Of a stretch of DNA of 64,000 nucleotides, positions 1-64,000 are shown in pieces (positions within the stretch are counted from its first letter, which is position 1; every line of letters begins with the position of its first letter). The position numbers and the translations under genes were made by a program. Below the pieces are notes generated by a model. It was not told where the DNA came from. It made no database searches and saw only the letters and a list, made by a program, of their open reading frames with translations. The DNA is taken from NCBI GenBank assembly GCA_003344405.1, contig NOWV01000164.1, forward strand, positions 62,001-126,000, given 5' to 3'. The stretch comes from Trichoplax sp. H2 (lineage: Eukaryota).

Positions 1-1546
1 AGTTACTAATGCTTATTGGGTGTTTACCTAGGCAAAACACCCTTGGTGATAAGCTCTTTACTGAATACTTTTTGCTGTCCATTGTTGTATGATTGTAATA
101 ATTATGTGGAAGTGATTGAAGTCATGAAGGAGGTAAATTACATTTTTCCCTTTCCATTTATAATAAATGAAAAATTAAATACCATATCATACCAACTTTG
201 TTATTAGGCCAGAATTTTGTGTTATGGTCTCCATTCTTGCTGTCTGTTTCTGGTTTCTTGCCAAATCTCTTTATCGCTATTGTTGTTGCTAAGCTCATTC
301 TTACTAATGCCACCCCCATTAGCCGGATATCACATTTTATGGTTTACTTGCGCTATCATCCCACTTATCGGAACTCCGTTGATATTATCACGCAGCTCCC
401 ATGATATGATGTCGCTAATGACCGGAAAAAATAACCAGCATCGCAAGGTATGCCGACTTGTAAGAATTAATGGACAATTCTTTCTTACAGGAAATTTGAG
501 ATAACTTTGCTGCACCAATAATTATCAACTGTGCGAGCAATCATTGTACCTGAGACAATTAATTCATTTGCAGAATAAGAAGATGAAAGCTATGTACCTG
601 CTATTGAGATTTGTCCCATCGGTGATTGTCTCCCTTATATGCTATTATCTCACATTAAATTTTAATTGTAATAAAAACAGTGGTGGTGAGTGCCACTTTT
701 TGTTAGGGAATAGGTGAGTTGGGTGTTGATTCGAACATAAAATCAACCGCAGCTATGTACTATGTACTAGAATTTATAACATAATTATCAATGATTTAAT
801 ACTAATTTATTGCTTAATCTGTGCTGCGATTTGGTTTAGAAATAAATCTGGTAATGGTTCATGGAATGGATGGTTGACGACCAATCATCGGGAGCTTACT
901 ATTGCTCAAAATCAAACGTTTGCACTCATGTGTATCTATTTCGGTAGGTCTTATATTCTGAAATAGAATAATATTATTGAATGGCTGACAATGAAATACT
1001 CTTGGATATATTTATTGCAGTGGAGATATCGATAGGTTTTGTAGATACATTTAATCTAAGAATTTGGCGATCTCCCTTTTCCAATCGCACTTGGCTAATT
1101 TCATGCACCATCTCGTAAGGAATCTTTGTCCTTTCAGTTTATTGAGTTAGCAGTGAAGTTTTGTATAGTTGATTATTACTACCATCAAATGTGTTAACGC
1201 TATCGAATTATAATTAAAACCAGGATTCTGTTGGGACTGTTAATAGTCGTTGTAAATACTGCAGCGAACATGGTCGAATTTGATTTGTTTAGAATAGTTC
1301 CGACCTCTGTCTTTATTATATCAACGTCTTGGTCGTTGGTTGTTTTAGTTTTAAACGAAATTGTAAAATATTATGATATCAGGTATCAAGGGCAAATTAA
1401 TAGTTTTTTGTGCATTAAATCATAATGTTTTTATGTCATTAATATTCATAATGGAATGGTTTCTTGTTTAAAGGCTTCAAGTACGATTCCAGAAACGAGA
1501 GAGACTAAAATTTGATACGAAACTTGGCATGAATTCTCCTTTTTAA
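1..1546 (+). CDS. TMEM94: Transmembrane protein 94 (KIAA0195; P-type ATPase-like ER protein), 3' exons only; gene starts before the window
   Basis: Spliced exons (approx. <1-132, 209-447, 573-712, 840-943, 1021-1114, 1224-1382, 1474-1546) with GT-AG ends give ...ILWFTCAIIPLIGTPLILSRSSHDMMSLMTGKN...VVLVLNEIVKYYDIR|LQVRFQKRERLKFDTKLGMNSPF*. This matches the characteristic TMEM94 C-terminus as I recall it (KLQFETKLGMNSPF). Stop TAA at 1544-1546. Confidence 0.9.
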
Positions 1547-4529
1547 AATTTAATTCATGAATTTTACTATTGTGATTATTAACATTGATTGATGAAACTT
1601 TTAACAAATTTCGGTGATTTAATCTGATTTGGAACCTTAATTTTGTACATAGGAATAATGATAACGTAAATTAGATTTATTATCTCAATTGTATGTAAGA
1701 GAACAGCGACCAGATAAATTTTTATTACCATTCCATTGTTGATAACTGAATAGACAAACTTTATTCAAAATCACCTTCCGAATGAGAAATAAAGAATCTG
1801 TTTCCAAACTGTAAAATTATATCGTCGTCATTGATAATGATATGATCCGTAAGCTACCGCTGATATTATTACTTACCTAATCATTAGCTTTCAGCACGTA
1901 GATGATACGATGAAATTATACATACCGTCATAGATAACGGTATTATCAACAAATACCAGAGTTTGTTATCTAATGAAAATTAAGATAAGCATTAGTTTAC
2001 AAAAATCTCTTCATGACAGAATATATGTATGCTACAGTAAATAAAGAATACGAGTATAACGCTAAAGGTTGCCCAAGAGCTACGGATACGTAATCGGAAG
2101 CTACAAAAGATTCTGTCACTAGTACAATTTCATTGTGCGGTTTGATTATTACTTTAGTGAGGATTAATTTTGCTATCCAACAATTGTGAAATTTTAATTT
2201 CTATTGCCAATAATTAATTGAGGCCAGAAGATTAATCATATCTATAAGAACAACGTTGGTGCTGCTGCTTACCTTTATATACAGGTAATGAAATGTTTTA
2301 ATACAACAATATATTAAGTATCGATGTTGTTTGTTTACTCGTTTTTTGATAGGTATAACTGGCATATTTTCAAACAGTTAAATGTCTTCATTCATTAAGA
2401 AATGGATGAATGAATTATTAATGCAAGTTAGTGTTGATGTTTGTTATTTTAAAATAGTCTTAATGATAATCTTCCATAGGAATAGAAATAACGTTGCAAT
2501 AGCTTAGTTCTCGCTTCTTGATTTCCTTATGTCTATTTATTACAAATTAATGTAAACTGTCTCAGCAATACTTTCAGATAACTGAATACGTCGGCAATAA
2601 AAGATTTGCAATCAGTTTATAAGCAAATATTTTAAATTGTTTCTATCAGAATTATGGTTGATAAGTTGTGGATGAATTTAAACCAATGCTTACGTAACTA
2701 TTAGACCGTGCTCAGTAAGCCTAATTTTGAATTTAAATTTAGCTAATTTTTAGTCATTGCTTTCAAATTCTGGGTAAATCTGCTGTAAAATACCCTTCTG
2801 AAATAGTGTATCTAGCTAATAAAGGGGTTTATTTTTCGGCTAAGTTTAGGTATTCCTATATTCAGAGTCATTTGCTGTAAGCCAGAATAAACTTGATCTA
2901 CAAAAGCAATACTTACGAAATAAGCTAAGTTAAATAGACGTAGGTATCGTTTTTTTTTAGCTTGAATTTGATTTCATTCAGATCTTGATGAATATAAATC
3001 AGCATAATTGTGTAATAAACTATAGTAACATTTCTCCAGATCGGTATGAATCTGAAAGCTAAACACAGTCTCGAGCCAATACTATGGTTGAGATGAGTTT
3101 GGCTTCACGTTTTAGATATTTCTGCTGTAATGGATAATAAAAATTGGAAACATTGAATCAAAACGTAAGAATAAGTTATTGAGCTGGGCTAAATGAGTGC
3201 CAGTCTAACTGAAATTTTATCCCTTGTAGTCACAATTTGCCATGAATGTATTACTAAGATATGTAGAACTGGAATCAAAGCGTACTATTGAATTTGGTGG
3301 CCTATGCTAAGACACCTTTCAATCAAAATGAAGCTTTGCTGTAATTATGCTTTATGGCAGAACTTTAACCTTAAAATAACACTGGAGTTAGCTAGAAGCT
3401 AAGTGTTGATAATTTTGCTTTTTTTTACAGTAGCATTCTTTTAGGATCAACTAATTGATAGCGAAAAAAGTGGTGAAGACTGCATATCAAAGTTGTTATC
3501 TGTAAACTTCAAGAAAATATGTAGAAATTACTGAATGCGTTTATTTAAAACATAACTAAGATCTTCTACAATAAATAATGACGCAATCCGAACCATACTA
3601 TAAAATCTTAGGTTACAGGCATACTTTTGAGATCAGTAAGTTATTATTGTGATGGATTCATTTCGATGGAAAGGCTATAATGCTAATTCTCCCGTCAACG
3701 AATTTAATCCGAACTGGGCAAGTTATCGGAGGACTAATAATTACTTGTATTAATTTGTACTAAGGAACGAAAATAAAAACTGTCAAAGTCGTGAGTAGTC
3801 TCACAGCAAACCTGGTCAACACTCAACAAATGAATCCCGCCTTCCCACCCTATAAACAAGCAATGCGGGGGTATTTATTTATTTATACTATTGTTAGATG
3901 ACTCTGATTATGGGTTCATTTCAATAGGTCAGTATAAGATTCTTACGGTACTTTTTACCTCAAGATTTCTTCATGTAAAACGAATAGCTCTAAAGTAGTC
4001 ATTTCTGCAGAGTACTGATTATTAAAATAGTATTCGTTTATATCGGTAAGGGTGGCCACTGGGCCTTTCAATTTTGATTTGATGTAATATTCTGATGAAA
4101 ATTGAATAAACAGAGAATTTTTATAGAGTTTTCTACACAGCCATTTTGATTGTTCCATTTTCTTATAACAGTTGTTATCGACAGAGCAAGATTTGCTTGC
4201 ATACTCAAGCGATCCTTAGATACATTATCATGATTGTTATAGAATTGACCACAGTACTAAGGACATAGTACCGCATTGTAGATATCTTACAGTACCTGCT
4301 AATCTTAACTTGGTATGCCCATCACCGTACAGTACATTAGTTATCATAATGTGCTTTGGACCATTAACTAATCTTAATATAGCATTTCATAGCATTTCAT
4401 CCGTCAATGCATTATTGACAAGTAGTATTCTCCTGTACAAGCAAAGCTGCGAATATAGTTGTGCCTGGCTATTACCGGGATATAAATAAATATTGTCGAA
4501 CGGCAATACTATCTGTTTATTATTAACAA

Positions 4530-7299
4530 ATGGGTACATTATCGTAAACCGTCATCAAAGCGACGTGAGTTTGTACTAGTACTACATTAAATGCAAGGAA
4601 CACATGGAAAACGATTGTGAACAAGAGAGTAATGACTGCACGGATAAAATGTTGCAAAGTAGTCCTGATGACGAATCTGAAGAGATCTCAATTCAATATC
4701 GATATGGATGGGGTGCATTTCAGCCACGATGGCTACAACTTTTAAACCATCGATAGTGGCTTGTTATCGCCATTTGTGTGTATACTGCTTTTGCTGGAAT
4801 GCTGATGACTGGCTTTGCTGTGGGAACGATTACTTCGGTAGAGAAACGCTTCGGTCTGAGTAGTACAGAAACAGGATCAATGCCGTCGGCTGCAGAAATT
4901 TCTGGTGCAGTAATTGGAGTCATAGCTAGTTATTGTGGCGATCGAGGGCACAAAGGGAGATATTTAAGCATTGGTGCTTTAGTTATGGCAGTAGGAGCAT
5001 TTACTTATTCGATACCCCACTTCGCTACTGGAAAATATGTTGTCGCTAGTTTCTCCAGTAATTATACTGATTTATGTCTTGTCAATTCATCACTATCATC
5101 AAGCACTTGTGATGCATCTTTACAAATTTTTGGTAGTTCCAATTTGCGTAATTTCTTTTTCCTCTTTCTAATCGCTGAGTTATTGATGGGTGCAGGCAAT
5201 AACTTAATCTGGAGTATTGGCATTACTTATCTCGATGAGAATGTTCCCCCGGTCTCTTCGCCGTTATATGTTTCTGCGATCTACACTATTAGCATGATAG
5301 GGCCTTCACTTGGGTATATTATTGTCAGTATCTTTTTAAAAGTATTTGTTAACTGGCCAGAGGCAGCACCACCAGGTAGATTGAATTGTTAAGCATAGTT
5401 GTTTAGTTGATTGAATTATTAGCACTTCGTAATAACTACTTTCATCAATGTCCTATACTGCATGATAACTAATAAATTGACAATCGCTTGTGAACCATAA
5501 AGGATTAATACCTGCGGATGCGCGATGGATTGGTGCGTGGTGGCTGTCTTTCGTTATCTCTGCTGCTTGCTTGACTGCTGCTTCTATTCCTCTTTTTGGA
5601 TTTCCACGTGAATTACCTGGTTATGAAGCATATAAACGGACGCGACAAGAACAAGCTAAAGCTACTAACAGAGTTGATAAAGGATACGGCAATAGCGTTT
5701 CAGATTTTCTAAAAGCTAGTCGTGATTTATTCAAGAACATTCCGTTTGTATGTTTAACAATTACTGGAACATTTGATTTTATCGCAGTCAATGGCATTGG
5801 TTGGTTTTTTCCAAAGATTTTAGAGACACAGTTTCATTTATCTCCTTCTGAAGCCAGTCTTACCGTAGGTTACATTAGTATAATTGGAGGCTGCATTGGC
5901 ATGTTGTTGGTGAGCAATGAATCAGTAATTGTAATTATATTGAGGGACAATAAAACTCATTGCTACTAATCTAAATGAAGATTTCTGGTACTTGCTTGAC
6001 AATTCTTGCCATAATATTTCAACTTAGGGTGGACTACTTTTAAGAGCCTTCAAATTGAAAGGTCGTGGTGCAGCCAAATTAACTTGGATTATTAGTATAT
6101 GTGATTGCATAGCTTTTACTGTTTTCTTACTCGGCTGTAGTAATCTTCCATTTGCTGGAGTGAATAGTCCTTACGGTAGTAATTCGTCGGTTACATTGTA
6201 AGTAATCTATCCTATTGCTTTCATAAATATCTATTTTCTATTGTTTTATACTGATGTATAACACGTACTTCATGATCTAGGAATCCAAGGATAAATACAG
6301 TTAATTTAACTGCATCCTGTAATACTAATTGTATGTGTAATAGCGTTAAATATAATGCAATATGTGGATCCGATGGTACAACCTATTACTCGCCATGCCA
6401 TGCCATGCCGGCTGCACCAGTAGCTATTCCGATAGCAACCGTACTACAACAGTATGTTATTTTAATAAGTAAATTACTTTTAATATACTACTTCGATGAA
6501 TGACAAATAGCTGTATTCTAAAGCAGGTGCTCCGATAGTAATTGCTCTGTGTTATGATTATTGTATAGTTAATATATTGCTGCATTTATACGTTTAGGCA
6601 AATGTGTATAGACAGAGCAGATACTGGCATTTATTCGCTGTATATATACGCCTATTATTGATATTGAAATTCTATTTGTTTAAGATTTACCACAACTGCA
6701 GTTGTATTCAGAATGTCAATCGGACAAGATATAGTTACGACGCTATCCAAGGATCATGTATCTCAGAATGTCCACAATATACGCTATTTGTGATTGGTAT
6801 TTCTATTTCAATGGTCTCTGTTATGGCTAAAACTGTTCCAGCAATCGAAGCCATATTGAGGTAAACGAATTCATTGTAGATAAAATACTGGCATTGTCTT
6901 GATTGTTTTTTATTCTAATCTATTATCATATTATCCATGATTATTAGGTGTGTTGCTGATGATCAAAGATCTTATGGTCTAGGACTTATGTCATCGCTGG
7001 TACGGATAACTGGAAATATACCAGGTCCGCTCATTATTGGAGCTTTCATTGATCAATCGTGTATCTTATGGACACAAGAATGCACTTCCACTCGTACATG
7101 TTGGTTATATGATAGTAGAAACTTGGCGAAATACCTTTATGGTTCGATGATTTTTGTCAAGATCGTATCTACAACATTTTATGTGTTGTCTTGGTGGTTC
7201 TATGACAAAGGTAGCGGTAAGAGTTTAGAAGAAGAAAATAATTTACTGGATATTCCGCTTGAAGATGCGAATAACTCTACCGAAACACCTCAAGTTTAA
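4530..7299 (+). pseudogene. SLCO/OATP organic anion transporter, copy A, disrupted
   Basis: Six-exon paralog of 11283-14008 with OATP motifs (SVEKRFGLSS, YLDENV, RWIGAWW, Kazal-like ICGSDGTTYYSPCHAGC, GNIPGPLIIGAFIDQSC). In-frame TAG at 4754-4756 where copy B has TTG. An extra 5-nt CCATG unit at 6393-6407 frameshifts the Kazal exon. Confidence 0.85.
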
Positions 7300-10200
7300 G
7301 TAGTCGAATATAAAACAATATTCATAAAATATCAGTTTCTTAATTTGGCAAAATTATAAATAATATTGACCAAACCTCTTTGAAGTTTCAAAAATGACAT
7401 TTAGATGGACATTTATCGAAGTATGTAAATACAGTATTGCATGTCAATATGTCATCCTTTAATATAGTAGCATTATCAGCGTTACTCCTTTTTTTGTGAA
7501 TTTTACGCAAGTAACCATGTATTATGATATTTTTATTCTAATGTTGAGCGTTAATTGATACTAAAATAGTAGATTAGCCAATCTTGTTTTATAAAAATGA
7601 TTACTAAGCACTATTTTAGCCTTGGCAAGTAAGGAAATTTAATAAATCTCCTGCTATAATATGTAACTCCAATAATGTAAGTAATCTTGACAAATCAAGT
7701 CAAATGATCTGGATCATTACTTATAATGCTGAAGTGGTCATACGTTGAGCAATTTCACCTGAATTAGGCCTGGAATTTTATGAGCGCTTTTTATATTTAA
7801 TTTTTATCAATTCTAACTTTCTCCAAAATGATGGAACATGTTTACATTTGTTAGGAGTCCGATCTTTGATTGGAGAACAAGCTAAAATAGATTTATGTCA
7901 TCACAGTGATGTATCGCGTATTTAATTGTATTGATAGATACATTTAATATAGTTTAATTTCCAAAATTAGATGTTACTACGATGCTAATATAAGATTATT
8001 ACTAATTATTTTATTAGACATTGTTAATTATCCATATTAGTAAGTTAACTAACTTTAGTGAAAGACTTATATGATTTAATGTACGGTAATAGTGAAGATA
8101 CTCAATACCCTATTGTGATAGACTTTAATAGAAGAATGATGATATTTTAAACCGATTAATTTTCACAAGGCTACATTTTGTATATATATTGTTATGTAAT
8201 TATTTATTTGAAGGAAAATGTTTTATCTTATAACCAAAGTTTGATTTAAAACAACCTCGTTACTATAAATAGATGGAGTTAAATGAATTTCAGAACTGCA
8301 AATATGATCTTGGACTATAGTTCTTTAGAGCTTAAAATATTATACATTAGATTCTTGCTACTAGTTAACTATTGCTTATTGTTCTTAAACCCTGTAATAA
8401 AACTTTTTCAATTCTGTCTTGGCTCAGCCAATTGATTTGTTTCAATTAGATGTTTTTGGACTAGACAGAACAGTTTGAGATAAATAAATTGTATCACCGT
8501 CATATTGTCCACGCACAAACATAAATAAAAGCAAGCATTTTCTCTACTTGCTTTTCCATTATCGTATCAAAGATACAATCGAATTTGGATTTGGATTTAT
8601 ATATTAGTTGTAAATAAATCTCATCTAAGTCAAGGTTTTGAGCGAGACATACATTTAATAGGCTATCTTGCAACGTTAAAGCCCTATGTTTGCCTACAAT
8701 TGTGTGCTTATATCATGCTTTGGGCTGAAATTGCTAGACAATATCCGCTTTAATAACTTTACGAGTACTGAAAATACTGTAATATAATGATGATCTCTCC
8801 AAATCTTCTACTATGTACTATAGTCTATTTTTATTCTCTAGCTTAGATAACTCAATTACATGCTTTTTGTTGGTTTTATGTATGAAGTTGTATATTATCC
8901 TACCCATGTTTAAGATTCTTTAATCACCTTGATATCATAGGATCGGAATTTCTAATCAAGTCCTTCTGCTCTCTGATACAAAGTACAACTGAGCTCTCCC
9001 GCCAACTATGCTCTACCTCTTCTTCAAGCTCATTTTATTGTAGGCGTATTGGTCAGCAGTAATACTATCAGGGACTAGTTAATAGTCTAGAGCGTTAACA
9101 GCAGCACTTTTATACGGCATTGAGGGCATTTTAGATTGTATTTCAGTGGTATAAGCAAGCTCAAGGTTAGATTATTGTAGACTTTTTTAAGATCGAATAA
9201 GAGAAGTCACTTGGTTGCATTAACAGCTGCCTATTCCTACTTTAGCGTAGGCCAATATAGACTACTTTATTGAGTCTGACCGAATCATTTTAAATGCCTA
9301 GATATATAGCGAAATGCCGGCTAGAACAAGCACCATATTGAACATTTGAGCTGTTAAAACTCAGTTTCATGAAAAACTGAAATGCTTTATAGACTTTGCT
9401 ATGCTCTTACATCAATACTTTTCAAAGAGTACAGCACTGAAGCAACAGATAAAAAATTCGTCTCTGATGAAAGTAATTGTTGATTGTTCGAATTTTCAAT
9501 TGAAATCTTTTATCTAATAGGACGTTGTGGTTCAGCGCTTCCATCATTGCTATTGGAGGCAAAGTTTGTTGTTGTAATAATGTTTCTTTCCATGTAATTT
9601 ATAGTAATATTTGATTTAGCAAATGAATATCTTGCCTCTTATGATGTCATATCAAATACCGAAACTAACTTTAAACTGAAATAAAATCAATTAATTATAT
9701 AAGATCTTTAAGCTTCTGGTCGGAATTTGGCATGTAATTTTTATATTCTCAAGAAATATTATTGAATTCTTAAGAATAACAGTTAATGCATCCAATATTA
9801 CAACTCCAAATTATTAACATTTCTTATGGAAATATACCATATTGGACTATCTAGATTAGCTCGTTAATGCTCTAAGATTGGATCAATATTAAAACAATTT
9901 AAAAATTCTCTACATCTTACATAATATAATCACTTGCAAATAAATGTACAAGTTCTGTGTTATTTTTATTTATTTCATTTATAGATACTGATGTAATGAC
10001 TTCCATCAATATTAAATATGCAAATTAAGGTAATGTTCCTTATATTCAGGACCGTATCATAAGATGATTTAATTAAACCGAACATTTGTCATCATATTTT
10101 ACTCTAGAAGATGAACAGCATTATAAAGCCGATGCAGGCATGCCCATGGGTTCTAGGTCATGGGAGAATTTTGGTTGTTTTAATCATGTTACCCTTTACT

Positions 10201-11282
10201 AAGATATCAGTTTTGGCCTAGTTTTGTGCTATATTTCCCATCGGCAATATCTATATTTCTAACTAAATAAATTGGTTCAATTGGTGGATCTAAAAGTTTC
10301 ATGTGTAATTTCTAATAACCCATTATTCAGTATGTGTCTCTAAAGCGATATATTATTTCCATGCTATTACTGCTGAAAATGAAGACAGCCTATAGTTAAG
10401 AAGGGCCTTAAATAATTTTTAACCCTTGAATGAATTTTATTTACAACTATAGTATGTATCAGTACTAGATGCAGAAATGCCCACTTTTATAGCAATATTA
10501 TTATTTTCCGACTGTTTCCCATATAGATTAAAGGTACTTTGAACCATTACCAAGCTGTTATTTTAATTATTTATTTGTTTCGACTTCTGTATGACAGGAA
10601 ATCTGTAATAGTCGGATACGGTATCTAACATAAACTATCATTAACACCTTTTGATTCATTAGCCTTACAAAGGCTTCGTTGATTATTACTTTGATGGCCA
10701 TTTTTCATTCTTATACGTGGCATGGATTCTGTAAGTAGCTCCTACTTAACGAAGCAACTGCATCACCATTCCAATGTACTTCCTTATAGTAAACACGAAT
10801 AAATATAACCATAAATGAAAACTGATACTAAGAAATTGCAATTTATGATATGTTAGCATTACCTTGGCTTCCAAGAATTTAAAAGTTCATAGAGAAATGT
10901 AATAATAGATAATGATAGCACTTTATTACAAAATGGCATAGCCACCTGTAACCCATGGAAACAGAATACATATGGGCAAGGCCCATTGACAATGAACAAT
11001 TGCAACGGAGAGATTATTGCATTCGACTTTCGACCTTGTGCATAGAGATATTTAAAACCTTCTTTTACCTGGTTATTATTTGTACATGCTCTCAGAGCCA
11101 ACGCCTAATATTGGTTTAATTACACGTGATATTTATGGCGTTATATCACAATAGGTTAAGCCAAAGAAATTAGTAATAGCTTAATTACCATTAGTATGAT
11201 TTATCACTGATGTCATTCAAGGTGAGGTAATTGTTAATTGACATTAAAATCAGGACGAAATAAGGAAAACATTGTCGATATC

Positions 11283-14008
11283 ATGGGTAGCCCTCAAAAC
11301 GAATCTGGCCAAGATTCACACAGTGAGTCCACTATTACCCGTAAGGAACATTTGAAAAGTGATTTTAGACAAGATAATGACTTGACTGATGAAATGTTGC
11401 AAGATAGTGTTGAAGATAAATCTGACAAGGACTCAAGTCAATATCGATATGGATGTGGTCCATGCCAGCCACAATGGCTACAGGTTTTAAATCATCGATT
11501 GTGGCTAGTTATCGTTATTTGCATATATGCTACTTTTGCTGGAATGCTTATGAGTGGATTTGCCGTAGGAACGGTTACTTCGGTCGAGAAACGTTTCGGT
11601 CTGAGCAGTACAGAAACGGGAGCCATGCCATCGGCCGCTGAAGTTGCTAGTGCAGTAGTTGGAGTTACGGCTAGCTATCTTGGTGATCGAGGGCATAAAG
11701 GAAGATATTTAAGCGTGGGTGCTTTAGTTATGGCAGTAGGAGCGTTCACTTATTCGATACCCCATTTCGCCACCGGAAAATATGTTGTCGCTAGTTTTTC
11801 CAGCAATTATACCGATTTATGTCTTGTCAATTCGTCGCTATTATCAGACAGTTGTGATGCATCCTCATCAGTTTCCAGCAATTCCTATCTGCGTAATTTC
11901 TTTTTCCTGTTTCTAATCGCACAGTTATTGATGGGTGCAGGAAATAACTTGATCTGGAGTGTTGGTACTACTTATATCGATGAGAATGTTCCTCCAGTCT
12001 CTTCGCCGTTATATGTTTCATCGCTCTTTGTTATTAGTATTATAGGCCCTTCGCTGGGCTATATTATCGTCGGGATCTTTTTAGATATGTTTGTTAACTG
12101 GCCAGAAGCAGCGCCACCAGGTAGTTTGAATTGCTAATCATGCTCTTTGAGCTGAATAAATTATTAACAATTTGCATGGACTACTTTAATCAATGTTCTT
12201 TAGAGCACGATAACTAATAAATTTAAAATTTTAATCGAACCATAAAGGTTTAACACCTCAAGATGCGCGATGGATTGGTGCCTGGTGGCTGTGCTTCGTG
12301 ATCTCTGCTATTTGCTTGGTTGCTGCGTCTATTCCTCTTTTCGGATTTCCACGTAAATTACCTGGCTATGAAGAATACAAACGTATCCGACAAGAAGAAG
12401 CTAAAGCTACTAACAGAATTGATAAAGGATATGGCAACAGCGTTTCAGATTTTCTGAAAGCTAGTCGTGATTTATTCAAGAACGTTCCATTTGTCTGCTT
12501 ATTCATTTCTGGAACATTTGAGTTTATCGCAGTCAATGGCGTAACTTGGTTTTTTCCAAAGATTTTAGAGACACAGTTTCGTTTACCTTCTTCTGAAGCT
12601 AGCCTTACTGTAGGTTACATTAGTATAGTTGGAGGATGCATTGGTATGTTGCTGGTAAGTAATGAATCAATGATTGTCGTAATAGCATTGAGGAACAATA
12701 AATCTCGCTGCAACCAATCTAAAATATGATTTGATTGCCAACTCTTGTCTTAATAATTCAACTTAGGGTGGAGTACTGTTGAGAGTCCTTAAATTAAAAG
12801 GTCGTGGTGCAACCAAATTAACTTGGATTATTGGTATATGTGATTGTATAGTTTTTACTGTTTTCCTACTCGGCTGTAATAATCTTCCTTTTGCTGGAGT
12901 CACCAGTCCTTACGGCAGTAATTCGTCAGTTACACTGTAAGTAATGCACCAAGTTGCTTTCATGAGTATCTTTGTTTTCTTTTGATTTATGCTGATGTCT
13001 AGTACGTACTCCATCAATTAGAAATCACAGGGTAAACGCAGTTAATTTAACAGCATCCTGTAACACAGATTGTATGTGTAACAACGTCAAATATAATGCA
13101 ATATGTGGATCCGATGGTAAAACCTATTATTCCCCATGTCATGCCGGCTGCACCAGTAGCTATGTCGATAGCAACCGTTCTGCAACTGTATGTTATCCTC
13201 AAGTAGATTACTTTATTTCTATTTTAAGTGATAGCTGTACTCTAAAGCAAAAGATCTAATTTCAAGTGCTTTATTTAGGAATATTTCATCGTTATTATAA
13301 GCATCGATACGTTTGAGCATATTTTTAAATGGATAGATAGAGCAGGTGCCGGTTTTCTTGTTGACGTTGATATTCTATTTGTTTTAGATTTACCACAACT
13401 GCAGTTGCATTCAAAATGTCAATCGGACAAAATATAGTTATGATGCTATCCAGGGATCATGTATCTCGGAATGCCCACAATATACGCTATTTGTGATTGG
13501 TGCTTCTATTTCAATGGTCTCCATTATGGCTAAAACTGTTCCATCCATAGAAGCTATAATGAGGTAAGATAGCTGATAAGGCTACAGATTCTGAAATTGG
13601 CTTCATTGATTTCACTTATTCCAATCTATTGATTCGTTATTGATAATACGTAGGTGTGTTGGTGATGATCAAAGATCCTATGCTCTGGGGCTTGTTTCGT
13701 CCTTGGTACGCTTAGCTGGAAATATACCAGGTCCGCTTATTATTGGAGCTTTTATTGATCAATCGTGTATCTTATGGACACAAGAATGTAGCTCTACCCG
13801 TACATGTTGGTTATATGATAGCAGAAACTTGGCGAATTACCTTTATGGTTCTATGATTTTTGTTAAGATTGTATCTGTAACATTTTTTATATTGTCTTGG
13901 TGGTTCTATGATAAAGGTAACGGTAAAAGCTCGGGAGAAGAAAAGGATTTATGTGATATCCCGTTCGAAAAAGCGAATAATATTGCTACAGAAGCAACTC
14001 GTATTTAA
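11283..14008 (+). CDS. SLCO/OATP family solute carrier organic anion transporter, copy B, intact
   Basis: Exons approx. 11283-12120, 12248-12654, 12767-12937, 13022-13187, 13388-13563, 13654-14008 with GT-AG boundaries. OATP signature D-x-RW(I)GAWW, Kazal-like loop (CMCNNVKYNAICGSDGKTYYSPCHAGC) and C-terminal GNIPGPLIIGAFIDQSCILW..C...TCWLYD. Confidence 0.92.
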
Positions 14009-17000
14009 AGCAGTTCAATGCAATAGAACCTTTAAAACATAATCGGTTTCTTAAGTTGATATAGTCAAACTTGACCTGTCAAACTTAGACTGCAACCATG
14101 ACTGGAATCCTTCTATGCTACATCAAACGATAAAAACCGTTTAAGATCATCTTAGATATACACATAGCTGTGCATGTATATATATACGGTATGTAATATC
14201 CTTTGATAGGGTAGCCATATCCAATTTTCCATGTTATGACAAGTTTGTAAAATTTGATGTAGATCCATTATGCACTGGCATTATTTTGTTAGTTTGATAT
14301 CAGTGTTAAGCATTAATTGAAAATATAATAGTAGATTAGTCAATCTTGTAATATAATTGTGGGTAATGCTCGCCATTTTACCCTTTGTTAGAAGGAAACT
14401 TAACGAATTTTCTGCTCTATTACAGTATGTGACTGTGTTGTAGGCAATAGTCGTACTTGTTTCATTGATGTTGTTGAATAAAATTGACTAGCGTATTATT
14501 GGACACTTTATTTAGTAATGTTTGCTAATTGATGTGAGTAAACCTTAATGAATCAAGTCAAGGTGTTTTCATCAGCATTCACGATGGCAAAATGGCCATT
14601 TGTTGAGGACTGCTATTCGTACTATGCCTGATAATTTGATGAGCATTTTGAAGTTTTACTCTTCAATTTTAACATTCTATGAAATATCATTATCATGGAT
14701 CAGTTTACACTTGCTCGAAGTTATAGATTTAATTTAAAAATGCGCTCAAATGATTTGGAATCATGCTATCCTAGTACAGTACATGAATTGAAGCTAGTAG
14801 TTCCAGTTATCGCTTTCAAATATCGCTATAGTTGCATCATATTCAATAAAATGCAATACTGAACTAACAACATGATTTATATGTGTCTGTATGCATTTCA
14901 ATGATACGATCAAATCGGATATTGACATCAGTCATGATTACTTCTTGTCAATACAATTGTCTGTTTGGATCAAGGTTCAAGTTTGAACCAGGCAGGCATG
15001 ATACAGACCTTTCGGCAAGTTAAGACTTCTTATGCGAGCTGCAATACTATAACGTTATGAAATCTTTTCCTTGATAGAAGGATGGGATTTTTATTGGCAT
15101 AAATAACTTGCTAAGTATTAAAGAATTGGCTCATGGCGATCTCTCCATTTCTATAACTATCATAGTACTTTCTTGATTCACTAGTTTCGATAACCCTATA
15201 GCCAACTTTGCATCTACACTATTTTGTAAGTATAAAGTTGTGAATGGTCATATAATTATTTACCTTAAAAGTATTCAATTAATATTCGTCAATAGCCATG
15301 AATTTCTCCATACGGATTGATTGTGTACTTATCTAAAGAAAATGAAAATCAACTCTCATGCCTACTGTACTCTATCTCTCTTCAATTCCATTTATTCGCA
15401 GCTTCAAATGAAATAGCCAATATGAAGAAGAATTCCTTGACGACATAGTAACTGCCCACTTCCACTTTAGTATGGATCAAAGTAGATTATCCTATTGGCA
15501 ATGACTGCACCATTTTCAATGCCTATGAGTTACATCGCCATAGCATTTAGAGTCAGAAGGGAAATCACAACTATAAAAATTTTTCCCTTTCCACCTTTCA
15601 CTCTTGGCCGAAAAGAAACTTGCAAGCTTAGGCGTAAAGTTTATTAGCAGATATCACATAAACTAGGGCTTAATCCCTTATGTTTATAACATTTGAGTAA
15701 GGAATATAATCGCTTCTTGTAGATAGAGTAAAAACTTTGCTTTATAAATCTATACAGTATATAGACAGCTTGATTCTAGGCTTACTTAAAATGTCATTTA
15801 TATTGTGAATAAGCCGTTACTATGGTATCAAAGTATAAAACACGAAATTTATTACTACAATCAAATGTACTCGTGGACATAGCTTTTTACTATCTAATAA
15901 CAGTTCAATTTTCTACTTTATAGAATATGAAACTATACTTCCGTATTCAAAAAGAACACTTTCAGTTTAAAATAGGAATAAATGTGTCTTTAGAGAAACA
16001 TGTTCACCTTTAAAACCTTAGGATTCAATCTAAACTTTAGATATTATAAAAATTGACGGTGTGTTACAGAGTATTTCTTTTAGATGAATACCCGAAATGT
16101 ATCAAAAAAGACCTAAGAAAGTATTGATGAGATTTCGTTTTAATAGCATTGGATTTATTGGGTGGAATGGTATCTATCATGTAGTACTAGTAAAGAAAAC
16201 AGTATGATTTGGGTTAACAGATATTCTACGACCTATATTCTTCATGGAGACGTGGAAAATTCGATTTTCTGGATTTGTAAATTAAAATTGAAAATGTCTA
16301 AGCTGTACAGTAGACAAAGAACGTTCATAGAATATGAGAATGTGAAAGTTTTCCGAAATAATTACATGGATATAAATAAATATTTTTTAATCTAATTAGT
16401 TCTAATCATCAAATTAGACTATTGTTTACATTTTGTTATTGCATTTGAAACAATCATTTTTGCTCATGTTATACAGTATAGTATAGAAGTAATTGTCCGT
16501 TAATAAAACTTGAAAACGATCCATATTAAGTCTTATTTATATTTTCCTAATGTGAATGACTAACCTATAGAAAAATGAAGCCAGGTAAACAAAGAATGAA
16601 TTCTACAGATTTATGTGTATTATTTTCAAGATTGTTAATTAATTGATAATACTTCTCTAATTGCGTAATTTGAAGGTTTAGTACCAGTAGCGCATGCGGC
16701 GAACTGTTAGAAACTTATTGTCTAAGCAGTGACAGATAGCTCTTGAATTGTTTTCAATTTTATCCAATCGCTATTTACTACTCAGTATTATGAACTACTA
16801 CATGTTTTATTATGACTCCTAAGGTAGAAAATCGTAGAGAAATCATATCTGCGATTACAGTTGTACTTGAATCTTGTTTCATACTAATCGTCGTGAAATT
16901 GATTACTCTCTAAAGATAATCTAATTCAATCATCTAGTTTACGTGGCTTAACAGCTTTTGACCGGTGTTCAGAGAAAATCAAAATTAAGCCTTCTCCGAT

Positions 17001-18162
17001 AATTAGATACGCTAATAAAGGTCGTTTGGAAGGCGGAATTTTGTATAGATTTCAGTTGCTTCAGCATTTTAAGGAATTTTTGACTATGCTAAAGCAACTG
17101 AAATTCAATTCTACATATTCAAAAATTAAGTTGATTTGGCTGCAATAATGGCCGTCAAAAAGCCATTATGGCACTTTCCTTGGCCATTAGCGTACGCTGT
17201 ACCCGGTACTAGTTTTAAACTGAACATTTTCTACTGGGTTTGAGTATGAAAGTTTAACTCTACTTTGGGTAGCCATACTCGTACAGTATTCTTCGAACTA
17301 TACTGGAGTAACAAGTTGCCAGCCTATAGGGACTATAGTACTAGAAAGAAAGATTCGAAATGGAAATCTGCAGATCTATCATTTTTCTGGTCGTTCTATA
17401 CTACAACTTTACTGCTGAGAGCGTATACACTATACTCTCACTATACAGTAGAATTAAACCAATCAAAGCAGCTTGTGTGGATGATAATGATGGACGGTGA
17501 CACTCACTGTGTATCGTTTCAGATCTACGTTTCAGCACGGTTTCAGTTGAAGTGGCCAGTCCGTTGAAACAGTAAAACTGATGCGGGTTTTCACTGTAAT
17601 GATAGGATTTGTATGAGTTTGTGGAATGGGACTGTAGAGGGAACGTTACCGTTGACAAGATTAGTATGAGATCTACCGTTACCACTGAAGAGATACACTA
17701 TGACAAATGAAAAACGTTACGACAAAACCATACAGTACAATTTGACCACTTTACAGTATGTCGCGACTGGGCACAATGGGCAGAGAGCAAGCATTTCTCG
17801 GACGGATGTACAACGGATATGCCAGGCAACCTTCAAAAGGAATTGATTGCATCCACGTGGACCTTCACTTCGTTCGCCTTCTGCTGGTAGTTAATTGAGC
17901 TAATCGAGCTCTGCGTTGCAAGTTGAACATGGATCCAGCATGGAGCAGATGAGGATTCTACTTAATCAAGTTAGAATGGTGATACACAATGGAAGGAAAG
18001 TCGCTTGATGTATTGAAGCAAGCTCAAGGTAAAATAGTTTTCAAGTTATGCACAGTAGATGAGTAGAGGTTCGCCTTGTAAGGAAGTTCGGATGACCGAG
18101 CGAGAATCTTATGAGGTGATCGGAAAATTCTGCTTAACACGATTAAACCATGCTAGAATAGT

Positions 18163-18250
18163 AGAATGTCATGATGATAGAGGTAGATTTAGACTAGAGT
18201 CTCTGATCAATAAATATGACGAGTCTACCCTTGGCTGTCTGAAACATTCT
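18163..18250 (+). ncRNA. C/D-box snoRNA, double guide (SNORD52/snR78-type plus SNORD53-type), copy 1
   Basis: Terminal stem AGAATGT/ACATTCT, C box ATGATGA 18171-18177, D' CTGA 18203-18206 preceded by AGACTAGAGTC (antisense to LSU GACUCUAGU), C' ATGACGA, and D CTGA 18239-18242 preceded by CCCTTGGCTGT (antisense to LSU ACAGCCAAGGG). Confidence 0.9.
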
Positions 18251-18616
18251 TGACCTAATAGCTCCAAAGTCGGGTTTCGAGAGATTAGGTTGATTTGTCT
18301 AGGTAGTAGTGGCTGATCGACAATTTCAGTTTGATGCCATGTATTACGTTGAGTAAGAATGTTTGCAATAAGGGCGTTGCAATTTTATTTCTTTAATGTA
18401 GTGGCAGTGAAGATGGTCCTGGATGGGCGATACTGAAAGGAAGCGTCGGATAAATGGGAGCGAGAATTGGGTATTTTCCGGGATCAATTCTATTTCATGG
18501 ACCAACCAATGGAATTGACCCATTTTCCGATGGCGTGCTTGCCATGTTGTATGCGGTAAGTTACAACGGCAAAGAACATCGAGATGCAGCTCAAATTTGA
18601 CACTAGCTTAGTGTAG

Positions 18617-18745
18617 GATCATTGATGACACAAGATGACGATCTGAAATCATGTTACTTACTTTAGCACGATCGAAATTCTTTCGCTTGGCTAAAACGTA
18701 ACTATGATTTGTTTTGATGGACATTCGAGGCATTTGTCTGAGATC
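18617..18745 (+). ncRNA. SNORD15: C/D-box snoRNA U15 (SNORD15), copy 1
   Basis: GATC/GATC terminal stem, C box TTGATGA, D' guide AGATGACGA-T-CTGA, long internal hairpin and D guide CGAGGCATTTG-T-CTGA. Both guides are antisense to LSU CAAAUGCCUCGUCAUCU, the same architecture as vertebrate U15. Confidence 0.9.
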
Positions 18746-19468
18746 ATCTTGCTACATTGATATAGATTATAAGTAACACTGGATAATTATCATATATATA
18801 TGAAATTAGTATACACAACATTTGATATAATATATAGTTGGAAATGCACTGTACAATTTTCACGTCATTGCCGTGGTTTGCATCACCGACTGCAGTTCTT
18901 CTTTTGCTAGTCCTAGCTCTTACAGTAGAATTAACGATTATGATGTATTTTCCCTTTTAGCTTTCTTTGACGGCGTTGGAACTGAGAAAATGGAAATAAG
19001 ATGTGATCCGCCGTTACCATGCAGAGGTCTATACTCCTCATCCACCATTTGACTAGCATAATATGGCGTAAGTCTGAGATATTCTGTACACAGTGATTAC
19101 GTGTATGAAAACGCCCTTTTCAGCCATAATTTAGCCACCATTCGTGTGTAATAGTGCTGCTGCAAACATTATGAATAACATTACAGGAAGTAGGTGTATC
19201 GGTTGGAATACTTTAGCCTTGACTGCGTTAATATACACTTTTATATCGTACCAGTTATGACTATATATTGTATCATGCAGTAATTATTTAGCTATCTGTA
19301 ATACAAGGCGGTTAATACTTTTTAATGGCATGATGCCGCAGGGACTACCGTACTTAGTATTTTAACCAGGCAGTAGTGGGTATAGGACCTAGTCAGGGCG
19401 TCTGCTAAAGAAAACCTTAAAAACAAAATACGTTCTCCAAAACTATATTCCATAATAGCAACGATACA

Positions 19469-19559
19469 AAGAATGCGATGATGATTAAGGTAGATTTAGA
19501 CTAGAGTCTCTGATCTTCTACTATGACGATTCTACCCTTGGCTGTCTGAATGCATTCTT
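19469..19559 (+). ncRNA. C/D-box snoRNA, double guide (SNORD52/snR78-type plus SNORD53-type), copy 2
   Basis: Stem AAGAATGC/GCATTCTT, C box ATGATGA 19478-19484, guides identical to copy 1 (TAGACTAGAGTCT-CTGA and CCCTTGGCTGT-CTGA, D box 19546-19549). Spacer sequences have diverged. Confidence 0.9.
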
Positions 19560-20014
19560 AACGACACGGCCAGTCTGCAGTATGCACTACAGGACTGACA
19601 GTCTGTATTTGCTGCTACAGATCGCGATGTGGCTGTTCAACTTGCTATGTAGTTATGCAATTTATCCCTACAAATGTAGAATTAAAGATGAGTAACTGTA
19701 ATGGTCTCGTCATATTAGCCACCTGCTGGACTGTACTACTACAATTAGCTGAGATCAGGACAGTAACCTCCAATCTTCAAAATTGTTAGTTAATTCATAA
19801 TTTCCTTGAATGTTACATTTTGTAGGAATCTTTGTTGCATTCCTTAAAACATGAATGGAAGGCTACAAAATGATATTCCAGAACATTGTTGAATTTTGTG
19901 GAATAACGATTGCGACGGTAATGGATAGAACAGTCTTAAAACGTGTTCTCATTAAGTGAACGGTTAATTTCGATCAGATAAAACTGTGATAATTTCGTCT
20001 TTTAGCTTTGTTTG

Positions 20015-20147
20015 TGATCGTTGATGACACAAGATGACGAGTCTGAAATCATGTTACTTACTTTAGCACGATCGAAATTCTTTCGCTTGAGCTAAATCGT
20101 AGCCATGATCTGGTTTGATGTACATTCGAGGCATTTGTCTGAGATCA
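20015..20147 (+). ncRNA. SNORD15: C/D-box snoRNA U15 (SNORD15), copy 2
   Basis: TGATC/GATCA stem, C box TTGATGA, D' guide AGATGACGAG-T-CTGA and D guide CGAGGCATTTG-T-CTGA (D box 20139-20142). Highly similar to 18617-18745. Confidence 0.92.
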
Positions 20148-23100
20148 TATGTTGACGTTAATTAATTAAGGATTGATCAGAAGTTTTGTACAGTCTGTAA
20201 AGAGACGACTAAAGATTCTCAATTAATTACCGTAATTGTTGTTATGATGATGTTTACAGTTTACAACTTTTGTCGCTTTGTATTAGGTTTATGGATATTA
20301 ACTGAAACCATATCTTCCGTAGCAACAATGGTGATTTTCTGTCCACCACGTCAGGGTCTGTTCTTCCGATTGGCCACTGAATTGTTTTGCAAACATATAA
20401 TGAACGAAACAGTCTGTAATATAACAATGCGATTATACCCTTGTAAATAAATTTATAGTAGGCAGAAAAACTTGGCTTCTGCTCTAAATTGTAGAAGTCT
20501 AGATCATCAGCTGTTGTGCTTTAGTTAAGGACTGATTGCTGGCTATCGTAGCTATTAACGTATAAATATATTGGGTCTATTTTGACTTTGTTATTCTAAT
20601 TTAATTTTAATTGCCTTACTGCTGTTTCAATGCATCTTGCTAAACCACGAAGAAATATAATATCAACCATGTTGTATCGGTACGATAACTTCTGTTAAAA
20701 TTCTTAGCAAAGATTTTTTATCGATGATTGGAGTTAATTTTTATCTCGTGAAAATACCATATGCAAATACTATTTCTTGCCGACGTGTTTTATCTAACTC
20801 ATTACTTAATAAATTCAGTAATGAAAGTCTCCCGAAATGATTTACTTATTGATATGACGGTTAAGATATTTTCTTAAAATTTACGAATATTTATAGACAT
20901 CCACTGCTTAATAGCAATTTTCTTAGTAATAATGGAGACTTTTAGACCTCACTATTTAGTTCTCCAATGAATGAATTACTCCTCAATCTAACATTTTCAA
21001 CGCTTCTGTACATTATCGCTCACAGTTTGGATGCTATGCTTTCGTTGTCACCATATTTTTATTTTAATACATGACATATCATGCCAATACGTAATTTAAT
21101 TCTCTATTTTAACTCGCATTGATCGTAGAGCTAGTGGAAGTGCTGCTTTATTACTCTAGATAATACAATACGCGTATTTCGTTTCCCTAGATGCAAACAA
21201 CTGTAACATTACTGTATAATTCCAGGGTAAATCTTGATGCCAAAAGATACGGTTAAGATTGTCTTGTGATACTAGTACTGAACCTCCTCGATCCAATTAT
21301 TTTTTACAGATTCATTTCCAAAATTTATATCAGCCCAGCTGAATGATCAAATTGATTAACTTTTGATACCGAGCATATTTTAAAATTGCGAAGTATTTGC
21401 CACAATAATTTCCTGAATTATTGCATCTAACTTTATTACACACTGAAATATTAGAAATTACTTAATTCAAGTACGGTATTCATACTCATTTATAGATTTC
21501 ACTAATATTACAATTATCGACTTTCATCGAGCGTGATTGCAGAGTACAGTATGTAGACATTCCGTATTTAAAGCAGGATCAAAAAATTTATTGACTAATG
21601 CATTAAAATAAGACATGTTGAATAAATGTGAGAACTGCCGTTGATAGGTAGTAATGGAAATTATATGACAATGTGAAGCAGTAATGAAGTGACGATAGAT
21701 TATATTAATGCCTGCTTAATGATTAACTATGATTGGTTAATAGTTTGTTATATTGGAATATTGTTACGTAACCTTTATACTTTAGGCTTACATGAGTTAG
21801 TATGAGAGACTCAAAGATTTATATTGGAAAACCGCGCAGAGCCAATTTTGTATGAAATTTGTAAAGATAGATGCTAGTTAGAGATATCTTAAGGCAGTCG
21901 CCTGCCACATATTTTACTGCTTCTGTTGCATTTAGATCTACTCGCGAACCTTTTAATTAATACATGCAATAAGTAAAACTATTACCCGAATCTATTAATT
22001 AAAGTTAATTTTGGAATAACAACAGTAGGTCTAATAGTAGGGATTATTACAGTGATCAATCTACGAAATCGAATCTATGTATCTGATTTAAAAATTACTT
22101 CAGCGATATTCATAGTGATAAAATAGAGACAGCTGCTATTCCAGTTCATTGTGAACCAATACAGACAGCGATAGATATCACTTGCTGTTGCTAAGAGCTC
22201 TAGATATAGAGCAGCTGAATATTACGACATAGCACGACGATAGCAGTTGTTGGTGAGTTCTTGTAGTCATAGATTAGGGAATAAATTTTAAATGTTAAAA
22301 AGTAACATTTTTTATAAATTTATTTTTAATAAAGAGATAAAACTGTAGATTTATAATTCATGTTGTAATCTTCTTTTAAATACAAATATCTTTTAATAGG
22401 ATAATACAAAAAAGTATTGATGGTGCACCTTATTAAATCTAGGGGGTATTAATTTCCCTAGTACGATAGATAATACACCAGGTTTAGTTAATCGATCTAC
22501 AGTTCATGAAATATACTGTAAGTTATTGAATGAAGAGAGACTTAGCTAGGTTTGATTTCTCAGTAGTTCAAAATTCCAATAAATAAAGAAAGTATAAGTT
22601 GTTGTTTGAAGAAATGAAAAATAAACAGTGATTAACAAAATACTTATAAAAATTACCTACAACTAAGGCATTTATCTTCAGTTCCTACATGCTAGCTAAT
22701 TTGCCAACTAAGTACCAAAACTTTAATTACTCATTTTTAAATGAAATTATCATTAGATTAATTGGTAAATTTACACGGATGTGTACCTTCTCTAATTGGA
22801 TTAGCCATAATTTATTTTTATTTTATTTTACAATTGCATGGAACAGCTCTTTGATGAGTTTAAAATTTAACTTACCAAAATTAATTTTCCAATTTAATGC
22901 TACATCTAGCCTGATTTGATTAAGCAACGATATTTGCTTTGCGGCATCTTTGGCGTTTAGCTTCAATTCTGATCTTAGCGATTGTAATTCGTCTAATCCG
23001 CTTCCCATTATGGCGTTGCAAAATATATAATAGTCGACGTCGTCAGTCCTATTGAGCATTTCCCATAATGCAATATTTCATTCACTTTTTAGTTGCAAGG

Positions 23101-24052
23101 CATCAATTTCTTTAATTTTTTGCGCTTAAAATTCCTTTCGAGTATAATTGTTGTTTTATTTTGTCATATGGATTACAGATTAAAAATTCTTGACGATAAA
23201 ACTTTAATTTATTTTGCTGCACTTCACAAAATGGTAGAGGGCTTGATAAAATTTGCACCAGAAATAGAAAATAATCGATTAGTGAGAGAATTTTTGAAAT
23301 ACAACTAGCGTACATGTTACAGATGAATCTTGTTTAGAACTAAATTATAGTTTTAAGATGTAATTGATACTGGTTATAAATTTAAATCTAGAAATATCCA
23401 AACGTTGTTAGCTGACGGTTACAGGGTTAAACTGGAGGTAGATTGCATTTTAAATAGAGCTGAGCTTCTACATTTACGTAATCGTTGAAATAGCAACGAA
23501 CGTTAGATCAACTTGGCGACTACAGATTAATTTAATTTTCTTTGCAGTACGGTAGCAAGTGCGGAGAGTTGGTGTCGGAATATTGCTCATTTTGTTGCAG
23601 TAAATATATCATGATCATTTGTTATCATAAAGTCTGGTAATTATATCAGCAACTTTACAAATACTTATAAAGAAATTGTATCAGTACTGGCATTAAAAAT
23701 TATCTTGAAGATGCCATAGAATCGAGAGGTAATTACTCAAGAATAGAGCAACGATGTAGACATTTTATAGCCACGAATTAACCTTTAGAAAGTTAGTACA
23801 AACTGTAATTGCTTTTAGATGAAAAAATAGCACTACGTAGATGTAAAAGATATATTTTTGTAATTAAAAACATCTTTGATTTTGCTGATATGCAGCTATT
23901 GCCTTTAGAAAATTTTCGAAAACAATGCGATTTATACAGATTTACAGGATGTGTCTTTACGATCAAACTTAATTCAACGGATTTGTTTCTTTAATACAGT
24001 CAATAAGTCATTTTGCGAATACAAATATGTTCACTTCAGAAAATGAACTCAC

Positions 24053-24739
24053 CATCTTCATATATTAACCATTTACGTGGCCTATCGTAGCCATCTTCTT
24101 CAGAGCTGGAATGATTTCTTTTTCTTTTATTGTCAAAAGTTGAAGATGGCGACGCAATAAGCGCATGGGAGCCAAGTTTCGAACTATTCCTGCAGCTAGA
24201 ATCATCTACAGTAGATCGATATCCGCCTTCATCTCCTAAAGAAAAATAATATGAAATGATCACGATATTTAGATTTTAATGGTAGATATGGGTTGATACG
24301 ATTTGAATGCACTTAAACGAAAAAAATACTCATGTATGTGATATAAACTTAGTATTCGCAATTCAGGTATAGTGTACTAAAGTTGAAATGAAGAAGTTTC
24401 TAATACTATAAATACGCGTACCTAATTTGGAAATAGATAAATTTAAAGACCCAGGACAAATTTGATTGCCTTCTAATGCACTCAGTTCAGGACTATTGTC
24501 ATTCAATTCCTTGGATTTCGCTATTACCATTGGTGTTACATCTTTCATAATCACAGGCAAGTAAAAAGCTACTATTATTTTTAGTATAGTTATGGTAAAC
24601 TGATAATAAATCTAATATAATATCAAAGCATGCTTATTTTTCCTTAAAAGCAAATTGGGCAGCAAACTATGTATATGTTATATATATACACGGAAATTAC
24701 CGTCAAAATTATTTTCGAAAGAATCATGTCCTTTTCCTG
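24053..24739 (-). CDS. Three small phase-1 exons (24739-24701, 24541-24422, 24235-24053) encoding a Ser-rich, probably disordered segment; likely the 3' continuation of the Roc-COR exon
   Basis: Each exon has AG/GT boundaries, a length divisible by 3 (39, 120, 183 nt) and an open frame: AGKGHDSFENNFD|DVTPMVIAKSKELNDNSPEL...|GDEGGYRSTVDD...KRKRNHSSSEEDGYDRPRKWLIYED. Confidence 0.6.
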
Positions 24740-25510
24740 CTGTTTGAAAATTATACAAAGAAGTAATCAACTTAATCACAAACTACATGATTAGTACGAC
24801 AAAATTGGTTTACAATTTCAAAAACACTATGATGTTAATAGCTGGAGAATAGCCCTGCGTAGCTAAATATCGGAGTGTACATTGTAAATTGTCGATCAAC
24901 TATTTAGTTATATTTAGCAAAGCGTTATTACTGACTGACTGTAAACCGTACCGGTAATGCTTGGAGATACTGTACTTCGCTAGATTATCGATGTTCAAAA
25001 GTAGCAGAGTACTGATCTACAGTACTCTATATATCTATTAATGATAGAGATAAATATAGACGACTAGTTCACATATTGACTAATTAATAAATAGTCACGG
25101 CAGTCTGTTGTACCGTAGGTAGAGAATAATAATAATTGCAGAATTACAGTAGATGTTACCGAGACTGTAATTTCGCAGAAGTTTATATAGCTGATTATAG
25201 TAATTTAGTCTTAAAATTCTGGCTAGAATGGAATATCACTGTGCAGGTTGTTGCTATAAAAAGTTTATGAGTTTACAATTTTAGATGATTTGGTAGTGCT
25301 TTCTAAGATTTTCTAGATATTATATTTTATTTATTACTGCAAACTCAAAAATATGTCTGTGTACTGCCTCACTACTGAGTATCCTCAATCAATAGTTTTA
25401 AAACTCTTATTCGCACAGCATAGTGTACGAATTTGGCTAGTTTATGTTATACACGCGTAAAAAGTTTGTTTGATAATTATCATGCAACTAACTCTTAACT
25501 CACTAAAAAG

Positions 25511-27559
25511 CTACAATGGTTCAGTACCTAAAATATCGTCTAATTTCCAATCTTCTATTGTCGCAGGTGGAAAAGAATAAATACAGCTTGAGCACTTAAT
25601 ATATCTTTCTACAATCTGATTTGGACAAACGGTAACTCCATGGCATTCGGGACACTTAATATAATAATCACACTTAGCATCCTGCCAGCCGGAAATTTGA
25701 TTTTCGACTACATTCAGCAACGCACTTCTAAATTTGACATGAGGTTGATCTTCAAGGATTGATTTTAATGCTTTTGCTTTAAACCAATTGTGCCCATAGT
25801 CATGGTTATTATCGGATTGGTAATAGTACTGCAGACCAATGTAAGAATTATTCTTTACAATAATTATTGTATAATTTCTATGTCTTGGTAAAAATTTGGC
25901 ATAGTTTTGGTATATGACAACTTTCCATAGTAGCTGAATAGATGATAACAGCTTGTAAAAAATGCAATCAGTAATATAAGGTACTTTTTCTTGGCTGCAA
26001 CTCAAATATAGCCAGCTAGAATAAGACAATTCGCTAGAAGAATTTTTTGATTCTGACTTGTAGGATGACAGTAAATTAGGAATAAAGTAGTAATCATCAT
26101 GTTTAGCCGAAATTTCATCTGAAATTCCTCGAAACTGATAAATAATATTGCTTAGCTCCATGGCATGCAATACTTCGTTAATATCCGCGTTGCTCAGTTG
26201 ATATTCGCTTGCTGCATATTTAATTGAAGCTTTGGATACAATGCCAGCCTTACTTGCTAATTCATAATAGCTTCTATGCTCACCAGAATTCGGAAGAATT
26301 GCATTTTTATCCCCTAATGATAGAATTGCATCGAGGAATCTTATGAAAAAACTAAAATTGACTATTAGCGCGTCATGATAGTTCTTATTTGTAGGACAAA
26401 ATAGCAGATCACCTATGCTGTGTAAGTATTTGAATAAATTCCCAAATTTCATAACTCCAGAATTGTGAATATCAAACATTTCCGCCAAAGTCGCTTTGTG
26501 TTTAATAGGTTTGATTTGCACAGTGCCCATTTTTTTATCATCAATCTTTGACATACTGCGTAATACGGCTGATCCGATATCAATCAAACTAGTATTTGCG
26601 TTTGCATTTATCACAATGGAAGGTATTACTTGAATAAAACCTGCAAGAAGGGTGCATAACTCCTTTAAATTATGGTCATTGTGAAGCGGTAGCGAACCGT
26701 TGTCATCATTAGCACTTGGAGACCATTCCATTACTAATTTTGGACAAAACAAATTTGCTCTATAAGAAGATAATCTTCGGTCTAATATCTTTATAAATTT
26801 ATTCCGTCTTTCAAATTGCTCAATTTTATCTAGTTTATCGCCATGGTAGGTAGGAATTATTAGAATTAATGGTAAAGCAAATTTTTCACTTCGTCCGTCG
26901 AAATTAGCAGGAAAGCGCTTCAATTTATAAGTGGGTTCAATAACATTGATTAGCCAGTCCTGTATAGATGTAATATATCTACTACCAGGATCGTTTAGAT
27001 TGCTTTCAACCGCTTCACTTAGGTCGATATTGACATCAAATGTTATTATATAGATGTTAGAGTGGAACTTGAAAGGCTGATAATAAATCGCGTCATGGAA
27101 ATTCCATATTTTAGCATAAAAGCTAGTACCGTGTTCATTGGATCTAGTTTGTTGCAATAATTGACTTGAGTCTACCACCGTACTGCCATTCGAGTACCTG
27201 TTGCCGTTTGTTTTATTAGATCTATACGAAATATTTTTAACCGTTAATGGAGCACTGCTGGCATAGTGTGGTTGTAGATTTGCAGCATCATCTGTAGTTT
27301 TACTTTGTCTTATGAGCTTATTTACATCAACAATGGCGGGATCAGGATTGGCATTACTAGTATGGGCTCGCCCAGTTAGTAATTTGAATATATAAGATTT
27401 GCCTTGACATTTCGATCCAATTAACATTATGTTAACAAAACGGATACAACAGTCATTGTTCTCAAAATCATTTCCATGGGATGGCATAGTTATTTCTGGT
27501 AATTGGCGCAACCGTAGAAAGAATTTAAAAATAATAATTAGAAAAATTGAATTGCTCAT
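25511..27559 (-). CDS. Roc-COR (Roco-family) P-loop GTPase-like region with C-terminal CxxC...CxxC; probable exon 27495-25528
   Basis: 682-aa ORF: NIMLIGSKCQGKS (G1), KIWNFHD (degenerate G3 position), IYIITFD...IQDWL, PLILIIPTYHGDKL (G4-like), COR-like FKYLHSIGDLLF and YYFIPNLL, then CPECH...CSSC. Confidence 0.75.
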   Translation of the reverse strand: MSNSIFLIIIFKFFLRLRQLPEITMPSHGNDFENNDCCIRFVNIMLIGSKCQGKSYIFKLLTGRAHTSNANPDPAIVDVNKLIRQSKTTDDAANLQPHYASSAPLTVKNISYRSNKTNGNRYSNGSTVVDSSQLLQQTRSNEHGTSFYAKIWNFHDAIYYQPFKFHSNIYIITFDVNIDLSEAVESNLNDPGSRYITSIQDWLINVIEPTYKLKRFPANFDGRSEKFALPLILIIPTYHGDKLDKIEQFERRNKFIKILDRRLSSYRANLFCPKLVMEWSPSANDDNGSLPLHNDHNLKELCTLLAGFIQVIPSIVINANANTSLIDIGSAVLRSMSKIDDKKMGTVQIKPIKHKATLAEMFDIHNSGVMKFGNLFKYLHSIGDLLFCPTNKNYHDALIVNFSFFIRFLDAILSLGDKNAILPNSGEHRSYYELASKAGIVSKASIKYAASEYQLSNADINEVLHAMELSNIIYQFRGISDEISAKHDDYYFIPNLLSSYKSESKNSSSELSYSSWLYLSCSQEKVPYITDCIFYKLLSSIQLLWKVVIYQNYAKFLPRHRNYTIIIVKNNSYIGLQYYYQSDNNHDYGHNWFKAKALKSILEDQPHVKFRSALLNVVENQISGWQDAKCDYYIKCPECHGVTVCPNQIVERYIKCSSCIYSFPPATIEDWKLDDILGTEPL

Positions 27560-28955
27560 GATCTAAAATATCTTAGAGAACGTTCCAGATGTGATTATGA
27601 TAGCAATCTGATAAATTAGTGAATGGAATTTAAGAAGAATTAGCAATTACCAATTTAAAACATCTGACAATGGTGCTACAGTTTAATATAGTAGACATCG
27701 ATACAAAACTGCTTTAGAATATTATGCTATAATTGCTTGCTAATAAATTTATACCGTACAAAGCAGCAGTAGGAGTAAATTGCAGTGCCATTGATGTAAT
27801 ATTTGGGCACATAATTTGATAATTGAAACTGAGAAAATTACAGGACGATCTTCGGTGCTAAATAAAGGAATTACAACAGATTCTATCAAATGTACCGTAT
27901 TAATTCCATAATTGGAGTGTACACTACTGATACTTTAAAATTAAAACGTTTACTAGACAAATGGTTTATAAATGCAAACTACTAAATGTTCAACTCTACG
28001 ATCACTTCAAGCTTACCAGAAGGCTATAAGACTAATGCATAGACGATTCGATATTGTGGAAGTTATTTAAGCACATTCTTGCATCAGTATAATGGGATCT
28101 TGTATCATTTCTATTACTTATTTATTAACCAAGTTTTTACACGAAGTCTCTGAATCATATTACGGTAGTGAAAAACATCAAGGCATAAATTCTTATATTA
28201 ACTCTAACTCGAATTGAACATAACCTTCTTTGCCATTAAAATCTTACCGATTTCAATTTCCTTCTGTATGGAGCTATTCTTATTCCTCTCTACCAAATCT
28301 AGCCAAATACAAATTTTACAATATTAGCAGATCAATCGGGAAATTTTTTTAGATATCAATAGATTCCTCTTAGCAATTAAGCATAATAAGAATTTACTTA
28401 ACTTTTTAATTGGAAGTTATGCTAATAAATAGATCATATGATAGTAAATTTAGTTTGATCTTTCGGCTTAATTTGCAAATTAGCTTATCGTAATTATAAT
28501 CCTGAAATCGATCGTATAGTAATAGATGAATGACTAAAGGCATCTCTATCTTCAATGATCTATCTACGATTTAACAGAACCTGAGACGTGATAGACCTTG
28601 GTGTTGTTGAATGAATTAGATATTAAGTAATAAAATAAAATTTTTCCAAGTGATTCTAGTGTTGCTTTAATACCTTGAAGGAAATCTATCGCACCTTTAT
28701 AATATCAATTGAAAGTATACTAATATTACTTCTATGTTTCATCTAATTAAGTATGGTGATACTAATTTTACTTAATTTAGTGGTATAGTTGCATTTCAGA
28801 AGCATTCTGACATGGTATCAATCAAATGCTTACTCAGGTGTATTTTATACCACCGGGGTAAATTTTTCATGTAAATTAACTGACTTTACCAACTACCATT
28901 AACCATTTAGTCTAGCAATAATCTGTATTTCTGTGATCAATTAAAGACGATTACA

Positions 28956-30908
28956 TTAAACAGTAATCTTTATTCCAGTACCTGGTGATGAAAGTATTAA
29001 CTCGGGTGGACTTTTGTGATAATTTGTGCCAATTTTAGTCCTGAAGAAATGTTTCAATGTGCTGTAAACTTTTTCTTCTAACTTTTTTAAATCTCCATTA
29101 TTTTTTGTATTTGGAGTATCATTTTCTTTTATTGCTTTCTCATAATTCCATAATGCACGGACATAGTCCGTGGGTAGCTCATGGATTTCATTGATAAGAA
29201 TATAAATTTTAGCTTTATTGGCGGGTGTTTTTGTTGCATTCAAATACTTTAAGTAGAATTGTTTAGCTTCACGATAACGCTTTAGTAGTTCTAAGATTGA
29301 CCCAAAATCTTTAAGTAGACCAAAATTAATGATACTTTCATGCATAATCAGGTTTTCGATTATTTCTTTAGCTTTATAATAATAATTATAAGCATTTTGA
29401 AAATCCTTGAGTAAAAGGTAAATTTTTCCAATTTCATAGTTTGACTTAAAATGGCCTAAACTTATTTTATATTTTTGTTTCTGCCGAATATTCAGTGACT
29501 TGATATGCAGCCTTAATGCTTCATTAAAGTTTTGGCAATGCTTATTTAGGTTTCCTTCTTGGTAGTACCTTTCAATATTGACCTTTTCATCATCTAAGAA
29601 TTTTTTTCTAATTGCTGTAGATGCCCCTAGTTGTTGTCTAGCTGCCTCAAAATTGCCCTGTAACATATATGCTTCTGCAATGCTATCGAAAATTTCTGTA
29701 ATTAGCCTATTTTTATCACTGAAATCACCATGTAAAATTTCTTTTGCTTTATTATAATAATTTAATGCGATATCCATTTCATTCCTGGTAAAATGGAATT
29801 TTCCAATCCCGAGCAAAGATTTACTCTGTTCGATCGCATGCTTATAGCTAGATTTTTCTCGAGAGAAACTTTTTCTAGCTTCATCATAGTAATATCGAGA
29901 GGAATCATATGTACATTTCTTAAAACATATTTCTCCCAAAATGTTGTTTAACTTCACCTTCGATATTTTGCTGCTTGTATTTGTTATATTCTTGAAATAC
30001 AACAATTTTTTATAGTAGTCTTTAGCGTTATCTAAACGATCAGATTCAAAATAAACTTTAGATAAGTATTCAATTGAAGCAACTCTACGCCAGTTGTTGG
30101 AATGAAACAATTTACGTTTCAAATGTTCGGACTTTGAATAATATTTTATTGCTTGCACGTAATCACTCCATAAATAAAAGATAGTACCAATCGTGTCGTT
30201 TAGCAACGTCGTTTTTTCAGTATTACTGGTATTTATATGTTTCTTTTCAGAATACTCTAGCGTTTCTATAACGGCATTTAATGCAGCTTTGTATTGCTTT
30301 TGTCCATCACCGAGTAGCCTGTAACACTCAGAACTTAATAAAGGTCTATCCTTACTATCCCAATAGCTTTTTAGTTGAACTTTTAACGAATTTATGAGAG
30401 CGCTTTCGGCTTCATCCAGTTTATGCTGCCTAATGTATAAGTCAGCCATATCGTTCAGGATTTTACCCTTCAATAGACTTGAGTTTGCTTGATCTAGGGA
30501 TTTCATTGCCTTTTCGAAATTGAACAAACTTTCTTCATACTGTTCTTGCTCCATGAAAATTTTGCCCAGTATATGGTGAGATTCAGCAATTTGTTCGATT
30601 ATGTCTCTTTCTGTAGCTTTTAATAGAGCTCTATTACAATATTGTATAGCTCCTTCAAAATTGAGCTGCTGATATTTAGACTTTGCCAGGCCCATATATA
30701 TCTTCCATTTGTTGAGGATAAATTCGTTATCATCGCCCTCATTGGAAGACTTATTAATAATTTTGTACGCCTCTGTATATTTAGAGAAAGCTTCAGTATA
30801 CTTCCCTTGATCGAAAAAAGTATTTCCTTCCAGAAGGAAAGATTTCCAGTCTCTATCATGCGGTGTGTAAGTATTCTCTACAACGGATTTATTTTGCAAG
30901 AATTCCAT
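28956..30908 (-). CDS. Tetratricopeptide-repeat array (single ~1.9 kb exon); probably the N-terminus of a TPR-Roco protein
   Basis: 650-aa ORF with repeated TPR helices (GNTFFDQGKYTEAFSKYTEA, LGKIFMEQEQYEESLFNFEKA, IGKIYLLLKDFQNAYNYYYKA). Splice donor CCAG|GTACTG at 28982/28981, just before the ORF stop. Confidence 0.85.
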   Translation of the reverse strand: MEFLQNKSVVENTYTPHDRDWKSFLLEGNTFFDQGKYTEAFSKYTEAYKIINKSSNEGDDNEFILNKWKIYMGLAKSKYQQLNFEGAIQYCNRALLKATERDIIEQIAESHHILGKIFMEQEQYEESLFNFEKAMKSLDQANSSLLKGKILNDMADLYIRQHKLDEAESALINSLKVQLKSYWDSKDRPLLSSECYRLLGDGQKQYKAALNAVIETLEYSEKKHINTSNTEKTTLLNDTIGTIFYLWSDYVQAIKYYSKSEHLKRKLFHSNNWRRVASIEYLSKVYFESDRLDNAKDYYKKLLYFKNITNTSSKISKVKLNNILGEICFKKCTYDSSRYYYDEARKSFSREKSSYKHAIEQSKSLLGIGKFHFTRNEMDIALNYYNKAKEILHGDFSDKNRLITEIFDSIAEAYMLQGNFEAARQQLGASTAIRKKFLDDEKVNIERYYQEGNLNKHCQNFNEALRLHIKSLNIRQKQKYKISLGHFKSNYEIGKIYLLLKDFQNAYNYYYKAKEIIENLIMHESIINFGLLKDFGSILELLKRYREAKQFYLKYLNATKTPANKAKIYILINEIHELPTDYVRALWNYEKAIKENDTPNTKNNGDLKKLEEKVYSTLKHFFRTKIGTNYHKSPPELILSSPGTGIKITV

Positions 30909-33900
30909 TTCAATAATGATATTATTAGCAATTTGCTAAATGGTCGGTCGTAGATAACAAATAGTTTCGGCAAGTTTGCTTCACACAATATTAGTGACCT
31001 TGCTTATATAGATTTTGAATGATCTTCAATATTGACTTTTAATTAATATTACGCTATTGAAATGGCAATGTACTCAATTAACTGTTGAGATTCAAAATTA
31101 TTTCAATAGAATAGATAAGCATTAGTAGCTTAGCAACGCAACCTTAGGCTTCCTGCTATTCGCCTTATAACCGATAGAAAGTATTATTTACATGAATTAT
31201 CATCCTAAAACTTCTCCGCTTTTATTTACATTAATAATTCAATAGACCAAGCACACCAATTTGTTTAATTATTTACATTATTTACAAGCACTCTATGCGA
31301 CAGTATCGATTCTTGTAACCACTAGTACACGCCTACCCGTTTCCGCTTTATTGTAGCTGCATCAAACCTTTCGCAAATCATGATTTCATAAAGGCTGTTG
31401 ATGATATTATCAAATGTTGTAATGACTGCTACCTTTTCAACTGTCTATTTCTTTTAAAAAATTTTAATCAAAAAGTTACGATTAGAGTATCACCAAATAT
31501 CGCAACTAGCTCGGCAGGTCTAGATATTTGCTGATCCTTACACGTTATAGGCAAATTTCGAAGTAGACGTGGAATAAGGAATCTTACAAGAAGAAACGGC
31601 CTGTGTATCAAGGATTGTTAAGGAAGAGCGTATAATAAATACGTGGATAAACATATTTAAAAAGTACACAATACAGGAGTAACTCGTTTTGGAGAAAAAC
31701 CTGTAATAAAGGTTGATTTTTAGAATTCTCTTTCAAGTTTTCATTTTTTAAAACGCATTACACGTAGCTTTTAAAAGTAGTTTAATTTGGTTTAATTATA
31801 TTAGAACTTTTCTTAGTGTCCTAGCATATTGTATATTCGACTATTTAATGTAGGTTAAAATTTGGCAACATTTTGTAACATAATTTTGTTAAGAATTATA
31901 CAAGTGAGATTATAAAAGAAGTAGTATATTTAGCTAGTATAGTATTCATGCTGTAATTCTGATAAACTGGCAACTCATTTTGGATATAAAACGCTTAGAA
32001 GTTACGTTCCTTGTGATAAATTACTGTGTGAATCCGATAGTTTTGGTCTAGGTTCTAATTTAAGCATGTTGGTCTGTCTTAGTGTTTTTTATAGTTGTAT
32101 GCCATACTGTATACCGTAGAAGCATACAATTTGTAGTAAAGCTATGATCATTATTAAATGTGTAATATTGGGCAGGGGAGGGAAGGAATTCAGGAATCCA
32201 GGGCATAATTTATGTAATCAAATGTGCTTAATTGCTAATTTTTCAGAATACCATAGGTGATAATTTGATAGTCTGGTACCAGCAACTGTTCTATACAGTA
32301 CGTAAAAGGTGGCACACGTTAGTTTAGTAATTAAGTGAAATCTAGAAAGTGGAGTAGGCGATCAAGATTAAGATTTTCCTGAAATGTTAATCTTTTAAAG
32401 AAATTTCGTGAAAAATGTTATCACAAATAATAAACTGATGCTTTTCCGAACTATGATTTGTGTTGTGCTTTAAAAGCTATTAGTTTCTAATAGTTTTTTA
32501 AGTCCATCATTATAGCGAATCCATATTCTAGGCCCACCTTCTAAGTACTACTGCTGTTTTCCATAGGTTATTTGAAACGAATAAACTCTTTTTATCTTTT
32601 ACATTTGGAGTCAACTTATGGAAAGATTGTCGTTAGTGTTATGACAGGAGTGTTGACAGTCAGTGACCTCACTTTCCACTGATGAATTCTAATACAGTTT
32701 GGCCCATTACCATTGCAGAGTATCGATATTGGCAAGGTTTATGTTTAACTACTGTTGAAGGCAGTTTCGGTGTTACATTTGTGTTTGTAATATCTCGGTG
32801 ACATCATGGGTGAATTACTGAAACTTGAGGTTGCTAGCACTTATGCCAGCCAGATGATCCAGTTTATGCCCTAAATTACCTTTCAGATATTTTTATATTT
32901 TACCGGCATGAAAGCGGTGTTGAAGGTATTTTCGCGTGCATTATTCTGAATTCCAATGAATTTTACCTTTTTATATCAACTGAAGTTTCAAGAAAGATTC
33001 TATAACGGGTAATAAATTACTTTACATGGAGTATTACCGTAATTAATCTATATTATAATCTTGTTTTAGCTGATTAACTTCTGAAAGATGTACTCTTTAA
33101 CGATTGTAAAATCATCCTTATCTATAGTAATAATTTGTATGAATTTTATACGTATTAGAAATAACTTTAAATGGGTTCATTTGAGATGTTAAGACTCCTT
33201 ATAATCACTATGTATCAAGTTTCATATTACTTTAATACTGAACAAAGCTTATGCTTGTTTAAAACTAAAACATATTCCTGTATAACACGTTTTGACTTCG
33301 ATGAATTTGTAAATATTGAAACGTGTATAAATTGTCATTTATTTAATATTTGAATTTCCTTATTTATTTTTTATCTTACGGTGTGAAATAAAGTAATATT
33401 TAAATCTAAATCTAAAAAGCATAAAGACTTTTCTCTGATTTCACAATAGTATTAACATAATTATATTGGCACCTCTGTTAATTAAATTTTATTTATTGCT
33501 AGTCATTATTATTGCATTTAGCAATTATCAACTTTCAAAACTACCAACCGATTTTCTTGTCGAAGTTTACTGGATTTAAATAGATATCGTCCATGCTTTG
33601 AGATAAATCTAGTAACTTCAGCATGATTAACATGATGAAAGTGTAATAATTATAATTGATATTTCAGCAAATACTCATTCATAAAACGTTATAATACTGA
33701 TTTGCTATACAATTTTTGATATATAATGCTGTAACCACTTATTAATGCTTATAGCACTCTGTTATGGAGCCATGCTCCGAAATATTAATTGCTAAGTTAA
33801 TTAAAATATCTCATTTAAATTATTGTTTGCTCCAGTAGCTAATTAGATACTGTATTAATGTTTATTCATAAGTACTTGTTCAATATTGTTGACATCTCGG

Positions 33901-36900
33901 AGCTAACACGTTTAGTCTGTAAACGTTAATTAATAACACCTTAATAGTAAGATCAATTACTTTGCAGAGCCTTGAGGCTCTAGTTGCTATACTAGGATAT
34001 GTATACTGTACAGTGTAAGCCGCTATTTCAAGAATATTCTCAAGTGTACCATCGGCGAGACTATAAAAAGCGGAGCACTAGCTTAGCTTCTCAGTTCCAG
34101 TTAGTCATTTGCAGGATCTTGTGACTATTATTGCTAAGAATATTCTTACGTTTTTCTTTAGTACATTTTACGACTAAGATTAACGAAAATAAAGTAAAGT
34201 ATTTAAACCTATTACTCATTAGTAGCTTATTTGTGTAGCTGAGAGTTAGTTCAACTACGATAGGTCCCTAACTTAGTTGGGAACACGAGTACTAGTGAAG
34301 ATGGTGTTTAAGACCCGGCTTCTTGTTACAAAGGAAATTTGTAACAAGGATATCATGCACAGAATTTCGTTAGAATTAATGATTCCGCAATAATCATTTT
34401 TTGCATAAGTAAATAATTGGTAAGCCCATTAACAGCTTATAGGAGTTTATTTAGAACTCAAAGAAGGCACTTCAAAATAATTTTATACACGTTTAAATAT
34501 TCGTTTAGCGTTGCCATCTCATCACTTTTACTGGCTATAATAGCAGACTCAACTTACGTTTGGTATATATATTTTAAATATTTTCCATCTCATCTTTCGA
34601 TTAGTACCTAATCAAGCGAAGTACAAAGTAATTACAAAGACTAAAATCTGTCACGTCAAAAGCTATATAAAACTTTTGGGATATTTATGGTTGATATGCT
34701 GTATATCGGTAGTGGTATTTAGTAATTGGTCTAAATTGATAACAATTTTCAATACTTTATATGACGATTATAACATTGATTTACGGCCATTGACAAAATG
34801 TTGAATACTTGCTAAACTTACCGCAATTTTATTTTGATAAATTACTTTAAGCATATGATATTATATAAGATATCAAATTACTATATTATCGTACAAACAT
34901 GTATATCTACAGAGTGCTTCAAGTTATATTCAGCCTCAAATCAGAAAATTTTAATATTTCAGGTTGAAAAAAATACTATTATTACATTTATGTGGGCTTA
35001 ATATAATAATAGGTTGTTTTAATGTCCAATTAATTCTACTCAATTACAACTTGCTAATTCTATGCATCATACGAATAGTAAAGTTTTCGAAAAATTTATT
35101 ATATTTTTTTTAACTAGATATTTCAAAGCTTGAAACATATATTACATGATTGCAGATTGCATATTCCCACAATATATTTAATACTCGTATAATGAAATAG
35201 TTAAGTGATGATATATAAAGATACTAACATGCAATTTCAATCTCTTGTAAAAGCGATTCTTGCCCTATATATAACATCATAGCTACCGCTGTATTTACCT
35301 TTAATAATTACAGTTTGGTAATAAGAATAGCTACCACAAAGCAATAAAAATTTGTAATCTAGGATATCATTACTGTAGAGTTGGATACTTTAAACAGTAT
35401 TTTTGCTCCAATGTAACACCCCCTAGCATTTATAATGTCATAATTATGGTAGAACTAAAACTTACAGGAGTATTGGTGAGCTAGAAAATATATGAAATTT
35501 AGAACGGAATAAACAAAGCTAAAATCTTTTAAGACATCTTTTTGATATTTAAATGATAACTCTGGTTAAAGTTTACATATACTTAGTAATCAAATTGCTA
35601 CTCAAAATTAATAAACTACAATAGAAAGCTATTTGCACTAGAACAATAAATCACTACTGAGTCTTGCCTAGCTACGACGTAAGTTATTATCCTAGTCCAA
35701 CAAGAAATTGAAAAAAGTCGACTTAAAGGATAGAATTTGATAAGAAAATATTATAACATTCCTATTCTCAATAAATTCCACATTGCAATGTATATCTATA
35801 TGGTTGTTTATAAAATGGATAAAAGACTACCACTAACGCAGTTGTTAGAATTAACTAATAGTCTTCTCTTATAATGTTTTAAGATGATGATTTGGTTGGT
35901 AAAACTTCGATTCCATAGTTATCTATATTCCTAACTAATAATTCGATGTTTGTATCCAAGTCAAAAATTAAAATATTAAGGCAATGTAATTACAAGTAGA
36001 TGAAGGCTGAACAATAAACTGTAGAAGACTGAATATCTCCATGTAACGAACGTAAACTCAAAGTACGTAAAAATTCACTGACAGAATCAAATCTTATAGC
36101 CAAAAATATTATCAGTCATCACATATAATGCATACAGCATAATAATTATAATTATCGATAATGATACCAATTACATCTTAATAAAACAAATTAAGTTAAA
36201 ACTTAATCAAAATGTGTCAAAACTTATGGTGTAAAGATTTTGATTCACCTTTATTAGTCAAGGTTCGAGAATTATAATTTACGTATGATATGACGAAATT
36301 CATGATATAAAGATTTTGATTTAATTTCATTATTCAAGGTTCGAAAATTATAATTCATGATGCTTAATTCTTCACTCTTTTTGATAATAGCCATTTGGTA
36401 AGTAATAAAATATTACATAGTTTTAGAGTAGTTACAGTATATTATAGCATGCTACCAATACTGTATATACTGATCTATGATACGAGGACGTTGCTCTAAC
36501 CGTACTTTAAATTTCAATGCAGCACCCTAACAGAAAAATTATACTAAATTACATGCTATAATATATTTTTATTGATCGATGTAGCTATATATGAGTATAA
36601 ATTACTAAAGTTAATTTTGTAAAACTAATGGGACACATAACTATCTGATTCCGTATAACAAATACTGTAAGCAATAAAATGAATGCAAGAGTTAATTATA
36701 TTACTATTGTTGCGATGATGTAACTGCCAATGAAAAGCAGATTATTATTTCTATAACGATATTTGCTCATGAAGATATCCATTTCATAATTACAGTTTTA
36801 TATTGGCACTTTTTAGTCGTACCACTAATGACACAGAATAGTGTAATCGTAGCAATAATTTCAGGGTGCTGCTATAATTATAATTTCTCTAATAAAACAC

Positions 36901-39900
36901 CGAAAATGCAAAATACATGTCTAATTACTATTTCAAATTATTGTCAGTTATTCGAACGATAAATTGATCGCAACGTTGCTTCATTAAAACTTATTTTTAG
37001 ATGAAATAATGACCTACGATCAAATATCACTTCTAAATCATGATACAAAATATTGGCCTTTCTCAACCTTTTATTACGCACCCTAATAAATATAATTGTA
37101 ATACAATGCACTTGAATACTGGATTTACAATTAAGTAGTATGATATAGGTAACAATAGTTTAGTTTAAAAACCGTTTTATAAACTTATTTCTTAACCTTT
37201 AAATAAGTAAGTTAAGCATATTCATACAGTGATTGTCTATTCGAAGATACAGTCAAATATAATTATTAACCTTAATGTACAGTATAAAGCATAGCAATTA
37301 ATTTCATTATCAACTCTATCATGTACGCTTGATAACGTTATTAAAAAACCATTAGCGAACTATCACTTCGGATAGAATAGCTGAATATCATTTAATTTCA
37401 TAAAATATAAAAATATGTATTTTTTCATAACATCAGTTCTATTCTAACAAAGTGAAGCGATGATTGATGAGGTAGTGAATGATATAGAAGTGCCATTTAT
37501 CTAATTAGGTAATCAATTAAGCTGCTTTATCTTCCGATCAACCGTAATATGGGGCATTATAACTGTAGTTCATTTTAATACCTTTCCAGATTGTACTTCG
37601 ATCTTATGTCACCAAAACGATATTATCAATAGTTGCCGAAATGAATGGTAATAGCGCCACCTGTCGCATAATAAAATGAAAAATTTTCAATAAAATGGAG
37701 GACTGACCCCGTTAATAGATTATTAAAAAATCAAATGCAATAAATTATCATATCATCAAAACTATATACGTATTATCCCAAATTTTCCTTTCACAAATTC
37801 TTCATAATTTCTATCGAACTGTTTTTACAATAGCGATCTATCAATAACGTTCTTCCATTAAACTGATGTTATGACAGTATGAATAGGTAGCGATAGAAAT
37901 TAATGGCGATAACTATCTACCTATCTTACCAATTCCATTATCTTCAGCTTATCTTAATTTATAGATACTGTCATGACACCAGAGGAAATCACACTATACC
38001 TTTTTGTCAATTTTGGCCAGCTGTCGACTGTTGTCAAAAAAGTAAGATGGCAATATCTGTCATCACATCAGATCAATATTACTGATCATCATTATTTTTC
38101 GACAGTCCGGCCTTAACTTTATTGACGACGTAATTGACTTTAATTTTTAATATCTATATTTTTTGAAAAGTAGCAATTAACTTACCAATTACTCTGTTAC
38201 TGTTGGTATCCACTTTTCTTCTATACTCAGGAGAGCAGTGATTGCTTTATTCTTCATGTAATTTTACTGTCTATTACAAATAGTATCAGTATTTAATTAT
38301 TTAAACTAGTTACAAGTTAGATATCGTAGTTCACAATAATACTAAAACAGTGACGACATATAACGGTAGGATCAATAATCTTACTTGCATGCCCTCAATG
38401 AGAATTTTGTATTAATTTGTGATCGTATCCAAAGAGAATTGTACTACCGTATAGAAACTGATCATTAGTTACCATTAATAGATGCAAGATATAATTGACA
38501 CGATGAATCACATTCACGATATACAAAAACTGACCGACATTTAGTACTTCAATATTACCAAGAAGACTAAAATTCTTAATAAGCAATACAGAAATAGCTG
38601 AGAATACGGGTATATCCTAATCTCTTATATTACGATACTAACTTAGAATCAATTGATGACAACAGCTGATAGCTGAATAACATCGGCACTTATTCTTACA
38701 ATTGGTATCTATGCTACCCATTCCCATCATTTATTTCTAGAATTATCACTAATTGAGCCTTATGACGGAAGAAATACAGCTAATCTGTAACTGGAGATGT
38801 TGTCTTATTGCTATATGCCGTACAATTCAAAAGGCTAATAACCTTCTGTCCTTAAGAAGTTTATCTTCCTATTTTAAACTATGTTATAATGCCTATTAAG
38901 TTGTAATTTTATTTATATCTTAAAATCTAAGTGAACATTTGGGTACAGGGTAGAAAAATGTGCGTTACTATGCATGTAGAAAAAAATGAAATAAAAAGCA
39001 GTACCACTCCTAGTATCTACCATTAAATCGCTTACAAAAAGCGAGAATATCAAAGCGCTGCGCTCGGTACATATTATAAATCAATTTGCCTTGTAAAAAT
39101 TATAATTATATAACAATTCTTTATGATAAGTATTTCACAACAAAGTAATGTGTGTTCAAGAACTTTTAATTTAAATAGAAATACTCCAATTTTAATAGCA
39201 AAGCAGGACATGCACCTTTAACTGTTGTGCCGTCAATGGCTTTTACATAATAATAATGATTTCTTCCAGTGCAGAACCTCCTGCATGGAAGCTAACGCAT
39301 CCATGTTAGTAGAATCCATCACCATTATACAAATTCATACCAGCGGTCTACTAAATTACGCTTGATTCCGAGTTGCAATATATCAACATCTTTCAAACTA
39401 CTAATAGACTCTGCCTTAGTAGTTCTGAAGCGAAAAGTATAACCTACCGGATTCCCTATCCTTAACAAGGTATAAATTATTTACTCCACTTGGGGATTCC
39501 GTACTAAAATACGCAGTTCATGTTGCTGTGAACCAAAAAAGTAGATGCATATCACTATCTCGGAAGGTATCCGTAGAAGTACTACCGATGTCTTTTGATG
39601 TACAAGGACCTAGGATCATCTACAACATAAAGTATATTAATAATAAATCAGATATGCTTCTATAATGTCTAAATGGATAATATCAGCGGTTATAACTTAA
39701 CTTAACATTCTTTTGTATACCTACAGCTACCTAATCACAAGCAATTTGGGATTTGTTTTGATGAAAGCGTTCAGTCATCTCAGTTAGTTCTAATAGCATG
39801 CATTTGATCGATTAAGCTCAAGATTATGATAAAATCGATCTTGTTGTAACATACCTATCATTACACTAGTTTACCAAAATAAAGTTACATCATTATCTTG

Positions 39901-42900
39901 GCAGTATTTCGCTCGATTTGTCGAATTAATAAAATCGTTTCTGTAGTACTATGAATAGATAAGGCTTTACTAATACCGTCTTTCAATAATAATTAATTAC
40001 TATTCATCCAATCTATTTCTTGCTTCGCCCAAATTTGATAGTTGTCACAATCTAAGACTTGGTGTCATTCAAATGGAAAAGTAGGCATTATTTTAAGTAT
40101 AGTCTGACTATCATGAACAAAGATCATCAGTCAAATTGACATTAATTCCAATTATAATCAACTAAGGTAGGAATACCCATTTCATTATCTACCATGGAAG
40201 AAGAAGTTATTTATTATTTACTATACTAATCAAGCAAAAATAAGTTCATGCAAAATTAATTAAAGAATGAAAAATGTAGATAGGTTTAATACCGGTGCTC
40301 TATCCATTCCTAAATATTTTTTTTTGTCGCCTTTGTTCTATAGTATGAAAACTGATCTTCTTTATTCTCATATAATTCATGTAGTCATCACTTGCAATAC
40401 AGTAAATAGAATTTGAAGTAATCTAACAGTAATCTTTATTGTAAATTCGAATTTGGTACCTACATGACGATGAATTTCTTCTTATGAAATAATATATGGC
40501 AATGAGAATTATACGCAACCAGATCATGTCGATTTTCAAGAATTACGACCAAGTCACCATTAATGTCAAGATCAAATTCTTGCAGTGCTATTAGAAAACG
40601 AATAACTTATTCATTTGTAGACGTCATTTCCGTATGTGAAATTACGTATTGTTAAGAGTTTCGATGATGATTTAAATTGAACAGCGAAGGGACCAATAGT
40701 ATGTGTATAATGGCATCTTAGTTAATTACGATACTATATTATGCAATTTACTAAAGACCTTGATAAAACATATAAAGAGTTAATATTAAAATCCAATCTT
40801 ATCAAAGAGATGCATTTTTATGTAGGATAGTATATAACGTTGCCGTATTTTTCAATAAAATAAACTAGTTATCGCTTATATCCCAGTATATTCGCGTTAG
40901 ACTAATCTGTAAATTCCAGTGTTAGTATTCCTTTGATGATTAATTTCCACATAGCTGCATTTAGAAATTAAATATTAAATTAACGTATTCATTTATTAAA
41001 ACTCAAAAGGCCCGCGCCGAAATGATAGCATCGCCATCGTTCTCCTTAATATCTTGCATAGCAGAAGCGATGACAAAAATATTATATGTCTCTTATTAGT
41101 TAATTATCGCTTGGATTTATTTACTTGTCAACCAGTATATTTTTAAAGATGTTATACTGTATATCAAATATGCTTCTTATTGATCATGTATCGTTTCGAT
41201 TTGTTTACTTATAAACCGTTACGCTTTTAAAGATGTTATATATCAAAAATGTTACATGCTTCTTATTAGTCATGTATTGTTTGAGTTGTTTATTGTTAGC
41301 TATTGCACTTTTAGCATACTGACCATCTACACCGCAAAATTTTTTAATAGCTATAATTATAATTATTGATACTCATAGAAAAGTAAAATTCGCTACTCGA
41401 TAAGTGCAGTTTCCAGTTTCCCTTTGTAAAACTTATCGCGTAATAATTTATTTCCTTATTTTAATAATTTAGTTCAAAGTTAGGATACGATAACTGTAAA
41501 TGCAAATTTCCTTATAAATTAATAGCCAACCTTAATGCCATCTAATCATCTACCAGTGAACATTTATTGCAATACTTCTTCCTGATTTGATCAACCCAGG
41601 TCTGAAATGTTAAAAAATTAGTTTAAACTGATAAGAAATGAATATTTCTACATTATCGAATATATTTCAATGACTATCAAGACATTCAATAGATTTCATT
41701 AACATACCTTTATATTCATATCAATTATGCGATCTTAACATTTATGCACAGTGATATAAGACTTATTTTGACATTTTAGAGCGACCCAACAATGACTTAC
41801 AATGCAAATAATATAATTTATCTATCAGAGCACAAATCATCTAAATATTGAAAAGTAATTTCTTGATACGTTTAAGCAATTTTGTTCTATTCAAATCGTC
41901 TATTTACAGCATAATTAATCTATTATTGATATCTCGATGGATTAAAGTTCTTTTGTTGTTATCTTTAGTTAAACATTATCAGGTAATTGTGAAGGTTCAT
42001 TCCATTATAATACTTTGTTGGAGAATATCACATGAAAGAAAAATGGATATTTGAGCTGTGTATCTATATAGGTAGGCAATCGTTACCTAATAATAATATT
42101 TTATCTAAGACTATACCCAATCAATTTATCTTTAGCCAAATATAACCGATTTATTCATGACTATATCATGTAAATACTACTATCAAATTTTACTAGCAGT
42201 AAGCTATTGTTAGAAATTAAAATTGTTAGTATACATTATACATTAGCAATCGAATAATCTAGGAGTTATTTAATTTTATCCTGGTGAGATTGCCATAAAT
42301 CATTACTACTACTAGTCTAGTTGAGCATCCTAATATTAAATATTATTATTTAGATTAGTATAGTACTACGATCCGTTGCTACTTTCAATAAGATAATGTT
42401 ATTTCAATCATTCTTATAAGTTAATAATCGAATCATGATTGATTATTGGACTGATAAATTATCCCTACCAACTCATAGTTTTCGGTTCAATCCCTCATAA
42501 TGCTAACTCATTAAATATACGTATAAATAAACCCTTGAAGGCTTCATATTTCTCATCCATCATATGGATATCTCTATAAAATTGCCCTAATCAATCCACT
42601 CTAACCACTACACCTACTATAAATGATTAACTCTTCAAAGTAATGACCACTAGAAAGTGTTTCCAATATTAAGAATCATTTGTACCTGCTACAGATGAGA
42701 CAGACGTGGATTATATTCTCACCTGGCATCCCCAATTTATCCTTAATTGTAAATGAATCGAATAGCTATAACAAGTCCATCAAAAATATCAAAATCAATC
42801 AGACTAGTCTAGACATGATCATAACGATAATTTTTTATCACGTGAATATTCAATTCATGATGAGTTTATTGTATAATACTTCTTCTGAAGCTAAGCACCT

Positions 42901-45900
42901 TAACATGGCCGTATTACCGTATTTATTCCTTCGAAAATTTTTAAAAATATCACAGAATTGCCTAAATCGCCTTTGATATTTGCTGGGTAAAAATAACTGT
43001 TCAGCACTCCATAGTCTCGTCTTATCAGTTCAATTATGTACACTCCATTTATTCACTTGTAAGCTAGCAGTAATGTTAAAAATGTTGTTAGATTTTGCAA
43101 AACGTCTTAGAATTGTCTTAATTCCTTTTAATACCTGTCCGTTAGCTTAGCAGATACGTGAGTTAGCTCGTTATTTAGTTATAAGCCATCAGCAAATTAA
43201 AACTGTTATAAATATTCGTAAGATAAAATCTATTAGCTTAATAGATAGTACAATTGCCTCATTAGATTAACTTTAATTGACATGTCGCATTTAGATAGAA
43301 GTCATCAGTAACTTAGAAAGTACTTTATAGATTGGGTGTTAACTTATCCAGCATAGGATCTGGATATACTTGTAGTGACATCCGATGAATTTATGATTGT
43401 CCAAACCTAAATTTAATTTATTATTGATCGGAATTGTTCATTTGCGTTATATCTGACATGCTAATCATATTACGGAATTGAAAGTAATATTATTGATAAT
43501 AATGAAACATGCACATTTATCATAAGCACGGTACTAGAAATCGTTTGCAGGCGTTATGATAGATTAAGTATTCATAAGAAATAGTAGATAATAGTTATAT
43601 TGCACAGCTAAAAGGTAGAAAATAGAGACTAAATATCCTATTATGGTTTTGATTATGGATCTTAGATCTCACAGTGTACATGATTAGGCCTTAGGTACGC
43701 TAAAGTATACAGTCAGCTAATTTTTTTCTCCCACACAAAGCAAACTATTGACAGATAATTATAGTCAGTTACGCTCAGTCATTATGCTTGACCTTTTCAC
43801 TAGCAGTATTGGCATGCTTGCTTTCAGTGAATATAGAAAATAAATAATTTAAGTTCATTCAATGTATTGGAATTGTTTGATATCTATCATTTTCCACTTG
43901 TTAGTAGCTAATGAATAATGCTCAATGATAGTAAGAAATTGCTTTTCTTCAGTAAATATATAGTTGTATATTGAATTAAATTGTGTTTGATATCTATGAC
44001 AATTGTAGAAGCCAAGGTATAAATCTTTAGTAAGTTTATAATTGCAAATTATAAATTCAGTCAAGGTGCAGCTTCAATTAAGTTAACTTAAGCTAGGGTC
44101 GCTCCCAAATTCAGAGGATTAGATTATTGTATTGTTTACTATAAATTTTCATGCAAGAGAGTAATTAGTTGAACTATGTACAGGACGTGAATTAAAATTA
44201 TATTTTTACTGATTTTGCTGTAGGTAAATCATATCTCTAGTATTTCTAGTGCTAAATTACGATATTTTAAATAAGGGCATTTAGAAACTGTTTAGTTTTC
44301 TTTCCGAAGAGGTTCTGAACAGTAATTTTTGTACTTGATAACAATATCGATCAGTAAATTGTTACCACACTCATCACCAGGCACTTCTAAGAGAAGTCCC
44401 TGGCGATCACCTTGATCTTAATTTTCCAAACAATAATCATGAGCGTAATTCATAATTATAATGACAGCAATAAATCAACTCTTGGTCAGCCCTCAGTTAT
44501 AAGTATTTTCGTTCACGATTTTGCTGATCCGATGGCAATGACAACTAATAAATCATTTCGTGGTAATTCGTGAACAAATATGCAAAATTTAAATGATAAA
44601 GAAATTATTCGGTGATAAATCACAACTAGTACTCAGCTTTTAACCTTAAAATTTACAATACCTTCAATACATTTAATAACTGTCCTATAAATACTAAATT
44701 TCAATAATGATTAATAATGATTTCTTAGCATTCATATTATTACATGCCTTCCGATAATTTATTTTAGATGTTAGATGAAGGATTTATAATACCATTTAAG
44801 CAAATATTACGATAAATTAAAATTAGATGCATGTCAATACATCAAAGTCTCATTTCTCCTGATCTTCTTTCGATAAATTTTCTCCCAAATTTTCAATGCA
44901 GTCATTCTATCTTTATCTGTTACGTAATTAAATCTAAATGGACTATAATCATATGCGATATTATACCATAGAAAATAAAATCTAGAAATAATTAACGTAT
45001 CATGAAAATTTATCTCCCTTCCACTTTTGTATATCTAGACAATCTGAAAGAATAAGATATTAAGACGTAAAATTATTGGATACATCAAATATCTTGGTCC
45101 AAATACTAATAGAATTTAGTTATAGAAGGAGAGATTAAATTTAAATCGATAAGCTTACTCATATTTAATATTGACTAGGCAATCTAATCAAAGAAATATT
45201 AGATAAAACGATTCTTATAAAAATTAGATTTAGCTCACTTCATGTTCTGCAGACTTTTCTTATTTGCACAATATTCCTAAGCAAGAGCCATGTTTCTTCA
45301 ATCGCAAATATACTTTAGACAACGACAGGAATTTTTAGTAACGTTGCTCAAAGGATCATCAACTGAAATTCTGTAGCTCCGTATCCAATCTTTAGTCAAT
45401 CAATGCCATTGCTATCAGTTTATCCAAATGAATGCTAGTATGTATCGAAAAGAAATCATTAATGTAAAAGTATATCGAACGGTATCTGGCAAGATTTTCC
45501 TATTTTCGAATCCTACTGGATTCGTAAAATATTAATCTCTTTTGTAATAACTCGACTATCTTCGTAATTTCATTCGAAATAGAGCTACTGCAATCAATTT
45601 TTGACTACAAAAGAGGAATGAAACCAACTAGTCAAGTTTCAATTCTTATCCTATTTATTTTCATTCCTTTTTAGCTAGGGTTGTATTCTTTTACCCGCTA
45701 TTCAATACCTACTTCAAGGCATAAAAAAAGAGGAAAAAAATATAATATAATCATTAATTCTATACCTATTTCAGCTACAATTTGATACTAGTAGTGATTG
45801 AAAATTATTGCCAATATCAATAATTAGTCAGGAGTGTGATTCGAAGGAATAATTATAGCTTTGTTAGGATTAAATATTTTTTTGGTCTCTTATATTCTAT

Positions 45901-48900
45901 CTATGTATATGCATGTGGATACTATAGCAGTTCAATTGTTCGTCAGAAAAGCATTAAGATGAAAAGTATAAACTTTGATTTTCTCTACATATGAAAGGGT
46001 AAAATAAAATAGAAGACTGATTTGACCGGTATTATCAGATAAGCTGTGCATATGACACGTAAGAAAGATTAGTATTTTTGGATAACTATCGTACTCGTGG
46101 AAAAACAATTTATATCAGTATATCCGAACAATATATGATCGTAATTGATGACATTCCGACAACTAAGCCGTATAAGTGCGAATTAAAATAACTGAATGTA
46201 TGTTCTAAATATATAAATGAACAAACCGAAAATGCAGTAAAATAAATAGCGAACTAAATGTACATGTAACGGATAGCATTCTACCATCAAGAGGATAAAT
46301 ATGAATAAATATCATCTTGATATTTAGTTTCAATATTTGCTGTACAAAGATCAAATAGACATCAAACAAATAAAGATGTTCGGATGTAATACTGAATATA
46401 GGCCGGATCATATCCAAATATGGCCCGTAGTCATAGGATAAAAGTATAAAATATTAGTAATTTCATCGATGATGGTCTTATTCTATCATAAAAGATCAAT
46501 ACAAATCTTACCTTTTCCGCTATCAAGGTCGGACAACAATACTATTATTGATTTTTTTATCTTGTCAAATAGGAAAGTAATTGAATTATCGCAACTTATC
46601 TACAGTTAATTTTCATTTATCATTCCCTTGTGATTGGCTTTATTTTACCCACCTGTCTCTAAGATTGACAACAGACATATTATCAATCAACATGATGATA
46701 ATAAAAAATCGATTACCATCTTACACTATAGATATTTATTTTATCTTGCTAATCTAGTATCTTTATATCAATCTGTGATTGTCTTCAATTATTCCTCGTT
46801 GACAGCACTAGTTGTTGATGATTGAGTTAATTATACGTTATTTATTTATTACTGACATCACATCACCCTTTCATGACGGCTTAAATAATGAGTAGAGAAG
46901 ATGCCGTAACTGGTAGCATCACCAAAAGCTATTTAAATGATTCAATTCTCATTTTATTCGGTAAAATATTCCTAGCTTACCTTGCTTCTATCTCTTACTT
47001 ACTCACTCACTTTCCAATTTGCAAGTAAAGTGATACGTGATATTATTACATAACTCTAAGGTAAATGGTAACGGATCTCTTTTCTTATTTCTTTATCAGT
47101 ATTTTTAAATAGTCTTGGGGTTTTGCTGGTATTTCCATTATATTCGTCATTGAGTCTGAAATTTTTAGGCCTTTTTCTAATTCTTTGACTAATTTGATAT
47201 CTCAATTTTTGTCTAGGATCATCAATTTTCAGAAACTGTGGTCTTTTTAATCTAGTGAAAAGGTAAAGCAAACTATTTACTTACTAAGGTTTTCGATGGA
47301 GAATGTAACCATGTATCTCATAGAATTTGATGTCTAACTTAAAAATACCAATAGCTAGCAATAATATAAAAGACCTGCTATTAAAATTTAAGAATATTAA
47401 ATGAATATTACTAGTAAAATTTCATTAGCATCCTCTAGCTAAGAGATAAAGGATACCTAATGTCCAAAGCAAATCTGCATACAGTTATTTATGCCTTGCT
47501 ATAATTTTATTGCAGTTAAAAAAGCGCTAAATTGCGATCATATTTAAGATTGCAAAATCGAAGGTCTGCTATATTTTTTCATTCTTAGATTAGTCTCATT
47601 ACTTCCTAAGAGTTTATTTAATGTCGTCTTAACTTAGTAAATAAAAACATGGAGAATGATGTCTAAGCATGGCATCAAGACAAATCCCTAATAGTAAAAT
47701 TTTGTTGATATGATCATAATTTAGCAGACAATATCTCTACGTGTTTGTGACTACAATATACGCAATCCTTAGATTTATAACAGAGTTAAGAAATATCGCT
47801 AGGTTAACGTAAATAGTTTCCCAATATCTAATGAGCCATAACTATTAAGCAACCTTTGATAAGAGATTATTAGTTCCATAAAAACTGCTACGTGTAGAAA
47901 TCCGATAATAGTTGGCTGATATTTAGTATTAAGAGTAGCTTTATTCAATATGGAGTAGTAGCTTAACCTATAATTTAATTTTTCTTCTATTTTCCAAAAT
48001 CATTCAGGTCCCATCTTAGAATCCCACATTCCACACCTTTTTCCTCGAAATTCAAAGGCTGCAGGTATATTACTAACTCGACTACCGATCTTGAGATAGT
48101 TATTTAGGTATCCATTAGAATCGAACCGTAGTTTTCCTCGACAGCTATTTCTAATACCCTGATTGATGATCATAATAGAACAAGTACAGTTACTAGATGA
48201 ACTTTGAAGTAATAAAGTTTAGCCTTTGATTAGTTATCTTTCCTTTTACAGTAATTATACCGCCTATTAGTTTCCTAAATTCAAGTTACTTAATTTTATA
48301 ACTATTTTCACAAACAAATTAACGTTATCTAATTATTCAAACCGCAATAATAAACAATATTATTTCCGAAAAAAGATGACATATTTATTTACCAAAAAGG
48401 CCTGCTTTTACTCAACATATAAACATCTAATAATTTTATATTAATGATACTATCTTTGATAGATATGAAATGACATTAGGTCCAGTCTTTAGTCTTGCTT
48501 TACCTCTAGAAATATGAAACTAAATTTACTTCATCTGAGCATAATCATAAATATTATTTTGCTAGGAAAATGACATTAAGGGCAAAATCTGATCTAAGTC
48601 AAGATAAAAACAATCAGTAGTCACATTCGAGTAAATAACATATTTACAAAGTATAAAATTCATTCCTAATTACGAAACATGCAATAATCCATGACATATT
48701 GTCATTATTACTGTAGTTTCAAAATTTACAAACTATGGATAATAAAATAATTGAATACCTTTGCATCATTAATGAATCAATTAATTATAATTATAATATC
48801 TGAGAGTGAAGATTTAATATAGTACATTAAATTGACCTAGAGACCCATCAATTTTTACTACCGGTATTGAATAAATAATCAATACTAGGTTATATATATG

Positions 48901-50414
48901 ACTATTTACAATCATCGTTCCGTATCATGGACAGGAAATAATGTATTAATTGAGTGCTAATCTATTATAAATTAAGATATAAATATTTGAATATATTGTC
49001 TTTCTTTATTAACATTTTAATATCTAAAATTTAGTAGTTAAATAATTAGTTAAACAATTTTCTACCTTAGTTATCATTATATAAGTCTATTATTATAATC
49101 ATTAATTATAATGGTGAAGATTTAATCTGCATTTAATTCATACGGAAAGGCCCCAAAAAGCTATTATTGCAATCATACATGTATCTATAGCATACTGTAA
49201 ACACTGTATTTATAAAGAAACAGGGATACTTACTTATTAATCAGTGTAACTATACTAAGTAAGTTCTATTGGATCCAAGATTTCTGGTAAATACAGCATT
49301 CCTTATATCTGTTTTGAAGTAAATAGGTATTAATAGATCATATCTGCATATTACAAGATACAATTTTCAAATAATTATTGCGCGCATAAGCTGCTGTTCT
49401 ACTAAGAATAGGAACTTAAGTTGCTTCCCCTTATAAACTAAAATAGTTTCAGTAGCAATAAATTCTTAATAGTATCATTTAAAATGTCGCATTTAATCAG
49501 TATAATCATCAGCGCTATGAAAATACGGTGAATTATTGCTAGATAGAAATTCAAATCTAAAGTCAAAAATCAATATTTTCGTATATCTATCTTTCTATCA
49601 ATCGCAAGTTATTGCAGCTCCGTAGCCTCGACCATACTAGAAAATTTATCTTAAAAATATGATCAGACAAGATGTATATAATCAGCACTAATAAAGTAAT
49701 TTCATTTCCTTTTCTATCATCATCGACTTGGGTCAGTTTTAAATCTAAATTTTAGTTTTACGAGCAGAAATTCATTAACTTTTTAAATTAGCCAAATTAC
49801 CGGTATAAATCCGCCATATATAATTATATTAATACTTCCCGAGTTAAAAAAAGAAATGAAGAGCGTCTTAATAATCATTCCTATCGTAATATTATCAATC
49901 AGAAAAGATAAATGGCATTTAGTTATTCCTAATCTCATTTCAGTACTTCAGATTACTATAATAATTTATTGGTAAGAGGTTCGATTTTGCCATTTTTAGT
50001 GGAGACTAACATACATAAAATAGATACTAAACGCTCTTTGTCTATAATTAATATAAAATGAACATTATTATTGTACATTGGTGATCTTTCTTATCTTAAG
50101 CTAATTAGAAAGTTAGTAAAGGATAAAATTAAATTAAAAATTATAAGAAAATTTGGGGATAATCAGCTTAAATCTGTTATCGAATTAGCTCGGAAGTGAA
50201 TAATAAATCTATTCGGATTAACATTTTATGCACAGATGTGCCTTAGATATTATAAGGTAATAAAAAAATGTCAATAATGCCATTAAGTGAAGTTAAGTTA
50301 ATTAAGCAGATAAAGCCTCATTTTAATAAGCATTCAAATTATTATTATCGACAGAAGTAAGCAATCAACTTCGATCAAAGATTGTTTAAAATACGATAAC
50401 TTCCAAATCTGGCT

Positions 50415-53400
50415 ATGGCTCATCAAAATAACTGCTTCTATGCTAAATCAAATCCATATTTTCCAGCCGACGCTGAAGTAACATCTAGGTAGGACAAATT
50501 TGATATATCGCTATATTATATAATTACTTTACAGTAGAATAAATATTGCAGTATACTTTAAAGATATGAATCTATCCTATAAGTATAATAGTTAGTTTTT
50601 TAAAGCAGTAAGATGTTACCATGAGTCTTTATAATATCTATTTCACATTACATATTTCAGTAAAGTTTGTGCGTAAATAAAACTTCGATGGTTACATTTT
50701 TCAAAAGAAGAAGATATTGTCATGAATCAAACTTAATATTTGTATTTTTTAAATTAGCGGGCAAAAGAATCTGAAAGATGCTTATAGCTACACTTTTCCA
50801 AGGCCAATAACTGTAAATAGCAATGTAATCATGTACGATAATAATCCAGGGCAACAGCAGTATAATCAATTATATCCATATGGTAATTGTCAGGGATTAG
50901 AAATAATTCCTAATCAATCAAATATCACGCTACCAGAAAGACAGGAAGAAGTACTTAATCAAAACGATTATATCGTAAGCTAACATGAATGAATAAAAAT
51001 TAAAATATTGCAGCAAATTCAACAACTATTGAAGATAAAAAATTGATTATATACCTCTTTTCGCCTGGACAGTTCCGTAGTTCGCCATTCAGGCTTATAA
51101 TAGTACAGTATATAGCGACAGTAACTACAATCAACATACTGATATTATTTATATTTGATAAATGCGTAATATTATATAAATGAATTCAATTTTAACACTG
51201 CCATTAGCCTCTTCTCCAAAGTTGCATCTCTACTGTCGCAAAGATAGATTTAACTATTACATTTGCTATCATATCAACGATCATACTGTAAATCATATCG
51301 TATCTTGGATTATGTAGACACCGCTTCCCTCTAATGATATCGAAGTCTCTACATCTAATCAGAACATGGGCCTCCATCAATATTATTATACTAAATCAGC
51401 AGAATCATATCAAGCTGATACTTTGTCTTATTCATGCTATAATAACCGTAATTATGGTAACGATGATGATGGCGAAGACGACGATGAAGATGATATGGAC
51501 GATAATAGTGGAGGAAATGAAGACGATGAAGATGACGATGATGATGATGACGAGGATGATGATAACGATAATGATAATGATCATAATAATGATAACGAAT
51601 TGATTCAATCAACTAGTTTGCTAGTTAACATGGATCAGCATAGTCCTATTGAGATGTCAGCGCTTGGCCAATCTTTCCGCTGTGATAAGTGCGGTTCGCC
51701 CTACGTTGTTGACCCAAATCGACGCGGTAATCGAAAGAAAAAATCCAAGCACATGGCATGTCCCAGGCGGAAGTTGGACCCGCAAACCAATAAAATATTA
51801 ACATTATGCAACGCCTGTGGTAAGCTTCTACTTTATCCTCCTATTTAGATAAGCATTTGTAATAAACATTAAAAATTTATTCTTAATGAATTACATCAAA
51901 ATGTACATCTTATATTACTATAAATTATAGTTTAGGTAGAAGTGAATTTCTCATTTGATTTAATGTAATAAGATACTAATGATTACTGCATCGAATGATG
52001 TGATATTACAGGTTTGGCGTTTAGTCGGAGTAAAAAAGCAAAACCGAATCCATCGCCACCATCATTAGAAATGAAATTAGAATATCTAAAAGAAGCTAAA
52101 CAATTTACTTCGCGCTTAATTGAGAAGTTTGGTGATCAAGATGGTACGTTTAGTAATTTAGTGTCATCATTTCAATGTTTCAACTCTTAATCCAACGATA
52201 GACAATATTACAGAATCTTTAAAATTACAAGTATCTTATAAGAAGCATAAGGTCTTAGATAAAATTTAAAATCATTTCTCATAAAATAGACTTAAATTTA
52301 GCAGACATTCACAGTAATCCTAAGTAAAATTTTATATTATAGCGGAAAGATTAAGTTGCCCCAACTTTAAAAAGCATGGATGTGGCTGTCTCCAAAAATA
52401 TATTACCGATCAAAGTCAAAATGAATCAGAAACTCGTGTACGCCAATTACTTCATTTAATTAAACAAGCTAAAATTTTACGCCAACAAAAGTGCTATGGT
52501 TTCCCAAACAGTAACGGGATCAATATCAATTCCACCAAATCAAAGATGTAAGACGACAAGACTAATTTGCTTTTTCATAACATAATAACATGACATGTAT
52601 AAAATAGGTACAAACATCTATTGCATGTCTGACTCGGGATAATTTGTGTACGTCTTCTTGAAAATTTAGTAAAGTCGGTCTTGGAAATGGACATCGAAAA
52701 TCTAAAGCATTTGAAGAATTTGTTTTAACCCAACGTAAAATTTTACGGGAAGAATACAATCTATGCGAACGAGCAACACAGAAAATCTTAATTTATTCCA
52801 ACAATTTCTTACATAAGAAATTAAAAACAGATCCTAACGTAAGCCAAAGCAATTAATATATCATTTATTATAAAGAATATTGTATTTTGAACATGACGAT
52901 AATTACTTTTTATCGATGTTTTTATCAGCAACGTTCAAGAATAACACGAAGGAAAGGAAAAGCTGCTTTAGGAAAATTAAAGCCCATTCAAGATTTAGCT
53001 AATGAAAATTGTTGCATTGACAACTGTATTAAGGTACTGGAAATTAATGGATTTTTCTCGTAAAGTATGATAATAATACCTATAGTACATAACAGTAACG
53101 AGCCTGATTTTATGAAAAATAAGAGATCGACTGAACTGAAAGATCTTATAAGGGACATGATCTTAATTCTGTTGTAGATTGCTAAAACTCATGCTAAATT
53201 ACTAGAAGAATGGCGAGAACGAGCAACGTCTGGACAAGAAGAAGCAAGACGCGTCTTAGCTGAAATGTTAACGCCAGCTGGAGGAAGTAGAACAAATTGC
53301 TATCGATTTATATCATGGATAACAGGTAAATGCCAATGCCTGTAGTTTAGTAATTTGTATTGGCCTAGTCATCAAGCGTCAATAACAAGTCAAAAAATCA

Positions 53401-54022
53401 ACACGGTAGCGTAAAATTTTCGAGTCTTCATCACTTATGATCTCTGTATTATTATTATTTAGGATGTAGCCATAGTACAATTAGTCGTGTAAACGAACAG
53501 ATGAAGAAAACTGGAGGTAGTCGGGAGCCTCCACAACACGGATTAAAACAGTGGTGGAGAAAACATGGCCAACCTAGAAAATCTTGTAAACCGCAAGAAA
53601 GATCAGAACAAATGGTGGACAAGACTACAAAATCAGTAAACTATTCACAATCATTTTACCAGCAAAACCTTTACTCGTCACCACCCATAACCAAAACAGA
53701 AAGTTTTTCATCATGTAGTCAACATCCACAAGCTATCGCTGACCCTAGCCAATTAGTGGATACATCTCAATACGAACAAGACAATCAAAAACTAATGGAA
53801 ATTAATTCACAATGGAATAGCTTTCGATCCCAACAGAATAATAACGTTAATTCTAGAAATCATTGTCATAATACGCAAGTTATGCCCAATATGACAACAA
53901 ATGCAGCTGTTTACAATATCCTTCCATCAGATCAGTACAATGACCAACAATTTACCCTTAACGATTCAACACAGTTGCTCCATTCTGCTACCGAAAATAA
54001 TAACCCCCAATACAGTTATTAG
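50415..54022 (+). CDS. Uncharacterised 9-exon protein: poly-Asp/Glu tract, atypical GATA-like Cys4 finger, Cys-containing basic domains and a Gln/Asn/Ser-rich tail; probable nuclear DNA-binding protein
   Basis: Frame-compatible GT-AG exons approx. 50415-50488, 50758-50975, 51319-51819, 52012-52143, 52342-52547, 52670-52838, 52929-53032, 53179-53325, 53463-54022. Encodes CDKC...TLCNAC|GLAFSR and GCSHSTISRV...PPQHGLKQWW. Confidence 0.8.
51454..51597 (+). repeat. Coding GAT/GAC/AAT trinucleotide-rich low-complexity tract (poly-Asp/Asn)
   Basis: GATGATGATGGCGAAGACGACGATGAAGATGAT...GATAATGATAATGAT translates as NDDDGEDDDEDDMDDN...EDDEDDDDDDDEDDDNDNDND. Confidence 0.9.
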
Positions 54023-54813
54023 AATGATTGCTTATATATATTCACTAATTCTATTTTACTAGTGTTAAAACAAGAAATAAACTGTTTACATTTCTTAAAT
54101 AGACTATTTGGTAATTGAATAATTCAAATCTCACTCATGGTACACACAGTGAAACTTGCGAGAATTATGAAATATGTGGGAGATACAATGTACTATCAAA
54201 AGTTTCCTACTGTAGTTATTATTCACTAACGGTTAGGACAATTAGGCATATACTACAACTATTGTAGTAATATCTTAATGATTTTTAACATCGGACAGTC
54301 ATATGCTATGAACGCTTTATTACAGGCTTATATCACGCGGACCAATTTATACATACGATATTTAACGAAATACCATGATCATGCATATTTAAAATGTAGC
54401 ATGTTCAACAATAATCAATACATGTATAAGATTATAATCGCACTGCGATAAAATAAAAATTTAGATCAATGAGAAGTAGTTCAAATTTCTTAAGTAGTAA
54501 ATAGACTGCCAATTTTAGCTTCTTTGGATGAAAATAAGTACCAAATACATTAGAAATAACAATTTGTATCTTTATAATAATAGCATCAAGTTGAATATCA
54601 AATATAAAATCGAACAAAGAATAAAGCTTTGAAAAGATATATAGCACGATAGTCAAAGTAGGTGTATCAATTTTTTCAATTAGGAGGAATATAATCCTAA
54701 GCATAAGATTCGATATCAAATCTGATAAACATGAGATATTTTGTAACAGGCTTTTTCACTCGTTTCGCATGCAGTACTCACATTTTACTCGAATCTATGT
54801 TATCTTCAATTAG

Positions 54814-57811
54814 TTATAAAAATGTAGTCAATATACTGATCACCAGTAAAATAGATAAAGTCAAGAGAACATAGATAGCTGAAGCTATTTGCTTTGTTTC
54901 ATATGGATTATAAGATAGTGCCTATAGAATAAATTAAAACATCATAATCAAGATAGGGTAGGTATACTCAGCCATCTAAGAGTCTTTGTATATCCACATC
55001 TAATTTGAGCGTAATACTCGCATAGTATAGCGTATTAGTAATTTGAGTATTCGAATTTAAAACTTGATCTCTTTTCTTGCGCTATGATTAAAAGTAACTT
55101 ACTTCGATGAGCGGAAATTGAGTAGAATATTGTTGCCTTGCTTCGTAATGATCGTTCTGGGATGTTAATAAGATGTCCTGACTGAAAAGTAAACAAAAAG
55201 AATATCATTGTTCAGATAGTAACAGTATCTATCCAACGTCATTCTCATTACCTAAGTTCTTTACTCCTATCAACACTAACAGAAACATTTACAATTTCAA
55301 TGTTTCTAACACTTCCAAAGAAATCTGTAATGGGAACCTGCAAATTGACACCAAGAGTATAAAATGGTTTATATAATGACCGTTTTCGAAATAATCGTGG
55401 CATTAACTTTTGCTTATTTAAATTAATTTAACCTTAGTGAGATCTCTTTTATATAGATCAGTTCGTATCTTGGTGGTTGACATTACCAGAGATCTATCAA
55501 AGGACTGCAGCTTTTAAAGAAAACGTAAATTATTAGCTAAACAATTTTCAGCTATGTCTCAAACTCCCGGTAGCATCTATAAATGAGCTTGTGATACGTA
55601 CTAAATAATGCATTTTGTCTTTGCTGGTTGGTTTAACTCTTTCAAGATACGACAGCGTATAATATGTCCAACTATCAATTACGGCAACGCCAATTTCAGG
55701 ATCATGATGATGCTATATAATAAATGATCAATTAAATTTGTTATATCAAATTTTTTCATTCGTATGAGTTATATCAAGCTTAGATTAAAACAAAACAGTA
55801 ACAAGTACGCACGTTGAAAAGTTTACAGTTGATACTCATTAATATGCAGTAACTATAGTATAAAATGCCGTGGATAATATAATGAATTGAGCGATAGTAA
55901 AAAGGCATTACCGAGTGAGAGTCTTCTCCAACGTGACTACTGGCAACACCCAAGATGTTAGGTGAATAAAATTTTTCAAGCATAGATGCAGCTTGACAAG
56001 TATCGATAGCAAAAAAGATTTCATGATAGCTATATTGAGGATGCATGTAGAAATTTTTGAACTAATCAAAAAAAGTTAAACAGGGTAAAAACTCATCTAT
56101 CACCACATCTTATCTACCGTCGTTTTTGCCACATCTGTTCGAATGCGTTCGCTAATTCAACATCACTGATTTCTTCGGCATCTTGAAATTTTAAGAATCC
56201 ATTGCCTCCATGACCAGTCATATAAACTAATACATTACTACGTTCATCTGTTAGTAGCCTCTTCGATCTAGGTACACTATCAGGCAGTCGACCTTTAAGG
56301 ATAACGTTAAGAACATAGATAAGTACATTAATAAGGTAATTTATTTGCGGCTAAGAATACATGCAGCTAATTTAAAAATTTTATTATCGGTGTTGTTAAA
56401 AGTGTAGTAAAGCCATTTACCGGTTAAAACTCGAACTAAGTTCTCCACGGTGACCTAACGTACAGGATGAAAGATTGTATACTCAGCTTCGACTTGCTAT
56501 ATTAACGCAGATCTTGGTGAGTAAAAAATATTTGATAGGCTTACCTCATAGCCTCTATAATCAACCTCAATGTCGTCCCCATAAACGTTAATCTGTTGAT
56601 TGGCATTATTATATACAGTACCTACCCCGATAATGCAAATATACCTTTGTTACGATTATTTTCCTAACGTATAAATTCTTTAACAAATGTTCAATTTTGC
56701 GTCTAGTATATGCGTCTAATACTCGTATAGCATGAAATTCATACTAAAATTGGAAATGGTACATTACTTAACATTGGTAATAGTAAATATCAATTTTCAA
56801 GTATCTTGCACTTTTAAATATGTCTATTACATCCAATAATTTTTTTGAGATATGATCTAAGTCATTAATGTTTCATTTCTTACATATCTACTTGTACAAG
56901 CGCAACATTTAATAACATTTATAGAAAGTATAATATCGTGCTCAAGTCCAATTTAGCCAAGTAAAAATCCTGTTACAAGCTCTACATAATTTGCACCTGA
57001 CTTGGAGTTTCTAGGATCACAAGCAACATCATCAGCGAGCATGAGGATAATTTGGCTAATATATGAGAATAATTTAATAGAAAAAAGTTTAAATGCAATT
57101 AGTCGATACAAAATAAGCGCACAAAGTATTTATTAGGGTACAGTAGGGAAACACACTAGAATATGTTGAAAGATGTCCTTCCGTAGACGTAATTATACGA
57201 TAGTATGTACGAGTTTACACCAGTGCACAGGCAAATCAAGGTTGTAGTAAGACAAGATTTCTATCATCTAATCGATTTAAATTAGCTATACCTGATATTA
57301 TAATTCAGAAGTTAATTTACGTTGCATAAACAATAAGTTGATGACTGAGTAGTCAGCTAGAGTAAGAAAACATTAAAGAACTGTCGATTGCAATAGCTTT
57401 GCTAGACTGGAATTGTTCCTTGTATGTACTATGTGTTACATACCTATCTGGAATACCCAAACGTTTAACACTGCGATAGATGGATAATGTATTTGCAATA
57501 TGACGATAGTTAAACCAATAGCGCGAAGTACACACCTTGAAAATATGTAAGTACTGGTTAGAATGTGAATTTACGTTTAAGCTGAAAGTTTGATTTGTAG
57601 CAAGACAGCTGAAAGGTGAGCACTATCCATTCAATTTACGTCTTACCAAAACAGCCCAATTATTAGTATGTCCTCTTTTAAAGAATTGTTCTTGACTTTC
57701 TATAGCATAGGAGGACGTTATTAAGACTAAAGCGATGATAAAATACAACTTGAATAAGCGATAGCTGCATTTAGCAGCCATTTCATTCATTGGCTTGTTA
57801 GCAGTTGTCAT
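54814..57811 (-). CDS. PIGK: GPI-anchor transamidase catalytic subunit (GPI8; legumain-like peptidase C13)
   Basis: Multi-exon: signal peptide, [73 protein letters not shown], catalytic [15 protein letters not shown] and IDTCQAASM, then a C-terminal TM ([20 protein letters not shown], stop at 54816-54814). Confidence 0.95.
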
Positions 57812-57846
57812 GGATTAATTAATGAATAGCCTGAATAGGAGGAGAT

Positions 57847-58267
57847 ATCTTCCTATTTATTGTGGTTGAACGTGGTCCAATCCCTTCTCCACGATAAGAA
57901 AATGTTTTTACATTAAGAAATCTCTATCACGATTCCTTCTATTACTGTGTTGAATGTAGAAGAAGTGGCTTTTAATGATTAATTGGATAAAACTGAAAAT
58001 TGCCGAGGTCCAATTGGGTTTTCTTTTGCGAATTTCTTAGGCTCTGTGAGCCCGAATTGGAGCAGAAATCTTCCTATTTGTTGTTGTTGTTGAACGTGGT
58101 CCAATCCCTTCTCCACGATAAGCAAATGCTTTTACATTAAGAAATCTCTATCACGATTCCTTCTATTGCTGTACTGTATGTAGAAGAAGTGGTTTTTAAT
58201 GATTAATTGGATAAAACTGAAAATTGCCGAGGTCCAATTGGGTTTTCTTTTGCGAATTTCTTAGGCT
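57847..58267. repeat. Two near-identical ~200-bp direct repeats (57847-58043 and 58068-58267) just upstream of PIGK
   Basis: ATCTTCCTATTT...TTGAACGTGGTCCAATCCCTTCTCCACGATAAG...GGATAAAACTGAAAATTGCCGAGGTCCAATTGGGTTTTCTTTTGCGAATTTCTTAGGCT occurs twice with few substitutions. Confidence 0.95.
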
Positions 58268-58394
58268 AAGCCTGCATGAGCTGGCATGAGCTGGCATGAG
58301 CAGGAACATTGAGCACCCACTGTACTGCACACTGAGTGTACCGTGTACAGAAGGATAGCAGTAGAATATCCATTGAAGGTGCAACTTACCATGT

Positions 58395-58812
58395 ATTATA
58401 CTAAAGTGCAAAGTACTGTATTATACAGTAAATAATTAGTGTGACGATAGCACGCATGCTCTACCTTAGCACGTTGTCCGTCCGTCAGTATGGTACGATG
58501 TGGTAGAATACAGTATATCTATTATACTGAAGTGCAAAGTACTGTATTATACTGTACACTGTACTGTACAGTACAGTAAATAATCAGTGCCGATAGCACG
58601 CATGCTCTACCTTAGCATACTGTCCATCCGTCAGCACGGTACGATGTGGTAGAGTACTGTATGTACTGTATGTACAGTATTATACTGAAGTGCAAAGTAC
58701 TGTATTATACAGTAAATAATCAGTGTGCCGATAACACGCATGCTCTACCTTAGCATTCTGTCTGCCCGTCCGTGTGGTGCGATGTGCTACAGTACAATAC
58801 GATGTGGTACAG
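58395..58812. repeat. Three tandem ~125-160-bp units (starting ~58395, ~58520, ~58678)
   Basis: TATTATACT(A/G)AAGTGCAAAGTACTGTATTATAC...GTAAATAAT...GATA(G/A)CACGCATGCTCTACCTTAGCA...TACGATGTGGTA is repeated three times. Confidence 0.9.
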
Positions 58813-59014
58813 GACAGTACAGTATTCAGTACACTAAAACACCCCTGAATGGGCTGTAGACAGGACGACTGCATGCTGGACAGTACTGAAGCAGAGGGGG
58901 AAAATGCGCTAATCAACTGGCTTGAAACTCTCATCTGCTCGCTTTTCCTCCATTGGCATTGGCATTGGCATCTTGAAAGAAAATTGATACATGAAATTGC
59001 AAAATTGATTCATA

Positions 59015-62000
59015 ATGCCAGTGGTTGTACCGTCTTCTAAAGTCCAGGACATGGTCCTGGTAAGTGTATGATTTATTATTCAGAGGATGAGAGAGTGAAG
59101 AATAACTGTAGTGAGATGGTAGAAACGACAAGGGGAAAAAAGCTTTTGCTTGCCATGTTGGCTAAATAGCTCTTTCTGTATTGTTCGTTTTGCAGGAAGA
59201 ATCGGATATTGCTTTCGAAGAGGAAATTTTACGCAATCCTTATTCGGTGAAATTTTGGATGCGTTATATTGAACATAAAGCCAACTCACCTAAACAAGTC
59301 ATCAATTTAATACACGAACGGGCATTAAAAGAACTCCCTGGCAGGTTAGTACCACATCAGAATGCAATACTCTTGTTCTTGTTTTTCTTCTTGTCCATCC
59401 AGCTTCATACTCTACCTCCATGATGATCTTGGTCTACATGACGATGGAATAGTTTATTCATTTCTTGCCAGTGTGTATTTCTCATACTTGCTACTAAATG
59501 ACAATCTTATTTAAAAAAAAAACATTCTTTTTTCTCCTCTACGCGTCTCTTTAGCTATAAATTGTGGTATAATTATCTAAAATTAAGAAGGAAACAAATT
59601 CGAGGAAAGTATGTATCTTAAATGATAATTCATTCACCTTAATTATTCTTGCATAGATCGGATTAATTTATCCGCCAACATGCATTAATCTATACCTTCC
59701 ATGTTAGAAGGATCCAACTTTTTAAATTTTTACTTATATATATATATCATGCTCTATTATAACTTGTATTGGCTTAGATGCATCAATGATCCTGCATATC
59801 AAGATGTTAACAATACTTATGAACGAGCTCTCGTATTCATGCACAAGGTATGTATCGGTTCAATCGGCTACAATAAATTCCTATTTGCCTAATTTGTTTG
59901 TATCACCGCTTTATTATGCAACGATCAAAGTAGACAAATGTACTCTTTACTGTATTTAGTAATGAAATGAATAAATCAATTGAGTACTTCTTTCCATACG
60001 TTGTAATACAGATGCCTCGTCTATGGATCGATTACTGCCAATTCTTAGTAGATCAAAAATTTGTATCCAGAGCACGTCGCACCTTTGATCGAGCTTTGCA
60101 AGCTTTACCAATAACCCAACATCATCGGATATGGCCATTGTACCTAAAATTCGTTCGATCCAGTGGTATCCCAGAAACTTCTGTTCGAGTGTATCGACGC
60201 TATATCAAAGTTAGTATACACTGATTTTATTATCTATTTATTCGTGATCCGATAAAATCGTTATCTCACATTCAAACATGCTAATAATTAATAATTGCTA
60301 TCAGCTGTGTCCGGAAAATTCGGAAGAATTTATAGAATATTTACTATCGATTGATAGAATTGATGAAGCTGCTGGTAAACTTGCTGAATTAGTAAATAGT
60401 GTAAGTCGATACAGTCAGATAAAATTCAACAAGAGTAAATCTGTATTTAGAAATAACCGGATATGCAATTAATATTTTCTCTTCCATAGGAGAGTTTTGT
60501 ATCAAAAGAAGGCAAATCCAAGCATCAGGTTGATAAACTAATGAATAAATTTACATTTTATACTTAGTTTAAGCTTTTACTACACAACATTATTGACGTG
60601 ATACCTTCTAACTACTGTACTATAATTATGTTAGATGTGGCAAGAATTATGCACACTAATTTCTAAAAATCCAGATCAGGTAATCTGAATGAATGATATT
60701 CCAAATGATACAACCATAAAAATTGTCTAAAACTGAAAATTAAGTATTGGATAATTTATCTTTCTCTTACTAGATAAAATCCATTAAAGTAGATGCTATT
60801 ATTCGCGGTGGATTGAAAAGATTTTCCGATATGGTCGGTCAATTATGGAATTCCCTGGCCGATTTCTACATTAGAAGTGGACATTTTGAAAAAGCTCGAG
60901 ATGTTTATGAAGAAGCGATCCAAACTGTTAATACAGTTAGGGACTTTGGACAGGTGTCAACTAATTTTAACTGATCCTCCATAACCTTTGCCCTTTAATA
61001 ACATTCTAATACCGATCTGTCCATATCACATCTCAGGTATTTGATGCATACGCACAATTTGAGGAAGGTATGCTCAATGCAAAAATGGAAGCCACGGCTG
61101 AATTAGGACCCTCTACTGACGGTAAATTTACTTTTATCCTTTGTAATTGCTATGTAAATTTTAACTAAATATTATTTCATATTGATACTTCAGACGATAT
61201 TGATATCGAATTAAGACTGATGAGATATGAAGAGCTTATCGACAGGAGACCTATACTTCTCAACAGGTCCATCGTGACTACAAAATATGCTGCCTGCGGA
61301 GTTTTACATCGTTTTAATTTATGAATATTTTTTTCACGTTATAGCGTTTTATTACGGCAAAATCCTCATAATGTTCATGAATGGCACAAGAGAGTTCAGT
61401 TGTTCGAAGGAAGCCCTCAAGATGTAATTGTGTAAATAGATCAAAATTTTACGTATTAATAACTATACTCCTTACATTTTGATGCTACAATCGACAGGTA
61501 ATAAAGACATTTACAGCTGCTGTGCAAACGGTTAGTCCTACTGAGGCATCTGGTAAGCCACATACTTTATGGGTAGCTTTTGCTCGGTTTTACGAAGATA
61601 ATGATCAATTACCTGAGGTATTTCTTGAAATATTTATCATTATAATTTGATTGAGTATGGTTAATTAATATTCGTAGAGTTTAAATCATTATGCGAAATT
61701 AATTCTTACTACTCTCGATTTGGACCAAAAGGCACGTATTATTTTTCAAAAAGCAACAAAAGTTCCCTTCAAATATGTTGATGACTTAGCTGCCGTGTGG
61801 TGCGAATTTGCTGAAATGGAATTAAGGCATAAGTAAGTTTTAGGAGTTACGCAAACTTTTGATTTTATTTTTTTAAACTTTAGATCATGTATATAAAAAT
61901 AACTTCAATATGTCAATTACTTTTAGAAATTATGATAAAGCACTCGATGTATTACGTAAGGCAACTGCCGTACCTTCACGGCGTGCAGAGTACTTCGATG

Positions 62001-64000
62001 AGGTACTAGCTTGACTTTAAAAATTGCCTTTATTTGATTATGACCCTTGATTTGAATGTACTAATATACCTTTTATATATGAAACACTTTAGAAAGAAGC
62101 TGTACAAAGTCGTGTTTATAAATCGTTAAAGTTATGGATGTTTTATGCAGACTTGGAAGAAAGCCTCGGAACGTTTGATGTATGCGTCTAATATTGTTGT
62201 ATCTTGTATGTATGATGCTTCCTGTAAACGTAATATCCTGATATATCTATCAATACGATAGTCTACGAAAGCTGTTTACAACAGGATCATTGATCTAAGG
62301 ATAGCCAATCCTCAAACTATTATAAACTTTGCAATGTTCTTGGAAGAAAATCATTATTTTGAAGAAGCTTTCAAGGTATGTCTATTGTACTGTAATCAAA
62401 TTTTAAATCTTTAACTGACCATTCACTATGAAATCACTATAATGAACAGGCTTATGAACGGGGTATTGCGTTATTTAACTGGCCTCACGTATATGACATT
62501 TGGTTGACGTACTTAAAAAAGTTTATAGCTCGCTATGTAAGGAATTATGAACTTTGCTATGTTTAACTAATATCAAACTAATTATGTATTAAGTATATCA
62601 ATTTTATATCTAATTTTTATGATAGGGCGGCAAAAAATTAGAACGATCAAGAGATTTATTTGAGAACGCTCTTGATAATTGTCCATCGAAATTTGCTAAA
62701 AGTATATCTTATATTTGACATTCGCTAAAAATTTACTTATCTAATGTATGTATAAAATTTGGCGTAACCTAATTGATATTAACGACAATTCCAGCGTTAT
62801 ACTTGCTATACGCAAAGTTAGAAGAAGAATATGGGCTAGCCCGCCATGCTATGGCTGTTTATGAACGAGCTGCAAGTGCTGTTTTACCAAATGAAAAATT
62901 TGAGGTTTGTACTAGCGGTAGACCATCATCTTGGAAAGGTCGTTACGGTTGTGATGTACGTATTTCTAAGTGTTTTTCTTTTTATTCTTTGTAGATGTTT
63001 AATATCTACATTAGCCGCGCAGCTGATGTATTTGGATTGCCATATACGCGCCAGATATATGAACGTGCAATTGAATCTCTGCCGGATGATAGTACTAGAG
63101 AAATGTGTATGCGTTTTGCGGATCTAGAGTCGAAGTTAGGCGAAATCGATCGGGCTAGAGCAATTTATGGCTATTGTTCGCAGCTTTGTGATCCGAGGGT
63201 AATTTTGTATATGTACTTTTGAACTGTTCTTTATTAGCGTAAAGCGTTAAGGTAAAATGAAATTTCTATCTTGTGTATGATGCAGAAAGAGGCATCATTC
63301 TGGAAAACTTGGCATGACTTTGAAGTACGTCATGGCAATGAAGATACCTTCCGTGAAATGCTACGCATTAAACGTAGCATACAGGCTAAATTTAACACTA
63401 AGGTATGTTTTGCTTGAATTACTAGATTAGAAAGAAATTGGAAGCTCTTAAAAATCTGTAGTAATAGAAATTTTAGTGGAAACCGCACAGGTAAATTTAT
63501 ACTATTCATTGTCCTAGATAAACTACATGACAGCCCAAATGCTTCCGGGATCAGAGTCTAGTGGAGGTATGTAATTTAAATTTTTGACACATTATACAAG
63601 TGTTGAGGTAATTAAATATTGCTTTCTATGTATAACAAAAAATAGCTGATCCAGGTAGTGACGATATGAAAAAACTTGAAGAACGTGCGAAAGCAATCAT
63701 TGAAGAAGCTAAACAAGATCAACCTAAAGTTGGTAAACGGGATATTTTATTTATCAGGTAAAATTTTATTAAATAATTCACAATGATCAATGCTTATGTG
63801 TACTGTAACAACCATGTTTTGTTAATAAAAAGATCGTCTAACTCACTCTTTCAATATTACTTTATTTTATAGGGGCGATACAACTCAGGAAGAATCAAAA
63901 GAGGCAGTTATGGCATCTAACCCGGAAGAAATTGATATAGACGATGACGATGATGATGATGATAATGATAATGATGTAGAAAAAGTGCCTGCACCCGGTA
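59015..64000 (+). CDS. XAB2: Pre-mRNA splicing factor SYF1 / XAB2 (HAT repeats); 3' end runs off the window
   Basis: More than 20 short GT-AG exons: MPVVVPSSKVQDMVL|EESDIAFEEEILRNPYSVKFWMRYIEHK...ERALKELPG|SYKLWYNYL, MPRLWIDYCQFL, LPITQHHRIWPLYLKF, LLRQNPHNVHEWHKRV, FADLESKLGEIDRARAIY, WHDFEVRHGNEDTFREMLRIKRS and NPEEIDIDDDDD. Confidence 0.97.

What the first reader, a model, noticed from the sequence alone, without database searches (positions are those of the whole stretch)
17380..20451. Hidden non-coding snoRNA host gene with four intronic C/D snoRNAs aimed at the large-subunit rRNA core
Seen: the ORF track shows nothing credible here, but four C/D-box RNAs with terminal stems and perfect antisense guides to LSU rRNA lie inside GT-AG introns between short exons, one of which (18402-18555) is closed in all three frames. 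The unit ends at AATAAA 20446. Known: GAS5/UHG-type non-coding hosts exist in vertebrates and Drosophila, and vertebrate U15 is hosted in protein-coding RPS3 introns. Inference: this is a dedicated lncRNA snoRNA host in an early-branching animal that protein-centred annotation would miss.
Basis: partly seen in the sequence, partly recalled or inferred. Interest (0 to 1): 0.8.

Follow-up and report, generated by a model that had tools for sequence, protein, structure and literature searches.

The report
Non-coding snoRNA host gene in Trichoplax
A spliced transcript with no protein-coding capacity in the placozoan Trichoplax carries one ribosomal-RNA methylation guide (C/D snoRNA) in each of its four introns; this is an ordinary kind of gene in animals and fungi that automatic annotation would probably miss here.

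Summary
Four box C/D snoRNAs lie on the + strand at 18162-18251, 18617-18746, 19469-19559 and 20016-20147. They are two copies each of a SNORD52/53-type (plant SnoR37-type) dual guide and of a SNORD15-type dual guide, in the order A-B-A-B. All four fall below Rfam's gathering scores. Their guides are the longest matches to eukaryotic LSU rRNA. They point at sites spaced 0, +7, +84 and +140 nt apart, the same spacing as the mapped Nm sites of human and Arabidopsis.

RNA contigs from two studies show GT-AG splicing around each snoRNA. The introns are 18029-18401, 18556-18960, 19068-19825 and 19918-20286. Two contigs run on to 20579, past the AATAAA at 20446.

The 812-nt spliced RNA has 49 stops, and its longest ATG ORF is 46 aa. 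The two duplicated units are alike only at the snoRNAs.

The organism is Trichoplax adhaerens. Verdict: a real UHG/GAS5-type host gene, a new member of a known kind. Mature small RNAs, the methylations, the transcription start and the poly(A) tail are not shown.

The parts
17863..18028 (+). Exon 1 (minimum extent). The first base covered by the spliced RNA contig is 17863; the donor GT is at 18029.
   Evidence: X6 record 21 covers 17863-18026 and joins to 18400 (cut +2). 23 letters of that record upstream of 17863 were not placed, so the true 5' end is not mapped. The X13 loose end of 14 letters at 18400 equals window 18013-18026.
18029..18401 (+). Intron 1, GT..AG, 373 nt, holds snoRNA A1.
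   Evidence: table 5 (X6 contig; X13 loose end).
18162..18251 (+). snoRNA A1, a dual-guide C/D RNA of SNORD52/53 (SnoR37, Z157) type. C box 18171-18177; D' 18203-18206; C' 18217-18222; D 18239-18242. Guides 18192-18201 and 18228-18238. Terminal stem 18163-18169 with 18244-18250.
   Evidence: RF00333, 46.4 bits, E 1e-7; 10 and 11 bp to LSU rRNA; terminal stem in the MFE fold.
18402..18555 (+). Exon 2, 154 nt, stops in all three frames.
   Evidence: X13 record 10, X6 record 22.
18556..18960 (+). Intron 2, GT..AG, 405 nt, holds snoRNA B1.
   Evidence: table 5 (X6 and X13 contigs).
18617..18746 (+). snoRNA B1, SNORD15 (U15) type. C box 18623-18628; D' 18643-18646; D 18738-18741. Guides 18633-18641 (9 bp; one base shorter than in B2) and 18726-18736 (11 bp).
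   Evidence: RF00067, 31.6 bits, E 4e-4.
18961..19067 (+). Exon 3, 107 nt.
   Evidence: X13 record 10.
19068..19825 (+). Intron 3, GT..AG, 758 nt, holds snoRNA A2.
   Evidence: table 5 (X6 and X13 contigs).
19469..19559 (+). snoRNA A2, paralogue of A1. C box 19478-19484; D' 19510-19513; C' 19524-19529; D 19546-19549. Guides 19499-19508 and 19535-19545. Terminal stem 19470-19476 with 19552-19558.
   Evidence: RF00333, 53.9 bits, E 7e-10.
19826..19917 (+). Exon 4, 92 nt.
   Evidence: X13 record 10.
19918..20286 (+). Intron 4, GT..AG, 369 nt, holds snoRNA B2.
   Evidence: table 5 (X13 contig only).
20016..20147 (+). snoRNA B2, SNORD15 (U15) type. C box 20022-20027; D' 20043-20046; D 20139-20142. 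Guides 20032-20041 (10 bp) and 20127-20137 (11 bp).
   Evidence: RF00067, 38.4 bits, E 8.5e-6.
20287..20579 (+). Exon 5 (last). AATAAA at 20446-20451. Contig ends at 20476 (X6) and at 20579 (X13, X4).
   Evidence: No poly(A) loose end was reported, so the 3' end and the tail are not shown.

Best explanation
This is a dedicated non-protein-coding snoRNA host gene of Trichoplax adhaerens, of the UHG/GAS5/SNHG kind. A + strand transcript of at least five short exons (from 17863 or upstream to 20476 or 20579) is spliced at four GT-AG introns. Each intron carries one box C/D snoRNA.

Inferred mechanism: after splicing, each intron is debranched and trimmed by exonucleases down to the snoRNP core assembled on the C/D kink-turn and terminal stem. 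This releases four guide RNAs. The spliced exon RNA is a by-product.

The A RNAs (two copies) carry two guides. They should direct 2'-O-methylation of the LSU rRNA C and U that correspond to human 28S C3848 (SNORD53) and U3904 (SNORD52), and to Arabidopsis 25S C2366 and U2422 (SnoR37).

The B RNAs (two copies) are U15-type. They should direct methylation of the A and G that correspond to human A3764 and G3771, and to Arabidopsis A2282 and G2289. In copy B1 a one-base deletion next to D' moves the predicted site to the neighbouring U.

The locus arose by an old tandem duplication of a two-intron unit (A-B to A-B-A-B). Only the snoRNAs have been kept alike since.

Shown: the sequences, boxes, stems, guide complementarity, splice joints and lack of an ORF. 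Inferred: intron-to-snoRNA processing, snoRNP assembly and the methylations.
For: 1. Family and anatomy. The best Rfam matches are RF00333 (53.9 and 46.4 bits, E 7e-10 and 1e-7) and RF00067 (38.4 and 31.6 bits, E 8.5e-6 and 4e-4). The alignments are full-length, and the conserved blocks are the boxes and guides. In the whole-window E-value scan, A1, A2 and B2 (three of these four RNAs) were the only 3 hits at E<=0.001.

2. Targets. A pattern of three guide elements in antisense order, with 32 specified bases, hit at least 101 metagenome contigs. Of the 80 loci with fetched DNA I tested 4, and 4 of 4 were LSU_rRNA_eukarya with the pattern antisense to the rRNA. On one such rRNA (L003) the longest perfect complements of each snoRNA are exactly the stretches next to D or D' (11, 10 and 9 bp; every other match is 9 bp or less and scattered). 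The fifth-nucleotide rule gives A, G (+7), U (+8, B1 only), C (+84) and U (+140).

3. Match to mapped sites. The same spacing links human 28S A3764, G3771, C3848 and U3904 (passages of PMC5389715 and PMC6461891) and Arabidopsis 25S A2282, G2289, C2366 and U2422, assigned to U15 and SnoR37 (Table 1 and text of PMC8053127).

4. Splicing. Joints at 18028/18402, 18555/18961 and 19067/19826 are seen in contigs of X6 (a library on record as RNA) and X13, which come from two studies. For the first of these, X13 gives only a 14-letter loose end. The joint 19917/20287 is seen in X13 only. All are GT..AG on the + strand.

5. No coding capacity. The 812-nt spliced RNA has 18, 20 and 11 stops in its three frames, and its longest ATG ORF is 46 aa. 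Its longest stop-free run is 62 codons; 224 of 500 shuffles do as well. Of the 6 longest stop-free peptides, 0 have a Pfam hit at E<=0.1.

6. Selection on the snoRNAs only. blastn of unit 1 against unit 2 aligns only 18163-18251 with 19470-19559 (86.7%) and 18604-18747 with 20003-20148 (91.1%); the next best match is 16 nt. A1 and A2 do not differ in boxes or guide duplexes. Their terminal stems differ by a compensatory pair, AGAATGT/ACATTCT against AGAATGC/GCATTCT.

7. Variants among runs. Between 17863 and 20579 there are 23 substitution places and 4 indel places, and 0 of the 27 fall in the 443 nt of snoRNA. That is 16% of the span, so chance is about 0.008 (my arithmetic, tables 3 and 4). 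6 of the 23 substitutions fall in exons, which make up 30% of the span.
Against: - None of the four RNAs reaches its Rfam gathering score.
- No small-RNA data were seen. The runs are assembled contigs, which cannot show mature ~90 and ~130 nt species, their ends or their level.
- The rRNA used for target mapping is from metagenome eukaryotes, not from Trichoplax.
- X1 and X4 show no joints. X4 and X6 also hold contigs that cross exon-intron borders (for example 17994-18184, 18425-18614 and 18526-18989), so unspliced RNA or DNA is present too.
- Joint 4 rests on one contig.
- The 5' end is not mapped, and no poly(A) tail was seen.
- The snoRNAs lie 139 to 266 nt upstream of the 3' splice sites. 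That is farther than the roughly 70-80 nt I recall as optimal for vertebrate intronic C/D snoRNAs.
- The D' duplex of B1 is only 9 bp.
Confidence: 0.88

Rival explanations
1. The host transcript is really a protein-coding or micropeptide gene, and the snoRNAs merely sit in its introns, as in ribosomal-protein hosts.
For: ATG ORFs of 46 and 40 aa exist in the spliced RNA. The 5' end is unmapped, so upstream exons cannot be excluded.
Against: There are stops in all frames of every stretch. The longest stop-free run (62 codons) is no longer than in shuffles (mean 63). No Pfam match was found. Exon 2 is closed in all three frames. Exon variants are as frequent as intron variants.
Confidence: 0.04
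2. The snoRNAs are made from their own promoters or from unspliced read-through RNA. The spliced transcript is incidental and not their precursor.
For: The distances to the 3' splice sites (139-266 nt) are not those recalled as optimal for splicing-coupled C/D assembly. Unspliced contigs exist.
Against: There is exactly one snoRNA in each of four consecutive introns, all on the transcript's strand. No other function is visible for the exons. This layout is the known signature of intron-processed snoRNAs (PMC2780460 passages).
Confidence: 0.05
3. One copy of each pair (for example B1, with its shortened D' guide) is a decaying duplicate, so the locus yields only two working snoRNAs.
For: B1 has a one-base deletion at the D' guide, leaving 9 bp. 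A1 and B1 score lower than A2 and B2 in Rfam.
Against: All four keep their boxes, D guides and terminal stems. The A stems differ by a compensatory pair. No variant among the runs falls in any copy. The flanks have diverged beyond recognition while the copies stay 87-91% alike.
Confidence: 0.12

Closest known systems
Vertebrate and Drosophila non-coding snoRNA host genes (UHG/SNHG1, GAS5, Drosophila Uhg genes)
   Same: A multi-exon spliced RNA without a meaningful ORF, one C/D snoRNA per intron on the same strand, and exons that appear to drift while the snoRNAs are kept.
   Different: There is no sequence similarity. The snoRNA content differs. A 5'TOP start, polyadenylation and instability are not shown here. 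The snoRNAs lie 139-266 nt from the 3' splice site. The host lists for the named genes are recalled, apart from the GAS5-U76 remark in PMC2655684.
UHG-like snoRNA clusters I-V of Neurospora crassa (PMC2780460)
   Same: Non-coding hosts with only short ORFs (159-267 bp there) and intron-encoded C/D snoRNAs, confirmed by RT-PCR (passages).
   Different: Fungal rather than animal, with a different snoRNA content. Alternative splicing is documented there; here only one isoform was seen.
SNORD15 / plant U15 (RF00067)
   Same: The same two guide elements and box order, a long (~130 nt) body, and predicted targets 7 nt apart, which equal human A3764 and G3771 and Arabidopsis A2282 and G2289.
   Different: It scores 38.4 and 31.6 bits against a gathering score of 75. 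The internal region is unalignable to the model (posterior probabilities are low). It is hosted by a non-coding gene, whereas human SNORD15A/B lie in RPS3 introns (recalled). The B1 D' guide is shifted by one base.
Arabidopsis SnoR37 / Rfam snoZ157-R69-R10 (RF00333) / Tetrahymena TtnuCD15 / human SNORD52 plus SNORD53
   Same: Both guides sit in one RNA, as in SnoR37 (C2366 and U2422). The guide blocks are identical to the RF00333 and TtnuCD15 consensus. The targets equal human C3848 (SNORD53) and U3904 (SNORD52).
   Different: In human the two guides lie on two separate snoRNAs (table in PMC6461891). The scores of 53.9 and 46.4 bits are just under the gathering score of 55.

Membership tests
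Box C/D snoRNA (general) | C box RUGAUGA near the 5' end and D box CUGA near the 3' end, brought together by a terminal stem | tested here: met
   One search gives the box coordinates: ATGATGA in A1 and A2, TTGATGA in B1 and B2, and a terminal CTGA in all four; a terminal stem appears in the MFE fold of 4 of 4; compensatory change in the A stems.
Box C/D snoRNA (general) | A guide of about 10 nt or more next to D or D', complementary to rRNA, with the fifth paired nucleotide at a known Nm site | tested here: met
   11, 10 and 9 bp. The offsets 0, +7, +84 and +140 equal those of the human and Arabidopsis Nm sites. The rRNA used is not Trichoplax's own.
Box C/D snoRNA (general) | A stable small RNA bound by fibrillarin, Nop56, Nop58 and Snu13 | not testable with these tools
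   Only assembled contigs were available.
SNORD15 (RF00067) | Score at or above Rfam's gathering threshold (75 bits) | tested here: not met
   38.4 and 31.6 bits. This is a curated score cut-off, not a biological feature. The RNAs are called U15-type on guide identity.
SNORD15 (RF00067) | D and D' guides for the two LSU sites 7 nt apart (human A3764 and G3771) | tested here: met
   Fully met for B2; for B1 the D guide only.
snoZ157/R69/R10 (RF00333; SNORD52/53, SnoR37 type) | Score at or above Rfam's gathering threshold (55 bits) | tested here: not met
   53.9 and 46.4 bits.
snoZ157/R69/R10 (RF00333; SNORD52/53, SnoR37 type) | Guides for the LSU C and U sites 56 nt apart (Arabidopsis C2366 and U2422; human C3848 and U3904) | tested here: met
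UHG/GAS5-type non-coding snoRNA host gene | A spliced transcript with the snoRNAs in its introns, one per intron | tested here: met
   table 5 and record 10 of X13. The snoRNA coordinates are, and the distances.
UHG/GAS5-type non-coding snoRNA host gene | No conserved or long ORF in the spliced RNA | tested here: met
   Conservation in other species was not testable.
UHG/GAS5-type non-coding snoRNA host gene | Exons poorly conserved relative to the snoRNAs | tested here: met
   the paralogous units are alike only at the snoRNAs; 6 of 23 substitutions fall in exons and 0 of 23 in snoRNAs. No between-species comparison was made.
UHG/GAS5-type non-coding snoRNA host gene | 5'-terminal oligopyrimidine (TOP) start | tested here: inconclusive
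   The first base seen in RNA is C17863, followed by a pyrimidine-rich stretch (CTTCACTTCGTTCGCCTTCT). It is interrupted by purines, and the start is not mapped.
UHG/GAS5-type non-coding snoRNA host gene | Polyadenylated Pol II transcript | tested here: inconclusive
   AATAAA at 20446-20451, with contig ends at 20476 and 20579. No poly(A) loose end was reported.

The most novel reading that the evidence does not exclude
This may be the first documented UHG/GAS5-type non-coding snoRNA host in a non-bilaterian animal. Its 5' end has an E-box (CACGTG, 17854-17859) 4 nt before the first transcribed base seen, followed by a pyrimidine-rich leader. That would mean Myc/TOP-type growth control of snoRNA hosts predates Bilateria. 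In addition, the one-base deletion in B1 may have retargeted its D' guide from the conserved G to the adjacent U, creating a placozoan-specific Nm site in LSU domain IV.
Probability: 0.15. Interest if true: 0.5.

Novelty: new member of a known kind. Interest (0 to 1): 0.33.

Why it matters
The only systematic ncRNA survey of Trichoplax that my searches found lists five C/D snoRNAs (U3, U18, U36, U76, U106). It lists no U15 or SNORD52/53-type RNA, and it could not say whether the host genes are conserved (PMC2655684 passages). A later paper calls snoRNAs of basal metazoans poorly characterised (PMC3412847 passage).

This locus adds four snoRNA genes of two ancient families and a clear non-coding host to that list. 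[quoted passage not shown] It also shows that Trichoplax keeps the two-guide form of the SNORD52/53 RNA, which is split into two genes in human.

Practically, all four RNAs fall under Rfam's gathering scores. Pipelines that rely on those cut-offs, or on ORFs, would probably leave the locus blank.

Tried and rejected
- Rfam at gathering thresholds found nothing in the window. The matches appear only in E-value mode.
- No whole genome is held for this window. I therefore could not look for other copies of the snoRNAs, for Trichoplax's own rRNA, or for a U15 in its RPS3 gene.
- Earlier-findings look-ups by place, sequence and words returned nothing.
- I looked for extra pairing between the perfectly conserved 48-nt inner part of B (18642-18689 = 20042-20089) and rRNA near the target, as proposed for Arabidopsis U15. 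On the metagenome rRNA L003, only scattered 8-9 bp matches far from the target were found. This was not informative, because the rRNA is not Trichoplax's.
- The short similarity 18954-18969 with 19999-20014 (16 nt, E 0.04) is not colinear with the duplication. I take it as chance.
- Parts without RNA-contig cover upstream of 17863 in X6 and X13 prove nothing about the start.
- X1 has even depth of about 100 over all 30 bins and no joints. It behaves like DNA, and I did not use it as evidence of expression.
- The weak microRNA-family hits at 17043-17109 (E 0.8 and 5) were not pursued.
- The CACGTG count in the window (4 observed, 4.2 expected) shows no enrichment. Only the position of the copy at 17854 is suggestive.
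- blastn of the rRNA target region against E. coli aligned only 111 of 701 nt (73%). A global alignment left the C site unaligned.

Full report
**What is in the sequence**

The stretch 17380-20451 has no credible ORF. The two stop-to-stop frames of 94-105 codons have no Pfam match. Four box C/D RNAs lie on the + strand:
- A1, 18162-18251
- B1, 18617-18746
- A2, 19469-19559
- B2, 20016-20147

Each has a 5' C box, an internal CTGA (D'), a 3' CTGA (D) and a terminal stem.

They are not four different RNAs. They are two families in two copies each, in the order A-B-A-B, with start-to-start spacings of 1307 and about 1400 nt.

Rfam at gathering thresholds reports nothing in the whole window. In E-value mode over 16500-21500 the best matches are as follows.
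- snoZ157/R69/R10 (RF00333) for A2 and A1: 53.9 and 46.4 bits, gathering score 55, E 7e-10 and 1e-7.
- SNORD15 (RF00067) for B2 and B1: 38.4 and 31.6 bits, gathering score 75, E 8.5e-6 and 4e-4.

The alignments are full-length, and their confident blocks are the boxes and guide elements. Tetrahymena TtnuCD15 also matches A (38.1 bits, gathering score 75). Over the whole 64-kb window at E<=0.001, three of these four RNAs are the only hits.

**Targets**

I wrote three guide elements, in the order they would have on the antisense strand of one target, as a gapped pattern with 32 specified bases. I tested 4 of the 80 loci that came with DNA. All 4 are LSU_rRNA_eukarya, and the pattern is antisense to the rRNA.

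On one of them (L003) the longest perfect complements of each snoRNA to the rRNA are exactly the stretches next to D or D':
- A, D guide: 11 bp
- A, D' guide: 10 bp
- B, D guide: 11 bp
- B2, D' guide: 10 bp
- B1, D' guide: 9 bp

All other matches are 9 bp or shorter and scattered.

The fifth-nucleotide rule predicts methylation of the following rRNA sites, with offsets counted from the first:

| Guide | Predicted site | Offset (nt) |
|---|---|---|
| B, D | A | 0 |
| B2, D' | G | +7 |
| B1, D' | U | +8 |
| A, D | C | +84 |
| A, D' | U | +140 |

The same spacings link experimentally supported Nm sites in two other organisms:
- Human 28S: A3764 and G3771 (both discussed for SNORD15A; one passage of PMC5389715), C3848 (SNORD53) and U3904 (SNORD52) (table in PMC6461891).
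- Arabidopsis 25S: A2282 and G2289 (D and D' guides of U15), C2366 and U2422 (both SnoR37) (Table 1 and text of PMC8053127).

So B is a U15-type RNA. A is the two-guide SnoR37-type RNA, whose two guides sit on separate genes in human.

The target stretch aligns with E. coli 23S at 73% over 111 nt. In a global alignment the sites fall near positions 1935-1943 and 2075 of that record's 2900-nt 23S annotation; the C site is unaligned. From recall this is domain IV (helices 70-71) up to the start of domain V. 'Core' is therefore a fair word. Trichoplax's own rRNA was not available.

**The host transcript**

Contigs of four public runs were laid on 16500-21200.

X6 is a library on record as random-primed RNA, and X13 comes from another study. 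Both hold spliced forms, with these introns:

| Intron | Coordinates | Evidence |
|---|---|---|
| 1 | 18029-18401 | X6 contig; X13 has a 14-letter loose end identical to 18013-18026 |
| 2 | 18556-18960 | X6 and X13 contigs |
| 3 | 19068-19825 | X6 and X13 contigs |
| 4 | 19918-20286 | X13 contig only |

All four read GT..AG on the + strand. One 662-nt X13 contig joins 18402-18555, 18961-19067, 19826-19917 and 20287-20579.

The acceptor at 20260 is not; 20287 is used.

One X6 contig ends at 20476, but contigs of X13 and X4 both end at 20579. No poly(A) loose end was reported.

The spliced X6 contig begins at 17863, with 23 unplaced letters beyond. The start is therefore unmapped, and 17380 has no support of its own.

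X1 has flat depth of about 100 in all bins and no joints, and it looks like DNA. X4 and X6 also hold contigs across exon-intron borders, so unspliced molecules are present as well.

**Coding potential**

The 812-nt spliced RNA, counted from 17863, has 18, 20 and 11 stops in its three frames. Its longest ATG ORF is 46 aa. Its longest stop-free run is 62 codons, against a shuffle mean of 63; 224 of 500 shuffles do as well. Exon 2 has stops in all three frames. None of the six longest stop-free peptides has a Pfam hit at E<=0.1.

**Signs of selection**

blastn of the first two-intron unit against the second aligns only the snoRNAs: 86.7% over 90 nt, and 91.1% over 146 nt. The next best match is 16 nt. 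So the duplication is old, and only the snoRNAs were kept.

A1 and A2 are identical in boxes and guide duplexes. Their terminal stems differ by a compensatory pair.

B1 and B2 share a perfectly identical 48-nt inner segment. They differ by a one-base deletion next to D' in B1, which shifts its predicted target by one nucleotide.

Among the variant places seen between runs from 17863 to 20579, there are 23 substitutions and 4 indels. None lies in the 443 nt of snoRNA; by my arithmetic chance is about 0.008. Six substitutions lie in exons, about the share expected from their length. Collapsed repeats in the contigs could hide some variants in B.

**Mechanism**

The shown parts are the anatomy, the splice joints, the lack of an ORF and the guide-target match. 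Three steps are inferred from the known biology of intronic C/D snoRNAs:
- The snoRNAs are released from the spliced-out introns by debranching and exonucleolytic trimming.
- They assemble with fibrillarin and its partner proteins.
- They methylate the predicted sites.

The snoRNAs lie 139-266 nt from the 3' splice sites. That is farther than the optimum I recall for vertebrates, and it is a small point against strict splicing coupling.

**Comparison and novelty**

A neighbouring ORF is 99% identical to Trichoplax adhaerens TRIADDRAFT_974. The gene therefore lies in a placozoan, between a tandem pair of SLCO/OATP genes and Roc-COR/TPR ORFs.

Non-coding hosts with one snoRNA per intron are well known in vertebrates and Drosophila. 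They are also described as UHG-like clusters in Neurospora (PMC2780460 passages). The kind is therefore known and wide.

For Trichoplax, the 2009 survey lists only U3, U18, U36, U76 and U106 among C/D RNAs. It says that host genes could not be compared with those of human (PMC2655684 passages). A 2012 paper calls basal-metazoan snoRNAs poorly characterised (PMC3412847 passage). The sponge lncRNA paper PMC4540969 never uses the word 'host', and its three mentions of snoRNA are general.

My three full-text searches found no description of a non-coding snoRNA host, a U15 or a SNORD52/53-type RNA in a placozoan. The library lacks most subscription journals. I could not see the external supplement of the 2009 paper or the deposited annotation.

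I rate the locus a new member of a known kind: real, tidy and useful for annotation, but not surprising.

**A lead not established**

CACGTG lies at 17854-17859, 4 nt before the first RNA base seen. It is followed by a pyrimidine-rich leader. The window holds 4 such hexamers against 4.2 expected, so only the position is suggestive. A paper whose title says that snoRNAs are Myc targets in Drosophila was seen only in a search listing (PMC4430873).

Noticed in passing
window 17854-17859: An E-box hexamer (CACGTG) lies 4 nt upstream of the first base covered by the spliced RNA contig (17863). It is followed by a pyrimidine-rich stretch. There are 4 such hexamers in the window against 4.2 expected.
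   Followed up: partly
window 4757-7299 and 11238-14008 (+): Two tandem paralogous SLCO/OATP transporter genes, each seen as three ORF pieces with PF03137 matches. The second is 99% identical to Trichoplax adhaerens TRIADDRAFT_974, and 83% to a Trichoplax sp. H2 SLCO4A1-like protein.
   Followed up: partly
window 17043-17164: A hairpin-forming inverted repeat with weak microRNA-family hits (E 0.8 and 5). Next to it is a stretch where several contigs of X1, X4 and X13 end with unlike loose ends and raised depth. It looks like the edge of a dispersed repeat.
   Followed up: no
window 25511-27562 and 28956-30935 (-): Two long uninterrupted ORFs of 683 and 659 aa. One has a weak COR-A match (below the cut-off), and the other has many TPR repeats. 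They may be parts of a Roc-COR/TPR type gene.
   Followed up: no
window 18642-18689 = 20042-20089: The 48-nt inner segment of the two U15-type copies is 100% identical, while the following 50 nt differ at about 8 places. It folds into a long internal hairpin in both copies. The Arabidopsis work proposes extra target pairing by the top loop of U15.
   Followed up: partly
window 20499-20826: Low-depth X6 RNA contigs continue downstream of the host gene's last seen end. They may be read-through or another transcript.
   Followed up: no
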